From the human T2T-CHM13v2.0 reference genome, Homo sapiens, in the NCBI RefSeq assembly GCF_009914755.1, contig NC_060933.1: 64,000 nt of DNA; one strand, given 5' to 3'. The notes under the pieces were generated by a model that was not told where the DNA came from, searched no databases, and saw only the letters and a list, made by a program, of their open reading frames with translations. Below, one piece after another: positions 1 to 64,000 of this stretch; the first letter of the stretch is position 1; each line of letters begins with the position of its first letter. The position numbers and the translations under genes are program-made.

Positions 1-1150
1 CCATTCCATTCCATTGCAATCGAGTTGATTCCTTTGCTTTGCATTCTATTCCATTCCATTCCATTCGGGATGATTCCATTCCATTGCATTCCATTCCATT
101 CCATTCCCCTGCACTCGGGTTGATTCCATTCCATTCCACTCCATTCCGTTCCATTCTAGTCCATTCCATTGTATTCGGGTTAATTCCATTCCATTCCATT
201 CCATTCCATTCCATTCCATTACAATGTAGTTGAATCCATTCCATTCCATTCCATTCCATTACATTCCATTCCAGTCCTTTCCATTCCATTCCACTCGGGT
301 TGATTCCATTCTATTAGTTTCCATTCCATTCCATTCCCTTCCATTCCAATCTGGTTGATTCCATTCCTATCCATTCCACTCGAATACATTCCCTCCTATT
401 CCACTCAGAACGATTCCATTCCATTCCATTCCATTCCATTCCATTCCATTCCATTCCATTCCATTCCAGTTCGTTCCATTCCATTCTATTCCGTACCATT
501 CTATTCTATTCCATTCCTTTCCATTCCATTCCATTCCACTCGTGGTGATTCCATTCCTTTCCATTCCATTCGGTTTGAAGGCATTCCATTCCATTCAATT
601 CCATTCCATTCCATTCCATTCCATTCCATTCCATTCCATTGTACTCGAGTTGATTCCATTCCATTGCATTCAATTCCATTCCATTCCATTCCATTGTACT
701 CGAGTTGATTCCATTCCATTGCATTCCATTCCATTCCATTCCATTCCAATCCGTTGCATTCCATTCCATTACATTCGGATTGATTCTATTCAACTCCCTT
801 ACTCTCCATTACATTCCATTCCATTCGGGTTGTTCCATTCCATTCCATTCCATTCCACTCCATTCCATTGCACTCGGGTTGATTCCATTCCATTCCATTC
901 CATTCCATTCCATTCCGGATGATTCCATTCCATTGCATTCCGTTCCATTACATTTCCCTGCACTCGCGTTGATTCCATTCCATTCCATTCCATTCCATTC
1001 AATTCCATTCCATTGCAATTCGTTCCATTCCATTCTATTCCGTAGCATTCCATACAATTCCATTCCATTCCATTCCATTCCATTCCATTCCGTTCCATTC
1101 TGTTCCTTTCCATTCCATTCCATTCTATTCGGATTAATTCCATTCCATTC
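1..1150 (+). repeat. HSat3 sub-type B segment (same type as the distal right arm)
   Basis: Carries B markers TTGCTTTGCA (~34), CAACTCCCTTACTCTCC (791), CGGGTTGTTCC (~826) and CACTCGCGTT (961). Motif order is the reverse complement of ~56,030-56,990. Confidence 0.75.
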
Positions 1151-1439
1151 CATTCCGTTCCATTCCATTCCATTCCATTCCTTTCCATTCCATTACATTC
1201 CATTTCGTTCCATTCCATTCTATTCCGTACGATTCCATTGCATTCCATTCCATTCCATTCCTTTGCATTCCATTGAAATCGAGTTGATTCCATTCCATTC
1301 CGTTCCATTCCATTCTATTCCATTCCATTCCGGATGATTCCATTCCACTGCATTCCATTCCATTAAATTCCCCTGCACTTGGGGTGATTCCTTTCCATTC
1401 TATTCTATTCCATTCCATTCCATTCCATTCCATTCCATT

Positions 1440-3500
1440 CCATTCCATTTCATTGCAATCGAGTTGATTCCATTGCATTCCATTCCATTCCATTCCAGTC
1501 CTTTCCATTCCATTCCACTCGGGTTGATTCCATTCTATTCCTTTCCATTCCATTCGATTCCATTCCATTCCACTCTGGTTGATACCATTCCTTTTCATTC
1601 CACTCGAAAACATTCCCTTCTATTCCACTCGGAATGATTCCATTCCATTCCATTCCATTCCATTCCATTCCATTCCGTTTCGTTCCATTACATTCTATTC
1701 CGTACCATTCCACTCCATTCCATTCCATTCCATTCCATGCCATTCCTCTCGGGTTGATTCCATTCCTTTCCATTCCATTCGGGTTGAATCCATTCCATTC
1801 CATTCCTTTCCATTCCATTCCATTCCATTGCACTCGGGTTGATTCCATTCCATTCCATTCCGTTCCATTCCGGATGACTCCATTCCATTGCATTCCATTC
1901 CATTCCATTCCCCTGCACTCGGTTTCATTACATTACATTCCATTCACTTCCATTCCATTCCATTCCATTCCATTCCATTCCATTCCATTCCATTTCAATC
2001 GAGTTGATTCCATTCCATTCCATTCCATTCCATTCAATTCCGAATGATTTCATTCCATTGCCTTCCATTCCATTCCATTCCCCTGCACTCGGGTTGATTT
2101 CATTCCATTCCATTCCATTCCATTCCATTCCATTCCATTCCATTCCATTCCATTCCATTTCTTTCCATTCCATTCTATTCCGTACCATTCCATTCCATTC
2201 CATTCCATTCCATTCCATTTCCTTCCATTCCATTCCATTCCATTCCATTCCATTCCATTCCATTCCATTTCCTTCCATTCCATTCCATTCCATTCCATTC
2301 CATTCCATTCCATTCTATTAGGGTTAATTCCATTCCATTCCATTCCATTCCATTCCATTCCATGCCATTCCACTCGGGTTGATTCCATTCCTTTCCATTC
2401 CATTCGAGTTGAATCCATTCCATTCCATTCTATTCCATTCCATTCCTTTCCATTCCATTCAATTCCATTCTATTCCGGTTAATTCCGTTCCATTCCATTC
2501 CATTCCATTCCATTCCATTCCATTTCATTGCAATCGAGTTGATTCCATTGCATTCCATTCCATTCCATTCCAGTCCTTTCCATTCCATTCCACTCGGGTT
2601 GATTCCATTCTATTCCTTTCCATTCCATTCGATTGCATTCCATTCCCCTCGATTCCATTCCATCCCACTCTGGTTGATTCCATTCCTTTTCATTCCACTC
2701 GAAAACATTCCCTTCTATTCCACTCGGAATGATTCCATTCCATTCCATTCCATTCCATTCCATTTCGTTCCATTACATTCTATTCTGTACCATTCCACTC
2801 CATTCCATTCCATTCCATTCCATTCCATTCCATTGCACTTGGGTTGATTCCATTCCATTCCATTCCGTTCCATTCCGGATGACTCCATTCCATTGCATTC
2901 CATTCCATTCCATTCCCCTGCACTCGGTTTCATTCCATTCCATTCCATTCCATTCCATTCCATTCCATTCCATTCCATTCCATTTCAATCGAGTTGATTC
3001 CATTCCATTCCATTCCATTCCATTCCATTCCATTCCATTCCATTCCATTTCAATCGAGTTGATTCCATTCCATTCCATTCCATTCCATTCCATTCCATTC
3101 CATTTCAATCGAGTTGATTCCATTCCATTCCATTCCATTCCATTCCATTCAATTCCGAATGGTGTCATTCCATTGCCTTCCATTCCATTCCATTCCCCTG
3201 CACTCGGGTTGATTCCATTCCATTCCATTCCATTCCATTCCATTCCATTCCATTCCATTTCGTTCCATTCCATTCTATTCCGTACCATTCCATTCCATTC
3301 CATTCCATTCCATTCCATTCCATTTCCTTCCATTCCATTCCATTCCATTCCATTCCATTCCATTCCATTCCATTCTATTAGGGTTAATTCCATTCCATTC
3401 CATTGCATTCCATTCCATTCCATGCCATTCCACTCGGGTTGATTCCATTCCTTTCCATTCCATTCGAGTTGAATCCATTCCATTCCATTCCATTCCATTC
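1440..3500 (+). repeat. Tandem duplication, ~1.07-kb unit, two copies
   Basis: Paired markers: CATTTCATTGCAATCGAG 1446/2521; CACTCGAAAACATT 1601/2696; CACTCGGTTTCATT 1916/2921; AATTCCGAATG 2036/3151; CTATTAGGGTT 2315/3375. Confidence 0.8.
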
Positions 3501-6500
3501 CATTCCATTGCACACGGGTTCATTTCATTCCATTCCATTCCATTCCATTTCGTTCCATTCCATTCTATTCCATACCATTCCATTCCATTAGACTCCATTC
3601 CATGCCATTCCACTCGGTTTTATTCCATTCGTTTCCATTCCATTCGGGTTGAATCTATTGCATTCCATTCCATTCGATTCCATTACATTGCACTCGTGTT
3701 GTTTCCATTCCATTCCATTCCATTCCATTCCATTCCATTCCATGCCATTCCACTCGGGTTGATTTCATTCCATTCCGTTCCATTCGAGTCGAACCCATTC
3801 CATTCCATTCCATTCCATTCCATTCCATTCCAATCCATTGCACACGGGTTCATTCCATTCCATTCCATTCCATTCCATTCCATTCCATTTCGTTCCATTC
3901 CATTCTATTCGGTACCATTCCATTCCATTCCATTCGGTACCATTCCATTCCATTCCATTCCAATCCATTCCATTCCATGCCATTCCACTTGGGTTGATTC
4001 CCTTCCTTTCCATTCCATTCGGGTTGAATCCATTCCATTTCATTCCATTCCATTCCATTCCATTCCATTCCATTCCATTCCTTTCAATTCCATTGCACAC
4101 GGGTTGGTTCCATTCCATTCCTTTCCGTTCCATTCCGGATGACTCCATTCCATTGCATTCCATTCCATTCCATTCCCCTGCACTCGGGTTCATTACCTTC
4201 CGTTCCATTTACTTCCATTCCATTCCATTCCATTCTATTCGGGTTAATTCCATTCCATTCCATTCCATTCCATTCCATTCCATTCCATTCCTTTCCATTC
4301 CATTCCATTGCAATCGAGTTGATTCCATTCCATTCCATTCAATTCCGGATGATTCCATTCCATTGCCTTCAATTCCATTCCATTCCCCTGCACTCGGGTT
4401 TCCATTCCATTCCATTCCATTCCACTCCATTCCATTCCATTTCATTCCATTCCATTTCGTTCCTTTCCATTCTATTCCGTACCATTCCATTCCATTCCAT
4501 TCCATTCCATTCCATTCCATTCCATGCCATTCCACTCGGGTTGATTCCATTCCTTTCCATTCCATTCGAGTTGAATCCATTCCAATCCATTCCATTCCAT
4601 TCGATTCCATTCCATTGCACACGGGTTCATTCCATTCCATTCCATTCCATTCCATTCCATTCCATTCCATTTCGTTCCATTCCATTATATTCCGTACCAT
4701 TCCATTCCATTCCATTCCATTCCATTCCACTCCACTCCATGCCATTCCACTCGGGTTTATTCCATTCCTTTCCATTCCATTCGGGTTGAATCCATTCCAT
4801 TCCATTCCATTCCATTCGATTCCATTACATTGCATTCGGGTTGATTCCATTCCATTCCATTCCATTCCATTCCATTCCATTCCATGCCATTCCACGCTGG
4901 TTTATTCCATTCCTTTCCATTCCATTCGTGTTGAATCCATTCCATTCCATTCCATTCCATTCGATTCCATTACACTGCACTCGGGTTGATTCCATTCCAT
5001 TCCTTTCCATTCCATTTCATTCCATTCCATTCCATTCCATTCCATTCCATTCCATTCCATTCCATGCCATTCCACTCGTGTTGATTCCATTCCTTTGCAT
5101 TCCATTCGTGTTGAACCCATTCCATTCCGTTCCATTCCATTGCACACGGGTTCATTCCATTCCATTCCATTCCATTCCATTCCGTTCCATTCCATTCCAT
5201 TCCATTCCATTCCATTCCATTTCGTTCCATTCCATTCTATTCTGTACCATTCCATTCCATTCCATTCCACTCCATTCCATGCCATTCCACTCGGGTTTAT
5301 TCCATTCCTTTTCATTCCCTTTGGGTTGAATCCATTCCATTCCATTCCATTCCTTTCGATTCCATTATATTGCACACGGGTTGATTCCATTCCATTCCAT
5401 TCCGTTCCATTCAGGATGACTCCATTCCATTACATTCCATTCCATTCCATTCCCCTGCACTCGGGTTCATTACATTCCATTCCATTCCCATCCACTCCAT
5501 TCCATTCCATTCCATTCCATTTCAATCGAGTTGATTCCATTCCATTCCATTCCATTCCATTCAATTCCGGATGATTCCATTCCATTGCCTTCCATTCCAC
5601 TCCATTCCCCTGAACTCGGGTTGATTCCATTCCATTCCATTCCATTCCATTCCATTCCATTCCATTCCATTCCATTCCATTTCGTTCCATTCAATTCTAT
5701 TCCGTACCATTCCATTCCATTCCATTCCATTCCATTCCATTCCATTTCCTTCCATTCCATTCCATTCCATTCCATTCCATTCCATTCCATTCCATTCTAT
5801 TAGGGTTAATTCCATTCCATTCCATTCCATTTCATGCCATTCCACTCGGGTTGATTCCATTCCATTCCATTCCATTCCATTCCATTCCATTGCACACGGG
5901 TTCATTTCATTCCATTCCATTCCATTCCATTTCGTTCCATTCCATTCTATTCCATACCATTCCATTCCATTCCATTCCATTAGACTCCATTCCATGCCAT
6001 TCCACTCGGTTTTATTCCATTCGTTTCCATTCCATTCGGGTTGAATCCATTGCATTCTATTCCATTCAATTCCATTACATTGCACTCGTGTTGTTTCCAT
6101 TCCATTCCATTCCATTCCATTCCATTCCATTCCATGCCATTCCACTCGGGTTGATTTCATTCCATTCCGTTCCATTCGAGTCGAACCCATTCCATTCCAT
6201 TCCATTCCATTCCATTCCATTCCAATCCATTGCACACGGGTTCATTCCATTCCATTCCATTCCATTCCATTCCATTTCGTTCCATTCCATTCTATTCGGT
6301 ACCATTCCATTCCATTCCATTCGGTACCATTCCATTCCATTCCATTCCATTCCAATCCATTCCATTCCATGCCATTCCACTTGGGTTGATTCCCTTCCTT
6401 TCCATTCCATTCGGGTTGAATCCATTCCATTCCATTCCATTCCATTCCATTCCATTCCATTCCATTCCATTCCTTTCAATTCCATTGCACACGGGTTGGT

Positions 6501-6840
6501 TCCATTCCATTCCTTTCCGTTCCATTGCGGATGACTCCATTCCATTGCATTCCATTCCATTCCATTCCCCTGCACTCGGGTTCATTACCTTCCGTTCCAT
6601 TTACTTCCATTCCATTCCATTCCATTCTATTCGGGTTAATTCCATTCCATTCCATTCCATTGCAATCGAGTTGATTCCATTCCATTCCATTCAATTCCGG
6701 ATGATTCCATTCCATTGCCTTCAATTCCATTCCATTCCCCTGCACTCGGGTTGATTCCATTCCATTCCATTCCATTCCACTCCATTCCATTCCATTTCAT
6801 TCCATTCCATTTCGTTCCTTTCCATTCTATTCCGTACCAT
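3100..6840 (+). repeat. Tandem duplication, ~2.39-kb offset (second copy partial)
   Basis: TTAGACTCC 3588/5980; CGAGTCGAACCC 3785/6177; paired GGTACC 3911+3936/6298+6323; CATTACCTTCCGTTCC 4191/6583. Confidence 0.8.
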
Positions 6841-9800
6841 TCCATTCCATTCCATTCCATTCCATTCCATTCCATTCCATTCCATTCCATTTCTTTCCAT
6901 TCCATTCTATTCCTTACCATTCCATTCCATTCCATTCCATTCCATGCCATTCCACTCGGGTTTATTCCATTCCTTTCCATTCCATTCGGGTTGAATCCAT
7001 TCCTTTCCATTCCATTCCGTTCAATTCCATTCCATTGCACTCGGGTTGATTCCATTCCATTCCATGCCATTCCATTTCATTCCGTTCCATTCCATTCCAT
7101 TACATTCGGATTGATTCTTTTCAATTCCCTTACACTCCATTACATTCCATTCCATTCGGGTAGTTTCCGTTCCATTCCATTCCATTCCACTCCATTGCTT
7201 TGCACTCGGGTTCATTGATTCCATTCCATTGCATTCCATTCCATTCCATTCCATTCCGGATGAATCCATTCCATTGCATTCCATTCCATTCCATTCCCCT
7301 GCACTCGGGTTGATTCCATTCCATTCCATTCCATTCCATTCCGTTCCATTCCATTCCATTCCATTCCATTCTGTTCAGGTTAATTCCATTCCATTCCATT
7401 CCATTCCATTCCATTCCATTCCATTCCATTCCATTCCATTCCATTGCAATCGAGTTGTTTCCATTGCATTCCATTCCATTCCATTCCATTGCATTCCATT
7501 GCATTCCATTTCCCTGCACTCAGGTTGATTCCATTCCATTCCATTCCATTCCATTCCATTCCATTCCATTCTATTCGCGTTAATTCCATTCCATTCCATT
7601 CCATTACATTCCATTGCAATCGACTTGATTCCATTCCATTCCATTCCATTCCATTCCATTCCATTCAAGTCCTTTCCATTCCATTCCACTCGTGTTTATT
7701 CCATTTTATTAGTTTCCATTCCAATCCTTTCCCTTCCATTCCACTCTGGTTGATTCCATTCCTTTCCTTTCCACTCGAATTCATTCCCTTCTATTCCACT
7801 CGGAATGATTCCATTCCATTCCGTTCCATTCCATTCCATTCGATTCCATTTCCTACCATTGCATTCTATTCCGTACCATTCCATTCCATTGCATTCCATG
7901 CCATTCCACTCTGGTTGATTCCATTGCTTTCCATTCCATTTGGGTTGAATCCATTCCATTCCATTCCATTCCATTCCATTCCGTTCCATTCAGTTCCATT
8001 ACATTCGGATTGATTCTTTTTAATTCCCTCAGACTCCATTACATTCCATTCCATTCGGGTACTTTCCATTCCATTCCATTCCACTGCATTATATTGCACT
8101 CGGGTTTATTGATTCTATTCCATTGCATTCCATTCCATTCCATTCCATTCCGGATGATTCCATTCCATTGCATTCCATTCTATTCCATTCCCCTGCACTC
8201 GGGTTGATTCCATTCCATTCCATTCCATTCCATTCCATTCCGTTCCGTTCCATTCCATTCCATTCCATTCTGTTCAGGTTAATTCCATTCCATTCCATTC
8301 CCTTCCATTCCATTCCATTCCATTCCATTGCAATCGAATTGATTCCATTGCATTCCATTTCATTCCATTCCATTGCATTCCATTCCATTCCTATCCCCTG
8401 CAGTCAGGTTGATTCCATTCCATTCCATTCCATTCGATTCCATTCTATTCCATTCCATTCTATTCGCGGTAATTCCATTCCATTCCATTCTATTACCTTC
8501 CATTGCAATCGAGTTGATTCCATTCCATTCCGTTCCTTTCCATTCCATTCCATTCAAGTCCTTTCCATTCCATTCCAGTCGTGTTGATTCCATTTTATTA
8601 GTTTCCATTCCATTCCATTCCCTTCCATTCCACTCTGGTTGATTCCATTCCTTTCCATTCCACTCGAATACATTCCCTTCTATTCCACTCGGAATGATTC
8701 CATTCCATTCCGTTCCATTCCATTCCATTCCATTCCATTTCTTTCCATTCCATTCTATTCCGTACCATTCCATTCCATTCCATTCCATTCCATTCCATTG
8801 CATTCCATTCCATTCCATTCCATGCCATTCCACTCGGGTTGTTTCCATTGCTTTCCATTCCATTTGGGTTGAATCCATTCCATTCCATTCCATTCCATTC
8901 CATTCCATTCCATTCAATTGCACTAGGTTTGATTCCATTCCACTGCATTCCATTCCATTCCATTCCATTCCATTCCATTCCATTCCATTCCATTCCACTC
9001 CATTCCATTCCATTCCCCCGCACTCGGGTTCATTCCATTCCATTGCATTTACTTCCATTCCATTCCATTCCATTCCATTCCATTCCATTCCATTCCATTA
9101 GACTCCATTCCATGCCATTCCACTCGGTTTTATTCCATTCGTTTCCATTCCATTCGGGTTGAATCCATTGCATTCCATTCCATTCGATTCCATTACATTG
9201 CACTCGTGTTGTTTCCATTCCATTCCATTCCATTCCATTCCATTCCATTCCATTCCATGCCATTCCACTCGGGTTGATTTCATTCCATTCCGTTCCATTC
9301 GAGTCGAACCCATTCCATTCCATTCCATTCCATTCCATTCCAATCCATTGCACACGGGTTCATTCCATTCCATTCCATTCCATTCCATTCCATTTCGTTC
9401 CATTCCATTCTATTCGGTACCATTCCATTCCATTCCATTCGGTACCATTCCATTCCATTCCATTCCAATCCATTCCATTCCATGCCATTCCACTTGGGTT
9501 GATTCCCTTCCTTTCCATTCCATTCGGGTTGAATCCATTCCATTCCATTCCATTCCATTCCATTCCATTCCATTCCATTCCATTCCTTTCAATTCCATTG
9601 CACACGGGTTGGTTCCATTCCATTCCTTTCCGTTCCATTCCGGATGACTCCATTCCATTGCATTCCATTCCATTCCATTCCCCTGCACTCGGGTTCATTA
9701 CCTTCCATTCCATTTACTTCCATTCCATTCCATTCCATTCTATTCGGGTTAATTCCATTCCATTCCATTCCATTCCATTCCATTCCATTCCATTCCATTC

Positions 9801-10539
9801 CATTCCATTCCATTCCATTGCAATCGAGTTGATTCCATTCCATTCCATTCAATTCCGGATAATTCCATTCCATTGCCTTCAATTCCATTCCATTCCCCTG
9901 CACTCGGGTTGATTCCATTCCATTCCATTCCATTCCATTCCATTCCATTCCATTCCATTTCATTCCATTCCATTTCGTTCCATTCCATTCCATTCCATTC
10001 CATTCCATTCCATTCCATGCCATTCCACTCGTGTTGATTCCATTCCTTTGCATTCCATTCGTGTTGAACCCATTCCATTCCATTCCATTCCATTGCACAC
10101 GGGTTCATTCCATTCCATTCCATTCCATTCCATTCCATTCCATTCCATTCCGTTCCATTCCATTCCATTCCATTCCATTCCATTCCATTTCGTTCCATTC
10201 CATTCTATTCTGTACCATTCCATTCCATTCCATTCCACTCGATTCCATGCCACTCCACTCGGGTTTATTCCATTCCTTTTCATTCCATTTGTGTTGAATC
10301 CATTCCATTCCATTCCATTCCTTTTGATTCCATTATATTGCACACGGGTTGATTCCATTCCATTCCATTCCGTTCCATTCAGGAGGACTCCATTCCATTG
10401 CATTCCATTCCCTTTCCATTCCCCTGCACTCGGGTTCATTACATTCCATTCCATTCCCATCCACTCCATTCCATTCCATTCCATTCCATTTCAATCGAGT
10501 TGATTCCATTCCATTCCATTCCATTCCATTCAATTCCGG

Positions 10540-13500
10540 ATGATTCCATTCCATTGCCTTCCATTCCACTCCATTCCCCTGCACTCGGGTTGATTCCATT
10601 CCATTCCATTCCATTCCATTCCATTCCATTCCATTCCATTCCATTTCGTTCCAGTCCACTCTATTCCGTACCATTCCATTCCATTCCTTTCCATTCCAAT
10701 CCATGCTATTCCACTCGGGTTGATTCCATTCCTTTCCATTCCATTCGAGTTGAATCCATTCCATTCCATTCCATTCCATTCGATTCCATTCCATTGCACA
10801 CGGGTTCATTTCATTTCATTCCATTCCATTCCATTCCATTCCATTTAGTTCCATTCCATTCTATTCCATACCATTCCATTCCATTCCATTCCATTCCACT
10901 CCATTCCATGCTATTGCTCTCGGGTTTATTCCATTCCTTTCCATTCCATTCGGATTGAATCCATTCCTTTCCATTCAATTCCATTCCACTCGATTCCATT
11001 ACATTGCACTCGTGTTGTTTCCATTCCATTCCATTCCATTCCATTTCATTCTATTCCATTCCATTCCATTCCATTCCATTCCATTCCATTCCATGCCATT
11101 CCACTCGGGTTGATTCCATTCCTTTCCATTCCATTCGAGTTGAAACCATTCCATTCCATTCCATTCTATTCCATTCCATTCCAATCCATTGCACACGAGT
11201 TCATTCCATTCCATTCCATTCCATTCCATTCCATTCCATTCCATTTCGTTCCATTCCATTCTATTCCGTACCATTCCATTCCATTCGATTCCATTCCATT
11301 CCATTCCATTCCATGCCATTCCACTCGGTTTTTTCCATTCCTTTCCATTCCATTCGGGTTGAATCCATTCCTTTCCATTCCATTCCGTTCAATTCCATTC
11401 CATTGCACTCGGGTTGATTCCATTCCATTCCATGCCATTCCATTTCATTCCGTTCCATTCCATTCCATTACATTCGGATAGATTCTTTTCAATTCCCTTA
11501 CACTCCATTACATTCCATTCCATTCGGGTAGTTTCCGTTCCATTCCATTCCATTCCACTCCATTGCATTGCACTCGGGTTGATAGATTCCATTCCATTCC
11601 ATTCCATTCCATTCCATTCCATTCCGGATGAATCCATTCCATTGCATTCCATTCCATTCCATTCCCCTGCACTCGGGTTGATTCCATTCCATTGCATTCC
11701 ATTCCATTCCGTTCCATTCCATTCCATTCCATTCCATTCTGTTCAGGTTAATTCCATTCCATTCCATTCCATTCCATTCCATTGCAATCGAGTTGTTTCC
11801 ATTGCATTCCATTCCATTCCATTCCATTGCATTCCATTGCATTCCATTCCCATGCACTCAGGTTGATTCCATTCCATTCCATTCCATTCCATTCCATTCC
11901 ATTCCATTCCATTCCGGATGATTCCATTCCATTGCCTTCCATTCCACTCCATTCCCCTGCACTCGGGTTGATTCCATTCCATTCCATTCCATTCCATTCC
12001 ATTCCATTCCATTCAATTGCACTAGGTTTGATTCCATTCCACTGCATTCCATTCCATTCCATTCCATTCCACTCCATTCCATTCCATTCCATTCCATTCC
12101 ATTCCATTTCATTCCAGTCCACTCTATTCCGTACCATTCCATTCCATTCCTTTCCATTCCAATCCATGCTATTCCACTCGGGTTGATTCCATTCCTTTCC
12201 ATTCCATTCGAGTTGAATCCATTGCATTCCATTCCATTCCATTCGATTCCATTCCATTGCACACGGGTTCATTTCATTTCATTCCATTCCATTCCATTCC
12301 ATTCCATTTAGTTCCATTCCATTCTATTCCATACCATTCCATTCCATTCCATTCCATTCCACTCCATTCCATGCTATTGCTCTCGGGTTTATTCCATTCC
12401 TTTCCATTCCATTCGGATTGAATCCATTCCTTTCCATTCAATTCCATTCCACTCGATTCCATTACATTGCACTCGTGTTGTTTCCATTCCATTCCATTCC
12501 ATTCCATTTCATTCTATTCCATTCCATTCCATTCCATTCCATTCCATTCCATTCCATGCCATTCCACTCGGGTTGATTCCATTCCTTTCCATTCCATTCG
12601 AGTTGAAACCATTCCATTCCATTCCATTCTATTCCATTCCATTCCAATCCATTGCACACGAGTTCATTCCATTCCATTCCATTCCATTCCATTCCATTCC
12701 ATTCCATTTCGTTCCATTCCATTCTATTCCGTACCATTCCATTCCATTCGATTCCATTCCATTCCATTCCATTCCATGCCATTCCACTCGGTTTTTTCCA
12801 TTCCTTTCCATTCCATTCAGGTTGAATCCATTCCTTTCCATTCCATTCCGTTCAATTCCATTCCATTGCACTCGGGTTGATTCCATTCCATTCCATGCCA
12901 TTCCATTTCATTCCGTTCCATTCCATTCCATTACATTCGGATTGATTCTTTTCAATTCCCTTACACTCCATTACATTCCATTCCATTCGGGTAGTTTCCG
13001 TTCCATTCCATTCCATTCCACTCCATTGCATTGCACTCGGGTTGATAGATTCCATTCCATTCCATTCCATTCCATTCCATTCCATTCCATTCCATTCCAT
13101 TCCATTCCGGATGAATCCATTCCATTGCATTCCATTGCATTCCATTCCCCTGCACTCGGGTTGATTCCATTCCATTCCATTCCATTCCATTCCGTTCCAT
13201 TCCATTCTATTCCATTCCATTCTGTTCAGGTTAATTCCATTCCATTCCATTCCATTCCATTCCATTCCATTCCATTCCATTCCATTCCATTGCAATCGAG
13301 TTGTTTCCATTGCATTCCATTCCCTTCCATTCCATTGCATTCCATTGCATTCCATTCCCCTGCACTCAGGTTGATTCCATTCCATTCCATTCCATTCCAT
13401 TCCATTCCATTCCGGATGATTCCATTCCATTGCCTTCCATTCCACTCCATTCCCCTGCACTCGGGTGGATTCCATTCCATTCCATTCCATTCCATTCCAT

Positions 13501-14330
13501 TCCATTCCATTCCATTCCATTTCATTCCATTCCACTCTATTCCGTACCATTCCATTCCATTCCTTTCCATTCCAATCCATGCTATTCCACTCGGGTTGAT
13601 TCCATTCCTTTCCATTCCATTCGAGTTGAATCCATTCCATTCCATTCCATTCCATTCGATTCCATTCCATTGCACACGTGTTCATTCCATTCCATTCCAT
13701 TCCATTCCATTCCATTCCATTCCATTCCATTCCATTTATTTCCATTCCATTCTATTCCATACCATTCCATTCCATTCCATTCCATTCCACTCCATTCCAT
13801 GCTATTCCTCTCGGGTTTATTCCATTCCTTTCCATTCCATTCGGGTTGAATCCATTCCATTCCATTCAATTCCATTCAACTCGATTCCATTACATTGCAC
13901 TCGTGTTGTTTCCATTCCATTCCATTCCATTCCATTTCATTCTATTCCATTCCATTCCATTCCATTCCATTCCATTCCATTCCATTCCATGCCATTCCAC
14001 TCGGGTTGATTCCATTCCTTTCCATTCCATTCGAGTTGAAACCATTCCATTCCATTCCATTCCATTCCATTCCATTCCAATCCATTGCACACGGGTTCAT
14101 TCCATTGCATTCCATTCCATTCCATTCCATTCCATTCCATTCCATTCCATTCCATTCCATTTCTTTCCATTCCATTCTATTCCTTACCATTCCATTCCAT
14201 TCCATTCCATTCCATGCCATTCCACTCGGGTTTATTCCATTCCTTTCCATTCCATTCGGGTTGAATCCATTCCTTTCCATTCCATTCCGTTCAATTCCAT
14301 TCCATTGCACTCGGGTTGATTCCATTCCAT
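10540..14330 (+). repeat. Tandem ~1.4-1.5-kb unit, about 2.6 copies
   Basis: Identical ORF translations 1463 bp apart (10811..11044 vs 12274..12507; 10999..11319 vs 12462..12782). CCAGTCCACTCT at 10651/12114. Unit starts CCGGATGATT...TGCCTTCCATTCCACTCC at about 10537, 11914 and 13412. Confidence 0.85.
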
Positions 14331-15515
14331 TCCATTCCATTACATTTCATTCCATTCCATTCCATTCCATTTCATTCAATTCCATTCCATTCACTGCCAT
14401 TCCATTCGTGTTTATTCCATTCCTTTCCATTCCATTCGAGTTGAACCCATTCCAGTCCATTCCATTCCATTCCATTCCATTCCGTTCCATTCCATTGCAC
14501 ACGGGTTCATTCCATTCCATTCCATTCCATTACATTACATTCCATTACATTACATTCCATTTCGTTCCTTTCAATTCTATTCCGTTCCATTCCATTCCAT
14601 TCCCTTCCATTCCACTCTGGTTGATTCCATTCCTTTCCATTCCACTCGAATACATTCCCTTCTATTCCACTCGGAATGATTCCATTCCATTCCGTTCCAT
14701 TCCATTCCATTCCATTCCATTTCTTTCCATTCCATTCTATTCCGTACCATTCCATTCCATTCCATTCCATTCCATTCCATTCCATTCCATTCCATGCCAT
14801 TCCACTCGGGTTGTTTCCATTGCTTTCCATTCCATTTGGGTTGAATCCATTCCATTCCATTCCATTCCATTACATTCCATTCAATTGCACTAGGTTTGAT
14901 TCCATTCCACTGCATTCCATTCCATTCCATTCCATTCCATTCCACTCCATTCCATTCCATTCCCCTGCACTCGGGTTCATTCCATTCCATTGCATTTACT
15001 TCCATTCCATTCCATTCCATTCCATTCCATTCCATTCCATTAGACTCCATTCCATGCCATTCCACTCGGTTTTATTCCATTCGTTTCCATTCCATTCGGG
15101 TTGAATCCATTGCATTCCATTCCATTCGATTCCATTACATTGCACTCGTGTTGTTTCCATTCCGTTCCATTCCATTCCATTCCATTCCATGGCATTCCAC
15201 TCGGGTTGATTTCATTCCATTCCGTTCCATTCGAGTCGAACCCATTCCATTCCATTCCATTCCATTCCATTCCATTCCAATCCATTGCACACGGGTTCAT
15301 TCCATTCCACTCCATTCCATTCCATTCCATTTCGTTCCATTCCATTCTATTCGGTACCATTCCATTCCATTCCATTCGGTACCATTCCATTCCATTCCAT
15401 TCCAATCCATTCCATTCCATGCCATTCCACTTGGGTTGATTCCCTTCCTTTCCATTCCATTCGGGTTGAATCCATTCCATTCCATTCCATTCCATTCCAT
15501 TCCATTCCATTCCAT

Positions 15516-18500
15516 TCCTTTCAATTCCATTGCACACGGGTTGGTTCCATTCCATTCCTTTCCGTTCCATTCCGGATGACTCCATTCCATTGCATTCCAT
15601 TCCATTCCATTCCCCTGCACTCGGGTTCATTACCTTCCATTCCATTTACTTCCATTCCATTCCATTCCATTCTATTCGGGTTAATTCCATTCCATTCCAT
15701 TCCCTTCCATTCCATTCCATTCCATTCCATTCCATTCCATTCCATTCCATTCCATTGCTATCGAGTTGATTCCATTCCATTCCATTCAATTCCGGATGAT
15801 TCCATTCCATTGCCTTCAATTCCATTCCATTCCCCTGCACTCGGGTTGATTCCATTCCATTCCATTCCATTCCATTCCATTCCATTCCATTCCATTCCAT
15901 TCCATTTCATTCCATTCCATTTCGTTCCTTTCCATTCTATTCCGTACCATTCCATTCCATTCCATTCCATTCCATTCCATTCCATTCCATTCCATGCCAT
16001 TCCACTCGGGTTGATTCCATTCCTTTCCATTCCATTCGAGTTGAATCCATTCCAATCCATTCCATTCCATTCGATTCCATTCCATTGCACACGGGTTCAT
16101 TCCATTCCATTCCATTCCATTCCATTCCATTCCATTCCATTTCGTTCCATTCCATTATATTCCGTACCATTCCATTCCATTCCATTCCATTCCATTCCAC
16201 TCCACTCCATGCCATTCCACTCGGGTTTATTCCATTCCTTTCCATTCCATTCGGGTTGAATCCATTCCATTCCATTCCATTCCATTCCATTACATTACAT
16301 TGCCCTCGGGTTGATTCCGTTCCATTCCATTCCATTCCATTCCACTCCATTCCATGCCATTCCACGCGGGTTTATTCCATTCCTTTCCATTCCATTCGTG
16401 TTGAATCCATTCCATTCCATTCCATTCCATTCGATTCCATTACACTGCACTCGGGTTGATTCCATTCCATTCCATTCCATTCCATTTCATTCCATTCCAT
16501 TCCATTCCATTCCATTCCATTCCATTCCATGCCATTCCACTCGTGTTGATTCCATTCCTTTGCATTCCATTCGTGTTGAACCCATTCCATTCCATTCCAT
16601 TCCATTGCACACGGGTTCATTCCATTCCATTCCATTCCATTCCATTCCATTCCGTTCCATTCCATTCCATTCCATTCCATTCCATTCCATTTCGTTCCAT
16701 TCCATTCTATTCTGTACCATTCCATTCCATTCCATTCCACTCCATTCCATGCCATTCCACTCGGGTTTATTCCATTCCTTTTCATTCCATTTGGGTTGAA
16801 TCCATTCCATTCCATTCCATTCCTTTCGATTCCATTATATTGCACACGGGTTGATTCCATTCCATTCCATTCCGTTCCATTCAGGATGACTCCATTCCAT
16901 TGCATTCCATTCCATTCCATTCCCCTGCACTCGGGTTCATTACATTCCATTCCATTCCCATCCACTCCATTCCATTCCATTCCATTCCATTTCAATCGAG
17001 TTGATTCCATTCCATTCCATTCCATTCCATTCAATTCCGGATGATTCCATTCCATTGCCTTCCATTCCACTCCATTCCCCTGCACTCGGGTTGATTCCAT
17101 TCCATTCCATTCCATTCCATTCCATTCCATTCCATTCCATTCCATTTCGTTCCATTCCACTCTATTCCGTACCATTCCATTCCATTCCTTTCCGTTCCAA
17201 TCCATGCTATTCCACTCGGGTTGATTCCATTCCTTTCCATTCCATTCGAGTTGAATCCATTCCATTCCATTCCATTCCATTCGATTCCATTCCATTGCAC
17301 ACGGGTTCATTTCATTCCATTCCATTCCATTCCATTCCATTCCATTTAGTTCCATTCCATTCTATTCCATACCATTCCATTCCATTCCATTCCATTCCAC
17401 TCCATTCCATGCTATTCCTCTCGGGTTTATTCCATTCCTTTCCATTCCATTCGGATTGAATCCATTCCTTTCCATTCAATTCCATTCCACTCGATTCCAT
17501 TACATTGCACTCGTGTTGTTTCCATTCCATTCCATTCCATTCCATTTCATTCTATTCCATTCCATTCCATTCCATTCCATTCCATTCCATTGCATTCCAT
17601 GCCATTCCACTCGGGTTGATTCCATTCCTTTCCATTCCATTCGTGTTGAAACCATTCCATTCCATTCCATTCCATTCTATTCCATTCCATTCCAATCCAT
17701 TGCACACGGGTTCATTCCATTCCATTCCATTCCATTCCATTCCATTCCATTCCATTCCATTCCATTTCGTTCCATTCCATTCTATTCCGTACCATTCCAT
17801 TCCATTCGATTCCATTCCATTCCATTCCATTCCATTCCATTCCTTTCAATTCCATTGCACACGGGTTGGTTCCATTCCATTCCTTTCCGTTCCATTCCGG
17901 ATGACTCCATTCCATTGCATTCCATTCCATTCCATTCCCCTGCACTCGGGTTCATTACCTTCCATTCCATTTACTTCCATTCCATTCCATTCCATTCTAT
18001 TCGGGTTAATTCCATTCCATTCCATTCCATTCCATTCCATTCCATTCCATTGCAATCGAGTTGATTCCATTCCATTCCATTCAATTCCGGATGATTCCAT
18101 TCCATTGCCTTCAATTCCATTCCATTCCCCTGCACTCGGGTTGATTCCATTCCATTCCATTCCATTCCATTCCATTCCATTCCATTCCATTTCATTCCAT
18201 TCCATTTCGTTCCTTTCCATTCTATTCCGTACCATTCCATTCCATTCCATTCCATTCCATTCCATTCCATTCCATTCCATTCCATGCCATTCCACTCGGG
18301 TTGATTCCATTCCTTTCCATTCCATTCGAGTTGAATCCATTCCAATCCATTCCATTCCATTCGATTCCATTCCATTGCACACGGGTTCATTCCATTCCAT
18401 TCCATTCCATTCCATTCCATTCCATTCCATTCTATTTCGTTCCATTCCATTATATTCCGTACCATTCCATTCCATTCCATTCCATTCCATTCCACTCCAC

Positions 18501-19960
18501 TCCATGCCATTCCACTCGGGTTTATTCCATTCCTTTCCATTCCATTCGGGTTGAATCCATTCCATTCCATTCCATTCCATTCGATTCCATTACATTGCAC
18601 TCGGGTTGATTCCATTCCATTCCATTCCATTCCATTCCATTCCATTCCACTCCTTTCCATGCCATTCCACGCGGGTTTATTCCATTCCTTTCCATTCCAT
18701 TCGTGTTGAATCCATTCCATTCCATTCCATTCCATTCGATTCCATTACACTGCACTCGGGTTGATTCCATTCCATTCCATTCCATTCCATTTCATTCCAT
18801 TCCATTCCATTCCATTCCATTCCATTCCATGCCATTCCACTCGTGTTGATTCCATTCCTTTGCATTCCATTCGTGTTGAACCCATTCCATTCCATTCCAT
18901 TCCATTGCACACAGGTTCATTCCATTCCATTCCATTCCATTCCATTCCATTCCATTCCGTTCCATTCCATTCCATTCCATTCCATTCCATTCCATTTCGT
19001 TCCATTCCATTCTATTCTGTACCATTCCATTCCATTCCATTCCACTCCATTCCATGCCATTCCACTCGGGTTTATTCCATTCCTTTTCATTCCATTTGGG
19101 TTGAATCCATTCCATTCCATTCCCTTCCTTTCGATTCCAATATATTGCACACGGGTTGATTCCATTCCATTCCATTCCGTTCCATTCAGGATGACTCCAT
19201 TCCATTGCATTCCATTCCATTCCATTCCCCTGCACTCGGGTTCATTACATTCCATTCCATTCCCATCCACTCCATTCCATTCCATTCCATTCCATTTCAA
19301 TCGAGTTGATTCCATTCCATTCCATTCCATTCCATTCAATTCCGGATGATTCCATTCCATTGCCTTCCATTCCACTCCATTCCCCTGCACTCGGGTTGAT
19401 TCCATTCCATTCCATTCCATTCCATTCCATTCCATTTCGTTCCATTCCACTCTATTCCGTACCATTCCATTCCATTCCTTTCCATTCCAATCCATGCTAT
19501 TCCACTCAGGTTGATTCCATTCCTTTCCATTCCATTCGAGTTCAATCCATTCCATTCCATTCCATTCCATTCGATTCCATTCCATTGCACACGGGTTCAT
19601 TTCATTCCATTCCATTCCATTCCATTCCATTTACTTCCATTCCATTCTATTCCATACCATTCCATTCCATTCCATTCCATTCCACTCCATTCCATGCTAT
19701 TCCTCTCGGGTTTATTCCATTCCTTTCCATTCCATTCGGATTGAATCCATTCCTTTCCATTCAATTCCATTCCACTCGATTCCATTACATTGCACTCGTG
19801 TTGTTTCCATTCCATTCCATTCCATTCCATTTCATTCTATTCCATTCCATTCCAATCCATTGCACACGGGTTCATTCCATTCCATTCCATTCCATTCCAT
19901 TCCATTCCATTCCATTTCGTTCCATTCCATTCTATTCCGTACCATTCCATTCCATTCCAT
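15516..19960 (+). repeat. Tandem duplication, ~2.3-kb unit, two copies
   Basis: TCCTTTCAATTCC...GGGTTGGTT 15516/17841; CATTATATTCCG 16153/18448; TACACTGCAC 16441/18746; TCAGGATGAC ~16881/19186; TCGGATTGAA 17451/19736. Confidence 0.85.
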
Positions 19961-21329
19961 TCCATTCCATTCCATTCCATTCCATGCCATTCCACTCGGT
20001 TTTTTCCATTCCTTTCCATTCCATTCGGGTTGAATCCATTCCTTTCCATTCCATTCCGTTCAATTCCATTCCATTGCACTCGGGTTGATTCCATTCCATT
20101 CCATGCCATTCCATTTCATTCCGTTCCATTCCATTCCATTACATTCGGATTGATTCTTTTCAATTCCCTTACACTCCATTACATTCCATTCCATTCGGGT
20201 AGTTTCCGTTCCATTCCATTCCATTCCACTCCATTGCATTGCACTCGGGTTGATAGATTCCATTCCATTCCATTCCATTCCATTCCATTCCATTCCATTC
20301 CGGATGAATCCATTCCATTGCATTCCATTCCATTCCATTCCCCTGCACTCGGGTTGATTCCATTCCATTCCATTCCATTCCATTCCGTTCCATTCCATTC
20401 CATTCCATTCCATTCTGTTCAGGTTAATTCCATTCCATTCCATTCCATTCCATTCCATTCCATTCCATTCCATTCCATTCCATTCCATTGCAATCGAGTT
20501 GTTTCCATTGCATTCCATTCCATTCCATTCCATTGCATTCCATTGCATTCCATTCCCCTGCACTCAGGTTGAATCCATTCCATTCCATTCCATTCCATTC
20601 CATTCAATTCCGGATGATTCCATTCCATTGCCTTCCATTCCACTCCATTCCCCTGCACTCGGGTTGATTCCATTCCATTCCATTCCATTCCATTCCATTC
20701 CATTCCATTCCATTCCATTTCGTTCCATTCCACTCTATTCCGTACCATTCCATTCCATTCCTTTCCATTCCAATCCATGCTATTCCACTCGGGTTGATTC
20801 CATTCCTTTCCATTCCATTCGAGTTGAATCCATTCCATTCCATTCCATTCCATTCGATTCCATTCCATTGCACACGTGTTCATTCCATTCCATTCCATTC
20901 CATTCCATTCCATTCCATTTAGTTCCATTCCATTCTATTACATACCATTCCATTCCATTCCATTCCATTCCACTCCATTCCATGCTATTCCTCTCGGGTT
21001 TATTCCATTCCTTTCCATTCCATTCGGGTTGAATCCATTCCATTCCATTCAATTCCATTCCACTCGATTCCATTACATTGCACTCGTGTTGTTTCCATTC
21101 CATTCCATTCCATTCCATTTCATTCCATTCCATTCCATTCCATTCCATTCCATTCCATTCCATGCCATTCCACTCGGGTTGATTCCATTCCTTTCCATTC
21201 CATTCGAGTTGAAACCATTCCATTCCATTCCATTCCATTCCATTCCATTCCATTCCAATCCATTGCACACGGGTTCATTCCATTGCATTCCATTCCATTC
21301 CATTCCATTCCATTCCATTCCATTCCATT

Positions 21330-23600
21330 TCTTTCCATTCAATTCTATTCCTTACCATTCCATTCCATTCCATTCCATTCCATGCCATTCCACTCGGGTT
21401 TATTCCATTCCTTTCCATTCCATTCGGGTTGAATCCATTCCTTTCCATTCCATTCCGTTCAATTCCATTCCATTGCACTCGGGTTGATTCCATTCCATTC
21501 CATGCCATTCCATTTCATTCCGTTCCATTCCATTCCATTACATTCGGATTGATTCTTTTCAATTCCCTTACACTCCATTACATTCCATTCCATTCGGGTA
21601 GTTTCCATTCCATTCCATTCCATTCCACTCCATTGCTTTGCACTCGGGTTCATTGATTCCATTCCATTGCATTCCATTCCATTCCATTCCATTCCGGATG
21701 AATCCATTCCATTGCATTCCATTCCATTCCATTCCCCTGCACTCGGGTTGATTCCATTCCATTCCATTCCATTCCATTCCGTTCCATTCCATTCCATTCC
21801 ATTCCATTCTGTTCAGGTTAATTCCATTCCATTCCATTCCATTCCATTCCATTCCATTCCATTCCATTCCATTGCAATCGAGTTGTCTCCATTGCATTCC
21901 ATTCCATTCCATTCCATTCCATTCCATTGCAATCGAGTTGTTTCCATTGCATTCCATTCCATTCCATTCCATTGCATTCCATTGCATTCCATTCCCCTGC
22001 ACTCAGGTTGATTCCATTCCATTCCATTCCATTCCATTCTATTCGCGTTAATTCCATTCCATTCCATTCCATTACATTCCTTTGCAATCGACTTGATTCC
22101 ATTCCATTCCATTCCATTCCATTTAATTCAAGTCCTTTCCATTCCATTCCACTCGTGTTTATTCCATTTTATTAGTTTCCATTCCAATCCTTTCCCTTCC
22201 ATTCCACTCTGGTTGATTCCATTCCTTTCCATTCCACTCGAATTCATTCCCTTCTATTCCACTCGGAATGATTCCATTCCATTCCGTTCCATTCCATTCC
22301 ATTCGATTCTATTTCCTACCATTGCTTTCTATTCCGTACCATTCCATTTCATTCCATTCCATGCCATTCCACTCTGGTTGATTCCATTGCTTTCCATTCC
22401 ATTTGGGTTGAATCCATTCCATTCCATTCCATTCCATTCCATTCCATTGCACTAGGTTTGATTCCATTCCACTGCATTCCATTCCATTCCATTCCATTCC
22501 ATTCCATTCCATTCCATTCCGTTCCATTCAGTTCCATTACATTCGGATTGATTCTTTTTAATTCCCTCAGACTCCATTACATTCCATTCCATTCGGGTAC
22601 TTTCCATTCCATTCCATTCCATTCCATTCCATTCCACTGCATTATATTGCACTCGGGTTTATTGATTCCATTCCATTGCATTCCATTCCATTCCATTCCA
22701 TTCCGGATGATTCCATTCCATTGCATTCCATTCTATTCCATTCCCCTGCACTCGGGTTGATTCCATTCCATTCCATTCCATTCTATTCCGTTCCGTTCCA
22801 TTCGATTCCATTCCATTCTGTTCAGGTTAATTCCATTCCATTCCATTCCCTTCCATTCCATTCCATTCCATTCCATTGCAATCGAATTGATTCCATTGCA
22901 TTCCATTTCATTCCATTCCATTGCATTCCATTCCATTCCTATCCCCTGCACTCAGGTTGATTCCATTCCATTCCATTCCATTCCATTCCATTCTATTCCA
23001 TTCCATTCTATTCGCGGTAATTCCATTCCATTCCATTCCATTACCTTCCATTGCAATCGAGTTGATTCCATTCCATTCCGTTCCTTTCCATTCCATTCCA
23101 TTCAAATCCTTTCCATTCCATTCCAGTCGTGTTGATTCCATTTTATTAGTTTCCATTCCATTCCATTCCCTTCCATTCCACTCTGGTTGATTCCATTCCT
23201 TTCCATTCCACTCGAATACATTCCCTTCTATTCCACTCGGAATGATTCCATTCCATTCCGTTCAATTCCATTCCATTCCATTCCATTTCTTTCCATTCCA
23301 TTCTATTCCGTACCATTCCATTCCATTCCACTCCATTCCATTCCATTCCATTCCATTCCATTCCATTCCATTCCATTCCATTCCATTCCATGCCATTCCA
23401 CTCGGGTTGATTCCATTGCTTTCCATTCCATTTGGGTTGAATCCATTCCATTCCATTCCATTCCATTCCATTCCATTCAATTGCACTAGGTTTGATTCCA
23501 TTCCACTGCATTCCATTCCATTCCATTCCATTCCATTCCACTCCATTCCATTCCATTCCCCCGCACTCGGGTTCATTCCATTCCATTGCATTTCCTTCCA
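21330..23600 (+). repeat. Dispersed direct copy of ~6,890-9,060 (offset ~14.4-14.5 kb)
   Basis: Shared rare markers TTGCTTTGCACTCGGGTTCATTGATT (~7195/21633), CCCTCAGACTCC (~8026/22564), CTATCCCCTG (8391/22939) and CCCCCGCACT (~9015/23557). ORFs 7021..7359 and 21459..21797 are nearly identical. Confidence 0.85.
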
Positions 23601-26600
23601 TTCCATTCCATTCCATTCCATTCCATTCCATTCCATTGCATTCCATTCCATTCCATTGCAATCGAGTTGATTCCATTCCATTCTTTCTATTCAATTCCGG
23701 ATGATTCCATTCCATTGCCTTCAATTCCATTCCATTCCCCTGCACTCGGGTTGATTCCATTCCATTCCATTCCATTCCATTCCATTCCATTCCATTTCAT
23801 TCTATTCCATTTCTTTCCATTCCATTCTATTCCGTACCATTCCATTCCATTCCATTCCATTCCATTCCATTCCATTCCATTCCATTCTATTCGGGTTAAT
23901 TCCATTCCACTCCATTCCATTCCATTCCATTCCATTCCATTCCATTCCATGCCATTCCACTCGGGTTGATTCCATTGCTTTCCATTCCATTCGAGTTGAA
24001 TACATTCCAATCCATTCCATTGCATTCGATTCCATTCCATTGCACACGGGTTCATTCCATTCCATTCCATTCCATTCCATTGCATTCGAGTTGATTCCAT
24101 TACATTCCATTCAATTCCGGATGATTCCATTCCATTGCCTTCAATTCCATTCCATTCCCCTGCACTCGGGTTGATTCCATTCCATTCCATTCCATTTCAT
24201 TCCATTCCATATCGTTCCATTCCATTCTATTCCATACCATTCCATTCCATTCCATTCCATTCCATTCCATTCCATTCCATTCCATGCCATTCCACTCGGG
24301 TTGATTCCATTCCTTTCCATTCCATTCGAGTTGAATCCATTCCATTCCATTCCATTCCATTCGATTCCATTCCATTGCACACGGGTTCATTCCATTCCAT
24401 TCCATTCCATTCCATTCCATTCCATTTCGTTCCATTCCATTCTATTCCGTACCATTCCATTCCATTCCATTCCATTCCATTCCATTCCACTCCATTCCAT
24501 TCCACTCCATTCCATGCCATTCCACTCGGGTATATTCCATTCCTTTCGATTCCATTCGGGTTGAATCCATTCCATTCCATTCCATTCCATTCGATTCCAT
24601 TACATTGCACTCGGGTTGATTCCATTCCACTCCATTCCATTACATTTCATTCCATTCCACTCCATTCCATTTCATTCAATTCTATTCCATTCAATGCCAT
24701 TCCATTCGTGTTTATTCCATTCCTTTCCATTCCATTCGAGTTGAACCCATTCCATTCCATTCCATTCCATTCCATTCCATTCCGTTCCATTCCATTGCAC
24801 ACGGGTTCATTCCATTCCATTCCATTACATTACATTACATTCCATTACATTACATTCCATTTCGTTCCTTTCAATTCTATTCCGTTCCATTCCATTCCAT
24901 TCCATTCCGGATGATTCCATTCCACTGCATTCCATTCCATTAAATTCCCCTGCACTTGGGGTGATTCCTTTCCATTCTATTCCATTCCATTCCTTTACAT
25001 TCCATTCAATTCCATTCTATTCGGGTTAATTCCATTCCATTCCATTCCATTCAATTCCATTCCATTGCAATCGAGTTGATTCCATTGCATTCCATTCCAT
25101 TCCATTCCAGTCCTTTCCATTCCATTCCACTCGGGTTGATTCCATTCTATTCCTTTCCATTCCATTCGATTCCATTCCATTCCACTCTGGTTGATTCCAT
25201 TCCTTTTCATTCCACTCGAAAACATTTCCTTCTATTCCACTCGGAATGATTCCATTCCATTCCATTTCGTTCTTTCCATTCTATTCAGTACCATTCCATT
25301 CCATTCCATTCCATTCCATTCCATTCCATGCCATTCCACTCGCGTTGATTCCATTCCTTTCCATTCCATTCGAGTTAAATCCATTCCAATCCATTCCATT
25401 CCATTCGATTCCATTCCATTGCACACGGGTTCATTGCATTCCATTCTATTCCATTCCATTCCATTCCATTCCATTTCGTTCCATCCCATTCTATTCCGTA
25501 CCATTCCATTCCATTCCATTCCATTCCATTCCACTCCATTCCATGCCATTCCATTCGGGTTTATTCCATTCCTTTCCATTCCATTCGGGTTGAATCCATT
25601 CCATTCCATTCCATTCCATTCGATTCCATTACATTGCACTCGGGTTGATTCCATTCCATTCCATTCCATTACATTTCATTCCATTCCACTCCATTCCATG
25701 CCATTCCACGCGGGTTTATTCCATTCCTTTCCATTCCATTCGTGTTGAATCCATTCCATTCCATTCCATTCCATTCGATTCCATTACACTGCACTCGGGT
25801 TGATTCAATTCCATTCCATTCCATTACATTTCATTCCATTCCATTCCATTCCATTCCATTCTATTCCATTCCATTCCATTCCATTGCACACGGGTTCATT
25901 CCATTCCATTCCATTCCATTCCATTCCATTCCATTGCGTTCCATTCCATTCCATTCTTTTCTGTTCAGGTTAATTCCATTCCATTCCTTTCCCTTCCATT
26001 CCATTCCATTCCATTCCATTGCAATCGAGTTGATTCCATTGCATTCTATTCCATTACATTCCATTGCAATCCATTCCATTCCATTCCCCTGCACTCAGGT
26101 TGATTCCATTCGATTCCGTTCCATTCCATTCCATTCCATTCCGTTCCATTCCATTCCATTCCATTCTATTCGCTTTAATTGCATTCCATTAAATTACATT
26201 GCATTCCATTGCAATCCACTTGATTCCATTCCTTTCCGTTCCATTCCATTCCATTCCATTCCATTTCGTTCCATTCCATTCTATTCCGTACCTTTCCATT
26301 CTATTGCATTCCATACCATTCAATTCCATTCCGTTCCATTCCATTCCATGCCATTCCACTCGGGTTGATTCCATTGCTTTCCATTCCATTTGGGTTGAAT
26401 CCATTCCATTCCATTCCATTCCATTCCATTCCATTCCATTCCATTGCACTAGGTTTGATTCCATTCCACTGCATTCCATTCCATTCCATTCCATTCCGTT
26501 CCTTTCCATTCCATTACATTCGGATTGATTGTATTCAATTCCCTTACACTCCATTTCATTCCATTCCATTCGGGTTGTTTCCATTCCATTCCATTCCATT

Positions 26601-29600
26601 CTATTCCATTTCGTTCCATTCCATTCTATTCGGTACCATTCCATTCCATTCCATTCCATTCCATTCCATGCCATTCCACTTGGGTTGATTCCCTTCCTTT
26701 CCATTCCATTCGGGTTGAATCCATTCCATTCCATTCCATTCCATTCCATTCCATTCCTTTCCATTCCATTACACACGGGTTGATTCCATTCCATTCCTTT
26801 CTGTTCCATTCCGGATGACTCCATTCCATTCCATTCCATTCCATTCCCCTGCCCTCGGGTTCATTACATTCCATTCCATTTACTTCCATTCCATTCCATT
26901 CCATTCAATTCCATTCTATTCGGGTTAATTCCATTCCATTCCATTCCATTCCATTCCATTCCATTGCATTCCATTGCAATCAAGTTGATTCCATTCCATT
27001 AAATTCAATTCCGGATGATTCCATTCCATTGCCTTCAATTCCATTCCATTCCCCTGCACTCGGGTTGATTCCATTCCATTCCATTCCATTCCATTTCATT
27101 CCATTCCATTTCGTTCCATTCCATTCTTTTGCGTTCCATTCCATTCCATTCCATTCCATTGCTTTCCATTCTATTCGGGTTAATTCCATTCCATTCCATT
27201 CCATTCCATTCCATTCCATTCCGTTCCATTCAATTCCATTACATTCGGATTGATTCTTTTTAATTCCCTTACACTCCATTACATTCTATTCCATTCGGGT
27301 AGTTTCCATACCATTCCATTCCATTCCACTGCATTCTATTGCACTCGGGTTGATTGATTCCATTCCATTGCATTCCATTCCATTCCATTCCATTCCGGAT
27401 GATTCCATTCCATTGCATTCCATTGCATTCCATTCCCCTGTACTCGGGTTGATCCCATTCCATTGCATTCTATTCCATTCCATTCCATTCCATTCCATTC
27501 CGTTCCGTTCCGTTCCATTCCATTCCCTTCCATTCTGTTCAGGTTAATTCCATTCCATTCCATTCCCTTCCATTCCATTCCATTCCATTCCATTCCATTC
27601 CATTCCATGCCATTCCACTCGGGTTGATTCCATTCCATTCCTTTCCATTCCATTCGAGTTGAACCCATTCCATTCCATTCCATTCCATTGCATTCCACTC
27701 GGGTTGATTCCATTCCTTTCCATTCCATTCGGGTTGAAACCATTCCATTCCATTCCATTCCTTTCGATTCCATTCCATTTCACTCGGGTTGATCCCATTC
27801 CATTGCATTCCATTCCATTCCTTTGCATTCCATTCCGTTCCATTCCATTCCATTACATTCGTATTGATTCTATTCAATACCCTTACTCTCCATTACATTC
27901 CATTCCTTTCGGGTTGTTTCCATTCCATTCCATTCCATTCCACTCCATTCCATTTCAATCGGGTGATTCCATTACATTCCATTGCATTCCATTCCATTCC
28001 ATTCCATTCCGTATGATTCCATTCCATTGCATTCCATTCCATTCCATTCCCTTGCACTCGGGTGGATTCCATTCTATTCCATTCCATTCCATTCCATTCC
28101 ATTCCATTCCATTCCATTCTATTCGGGTTAATTTCATTCCATTCCATTCCATTCCCTTCCATTGCATTCCATTCCATTCCATTCCATTCCATTGAAATCG
28201 AGTTGATTCCATTCCATTCCATTCCATTCCATTCCATTCCATTCCATTCCATTCCATTCCATTCTATTCGGGTTAATTCCATTCCATTCCTTTCCATTCC
28301 ATTCCATTCCCTTCCATTCCATTCTATTCCATTCCATTCCATTCCATTCCATCCTATTAGGGTTAATTCCATTCCATTCCATTCCATTCCATTCCATCCG
28401 ATTCCATTCCATTCCATTGCAATCGAGTTGATTCCATTCCATTCCATTCCATTTCATTCCATTCAATTCCATTTAACTCGGGTTAATTCCATTCAATTCC
28501 ATTCCATTACATTCCCTTCCATTCCATTCTATTCCATTCCATTCCATTCCATTCCATTCCATTCCATTCCATTCTATTAGGGTTAATTCCATTCCTTTCC
28601 ATTCCATTCCATTCCATTCCATTCCATTCCATTCCATTGCAATCGAGTTGATTCCATTCCATTCCATTCCATTCCATTCAATTCAATTCCATTGAACTCG
28701 GGTTAATTCCATTCCATTCCATTCCATTCCATTTCATTCCATTCCATTCCATTCCATTCCATTCCATTCCATTCCTTTCCGTTCCATTCCATTACATTCG
28801 GATTGATTATATTCAATTCCCTTACACTCCATTACATTCTATTCCATTCGTGTTGTTTCCATTCTATTCCAGTCCATTCCACTCCATTCCATTGCCCTCT
28901 GGTTGATTCCATTCCATTCCCTTCCATTCCGTATGACTCCATTCCATTTCATTCCATTCCATTGCATTCCCCTGCACTGGAGTTGATTACATTCCATTCC
29001 ATTCCCTTCCTTTCCATTCCATTCCATTGTATTCGAGTTAATTCTATTCCATTCCATTACATTCCATTCCCTTCCATTCCATTCCATTCCATTCCATTCC
29101 ATTCCATTGCAATCGACTTGATTCCATTCCATTCCATTCCATTCCATTCCATTCCGGATGATTCCATTCCATTGCCTTCCATTCCATTCCATTACCATGC
29201 ACTCGGGTTGTTTCCATTCCATTCCATTCCATTCCATTCCATTTCGTTCCATTCGATTCTATTCCGTACCATTCAATTCCATTCCATTCCATGCCATTCC
29301 ATTCCATTCCAGTCCATGCCATTCCACTCGGGTTGATTTCATTCCTTTCCATTCCATTCGAGTTGTATCCTTTCCATTCCATTCCATTCCATTCGATTCC
29401 ATTCCATTGCACACGGGTTCATTCCATTCCATTCCATTCCATTCCATTCCATTTCGTTCCATTCCATTCTATTCCGTACCATTCCATTCCATTCCATTCC
29501 ATTCCAGTCCATTCCATGCCATTCCACTCGGGTTGATTCCATTCCTTTCCATTCCATTTGGGTTGAATCCATTCCATTCCATTCCATTCCATTCGATTCC

Positions 29601-32600
29601 ATTACATTACACTTGGGTTGATTCCATTCCATTCCATTCCATTCCATTTCATTCCATTCCATTCCATTCCATTCCATTCCATTCCATTCCATTCCATTCC
29701 ATACCATTCCATTCCATTCCATTCCATGCCATTCCACTCGGGTTGATTCCATTCCTTTCCATTCCTTTCGAGTTGAAACCATTCCATTCCATTCCATTCC
29801 ATTCCATTCCATTCCATTGCACACGGGTTCATTCCATTCCATTCCATTCCATTCCATTTCGTTTTTTTCCATTCTATTCCGTACCATTCCATTCCATTCC
29901 ATTCCATTCCATGCCATTCCACTCGGGTTTATTCCATTCCTTTCCCTTCCATTCGGGTTCAATCCATTCCATTCCCTTCCATTCCATTCGATTCCATTCC
30001 ATTGCACTCGGGTTGATTCCATTCCATTCCATGCCATTCCATTTCATTCCATTCCATTCCATTCCATTCCATTCTATTCCGTTCCATTCCATTCAATTAC
30101 ATTCGTATTGATTCTTTTTAATTCCCTTACACTCCATTACATTCCATTCCATTCGGGTACTTTCCATTCCATTCCATTCCATTCCACTGCATTCTATTGC
30201 ACTCGGGTTGATTGATTCCATTCCATTGCATTCCATTCCATTCCATTCCCCTGAACTCGGGTGGATTCCATTCCATTCCATTCCATTCCATTCCGTTACA
30301 TTCCATTCCATTCCATTCTGTTCAGGTTAATTCCATTCCATTCCATTCCCTTCCATTCCATTCCAATCTATTCCATTCCATTCCATTCCATTCCCCTGCA
30401 CTCAGTTTGATTCCATTCCATTCCATTCCGTTCCATTCCATTCCAGTCCATTGTATTCGCATTAATTCCATTCAATTCCATTCCATTACATTCCATTGCA
30501 GTCGAGTTGATTCCATTCCATTCCATTCCATTCCATTCAAGTCCTTTCCATTCCATTCCACTCGTGTTGATTCCATTTTATTAGTTTCTATTCCATTCCA
30601 TTCCCTTCCATTCCACTCTGATTGATTCCATTCCTTTCCATTCTACTGGAATACATTCCCTTCTATTCCACTCTGATTGATTCCATTCCATTCCGTTCCA
30701 TTCCATTCCATTTCGTTCCATTCCATTCTATTCCATTCCATTCCATTCCATTCCTTTCCATTCCATTCCGTTCCATTCCATTCCATTCCATTCCATTTCT
30801 TTCCATTCCATTCTATTCCATACCATTCCATTCCATTCCGTTCCATGCCATTCCACTCGGGTTGATTCCATTGCTTTCCATTCCATTTGGGTTGAATCCA
30901 TTCCATTCTATTCCATTCCATTCCATTCCATTCCATTGCATTCCATTCCATTGCACTAGGATTGATTCCATTCCACTGCATTCCATTCCATTCCATTCCA
31001 TTCCATTCCGTTCCATTCCATTCCATTACATTCGTATTGATTGTATTCAATTCCCTTACACTCCATTACATTCCATTCCACTCGGGTTGTTTCCATTCCA
31101 TTCCATTCCATTCCACTCCATTCCATTGCAGTCGGGTTGATTCCATTCCATTCCATTCTATTCCCTTCCATTCCATTTCGTTCCATTCCATTCTATTCCA
31201 TACCATTCCATTCCAATCCATTCCATTCCACTCCATTCCATTCCATTCCATTCCATGCCATTCCACTCGGGTTGATTCCATTCCATTCCATTCCATTCGG
31301 GTTGAAACCATTCCATTCCTTTCCATTCCATTCCATTCCATTCCGGATGATTGCATTCCATTGCCTTCCATTCAATTGCATTCCCCTGCACCCGGGTTGA
31401 TTCCATTGAATTCCATTCCATTCCATTCCGTTCCATTCCATTGCATTCCATTCCATTCCATTCCATTCCATTCCATTGCATTCCATTCCATTCCATTCCG
31501 TATGATTCCATTCTATTGCATTCTATTCCATTCCATTCCCCTGCAGTCGGGTGGATTCCATTCCATTCCATTCCATTCCATTGAAATCGAGTTGATTCCA
31601 TTCCATTCCATTCCATTCCATTCCATTCCATTCCATTCTATTCGGGTTAATTCCATTCCATTCCATTCCATTCCATTCCATTCCATTCCATTCTATTAGG
31701 GTTAATTCCATTCCATTCCATTCCATTCCATTCCATTCCATTCCATTCCATTCCATTGCAATCGAGTTGATTCCATTCCATTCCATTCCATTCCATTCCA
31801 TTCAATTCCATTGAACTCGGGTTGATTCCATTCCATTCCATGCCATTCCATTTCATTCCAATCCATTGCCTTCCATTCCATTCCATTCCTCTGCACTCGG
31901 GTTGATTCCATTCCATTCGTTTCCATTCCATTCCATTCCATTCCATGCCATTCCACTCGGGTTGATTCCATTACTTTCCATTACATTCGAGTTGAATCCA
32001 TTCCATTCGATTCCATTCCATTCGATTCCATTCCATTGCTCACGGGTTCATTCCATTCCATTCCATTCCATTCCATTCCATTCCATTCCATTCCATTTCG
32101 TTCCATTCCATTCTCTTCCGTACCATTCCATTCCATTCCATTCCACTCCATTCCATGCCATTCCACTCGGGTTTATTGCATTCCTTTCCATTCCATTCGG
32201 GTTGAATTCATTCCATTACATTCCATTCCATTCCATGCCATTCCTCTCGGGTTTATTGCATTCCTTTCCATTCCATTCGGGTTGAATTCATTCCATTCCA
32301 TTCCATTCCATTCCATTCCATTCCATTCCATTACATTGCACTCGGGTTGATTCCTTCAATTCCATTCCATTTCATTCCATTCCCTTCCATTCCATTTCAT
32401 TCCATTCCATTCCATTCCCTTCCATTCCATTCCTTTCCATGCCATTCCACTCGGGTTGATTCCATTCCTTTCCATTCCATTCCAGTTGAACCCATTCCAT
32501 TCTTTTCCATTCCATTCCATTCCATTCTATTCCATTTCGTTTCATTCCATTCCATTACATTCGGATTGATTCTTTTTAATTCCCTTACACTCCATTACAT

Positions 32601-34259
32601 TCCATTCCATTCGGGTACTTTCCATTCCATTCCATTCCATTCCACTGCATTCTATTGCACTCGGGTTGATTGATTCCTTTCCATTGCATTCCATTCCATT
32701 CCATTCAATTCCGGATGATTCCATTCCATTGCATTCCATTCCATTCCATTCCGCTGCACTCGGGTTGATCCCATTCCATTGCATTCCATTCCATTCCATT
32801 CCATTCCGTTCCATTCCATTCCATTCCATTCTGTTCAGGTTAATTCCATTCCATTCCATTCCCTTCCATTCCATTCCATTCCATTCCATTCCATTCCATC
32901 CCATTGCAATCGAGTTGATTCCATTGCATTCCATTCCATTCCATTCCATTCCATTCCATTCCATTCCATTCCACTCCACTCCATGCCATTCCACTCGGGT
33001 TTATTCCATTCCTTTCCATTCCATTCGGGTTGAATCCATTCCATTCCATTCCATTCCATTCGATTCCATTACATTGCACTCGGGTTGATTCCATTGCATT
33101 CCATTCCATTACATTCCATTGCATTCCATTCCTTTCCATTCCCCTGCACTCAGGTTGATTCCATTCGATTCCTTTCCATTCCATTCCATTCGGGTTGTTT
33201 CCATTCCATTCCATTCCATTCCACTCCATTCCATTGCAAGCGGGTTGATTCCATTCCATTCCATTGCATTCCATTCCATTCCATTCCATTCCGTATGATT
33301 CCATTCCATTGCATTCCATTCCATTCCATTCCCCTGCACTCGGTTGGATTCCATTCTATTCCATTCCATTCCATTCCATTCCATTCCATTCTATTCGGGT
33401 TAATTTCATTCCATTCCAATCCATTCCCTTCCATTCCATTCCATTCCATTCCATTCCATTCCATTCCATTGAAATTGAGTTGATTCCATTCCATTCCATT
33501 CCATTCCATTCCATTCCATTCTATTCGGGTTAATTCCATTCCATTCCATTCCATTCCATTCCCTTCCATTCCATTCCATTCCATTCCATTCCATTCTATT
33601 AGGGTTAATTCCATTCCATTCCATTCCATTCCATTCCATTCCATTCCACTCCATTCCATGCCATTCCACTCGGGTTTATTCCATTCCTTTCCATTCCATT
33701 TGGGTTGAATCCATTCCATTCCATTCCATTCCATTCCATTCCATTCCATTCCATTCCATTCCATGCCTTTGCACTCGGGTTGATTCCATTCCTTTCCATT
33801 CCATTCGAATTCAACCCATTCCATTCCATTCCATTCCATTCCATTCCATTCCATTCCATTCCATTGCTCACGGGTTCATTCCATTCCATTCCATTCCATT
33901 CCATTCCATTCCATTTCGTTCCATTCCATTCTACTCCGTACCATTCCATTCCATTCCATTCCCTTCCATGCCATTTCACTCGGGTTTATTCCATTCCTTT
34001 CCATTCCATTCGGGTTGAATCCATTCCATTCCACTGCATTCCATTCCATTCCATTCCATTCCATTGCGCTCGGGTTGATTCCATTCCATTCTATGCCATT
34101 CCATTTCATTCCATTCCATTCCATTCCATTCCATTCCTTTCCATTCCATTCCTTTCCTTTCAATTCCATTCCATTAGATTCGGATTGATTCTTTTTAATT
34201 CCCTTACACTCCATTACATTCCATTCCATTCGGGTACTTTCTATTCCATTCCATTCCAT

Positions 34260-37200
34260 TCCACTGCATTCTATTGCACTCGCGTTGATTGATTCCATTC
34301 TATTGCATTCCATTCCATTCCATTCCATTCCATTCCATTCCATTCTGTTCAGTTTAATTCCATTCCATTCCATTCCCTTCCATTCCATTCCATTCCATTC
34401 CATCCCATTGCAATCGAGGTGATTCCATTGCATTCCATTCCATTCCATTCCATTGCATTCCATTCCATTCCATTCCCCTGCACTCAGATTGATTCCATTC
34501 CATTCCTTTCTATTCCATTCCGTTCCATTCCTTTCCATTCCATTCTATTTGCGTTAATTCCGTTCCATTCCATTCCATTACATTCCTTTGCAATCGAGTT
34601 GATTCCATTCCATTCCGTTCCATTCCATTCCATTCCATTCCATTCCATTCCATTCCATGCCATTCCACTCGGGTTGATTCCATTCCTTTCCATTCCATTC
34701 GAGTTGAATCCATTCCATTCCATTCCATTCCATTCGATTCCATTCCATTGCTCACGTGTTCATTCCATTCCATTCCATTCCATTCCATTCCATTTCGTTC
34801 CATTCCATTCTCTTCCGTAGTATTCCATTCCATTCCATTCCACTCCATTCCATGCCATTCCACTCGGGTTTATTCCATTCCTTTCCATTCCATTCGGGTT
34901 GAATTCATTCCATTCCATTCCATTCCATTCCATTCAATTCCATTACATTGCACTCGGGTTGATTCCATTCCATTCCATTCCATTTCAATCCATTCCCTTC
35001 CATTCCATTTCATTCCATTCCATTTCATTGCATTCCATTCGATTCCATTCCATTCCTTTCCATTCCATTCCATGCCATTCCACTCGGGTTGATACCATTC
35101 CTTTCCATTCCATTCTAGTTGAACCCATTCCATTCCATTCCATTCCATTGCATTCCATTCCATTCCATTGCACACCATTCCATTCCATTCCATTTCGTTC
35201 CATTCCATTCTATTCCTTACCGTTCCATTCCATTCCATTCCCTTCCATGCCATTTCACTCGGGTTTATTCCATTCCTTTCCATTCCATTCGGGTTGAATC
35301 CATTCCATTCCATTCCATTCCATTCCATTGAACTCGGGTTAATTCCATTCCATTCCATTCCATTCCATTCCATTCCATTCCATTCCATTCCGTTCCCTTC
35401 CATTCCATTACATTCGGATTGATTCTTTTTAATTCCCTTACACTCCATTACATTCCTTTCCATTCGGGTACTTTCCATTCCATTCCATTCCATTCCACTG
35501 CATTCTATTGCACTCGGGTTGATTGATTCCATTCCATTGCATTCCATTCCATTCCATTCCCCTGCACTCGGGTTGATCCCATTCCATTGCATTTCATTCC
35601 ATTCCATTCCATTCCATTCTGTTCCATTCCATTCCATTCCATTCTCTTCAGCTTAATTCCATTCCATTCCATTCCCTTCCATTCCGTTCCATTCCATTCC
35701 ATTCCATTCTGTTCAGGTTAATTCCATTCCATTCCATTCCCTTCCATTCATTTCCATTCCATTCCATCCCATTGCAATCTAGTTGATTCCATTGCATTCC
35801 ATTCCATTCCATTCCATTCCATTGCATTCCATTCCATTCCATTCCCCTGCACTCAGATTGATTCCATTCCATCCCATTCCATTCCATTCCGTTCCATTAC
35901 ATTCCATTCCATTCTATTCGCGTTAATTCCATTCCATTCCATTCCATTACATTCCATTGCAATCGAGTTGATTCCATTCCATTCCGTTCCATTCCATTCC
36001 ATTCCATTCCATTTCATTCCATTCTATTGTATTCTGTACCATTCCATTCCATTCCATTCCATTCCATTCCATTCCATTCCATTCCATTCCGTTCCATTCC
36101 ATTCCATTGCACTAGGTTTGATTCCATTCCACTGCATTCCATTCCATTCCATTCCGTTCCATTCCATTCCATTACATTCGGATTGATTGTATTCAATTCC
36201 CTTACACTCCATTATATTCCATTCCATTCGGGTTGTTTCCATTCCATTACATTCCATTCCACTCCATTCCATTGCACTCAGGTTGATTCCATTCCATTCC
36301 ATTCCATTCCATTCCATTTCGTTCCATTCCATTCTATTCCGTACCATTCCATTCCATTCCATTCCATTCCATTCCATGCGATTCCACTCAGGTTTATTCC
36401 ATTCCTTTCCATTCCATTCGGGTTGAATCCATTCCATTCCATTAAATTCCATTCCATTCCATTCCTTTCCATTCCATTCCTTTGCACTCGGGTTGATTCC
36501 ATTCCATTCCCTGCCATTCCATTCCATTCCATTCCATTCCATTCCACTGCATTCTATTGCACTCGGGTTGATTGATTCCATTCCATTGCATTCCATTCCA
36601 TTCCATTCCATTCCATTCCATTCCATTCTGTTCAGGTTAATTCCATTCCATTCCATTCCCTTCCATTACATTCCATTCCATTCCATCCCATTGCAATCGA
36701 GGTGATTCCATTGCATTCCATTCCATTCCATTCCATTGCATTCCATTCCATTGCATTCCCCTGCACTCAGATTGATTCCATTCCATTCCTTTCCATTCCA
36801 TTCCATTCCATTCCTTTCCATTCCATTCTATTTGCGTTAATTCCGTTCCATTCCATTCCATTACTTTCCTTTGCAATCGAGTTGATTCCATTCCATTCCG
36901 TTCCATTCCATTCCATTCCATTCCATTCCATTCCATGCCATTCCACTCGGGTTGATTCCATTCCTTTCCATTCCATTCGAGTTGAATCCATTCCATTCCA
37001 TTCTATTCCATTCGATTCCATTCCATTGCTCACGTGTTCATTCCATTCCATTCCATTCCATTCCATTTCGTTCCATTCCATTCTCTTCCGTAGTATTCCA
37101 TTCCATTCCATTCCACTCCATTCCATGCCATTCCACTCGGGTTTATTCCATTCCTTTCCATTCCATTCGGGTTGAATTCATTCCATTCCATTCCACTCCA

Positions 37201-37415
37201 TTCCATTCAATTCCATTACATTGCACTCGGGTTGATTCCATTGCATTCCATTCCATTTCAATCCATTCCCTTCCATTCCATTTCATTCCATTCCATTCCA
37301 TTCCATTCCATTCCATGCCATTCCACTCGGGTTGATTCCATTACTTTCCATTCCATTCTAGTTGAACCCATTCCATTCCATTCCATTCCATTCCATTCCA
37401 TTCCATTGCACACGG
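34260..37415 (+). repeat. Direct duplication of a ~0.9-kb block (34,260-35,175 and 36,545-37,415) ending at the inversion breakpoint
   Basis: CAATCGAGGTG, CTATTTGCGTTAATTCCG, CTCACGTGTT, CCGTAGTATTCC (34815/37088) and CTAGTTGAACCC (35115/37358) are shared in the same order. Confidence 0.85.
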
Positions 37416-37432
37416 AATGGAATGGAATGGAA
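37391..37432. other. Inversion breakpoint / strand switch within the HSat3 array
   Basis: Sequence reads ...TTCCATTCCATTCCATT-GCACACGG-AATGGAATGGAATGGAA... The + motif CATTGCACACGGGTTC is cut after GG (37414-37415), and that GG also serves as the start of GGAAT. No inserted foreign sequence. Confidence 0.95.
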
Positions 37433-38339
37433 ACAACCCGAATGGAATGGAATGTAATGGAGTGTAAGGGAATTGAATACAATCAATCCGAATGTAATGG
37501 AATGGAAGGGAACGGAATGGAATGGAATGGAATGCAGTGGAATGGAATCAAACCTAGTGCAATGGAATGGAATGGAATGGAATGGAATGGAATGGAATGG
37601 AAGGGATTGGATTCAACCCAAATGGAATGGAAAGCAATGGAATCAACCCGAGTGGAATGGCATGGAATGGAATGGAATGGAATGGAATGGAATGGTACAG
37701 AATAGAATGGAATGGAACGAAATGGAATGGAATGGAATGGAATGGAACGGAATGGAATTAACGCGAATAGAATGGAATGGAATGTAATGGAACGGAATGG
37801 AATGGAATGGGATGGAATGGAATCAATCTGAGTGCAGGGGAATGGAATGGAATGGAATGCAATGGAATGGAATGGAATGGAATGGAATGCAATGGAATCA
37901 ACTAGATTGCAATGGGATGGAATGGAATGGAATGGAATGGAAGGGAATGGAAAGAAATGGAATTAACCTGAACAGAATGGAATGGAATGGAATGGAACGG
38001 AATGGAAGGGAATGGAATGGAATGGAATTAACCTGAACAGAATGGAATAGAATGGAATGGAACGGAATGGAATGGAATGGAATGGAATGGAATGCAATGG
38101 AATGGGATCAACCCGAGTGCAGGGGAATGGAATGGAATGGATTGGAATAGAATGGATTCAACCCGAATGGAATGGAAAGGAGTGGAATAAACCCGAGTGG
38201 AATGGCATGGAATGGAGTGGAATGGAATGGAATGGAATGGAATGGAATTAACCCTAATAGAATTGAATGGAATGCAATGGAATGGAATGGAATGGAATGG
38301 AATGGAAGGGAATGGAATGGAATGGAATGGAATGGAATC

Positions 38340-39450
38340 ATTCAACCCGAGTGCAATAGAATGCAGTGGAATGGAATGGAATGGAATGGAAAGTACCCGA
38401 ATGGAATGGAATGTAATGGAGTGTAAGGGAATTAAAAAGAATCAATCCGAATGTAATGGAATGGAATTGAAAAGAAAGGAATGCAAAGGAATGGAACGGA
38501 ATGGAACGGAATGAAATGGAATGGCATAGAACGGAATGGAATCAACCCGAGCACAATGGAATGGAATGGAATGGAATGGAATGGATTCAACCCGAATGGA
38601 ATGGAAAGGAATGGAATAAACCCGAGTGAAATGGCATGGAAGGGAATGGAATGGAATGGAATGGTACGGAGTAGAATGGAATGGAACGAAATGGGATGGA
38701 ATGGAATGGAATGGAATGGAATGGAATGAACCCTTGAGCAATGGAATGGAATGGAATGGAATGGAATGGAATGGAAGGGAATGGAATGGAATGGAATGGA
38801 AGGGAATGGAATGGGTTCAATTCGAATGGAATGGAAAGGAATGGAATCAACCCGAGTGCAATGGCATGGAATGGAATGGAATGGAATGGAATGGATTCAA
38901 CCCGAATGGAATGGAAAGGAATGGAATAAACCCGAGTGGAATGGCATGGAATGGAGTGGAATGGAATGGAATGGAATGGAATGGAATGGAATGGAATTAA
39001 CCCTATTAGAATGGAATGGAATGCAATGGAATGGAATGGAATGGAATTGAATGGAAGGGAATGGAATGGAATGGAATGGAATGGAATGGAATGGAATGGA
39101 ATTAACACGAGTAGAATGGAATGGAATGGAATGGAATGGAATGGAATGGAATCAACTCGATTTCAATGGAATGGAATGGAATGGAATGGAATGGAATGGA
39201 AGGGAATGGAATGAAATTAACCCGAATAGAATGGAATGGAATGGAAAGGAATGGAATGGAATGGAATGGAATGGAATAGAATTGAATCCAACCGAGTGCA
39301 GTGGAATGGAATGCAATGGAATGGAATCATACGGAATGGAATGGAATGGAATGGAATGAAATGGAATGGAATGCAATGGAATGGAATGGAATCAACCCAA
39401 TTGCAATGGAATGGAGTGGAATGGAATGGAATGGAATGGAAACAACCCGA
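38340..39450 (-). repeat. Inverted copy of ~33,190-34,295
   Basis: GGCATAGA/TCTATGCC, TACGGAGTAG/CTACTCCGTA, AATCCAACCG/CGGTTGGATT and ATCATACGG/CCGTATGAT occur in mirrored order. Confidence 0.8.
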
Positions 39451-42400
39451 ATGGAATGGAATGTAATGGAGAGTAAGGGAATTGAATAGAATCAATACGA
39501 ATGTAATGGAATGGAATGGAACGGAATGGAATGCAATGGAATAGAATGGAATGCAATGGAATGGGATCAACCCGAGTGAAATGGAATGGAATCGAAAGGA
39601 ATGGAATGGAATGGAATGGTTTCAACCCGAATGGAATGGAAAGGAATGGAATCAACCCGAGTGGAATGGAATGGAATGGAATGAAATGGAATGGAATGGA
39701 ATGGGTTCAACTCGAATGGAAGGGAAAAGAATGGAATCAACCCGAGTGGAATGGCATGGAATGGAATGAATGGAATGGAATGGAATGGAATGGAATGGAA
39801 TGGATTCAACCCGAATGGAATGGAAGGGAATGGAATAAACCCGAGTGGAATGGCATGGAATGGAGTGGAATGGAATTGAATGGAAGGGAATGGTACGGAA
39901 TAGAATGGAATGGAACGAAATGGAATGGACTGGAATGGAATGGAATGGAATGAACCCGTGTGCAATTGAATGGAATCGAATGGAATGGAATGCAATGGAA
40001 TGGATTCAACTAGAATGGAATGGAAAGGAATGGAATCAACCCGAGTGGAATGGCATGGCATGAAATGGAATGGAATGGAATGGAAAGGATTGGTACGGAA
40101 TAGAATGGAATGGAACGAAATGGAATGGAATGGAATGGAATGGAATGGAATGGAATGGAATAGAATGGAATCCACCCGATTGCAGGGGAATGGAATGGAA
40201 TGGAATGGAATGGAATGGAATGGATTCAACCCGAATGAAATGGAAAGGAATGGAATCAACCCGAGTGGATTGGCATGGAATGGAATGGAATGGAATGGAA
40301 TGGTAGGGAATAGAATGGAATGGAACGAAATGGAATGGAATGGAATGGAATGGAATGGAATGGAATCAACCTGAGTGCAATGGAACGGAGTGGAAGGGAA
40401 TGTAATGGAACGGAAACAACACGAATGGAATGGAATGTAATGGAGTGTAAGGGAATTCAATACAATCAATCCGAATGTAATGGAATGGAATGGAACGGAA
40501 TGGAATGGAATGCAATGGAATGGAATGGAATGGAATGGAATCAAACCGAGTGCAATGGAATGGAATGGAATGGAATGGAATGGAATGGAATGGATTCAAC
40601 CCGAATGGAATAGAAAGGAATGGAATAAACCCGAGTGGAATGGCATGGAATGGAATGGAATGGAATGGAATGGTACGGAATAGAATGGAATGGAACGAAA
40701 TGGAATGGAATGGAATGGAATGGAATGGAATGGAATGGAATGGAATCAACCTGAGTGCAATGGAATGGAATGGAATGGAATGGAATGGAATGGAAACAAC
40801 CCGAATGGAATGGAATGTAATGGAGTGTAAGGAATTGAATACAATCAATCCGAATGTAATGGAATGGAATGGAACGGAATGGAATGGAATGGAATGCAGT
40901 GGAATGGAATCAAACCTAGTGCAATGGAATGGAATGGAATGGAATGGAATGGAATGGATTGGATTCAACACAAATGGAATGGAAAACAATAGAATCAACC
41001 CGAGTGGAATGGCATGGAATGGAATGGAATGGAATGGAATGGAATGGTACGGAATAGAATGGAATGGAACGAAATGGAATGGAATGGAATGGAATGGAAC
41101 GGAATGGAATGGAATCAACTCGATTGCAATGGAATGTAATGGAATGCAATGGAATTAACGCGAATAGAATGGAATGGAATGGAATGGAACGGAATGGAAT
41201 GGAATGGGATGGAATGGAATCAATCTCAGTGCTGGGGGATGGAATGGAATGGAATGCAATGGAATGGAATGTAATGGAATGGAATGCAATGGAATGGAAT
41301 GGAATGGAATGGAATGAAATGGAATGGAATGGAATGGAATGGAATGCAATGCAATCAACTCGATTGCAATGGGATGGAATGGAATGGAATGGAATGGAAT
41401 GGAAGGGAATGGAATGGAATGGAATTAACCTGAACAGAATGGAATGGAACGGAATGGAATGGAATGGAATGGAATGGAATCAACCCGATTGCAAAGGAAT
41501 GGAGTGGAATGGAATGGAATGGAATGGAAACAACCCGAATGGAATGGAATGTAATGGAGTGTAAGGGAATTGAATAGAATCAATACGAATGTAATGGAAT
41601 GGAATGGAACGGAATGGAATGCAATGGAATGGAATGCAATGCAATGGAATGGGATCAACCCGAGTGTAATGGAATGGAATCGAAAGGAATGGAATGGAAT
41701 GGAATGGTTTCAACACGAATGGAATGGAAAGGAATGGAATCATCCCGAGTGGAATGGAATGGAATGGAATGGAATGGAATGGAATGGAATGGACCCGTGT
41801 GCAATGGAATGGAATCGAATGGAATGGAATGGAATGGAATGGATTCAAGTCGAATGGAATGGAAAGGAATGGAATCAACCCGAATGGAATGGCATGGAAT
41901 GGAATGGAATGAAATGGAATGGAATGGAATGGAATGGTACGGAATAGAACGGAATGAAACGAAATGGAATGGAATGGAATGGAATGGAAAGGAATGGAAT
42001 GGAATCAACCCGAGTGCAGGGGAATGGAATGGAATGGAAGGCAATGGAATGCAATCATCCGGAATTGAATGGAATGGAATGGAATGGAATGGAATCAACT
42101 CGATTGCAATGGAATGTAATGGAATGGAATGCAATGGAATTAACCCTAATAGAATGGAATGGAATGGAATGGAAGGGAATGGAATGGAATGGAATGGAAT
42201 GGAATGGAATGGAATGGAATTAACCGGAATAGAATGCAATGGAATGGAATGGAATGGAATGGAATGGAATGGAATGAAATGGAATCAACTCGATTTCACT
42301 GGAATGGAATGGAATGCAATGGAATGGAATGGAATGGAATGGAATGAAATTAACCCGAATAGAATGGAATGGAATGGAATGGAATGGAATGGAATGGAAT

Positions 42401-44224
42401 GGAATAGAGTGGAATGGAATGGAATGGAATAGAATGGAATCCACCCGAGTGCAGGGGAATGGAATGGAATGGTATGCAATGGAATGGAATCATACGGAAT
42501 GGAATGGAATTGAATGGAATGGAATCAACCCGATTGCAATGGAATGGAGTGGAATGGAATGGAATGGAATGGAAACAACCCGAATGGAATGGAATGGAAT
42601 GGAGTGTAAGGGAAGTGAATAGAATCAATACGAATGTAATGGAATGGAATGGAACGGAATGGAATGCAATTGAATGGAATGGAATCCAATGGAATGGGTT
42701 CAACCCGAGTGCAATGGAATGGAATCGAAAGTAATGGAATGGAATGGAATGGATTCAACAAGAATGGAATGGAAAGGAATGGAATCAACCCGAGTGGAAT
42801 GGAATTTAATGGAATGGAATGGAATGGAATGCAGTGAAATGAAATCAAACCTAGTGCAATGGAATGGAATGGAATGGAATGGAATGGAATGGAATGGATT
42901 AGATTCAACCCAAATGGAATGGAAAGCAATGGAATCAACCCGAGTGGAATGGCATGGAATGGAATGGAATGGAATGGAATGGAAAGGTACGGAATAGAAT
43001 GGAATGGAACGAAATGGAATGGAATGGAATGGAATGGAATGGAATGGAATGGAATGGAATGGAATAGAATGGAATCCACCCGATTGCAGGGGAATGGAAT
43101 GGAATGGAATGCAATGGAATGGAATGGAATGGATTCAACCCGAATGGAATGGAAAGGAAAGGAATAAACCCGAGTGAAATGGCATGGAAGGGAATGGAAT
43201 GGAATGCAATGCTACGGAGTAGAATGGAATGGAACGAAATGGAATGGAATGGAATGGAATGGAATGGAATGGAATTGGATGGAATGAACCCGTGAGCAAT
43301 GGAATGGAATGGAATGGAATGGAATGGAATGGAATGGAATGGGTTCAACTCGAATGGAATGGAAAGGAATGGAATCAACCCGAGTGGAATGGCATGGAAT
43401 GGAATGGAATGGAATGGAATGGAATGGAATGGATTCAACCCGAATGGAATGGATTCAACCCGAATGGAATGGAAAGGAATGGAATAAACCCGAGTGGAAT
43501 GGCATGGAATGGAGTGGAATGGAATGGAATGGAAGGGAATGGTACGGAATAGAATGGAATGGAACGAAATGGAATGGAATGGAATGGAATGGAATGGAAT
43601 GGAATGAACCCGTGTGCAATTGAATGGAATCGAATGGAATGGAATGCAATGGAATGGATTCAACTAGAATGGAATGGAAAGGAATGGAATCAACTCGAGT
43701 GGAATGGCATGGCATGGGATGGAATGGAATGGAATGGAATGGAATGGAAAGGTACGGAATAGAATGGAATGGAACGAAATGGAATGGAATGGAATGGAAT
43801 GAATGGAATGCAATGGAATAGAATGGAATCCACCCGATTGCAGGGGAATGGAATGGAACGGAATACAATGGAATGGAATGGAATGGAATGGATTCAACCC
43901 GAATGCAATGGAAAGGAATGGAATCAACCCGAGTGGAATGGCATGGAATGGAATGGAATGGAATGGAATGGAATGGTACGGAATAGAATGGAATGGAACG
44001 AAATGGAATGGAATGGAATGGAATGGAATGGAATGGAATGGAATCAACCTGAGTGCAATGGAATGGAGTGGAATGGAATGTAATGGAACGGAAACAACCC
44101 GAATGGAATGGAATGTAATGGAGTGTAAGGGAACTGAATACAATCAATCCGAATGTAATGGAATGGAATGGAACGGAATGGAATGGAATGGAATGGAATG
44201 GAATGGAATGGAATGGAATGAAAT

Positions 44225-45580
44225 GGAATGGCAGGGAATGGAATGGAATCAACCCGAGTGCAAAGTAATGGAATGGAATGGAATGGAATGGAATGGAATG
44301 GAATGGATTCAACCCGAATGGAATGGAAAGGAATGTAATAAACCTGAGTGGAATGGCATGGAATGGAATGGAATGGAATGGAATGGTACGGAATAGAATG
44401 GAATGGAACGAAATGGAATGGAATGGAATGGAATGGAATGGAATCAACCTGAGTGCAATGGAATGGAGTAGAATGGAAAGTAATGGAATGGAAACAACCC
44501 GAATGGAATGGAATGTAATGGAGTGTAAGGGAATTGAATACAATCAATCCGAATGTAATGGAATGGAATGGAACGGAATGGAATGGAATGGAATGCAGTG
44601 GAATGGAACCAAACCTAGTGCAATGGAATGGAATGGAATGGAATGGAATGGAATGGATTGGATTCAACCCAAATGGAATGGAAAGCAATGGAATCAACCC
44701 GAGTGGAATGGCATGGAATGGAATGGAATGGAATGGAATGGAATGGAATGGTACAGAATAAAATGGAATGGAACGAAATGGAATGGAATGGAATGGAATG
44801 GAACGGAATGGAATGGAATCAACTCGATTGCAATGGAATGGAATGGAATGGAATGGAATGGAATTAACGCGAATAGAATGGAATGGAATGTAATGGAACG
44901 GAATGGAATGGAATGGGATGGAATGGAATCAATCTGAGTGCAGGAGAATGGAATGGAATGGAATGCAATGGAATGGAATGGAATGGAATGGAATGCAATG
45001 GAATCAACTAGATTGCAATGGGATGGAATGGAATGGAATGGAATGGAAGGGAATGGAATGGAATGGAATTAACCTGAACAGAATGGAATGGAATGGAATG
45101 GAACGGAATGGAATGGAATGGAATGGAATGGAATGGAATGCAATGCAATGGGATCAACCCGAGTGCAGGGGAATGGAATGGAATGGAATGCAATGGAATG
45201 GAATCAATCAACCCGAGTGCAATAGAATGAAGTGGAATGGAATGGAATGGAATGGAAAGTACCCGAATGGAAAGGAATATAATGGAGTGTAAGGGAATTA
45301 AAAAGAATCAATCCGAATGTAATGGAATGGAATGGAACAGAATGGAATGGAATGGAATGGAATGGAATGGAATGGAATGAAATGGAATGGCATGGAATGG
45401 AATGGAATCAACCCGAGTTCAATGGATTGGAATCAAATGGAATGGAATGGAATGGAATGGATTCAACCCGAATGGAATGGAAAGGAATGGAATAAACCCG
45501 AGTGAAATGGCATGGAAGGGAATGGAATGGAATGGAATGGTAAGGAATAGAATGGAATGGAACGAAATGGAATGGAATGG
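44225..45580 (-). repeat. Inverted copy of ~35,200-36,515
   Basis: Rare variants match as reverse complements: GCAGGGAATG...GAGTGCAAAG, AAACCTGAGTGG, AACTAGATTGCAATGGGATGG, GTACCCGAATGGAAAGG, CCCGAGTTCAATGG and TAAGGAATAG. Confidence 0.8.
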
Positions 45581-48296
45581 AATGGAATGGAATGGAATGC
45601 AATGGAATGGAATGAACCCGTGAGCAATGGAATGGAATGGAATGGAATGGAATGGAATGGAAGGGAATGGAATGGGTTCAATTCGAATGGAATGGAAAGG
45701 AATGGAATCAACCCGAGTGCAATGGCATGGAATGGAATGGAATGGAATGGAATGGATTCAACCCGAATGGAATGGAAAGGAATGGAATAAACCCGAGTGG
45801 AATGGCATGGAATGGAGTGGAATGGAATGGAATGGAATGGAATGGAATGGAATGGAATTAACCCTAATAGAATGGAATGGAATGCAATGGAATGGAATGG
45901 AATGGAATTGAATGGAAGGGAATGGAATGGAATGGAATGGAATGGAATTAACACGAATAGAATGGAATGGAATGGAATGGAATGGAATGGAATGGAATCA
46001 ACTCGATTTCAGTGGAATGGAATGGAATGGAATGGAATGGAATGGAAGGGAATGGAATGAAATTAACCCGAATAGAATGGAATGGAATGGAATGGAATGG
46101 AATGGAATGGAATGGTATGGAATAGAATGGAATGGAACTAAATGGAATGGAATGGAATGGAATGGAATGAAATGAAATGAACCCGTGTGCAATGGAATGG
46201 AATGGAATGGAATGGAATGGATGGAATGGAAATTAATAGAACGGAATCAACACGAGTGGAATGGAATGGAAAGGACTGGAATGGAATGGAATGGAATGGA
46301 ATCAACTCGATTGTAATGGAATGGAATGGAATGGAATGGAATGGAATGGAATGGAATGGAATCAACCCGAATGCAGGGGAATGGAATGGAATGGAATGCA
46401 ATGGAATGGTATCATCCGGAATGGAATGGAATGGAATGGAATGCAAAGCAATGGAATCAACTCGATTGCAATGGAATGGAATGGAATGGAAAGGAATACA
46501 TTGGAATCAACCCGACTGGAATGGAATGGAAAGGACTGGAATGGAGTGGAATGGAATGGAATGGAATGGAATGGAATGAACTTGATTGGAATGGAATGGA
46601 ATGGAATGGAATGGAATGGAATGGAATTAACCCGAATAGAATGGAATGGAATGGAATGGAACGGAACGGAATGGAATGGAATGGAATGGAATGGAATGGA
46701 ATCAACCCGACTGCAGGGGAATGGAATGGAATGGAATGCAATGCAATGGATTCAACTTGAATGGAATGGAAAGAATGGAATCAACACGAGTGGAATGGCA
46801 TGGATTGGAATGGAATGGAATGGAATCAACCCGAGTACAGGGGAATGGAATGGAATGGAATGCAATGGAATGGAATCATCCGTAATGGAATGGAAAGGAA
46901 TGGAATGGAATGGAATGGAATGGAATGGAATGGAATGGAATGGAATCAACTCGATTGCAATCGAATGGAATGGAATGGAATTAACCCGAATAGAATGGAA
47001 TGGAATGGAATGGAACGGAACGGAATGGAATGGAATGGAATGGAATGGAATGGAATGGAATGGAATTAACACGAATACAATGCAATGGAATGGAATGGAA
47101 CGGAATGGAGTGGAATGGAATGGAATCAACCCGAGTGCAGGGGAATGGAATGGAATGGAATGCAATGGAAGGGAATCATCCGGAATGGAATGGAATGGAA
47201 TGGAATGCAAAGCAATGGAATCAACTCGATTGCAATGGAATGGAATGGAATGGAAAGGAATACATTGGAATCAACCCGAGTGGAAAGGAATGGAAAGGAC
47301 TGGAATGGAGTGGAATGGAATGGAATGGAATGGAATGGAATGGAATGGAATGGAATTAACCCGAATAGAAAGGAATGGAATGGAATGGAACGGAACGGAA
47401 TGGAATGGAATGGAATGGAATGGAATGGAATGGAATGGAATCAACCCGACTGCAGGGGAATGGAATGGAATGGAATGCAATGGAATGGATTCAACTTGAA
47501 TGGAATGGTAAGAATGGAATCAACACGAGTGGAATGGCATGGATTGGAATGGAATGGAATGGAATCAACCCGAGTACAGTGGAATGGAATGGAATGGAAT
47601 GCAATGGAATGGAATCATCCGTAATGGAATGGAAAGGAATGGAATGGAATGGAATGGAATGGAATGGAATGGAATCAACTCGATTGAAATCGAATGGAAT
47701 GGAATGGAGTTAACCCGAATAGAATGGAATGGAATGGAATGGAACGGAACGGAACGGAAGGGAACGGAATGGAATGGAATGGAATGGAATGGAATGGAAC
47801 GGAGAGGAATGGAATGGAATGGAATGGAATGGAATGGAATCAACGCGAGTGAAGGGGAATGGAATGGAATGGAATGCAATGGAATGGAATCTTCCGGAAT
47901 GGAATGGAATGGAATGGAATGGAATGGAATGGAATGGAATGGAATAAACCCGAGTGCAATGGAATGGAGTGGAATGGAATGGAATGGAATGGAACAACCC
48001 GAATGGAATGGAGTGTAATGGAGACTAAGGGAGTTGAATAGAATCTATCCGAATGTAATGGAATGCAATGGAACGGAATGGAAGTGAATGGAATGGAATG
48101 GAATGGAATGCAATGGAATGGAATCAACCCGAGTGCAATGGAATGGAGAGGAATGGAATGGAATGCCATGGAAACTACCCGAATGGAATGGAATGTAATG
48201 GAGTGTAAGGGAATTGAATAGAATCAATCCGAATGTAATGGAATGGAATGGAACGGAATGGAATGGAATGGAATGGAATGGAATGCAATGGAATGG

Positions 48297-48450
48297 AATC
48301 AACCCGAGTGCAATCGAATGGAATCGAATGGAATGGAATGCAATGGAATGGATTCAACTTGAATGGAATGGAAAGAATGGAATCAACACGAGTGGAATGG
48401 CATGGATTGGAATGGAATGGAATGGAATCAACCCGAGTACAGGGGAATGG
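48297..48450 (+). repeat. pHuR98-like ~155-bp SatIII segment (representative copy)
   Basis: AATCAACCCGAGTGCAATCGAATGGAATCG...GGATTCAACTTG...CAACACGAGTGG...CCCGAGTACAGG. Further copies at about 54425, 55288, 58468, 60170, 61827 and 62524. It resembles the chr9 SatIII probe/primer target as I recall it. Confidence 0.55.
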
Positions 48451-51400
48451 AATGGAATTTAATGCAATGGAATGGAATCATCCGTAATGGAATGGAAAGG
48501 AATGGAATGGAATGGAATGGAATGGAATGGAATCAACACGATTGCAATCGAATGGAATGGAATGGAATTAACCCGAATAGAATGGAATGGAATGGAATGG
48601 AAGAGAACGGAATGGAATGGAATGGAATGGAATGGAATGGAACGGAACGGAACGGAACGGAACGGAACGGAACGGAAAGGAATGGAATGGAATGGAATGG
48701 AATCAACGCGAGTGCAGGGGAATGGAATGGAATGGAATGCAATGGAATGGAATCTTCCGGAATGGAATGGAATGGAATGGAATGGAATGAAATGCAATGG
48801 ATTCAACTCGATTGCAATGGAATGGAATAGAATGGAATGGAATGGAATGGAATGGAATGGAATTACCCCGAATAGAATGGAATGGAATGGAATGGAACGG
48901 AACGGAACGGAACGGAATGGAATGGAATGGAATGGAATGGAATGGAATGCAATGGTATGGAATCGAATGGAATGGTACGGAATAGAATGGAATGGAAAGA
49001 ATTGTAATGGAATGGAATTGAATGGAATGGAATGGAATGGAATGGAATCAACGCGAGTGCAGGGGAATGTAATGGAACGGAATGCAATGGATTGGAATCA
49101 TCCGGAATGGAATGGAATGGAATTGAATGGAATGGAATGGAATCAACCCGAGTGCAATGGAATGCAGTGGAATGGAATGGAATGGAATGGAACAACCCGA
49201 ATGGAATGGAATGTAATGGAGAGTAAGGGAGTTGAATAGAATCAATCCGAATGTAATGGAATGGAATGCAACGGAGTGGAATGGAATGGAATGGAATGGA
49301 ATGGAATGGAATGCAAAGGAATGGAATCAACCCGAGTGCAATGGCATGGAATGGAATGCAATGGAATGGAAGTTAATGGAATCAACTCCAGTGGAAAGGA
49401 ATGGAATGGAATGGAAAGGAATGGAATGAAATCAAGTCGAGTGGAATGGAATGGAATGGAATGGATTGGAATAGATTGCAACGGAATGAAATGGAATGGA
49501 ATGGAATGGAATCAATCATTCCGAGTAGAATGGAAGGTAATGTAATGGAGTGGAAAGAAGGGAATGGAATCAACCCGATTGGAATGCAAGGCAATGGAAT
49601 GGAATGGAAAGGAATGGAATGCAATCAACTCGATTGCAATGGAATGGAACGGAATGGAATGGAATGGAAGGTAATGGAATCAACACGAGTGCAGGGGAAT
49701 GGAATGGAATGGAATGCAATGGAATGGAATCATCCGGAATGGAATGGAATGGAATGGAATCAACTCCATTGTAATGGAATGGAATGGAATGGAATGGAAT
49801 AGAATGGAATGGAATTAACCCGAATAGAACGGAATGCAATAGAATGGAATGGAACGGAACCGAATGGAGTGGAATGGAATGGAATGGAATCAACATGAGT
49901 GCAGGGGAATGGAATGGAATGGAATGCAATGGAATGGAATCATCCGGAATGGAATGGAATGGAATGGAATGGAATCAAACCGAGTGCAATGGAATCGTGT
50001 GAAATGGAATGGAATGGAATGGAAACAACCTGAATGGATTGGAATATAATGGAGTGCAAGGGAATTGAATAGAATCAATCTGAATGTAATGAAATGGAAT
50101 GGAACGGAATGGAATGGAATGGAATGGAATCGAATGGAATGGAATGGAATGGAATCAACCCGAGTGCAATGGAATGGATTCGAATGGAATGGAATGGAGT
50201 GGAATGGATTCAACTTGAATGGAATGGAAAGAATGGAATCAACACGAGTGGAATGGCATGGAATGGAATGGAAAGGAATGGCGTGGAATGGAATGGAATG
50301 GTTCGGAATAGAATGGATTGGAACAAAATGGAATGGAATGGAATGGAATGGAATGGAATGGAATCAACGCGATTGAAGGGGAATGTAATGGAACGGAATG
50401 CAATGGAATGGAATCATCCGGAGTGGAATGGAATGGAATGGAATGGAATGGAATGGAATCAACCCGAGTGCAATGGAATGGAGTGGAATGGAATGGAATG
50501 GAATGGAACAACCCGAATAGAATGGAATGTAATGGAGAGTAAGGGAGTTGAATAGAATCAATCCGAATGGAATGGAATGTAATTGAGAGTAAGGGAGTTG
50601 AATAGAATCAATCCGAATGTAATGGAATGGATAGGAACGGAATAGAATTGAATGGAATGGAATGGAATGCAATGGAATGGAATCAACCCGAGTACAATGG
50701 AATGAAATGGAATGGAATGGAATGGAATGGAATGGAATGGAATGGAATGGAACGGAATGGAACGGAACGGAATGGAATGGAATGGAATGGAATGGAATGG
50801 AATGGAATGGAACGGAAAGGAATGGAATGGAATGGAATGGAATGGAATGGAATCAACGCGAGTGCAGGGCAATGGAATGGAATGGAATGCAATGGAATGG
50901 AATCTTCCGGAATGGAATGGAATGGAATGGAATGGAATGGAATGGAATCAACCCGAGTGCAATGGAAAGGAGTGGAATGGAATGGAATGGAACAGCCCGA
51001 ATGGAATGGAATGTAATGGAGAGTAAGGGAGTTGAATAGAATCAATCCGAATGTAAAGGAATGGAATGGAACGGAATGGAATGGAATGGAATGGAATGGA
51101 ATGCAATGGAATGGAATCAACCCGAGTACAATGGAATGGAATGGAATGGAATGGAATGGAATGGAATGGAATGGAATGGAATGAAATGGAATCAATCCGA
51201 GTGCAATGGAATAGAGAGGAATGGAATGGAAAGGAATGGAAACTACCCGAATGGAATGGAATGTAATGGAGTGTAAGGGAATTGAATAGAATCAATCCGA
51301 ATGGAATGGAATGGAATGGAACGGAATGTAATGTAATGGAATGGAATGGAATCAACCCGAGTGCAGGGGAAACGAATGGAATGGAATGCAATGGAATGGA

Positions 51401-54400
51401 ATGGAATGGAATGGAATGGAATCAACTCGATTGCAATCGAATGGAAAGGAAGGGAATTAACCCGAATAGAATGGAATGGAATGGAATGGAACGGAACGGA
51501 ACGGAATGGAATGGAATGGAATGGAATGGAATGGAAAGTATTGGAATGGAATGCAATGGAAAGGAATGGAATGGAATGTAATGGAATGGAATGGAATGGA
51601 ATCAACGCGAGTGCAGGGGAATGGAATGGAATCGAATTTAATGGAATGGAATGGAATGGAATCAACCCGACTGTAGGGGAATGTAATGGAACTGAATGCA
51701 ATGGAATGGAATCATCCGGAATGGAATGGAATGGAATGGAATGGAATGGAATGGAATCAACCCAAGTACAGGGGAATGGAATGGAATGCAATGCAATGGA
51801 ATGGAATCATCCGTAATGGAATGGAAATGAATGGAATGGAAAGGAATGGAATGGAATGGAATGGAATGGAATGGAATGGAATCAACTCGATTGCAATCGA
51901 ATGGAATGGAATGGAATTAACCCGAATAGAATGGAATGGAATGGAATGGAACGGAACGGAATGGAATGGAATGGAATGGAATGGAATGGAACCGAACGGA
52001 ACGGAATGGAATGGAATGGAATCAACGCGAGTGCAGGGGAAAGGAATGGAATGGAATGCAATGGAAAGGAATCTTCCGGAATGGAATGGAATGGAATGGA
52101 ATGCAATGGATTCAACTCGATTGCAATGGTATGGAGTAGAATGGAATGGAATGAAATGGAATGGAATGGAATGGAATTAACCCGAATAGAATGGAATGGA
52201 ATGGAACGGAATGGAACGGAACGGAACGGAACGGAATGGAATGGAATGGAATGGAATGGAATTGAATGGAATGGAATGGTATGGAATGGAATGGAATGGA
52301 ATGGAGTCAACGCGAGTGCAGGGGAATGTAATGGAACGGAATGCAATGGAATGGAATCATCCGGAATGGAATGGAATGGAATGGAATGGAATGGAATGGA
52401 ATGGAATGGAATCAACCCGAGTGCAATGGAATGGAGTGGAATGGAATGGAATGGAATGGAACAACCCGAATGGAATGGAATGTAATGGAGAGTAAGGGAG
52501 TTGAATAGAATCAATCCGAATGTAATGGAATGGAAGGGAATGGAATGGAATGGAATGGAATGGAATGGAATGGAATGGAATGCAAAGGAATGGAATCAAC
52601 CCGAGTACAATGGAATGGAATGGAATGGAATGGAATGGAATGGAATGGAATGGAATGGAATGGAATCCACCCGAGGGCAATGGAATGGAGAGGAATGGAA
52701 TGGAATGGAATGGAAACTACCCGAATGGAATGGAATGTAATGGAGTGTAAGGGAATTGAATAGAATCAATCCGAATGGAACGGAATGGAATGGAACGGAA
52801 TGTAATGTAATGGAATGGAATGGAATCAACCCGAGTGCAGGGGAATGGAATGGAATGGAATGCAATGGAATGGAATCATCCGGAATGGAATGTAATGGAA
52901 TGCAATGGAATGGAATGGAATGGAATCAACCCGAGTGCAATGGAATGGAGTGAAATGGAATGGAATGGAATCGAATGGAAACAACCAGAATGGATTGGAA
53001 TATAATGGAGTGTAAGGGAATTGAATAGAATCAATCTGAATGTAATGAAATGGAATGGAACGGAATGGAATGCAATGGAATGGAATGGAATGGAATGGAA
53101 TGCAATGGAATGGAATCAACCCGAGTACAGGGGAATGGAATGGAATGGAATGCAATGGAATGGAATCATCCGTAATGGAATGGAAAGCAATGGAATGGAA
53201 TGGAATGGAATGGAATGGAATGGAATGGAATGGAATGGAATCAACTCGATTGCAATCGAATGGAATGGAATGGAATTAACCCGAATAGAATGGAATGGAA
53301 TGGAATGGAATGGAACGGAAAGGAATGGAATGGAACGGAATGGAATGGAATGGAATGGAACGGAACGGAATGGAATGGAATGGAATTGAATGGAATGGAA
53401 TGGAATCAACCCAACTGCAGGGGAATGGAATGGAATGGAATGCAATGGAATGGAATCATGCGGAACGGAATGCAATGGAATGGAATGGAATCAACACGAG
53501 TGCAATGGAATGGAGTGGAATGGAATGGAATGGAATGGAATGGAACTACCCGAATGGAATGGAATGTAATGGAGAGTAAGGGAGTTGAATAGAATCAAAC
53601 CGAATGTAATGGAAAGGAATGGAAAGGAATGGAATGGAATGGAATGGAATGCAATGGAATGGAATCAAACCGAGTACAATGGATTTGAATGGAATGGAAT
53701 GGAATGGAATGGAATGGAATCAACACGAGTGCAATGGAATGGAGTGGAATGGAATGGAATGGAATGGAACAACGCGAATGGAATGGAATGTAATGGAGAG
53801 TAAGGGAGTTGAATAGAAACAATCCGAATGTAATGGAATGGAACGGAATGGAATGGAAAGGAATGGAATGGAATGGAATGGAATGGAATGCAATGGAAGG
53901 GAATCAACCCGAGTACAATGGAATGGAATGGAATGGAATGGAATGGAATGGAATGGAATGGAAAGAATGGAATGGAATCAACCCGAGTGCAATGGAATGG
54001 AGAGGAATGGAATGGAATGGAATGGAAACTACCCGAATGGAATGGAATGTAATGGAGTGTAAGGGAATTGAATAGAATCAATCCAAATGGAATGGAATGG
54101 AATGGAACGGAATGTAAAGAATGGAATGGAATGGAATCAACGCGAGTGCAGGGGAATGGAATGGAATGGAATGCAACGGAATGGAATCATCCGGAATGGA
54201 ACGGAATGGAATGCAATGGAATGGAATGGAATGGAATCAACCCGAGTGCAATGGAATGGAGTGAAATGGAATGGAATGGAATGGAAACAACCAGAATGGA
54301 TTGGAATATAATGGAGTGTAAGTGAATTGAATAGAATCAATCTGAATGTAATAAAATGGAATGGAACGGAATGGAATGGAATGGAATGGAATAGAATGGA

Positions 54401-57400
54401 ATGGAATGGAATGCAATGGAATGGAATCAACCCGAGTGCAATCGAATGGAATCGAATGGAATGGAATGCAATGGAATGGATTCAACTTGAATGGAATGGA
54501 AAGAATGGAATCAACACGAGTGGAATGGCATGGATTGGAATGGAATGGAATGGAATCAACCCGAGTACAGGGGAATGGAATGGAATGGAATGCAATGGAA
54601 TGGAATCATCCGTAATGGAATGGAAAGGAATGCAGTGGAATGGAATGGAATGGAATGGAATCAACTCGATTGCAATCGAATGGAATGGAATGGAATTAAC
54701 CCGAATAGAATGGAATGGAATGGAATGGAACGGAACGGAATGGAATGGAATGGAATGGAATGGAATGCAACGGAACGGAACGGAATGGAATGGAATGGAA
54801 TGGAATGGAATGGAATGGAATGGAATCAACGCGAGTGCAGGGGAATGGAATGGAATGGAATGCAATGGAATGGAATCTTCCGGAATGGAATGGAATGGAA
54901 TGGAATGGAATGGAATGGAATGGAATCAACCCGAGTGCAATGGAATGGAGTGGAATGGAATGTAATGGAATGGAACAACCCGAATGGAATGGAATGTAAT
55001 GGAGAGTAAGGGAGTTGAATAGAATCAATCCGAATGGAATGGAATGGAATGGAACGGAATGGAATTGAATGGAATGGAATGGAATGCAATGGAATGGAAT
55101 CAACCCGAGTGCAATGGAATGGAGAGGAATGGAATGGAATGGAATGGAAACTACCCGAATGGAATGGAATGTAATGGAGTGTAAGGGAATTGAATAGAAT
55201 CAATCCGAATGTAATGGAATCGAATGGAACGGAATGGAATGGAATGGAATGGAATGGAATGGAATGGAATGGAATGCAATGGAATGGAATCAACCCGAGT
55301 GCAATCGAATGGAATCGAATGGAATGGAATACAATGGAATGGATTCAACTTGAATGGAATGGAAAGAATGCAATCAACACGAGTGGAATGGCATGGATTG
55401 GAATGGAATGGAATGGATCAACCCGAGTACAGGGGAATGGAATGGAATGGAATGCAATGGAATGGAATCATCCGTAATGGAATGGAAAGGAATGGAATGG
55501 AATGGAATGGAATGGAATGGAATGGAATGGAATCAACTCGATTGCAATCGAATGGAATGGAATGGAATTAACCCGAATAGAATGGAATGGAATGGAATGG
55601 AACGGAACGGAATGGAATGGAATGGAATGGAATGGAATGGAATGGAATGAACGCGAGTGCAGGGCAATTGAATGGAATGGAATGCAATGGAATGGAATCT
55701 TCCGGAATGGAATGGAATGGAATGGAATGGAATAGAATCAACTCGATTGCAATCGAATGGAATGGAATGGAATTAACCCGAATAGAATGGAATGGAATGG
55801 AATGGAACGGAACGTAATGGAATGGAATGGAATGGAATGGAATGGAATGGAACGGAACGGAATGGAATGGAATGGAATGGAATCAACGCGAGTGCAGGGG
55901 AATGGAATGGAATGGAATGCAATGGAATGGAATCTTCCGGAATGGAATGGAATGGAATGGAATGGAATGAAATGCAATGGGTTCAACTCGATTGCAATGG
56001 AATGGAACAGAATGGAATGGAATGGAATGGAATGGAATTAATTCGAATAGAATGGAATGGAATGGAATGGAACGGAATGGAACGGAATGGAATGTTATGG
56101 AATGGAATGGTATGGAATGGAATGGAATGGTACGGAATAGAATGGAATGGAAAGAATTGTAAGGGAATGGAATTGAATGGAATGGAATGGAATGGAATGG
56201 AATCAACGCGAGTGCAGCGGAATCTAATGGAACGGAATGCAATGGAATGGAATCATCCGCAATGGAATGGAATGGAATGGAATGGAATGGAATGGAATGG
56301 AATCAACCCGAGTGCAATGGAATGGAGTGGAATGGAATGGAATGGAACAACCCGAATGGAATGGAATGTAGTGGAGAGTAAGGGAGTAGAATAGAATCAA
56401 TCCGAATGTAATGGAATGGAATGCAACGGAATGGAATGGAATGGAATGGAATGGAATGCAATGGAATTGAATCAACCCGAGTACAATGGAATGGAATGGA
56501 ATGGAATGGAATGGAAGGGAATGGAATGGAATGGAATGATACGGAACAGAATGGAATGGAACGAAATGGAATGGAATGGAATGGAATGGAATCGTTCCGA
56601 GTGGAATAGGATGGAATGTATTCGAGTGGAATGGAAACGAATGGTATCAACCAGAGTGGAATGGAAGGGAATGGAATGGAATGGAAACTAATAGAATGGA
56701 ATCAACCCGAGTGGAATGGAATGGAAAGGACTGGAATGGAATGGAATGGAATGGAATCAACTCGATTGTAATGGAATGGAATGGAATGGAATGGAATGGA
56801 ATGGAATGGAATGGAATTAACCCGAATAAAATGGAATGGAATGGAATGGAACGGAATGGAGTGGAATGGAATGGAATCAACCCGAGTGCAGGGGAATGGA
56901 TTGGAATGGAATGCAATGGAATGGAATCTTCCGGAATGGAATGGAATGGAATGGAATGCAAAGCAATGGAATCAACTCGATTGCAATGGAATGGAATGGA
57001 ATGGAAAGGAGTACATTGGAATCAACCCGAGTGGAATGGAATGGAAAGGACTGGAATGGAGTGGAATGGAAAGGAATGGAATGGAATGGAATCAACTCGA
57101 CTGGAATGGAATGGAATGGAATGGAATGGAATTAACCCGAAGAAAATGGAATGGAATGGAATGGAACGGAACGGAATGGAATGGAATGGAATGGAATGGA
57201 ATGGAATGGAATCAACCCGACTGCAGGGGAATGGAATGGAATGGAAGGCAATGGAATGGATTCAACTTGCATGGAATGGAAATAATGGAATCAACACGAG
57301 TGGAATGGCATGGATTGGAATGGAATGGAATGGAATCAACCCGAGTACAGGGGAATGGAATGGAATGGAATGCAATGGAATGGAATCATCCGTAATGGAA

Positions 57401-59789
57401 TGGAAAGGAATGGAATGGAATGGAATGGAATGGAATGGAATGGAATGGAATCAACTCGTTTGCAATCGAATGGAATGGAATGGAATTAACCCGAATAGAA
57501 TGGAATGGAATGGAATGGAATGGAACGGAACGGAATGGAACGGAACAGAGTGGAATGGAATGGAATGGAATTGTATGGAATGGAATGGCATGGTACGGAA
57601 TAGAATGGAATGGAAAGAATTGGAATGGAATGGAATCGAATGGAATGGAATGGAATGGAATGGAATCAACCCGAGTGCAGGGGAATGTAATGGAAAGGAA
57701 TGCAATGGAATGGAATCATCCGGAATGGAATGGAATGGAATGGAATGGAATGGAATGGAATGGAATCAACCCGAGTGCAATGGAATGGAGTGGAATGGAA
57801 TGGAATGGAATGGAACAACCCGAATGGAATGGAATGTAATGGAGAGTAAGGGAGTTGAATAGAATCAATCAGAATGTAATGGAATGGAACGGAATGGAAT
57901 GGAATGGAATGGAATGGAATGGAATGGAATGGAATGCAATGGAATGGAATCAACCCGAGTACAATGGAACGGAATGGAATGGAATGTAGTGGAATGGAAT
58001 GGAATGGAATGGAATGGAATGGAATCAACCCGAGTGCAGGGGAATGGAGAGGAATGGAATGGAATGGAATGGAAACTACCCGAATGGAATGGAATGTAAT
58101 GGAGCGTAAGGGAATTGAATAGAATCAATCCGAATGGAATGGAATGGAATGGAACGGAATGTAATGGAATGGAATGGAATGGAATCAACCCGAGTGCAGA
58201 CGAATGGAATGGAATGGAATGCAATGGAATGGAATCATCCGGAATGGAATGGAATGGAATGCAATGGAGTAGAATGGAATGGAATCAACCCGAGTGCAAT
58301 GGAATGGAGTGAAATGGAATGGAATGGAATGGAAACAACAAGAATGGATTGGAATATAATGGAGTGTAAGGGAATTGAATAGAATCAAGCTGAATGTAAT
58401 GGAATGGAATGGAACGGAATGGAATGGAATGGAATGGAATGCAATGGAATGGAATGCAATGGAATGGAATCAACCCGAGTGCAATCGAATGGAATCGAAT
58501 GGAATGGAATGCAATGGAATGGATTCAAGTTGAATGGAATGGAAAGAATGGAATCAACACGAGTGGAAGGGCATGGATTGGAATGCAATGGAATGGAATC
58601 AACTCGAGTACAGGGGAATGGAACGGAATGGAATGCAATGGAATGGAATCATCCGTAATGGAATGGCAAGGAATGAAATGGAATGGAATGGAATGGAATG
58701 GATTGGAATGGAATGGAATCAACACGATTGCAATCGAATGGAATGGAATGGAATTAACCCGAATAGAATGGAATGGAATGGAATGGAACGGAACGGAATG
58801 GAATGGAATGGAATGGAATGGAATGGAATGGAACGGAACAGAAAGGAATGGAATGGAATGGAATGGAATGGAATGGAATGGAATGGAATGGAATGGAATC
58901 AACGCGAGTGCAGGGGAATGGCATGGAATGGAATACAATGGAATGGAATCTTCCGGAATGGAATGGAATGGAATGGAATGGAATGGAATGAAATGCAATG
59001 GATTCAACACGCTTGCAATGGAATGGAATAGAATGGAATGGAATGGAATGGAATGGGATTAACCCGAATAGAATGGAATGGAATGGAATGGAATGGAACG
59101 GACTGCAACGGAATGGAATGGAATGGAATGGAATGGAATGGAATGGAATGGAATGGTATGGAATGGAATGGAATGGTACGGAATAGAATGGAAAGGAACG
59201 AATTGTAATGGAATGGAATTGAATGGAATGGAATGGAATCAACGCGAGTGCAGGGGAATGTAATGGAATGGAATTGAATGGAATGGAATGGAATGGCATG
59301 GAATCAACGCGAGTGCAGGGGAATGTAATGGAACGGAATGCAATGGAATGGAATCATCCGGAATGGAATGGAATGGAATGGAATGGAATGGAATCAACCC
59401 GAGTGCAATGGAATGGAGTGGAATGGAATGGAATGGAATGGAACAACCCGAATGGAATGGAATGTAATGGAGAGTAAGGGAGTTGAATAGAATCAATCCG
59501 AATGTAATGGAATGCAATGCAACGGAATGGAATGGAATGGAATGGAATGGAATGGAATGGAATGGAATGGAATGCAAAGGAATGGAATCAACCCGAGTGG
59601 AATGGCGTGGAATGGAATGCAATGGATTGGAATGGAATGGAATCAACTCGAGTGGAAAGGAATGGAATGGAATGGAAAGGAATGGAATGAAGTCAACTCG
59701 AGTGGAATGGAATGGAATGGAATGGATTGGAATGGATTGCAATGGAATGAAATGGAATGGAATGGAATGGAATGGAATGGAATGGAATG

Positions 59790-62150
59790 GAATGGAATCA
59801 ACCCGAGTGCAATGGAATGCAGTGGAATGGAATGGAATGGAATGGAACAACCCGAATGGAATGGAATGTAATGGAGAGTAAGGGAGTTGAATAGAATCAA
59901 TCCGAATGTAATGGAATGGAATGGGAAGGAATCGAGTTGAATGGAATGGAATGGAATGCAATGGAATGGAATCAACCCGAGTGCAATGGAATGGAGAGGA
60001 ATGGAATGGAATGGAATGGAAACTACCCGAATGGAATGAAATGTAATGGAGTGTAAGGGAATTGAATAGAATCAATCCGAATGTAATGGAATGGAATGGA
60101 ACGGAACGGAATGGAATGGAATGGAATGGAATTGAATGGAATGGAATGGAATGGAATGCAAAGGAATGGAATCAACCCGAGTGCAATCGAATGGAATCGA
60201 ATGGAATGGAATGCAATGGAATGGATTCAACTTGAATGGAATGGAAAGAATGGAATCAACACGAGTGGAAGGGCATGGATTGGAATGCAATGGAATGGAA
60301 TCAACCTGAGTACAGGGGAATGGAATGGAATGGAATGCAATGGAATGGAATCATCCGTAATGGAATGGAAAGGAATGGAATGGAATGGAATGGAATGGAA
60401 TGGAATGGAATGGAATCAACTCGATTGCAATCGAATGGAATGGAATGGAATTAACCCAAATAGAATGGAATGGAATGGAATGGAACGGAACGGAATGGAA
60501 TGGAATGGAATCAACCCGAGTGCAGGGGAATGGAATGGAATGGAATGCAATGGAATGGAATCAACACGATTGCAATCGAATGGAATGGAATGGAATTAAC
60601 CCGAATAGAATGGAATGGAATGGAATGGTACGGAACGGAATGGAATGGAATGGAATCAACCCGAGTGCAGGGGAATGGAATGGAATGGAATGCAATGGAA
60701 TGGAATCATCCGGAATGGAATGGAATGCAAAGCAATGGAATCAACTCGATTGCAATGGAATGGAATGGAATGGAAAGGAATACATTGGAATCAACCCGAG
60801 TGGAATGGAATGGAAAGGACTGGAACGGAGTGGAATGTAATGGAATGGAATGGAATGGAATCAACTCGATTGGAATGGAATGGAATGGAATGGAATGGAA
60901 TGGAATGGAATGGAATTAACCCGAATAGAATGGAATGGAATGGAATGGAACGGAACGGAACGGAATGGAATGGAATGGAATGGAATGGAATGGAATCGAA
61001 TCAACCCGACTGCAGGGGAATGGAATGGAATGGAATGCAATGGAATGGATTCAACTTGAATGGAATGGAAAGAATGGAATCAACACGAGTGGAATGGCAT
61101 GGATTGGAATGGAATGGAATGGAATCAACCCGAGTACAGGGGAATGGAATGGAATGGAATGCAATGGAATGGAATCATCCGTAATGCAATGGAATGGAAT
61201 GGAATGGAATGGAATGGAATGGAATGGAATCAACTCGATTGCAGTCGAATGGAATGGAATGGAATTAACACGAATAGAATGGAATGGAATGGAATGGAAC
61301 GGAAAGGAATGGAATGGAATGGAATGGAATGGAATGGAATGGAATGGAATGGAATGGAATCAACGCGAGTGCAGGGGAATGGAATGGAATGGAATGCAAT
61401 GGAATGGAATCTTCCGGAATGGAATGGAATGGAATGGAATGGAATGGAATGGAATGGAATCAACCCGAGTGCAATGGAATGGAGTGGAATGGAATGGAAT
61501 GGAATGGAACAACCCGAATGGAATGGAATGTAATGGAGAGTAAGGGAGTTGAATAGAATCAATCCGAATGTAATGGAATGGAATGGAAAGGAATCGAGTT
61601 GAATGGAATGGAATGGAATGCAATGGAATGGAATCAACCCGAGTGCAATGGAATGGAGAGGAATGGAATGGAATGGAATGGAAACTACCCGAATGGAATG
61701 GAATGTAATGGAGTGTAAGGGAATTGAATAGAATCAATCCGAATGTAATGGAATGGAATGGAACGGAACGGAATGGAATGGAATGGAATGGAATGGAATG
61801 GAATGGAATGGAATGCAATGGAATGGAATCAACCCGAGTGCAATCGAATGGAATCGAATAGAATGGAATGCAATGGAATGGATTCAACTTGAATGGAATG
61901 GAAAGAATGGAATCAACACGAGTGGAAGGGCATGGATTGGAATGCAATGGAATGGAATCAACCTGAGTACAGGGGAATGGAATGGAATGGAATGCAATGG
62001 AATGGAATCATCCGTAATGGAATGGAAAGGAATGGAATGGAATGGAATGGAATGGAATGGAATGGAATGGAATGGAATCAACTCGATTGCAATCGAATGG
62101 AATGGAATGGAATTAACCCAAATAGAATGGAATGGAATGGAATGGAACGG
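59790..62150 (-). repeat. Direct duplication at ~1.66-kb offset (about 59,790-60,480 and 61,455-62,150)
   Basis: GGAATCGAGTTGAATGG ~59928/61590; GAGTGGAAGGGCATGG ~60263/61920; CAACCTGAGTACAGG 60302/61959; TTAACCCAAATAG 60451/62113. Confidence 0.85.
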
Positions 62151-64000
62151 AACGGAATGGAATGGAATGGAATGGAATGGAATGGAATGGAATGGAATGG
62201 AACGGAATGGAATGGAATGGAATGGAATGGAATGGAATGGAATCAACGCGAGTGCAGGGGAATGGAATGGAATGGAATGCAATGGAATGGAATCTTCCGG
62301 AATGGAATGGAATGGAATGGAATGGAATGGAATGGAATGGAATCAACTCGAGTGCAATGGAATGGAGTGGAATGGAATGGAATGGAATGGAACAACCCGA
62401 ATGGAATGGAATGTAATGGAGAGTAAGGGAGTTGAATAGAATCAATCCCAATGTAATGGAATGGAATGCAACGGAATGGAATGGAATGGAATGGAATGGA
62501 ATGGAATGGAATGCAATGGAATTGAATCACCCCGAGTGCAATCGAATGGAATCGAATGCAATGGAATGCAATGGAATGGATTCAACTTGAATGGAATGGA
62601 AAGAATGGAATCAACACGAGTGGAATGGCATGGATTGGAATGGAATGGAATGGAATCAACCCGAGTAAAGGGGAATGGAATGGAATGGAATGCAATGGAA
62701 TGGAATCATCCGTAATGGAATGGAAAGGAATGGAATGGAATGGAATGGAATGGAATGGAATGGAATCAACCCGAGTGCAGGGGAATGGAATGGAATGGAA
62801 TGCAATGGAATGGAATCATCCGGAATGGAATGGAATGGAATGGAATGCAAAGCAATGGAATCAACTCGATTGCAATGGAATGGAATGGAATGGAAAGGAA
62901 TACATTGGAATCAATCCGAGTGGAATGGAATGGAAAGGACTGGAATGGAGTGGAATGGAATGGAATGCAATGGAATGGAATGGAATGGAGTCAACTTGAT
63001 TGGAATGGAATGGAATGGAATGGAATGGAATGGAATGGAATCAACCCGACTGCAGGGGAATGGAATGGAATGGAATGCAATGGAATGGATTCAACTTGAA
63101 TGCAATGGAAAGAATGGAATCAACACGAGTGGAATGGCATGGATTGGAATGGAATGGAATGGAATCAACCCGAGTACAGGGGAATGGAATGGAATGGAAT
63201 GCAATGGAATGGAATCATCCGTAATGGAATGGAAAGGAATGGAATGGAATGGAATGGAATGGAATGGAATGGAATGGAATCAACTCGATTGCAATCGAAT
63301 GGAATGGAATGGAATTAACCCGAATAGAATGGAATGGAATGGAATGGAACGGAACGGAATGGAATGGAATGGAATGTAATGGAACGGAACGGAATGGAAT
63401 GGAATGGAATGGAATGCAATGGAATGGAATCAACGCGAGTGCAGGGGAATGGAATGGAATGGAATGAAATGGAATGGAATCTTCCGGAATCGAATGGAAT
63501 TGAATGGAATGGAATGGAATGGTATGGAATAAACCCGAGTGCAATGGAATGGAGTGGAATGGAATGGAATGGAATGGAACAACCCGAATGGAATGGAATG
63601 TAATGGAGACTAAGGGAGTTGAATAGAATCAATACAAATGTAATGGAATGGAAAGGAACGGAATGGAATTGAATGGAATGGAATGGAATGCAATGGAATG
63701 GAATCAACACGATTGCAATCGAATGGAATGGAATTGAATTAACCCGAATAGAATGGAATGGAATGGAACGGAACGGAACGGAATGGAATGGAATGGAATC
63801 AACCCGAGTGCAGGGGAATGGAATGGAATGGAATGCAATGGAATGGAATCATCCGGAATGGAATGGAATGGAATGGAATGCAAAGCAATGGAATCAACTC
63901 GATTGCAATGGAATGGAATGGAATGGAAAGGAATACATTGGAATCAACCCGAGTGGATTGGAATGGAAAGGACTGGAATGGAGTGGAATGTAATGTAATG

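What the first reader, a model, noticed from the sequence alone, without database searches (positions are those of the whole stretch)
47886..63490. Array of perfect HSF1 heat shock elements created by a single-base satellite variant, confined to one sub-domain
Seen: GGAATCTTCCGGAAT occurs 12 times (47886, 48749, 50899, 52068, 54872, 55694, 55929, 56923, 58945, 61406, 62289, 63476), about one per 1.4 kb, and I saw none in 1-46 kb. It reads GAA-tc-TTC-cg-GAA, an exact canonical trimeric HSE. It differs by one base from GGAATCATCCGGAAT (reverse complement ATTCCGGATGATTCC), which is common throughout both arms. Established: HSF1 binds chr9q12 SatIII on heat shock, drives G-rich SatIII lncRNA and nucleates nuclear stress bodies; plain GGAAT repeats give only head-to-tail GAA boxes. 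Inference: this variant could explain sub-array-specific HSF1 loading, making the A/B boundary a functional boundary.
Basis: partly seen in the sequence, partly recalled or inferred. Interest (0 to 1): 0.85.

Follow-up and report, generated by a model that had tools for sequence, protein, structure and literature searches.

The report
Heat-shock sites in chromosome 9 satellite
A one-letter variant of the chromosome 9 satellite repeat spells a textbook heat-shock-factor binding site, 12 times in this window and 12,700 times in the genome, and likely gives the stress factor HSF1 its preferred landing sites on this array, an idea already partly published.

Summary
There are 12 exact GGAATCTTCCGGAAT copies at the stated places, each a continuous three-unit heat shock element (HSE), and none in 1-46 kb. 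The framing is reversed, however. The genome holds 12,700 copies, and every listed place lies in the chr9 HSat3 array (49.2-76.4 Mb). 16 of 20 array samples carry it. The HSE-free part of the window is the exception: an island around one strand-switch junction that recurs 80 times. 0 of 205 sampled sites fall within -20/+7 kb of these junctions (17.9 expected). The Y-chromosome array has different perfect HSEs; 30 kb from four other arrays has none. This fits 9q12 and Yq12 being the primary HSF1 targets. The core idea is published: HSF1 motifs occupy sub-regions of HSat3, and heat-shock ChIP-seq follows them (Franklin 2025). The sister ATC form is itself a one-mismatch HSE at a tolerant position, so the change likely upgrades a site rather than creates one. 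I tested no binding. Not found in print: the 15-mer, its count and the junction-linked islands.

The parts
47886..47900 (+). Perfect three-unit HSE 15-mer, copy 1
48749..48763 (+). HSE 15-mer, copy 2
50899..50913 (+). HSE 15-mer, copy 3
52068..52082 (+). HSE 15-mer, copy 4
54872..54886 (+). HSE 15-mer, copy 5
55694..55708 (+). HSE 15-mer, copy 6
55929..55943 (+). HSE 15-mer, copy 7
56923..56937 (+). HSE 15-mer, copy 8
58945..58959 (+). HSE 15-mer, copy 9
61406..61420 (+). HSE 15-mer, copy 10
62289..62303 (+). HSE 15-mer, copy 11
63476..63490 (+). HSE 15-mer, copy 12
46200..64000 (+). B-type HSat3 block, the majority type in array samples: 0.67 perfect and 1.24 one-mismatch HSEs per kb, plus many other B-specific words; left edge lies between 45.8 and 46.5 kb
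1001..46200 (.). A-type HSat3 island: 0 perfect HSEs in 45.2 kb, 0.8 one-mismatch HSEs per kb; spans the strand switch (about 36 kb left, 9 kb right)
37398..37425 (.). C-rich to G-rich strand-switch (inversion) junction; the exact 28-mer occurs 80 times in chr9:52.34-76.36 Mb
47172..63859 (+). 14 copies of the sister ATC 15-mer (one-mismatch HSE) interleaved with the TTC copies at the homologous module site

Best explanation
The 15-mer is a single-base variant of one HSat3 repeat module that spells a continuous three-unit heat shock element, is carried by most sampled stretches of the chr9 array, and likely serves as the preferred binding site of HSF1 trimers there. Shown: the register, the counts, the mosaic of HSE-rich blocks and HSE-free islands around a recurring junction. 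Inferred mechanism: in the G-rich pentamer frame the spacer pentamer already has the C at the place an inverted unit needs. The series CAACC, CATCC, CTTCC therefore gives two, one and zero mismatches. The last step likely arose in one module lineage and spread by array expansion and multi-megabase duplication. After heat shock, trimers would load most strongly on the roughly 13,500 perfect sites (about one per 1.5 kb in B blocks), helped by interleaved one-mismatch sites. This would seed nuclear stress bodies and SatIII transcription. The A/B edge is primarily a boundary between expansion lineages and is predicted to be a quantitative step in HSF1 occupancy, not an on/off border.
For: Exact HSE register, the only such matches in the window. 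12,700 genome copies. No listed place off chr9, and the two fully listed subsets are 12 of 12 and 45 of 45 on chr9. Sample density 4.45 per 10 kb implies 28.5 Mb (22.9-39.1) against an observed span of 27.3 Mb. Perfect HSEs per kb: chr9 B-like 0.65, Y-array 0.75, 0 in 30 kb of chr15, 22, 5, 20 satellite. About 4,480 copies of a different perfect HSE lie on contig 24. 9q12 and Yq12 are the reported primary targets (PMC7889540). ChIP-seq follows motif density in HSat3 (10.1101/2024.10.22.616524). [quoted passage not shown] Lineage origin: shared module context, linkage to an upstream variant 65 of 101 vs 35 of 187, lower diversity than the ATC form.
Against: No binding measured here. The ATC form is more common (20,563) and differs at pentamer position 7, reported as weakly constrained for Drosophila HSF (PMC3315474). 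HSF1 bound pHuR98 although its nGAAn layout was called non-canonical (PMC2173303), and DNA-binding domains were crystallised on head-to-tail SatIII repeats. All three units start with G rather than the A of the strict Drosophila consensus. Hybrids with chromosome 12 or 15 are reported to form stress bodies (PMC10505914), yet 15 kb of chr15 satellite had no perfect HSE. HT1080 cells skip chr9. The chromosome-level correlation has only two positive arrays. The direct chr9 samples cover only 49.1-54.4 Mb.
Confidence: 0.62

Rival explanations
1. The TTC base is only a lineage marker. HSF1 loads through the sum of degenerate sites (ATC form, CAACC spacers, plain repeats), which are chr9-enriched or general, so the A/B edge changes occupancy little.
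For: One-mismatch HSEs outnumber perfect ones about 2:1 in B blocks and are present in A (0.8 per kb). The ATC form also maps to chr9 (100 of 130 places listed, all chr9). Relaxed-middle HSEs were 33% of Drosophila sites. pHuR98 binding. TTC is one of many B-specific words.
Against: ChIP-seq is uneven and follows motif density. pHuR98 needed more than 12.5 ng HSF1 against more than 3 ng for an HSE. Arrays with one- and two-mismatch sites but no perfect ones are not primary targets.
Confidence: 0.22
2. Chromatin state, methylation of the CpG inside the element, cofactors or HSF1 level set the pattern, and sequence is only permissive.
For: HT1080 cells form foci on Y and not on chr9 unless HSF1 is overexpressed. 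Most predicted Drosophila HSEs stay unbound in vivo. Targeted SatIII methylation weakly raised HSF1 recruitment (PMC7318601). CG counts are higher in B (47-60 vs 33-49 per 2 kb).
Against: Recombinant HSF1 binds 9q12 on chromosome spreads, including those of HT1080. Motif density predicts ChIP signal.
Confidence: 0.1
3. On origin: the perfect HSE spread because it was selected, in chr9 and independently in the Y array.
For: Two arrays reached 0.65-0.75 perfect HSEs per kb with different sequences. One-base neighbours of the TTC form hit core positions 4 times and spacer positions 10 times (binomial p=0.03).
Against: The copies are not independent: only 3 against 5 distinct changes. Two spacer positions are a CpG. 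The pentamer frame makes an HSE one or two changes away. The allele is linked to unrelated markers. Stress bodies can form on either array.
Confidence: 0.12
4. The same change matters for another factor: it creates CCGGAAG on the opposite strand (ETS-like) and the palindrome TTCCGGAA.
For: 12 copies of each, none in 1-46.2 kb for the first. The ETS resemblance is recalled, not tested.
Against: [quoted passage not shown]
Confidence: 0.04

Closest known systems
HSF1-motif-rich sub-regions of HSat3 (Franklin et al., bioRxiv 10.1101/2024.10.22.616524, Fig. 2b)
   Same: HSF1 motifs lie in sub-regions of HSat3 arrays and heat-shock HSF1 ChIP-seq is enriched there; very probably the same sequence.
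   Different: The sections and passages read give no k-mer, count, chromosome census or link to inversion junctions. The figure image and supplements were not seen and may show more.
Perfect HSEs in the Yq12 SATIII repeat (Penin et al. 2021, PMC7889540)
   Same: Perfect HSEs interspersed in HSat3 at a primary stress-body site; similar density here (3 in 4 kb; paper reports four per 3,564 bp).
   Different: Different spacer bases and fixed places in a 3.5-kb unit; the chr9 form is one allele in an irregular module mosaic on both strands.
pHuR98 / 9q12 satellite III binding by HSF1 (Jolly et al. 2002, PMC2173303; Vourc'h review PMC9032817)
   Same: Same locus and factor; the review mentions putative HSEs at 9q12 as an unpublished observation.
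   Different: Jolly judged the nGAAn layout of pHuR98 non-canonical and proposed secondary structure; the full array does hold canonical elements.
HSP70 proximal promoter HSE (EMSA probe in PMC2173303)
   Same: First two pentamers match at 9 of 10 bases (GGAAT ATTCC against GGAAT CTTCC).
   Different: The satellite element has a perfect third unit, no known promoter and thousands of copies in heterochromatin.
HSat3B5 array of chr9 (Altemose 2014 PMC4022460; Altemose 2021 preprint 10.1101/2021.07.12.452052)
   Same: The window lies in this array; many inversion breakpoints are reported.
   Different: The passages read do not describe HSE content or one junction sequence recurring 80 times.

Membership tests
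Canonical (continuous) heat shock element | Three adjacent alternating nGAAn units | tested here: met
   GGAAT CTTCC GGAAT in 12 of 12 copies
Canonical (continuous) heat shock element | G kept in every unit | tested here: met
   Also met by the ATC form
Canonical (continuous) heat shock element | A at the first base of each unit (strict AGAAN consensus, Drosophila; a preference, not a requirement) | tested here: not met
   G in all three units; consensus. The human HSP70 probe also lacks it
Canonical (continuous) heat shock element | Four or more contiguous units for two cooperating trimers | tested here: not met
   Flanks are same-direction pentamers; only a gapped fifth unit is in register
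Canonical (continuous) heat shock element | Bound by HSF1 trimer and heat-inducible | not testable with these tools
   Only indirect published ChIP-seq at sub-region level
Human satellite 3 | Diverged (GGAAT)n with CAAC(C/A)CGAGT spacers | tested here: met
   About 110 pentamers per kb and 20-30 spacers per 8 kb; formula from PMC2241877
HSat3B5 subfamily | Predominant subfamily of the chr9 pericentromeric block | tested here: inconclusive
   Location fits (annotation); subfamily 24-mers were not scored

The most novel reading that the evidence does not exclude
The chr9 and Y satellite arrays independently acquired thousands of perfect HSEs, and this alone decides where primary nuclear stress bodies form. 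On chr9 the array is built from a repeated divergent unit: an HSE-free island around one amplified inversion junction, with HSE-rich arms on which G-rich transcription runs outward. HSE copy number per haplotype would then set stress-body strength between people.
Probability: 0.2. Interest if true: 0.75.

Novelty: new member of a known kind. Interest (0 to 1): 0.42.

Why it matters
Why HSF1 picks 9q12 and Yq12 among many GGAAT arrays has been open since 2002, when the cloned probe seemed to lack a canonical element. A pair of 15-mers that differ by one base, sit side by side in the same blocks and occur 12,700 and 20,563 times gives a mapping-free test on existing ChIP-seq reads. The 80 HSE-free islands supply internal negative controls for long-read mapping. 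The gain is resolution on a known phenomenon, not a new system.

Tried and rejected
Rejected 'rare variant confined to a sub-domain'. Rejected the strand switch as the A/B boundary: they lie about 9 kb apart. Rejected a simple mirror duplication about the junction: shared unique 31-mers fall on scattered diagonals. No dominant higher-order period in the B block. Selection on the HSE is not shown. Two comparison samples (L025 chr13, L029 chr21) were not GGAAT satellite and were dropped, leaving 6 of 8 non-chr9, non-Y samples. The flank-anchored pattern found only 1 of 3 Y-array HSEs, so genome counts for other arrays are lower bounds. A self-alignment by blastn timed out and was replaced by k-mer diagonals. 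The array beyond 54.4 Mb was not sampled as sequence; it is covered only by listed motif places. The pHuR98 sequence was not obtained, so whether it carries either form is unknown. No HSF1 weight matrix was available, so no affinity score was computed.

Full report
Observation. The window is HSat3 throughout, C-rich on + up to about 37.4 kb and G-rich after. GGAATCTTCCGGAAT occurs 12 times at exactly the stated places, on + only, with no match in 100 shuffles. These are the window's only GAAnnTTCnnGAA matches and its only two-unit inverted matches. The ATC form has 22 copies on - (912-32,708) and 14 on + (47,172-63,845) and none exact between, so it is not common throughout. A 12-mer classifier trained on window 2-34 kb and 48-64 kb flips sign at 46 kb, and diagnostic words place the edge between 45,789 and about 46,500. 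At homologous modules T occurs in 0 of 40 on the A side and 12 of 40 on the B side.

Anatomy. TTC and ATC copies sit at the same place in one module, about 40 bases after a CAAC(C/G)CGAGTGCAGG spacer. In the 20 chr9 samples plus the window, the upstream G variant accompanies 65 of 101 TTC but 35 of 187 ATC copies. TTC has 14 one-base neighbours against 101 exact copies; ATC has 170 against 187. This suggests that TTC is a younger lineage derived from ATC (inference; no outgroup). It is one of many B-specific words. The flanks are same-direction pentamers, so each site is a single three-unit element with a gapped extension.

Genome distribution. The genome holds 12,700 exact copies (6,460 forward, 6,240 reverse; reversed-pattern control 3) and 20,563 of ATC. 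Only 100 places are listed per search. The listings in both orientations start on contig 9. Subsets defined by one flanking base gave 12 of 12 and 45 of 45 on chr9, up to 76.42 Mb; two larger subsets listed 100 of 105 and 100 of 168 places, all chr9. Twenty 10-kb samples at even steps over 49.1-54.4 Mb had TTC in 16 of 20. Their mean of 4.45 per 10 kb would need 28.5 Mb (bootstrap 22.9-39.1) to give 12,700, against a span of 27.3 Mb. I infer that nearly all copies are in the chr9 array. The rest of the array was not sampled as sequence.

The HSE-free block is a repeated island. The 28-mer across the strand switch occurs 80 times in chr9:52.34-76.36 Mb (47 +, 33 -), and sample L019 holds the same junction. 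Of 205 subset TTC places in that span, 0 fall within -20/+7 kb of a junction, against 17.9 +/- 5.5 under circular shifts (0 of 2,000 shifts as low). 22 of 74 ATC subset places fall in -20..0 kb against 4.9 expected. The interval was set before the run but was guided by this window, and many places are duplicates from multi-megabase duplications, so the effective n is smaller. Two of the four HSE-free samples lie 1 and 7 kb from a junction. The other two (49.10 and 51.32 Mb) lie 1-3 Mb from any exact copy, so islands are not the only HSE-free sequence.

Other arrays. A flank-anchored pattern for any perfect HSE gave 18,044 matches. 4,507 have a second spacer unlike the chr9 form; of the first 100 listed, 7 are on chr9, 18 on other autosomes and 75 on contig 24. 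As the list runs by contig, about 4,480 lie on contig 24, one per 3.5 kb. I take contig 24 to be chrY from its length and period (recalled). The remaining 13,537 match the 13,842 predicted from the chr9 samples. Direct scans gave 0.65 perfect HSEs per kb in 16 B-like chr9 samples, 3 in 4 kb of the Y array, and 0 in 30 kb from contigs 15 (three samples), 22, 5 and 20, where 15.6 would be expected at the chr9 average. Two further samples were not satellite and were dropped. Scattered perfect HSEs exist elsewhere: a looser pattern gave 717 matches, and 99 of the first 100 lie at 127-142 Mb of contig 1 (HSat2 by recall). Fixed flanks miss other contexts, so 'few elsewhere' rests on small samples.

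Mechanism. [quoted passage not shown] The HSat3 spacer pentamer already supplies that guanine on the opposite strand, so two-, one- and zero-mismatch elements coexist: B blocks have 0.65 perfect, 1.34 one-mismatch and 2.25 two-mismatch sites per kb; the window's A block has 0, 0.8 and 1.97. The best reading is graded: TTC sites are likely the strongest and make B blocks HSF1-rich. Against a sharp effect, Drosophila HSF tolerates changes at positions 7-8 of a relaxed middle unit, which is where ATC differs (PMC3315474, passages). HSF1 also shifts pHuR98, whose layout the authors called non-canonical (PMC2173303, section 8). Hybrids with chromosome 12 or 15 form stress bodies (PMC10505914, passages), and HT1080 cells bypass chr9 (PMC7889540, discussion). 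The element holds a CpG, and targeted SatIII methylation weakly raised HSF1 recruitment (PMC7318601, passages). HSEs generally work in either orientation (general knowledge), so they do not explain the G-rich strand bias of transcripts (PMC2241877, passages).

What is known. Franklin et al. (10.1101/2024.10.22.616524; outline, sections 5 and 13, passages) state that HSF1 motifs are enriched in sub-regions of HSat3 and that heat-shock ChIP-seq is enriched there. Penin et al. report four perfect HSEs per Yq12 unit. A review cites putative HSEs at 9q12 as unpublished (PMC9032817, passages). Over 200 inversion breakpoints are reported for the chr9 array and beta-satellite arrays together (10.1101/2021.07.12.452052, passages); HSat3B5 is the chr9 subfamily (PMC4022460, passages). 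Passages of PMC13634412 and PMC13705371 showed no HSE mapping. Ten searches and the passages read did not show the chr9 15-mer, its count or the islands; none of them searched the 15-mer's letters. The library lacks most subscription papers, and the figure images and supplements of Franklin and Penin were not seen and may already hold per-array motif values.

Verdict. A real feature whose main functional idea is published. The added value is a precise one-base test and a map of HSE-free islands. Interest 0.42.

Noticed in passing
window 37,398-37,425; G000:C9:52.34-76.36 Mb: One strand-switch junction recurs as an exact 28-mer 80 times (median spacing 172 kb), so many of the array's strand switches are likely copies of one event rather than independent inversions. 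None was found in 49.1-52.3 Mb.
   Followed up: partly
G000:C9:53.1-54.6 vs 61.8-63.6 Mb; 55.4-60.7 vs 66.0-71.3 Mb: Motif hit lists repeat with near-constant offsets (about 8.7 and 10.6 Mb), pointing to multi-megabase duplications inside the array; the window's last HSE variant recurs at 62.10 Mb.
   Followed up: no
L017:6,935-6,982 and L018:4,858-4,905: The opposite (G-rich to C-rich) switches lie in B-type sequence and both centre on the CAAC(C/T)CG spacer, forming a short inverted repeat, which suggests breakage or fold-back at the spacer.
   Followed up: no
L021:1,234; 1,514; 2,535 (contig 24): Three different perfect HSEs in 4 kb of the Y-array repeat, none matching the chr9 form; the chr9 15-mers were absent from all 9 non-chr9 samples.
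   Followed up: partly
G000:C1:127-142 Mb: At least 99 perfect HSEs scattered in the chr1 pericentromeric satellite, a possible basis for secondary stress-body sites.
   Followed up: no
window 1-1,000: The first kilobase scores B-like and shares unique 31-mers with 56.6 kb, so the A island probably ends near the window's left edge, about 45 kb in all.
   Followed up: partly
L009 (G000:C9:51.316 Mb) and L001 (49.10 Mb): HSE-free samples far from the junction. L009 has the highest one-mismatch density seen (2.5 per kb), and ATC subset pairs 175 bp apart occur at both 49.20 and 51.35 Mb, which suggests a duplicated array-edge type.
   Followed up: no
window 46,872-63,225: A third allele of the module, with T in the third unit (14 copies, all in the B block), breaks that unit and has its own linked upstream variants.
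   Followed up: no
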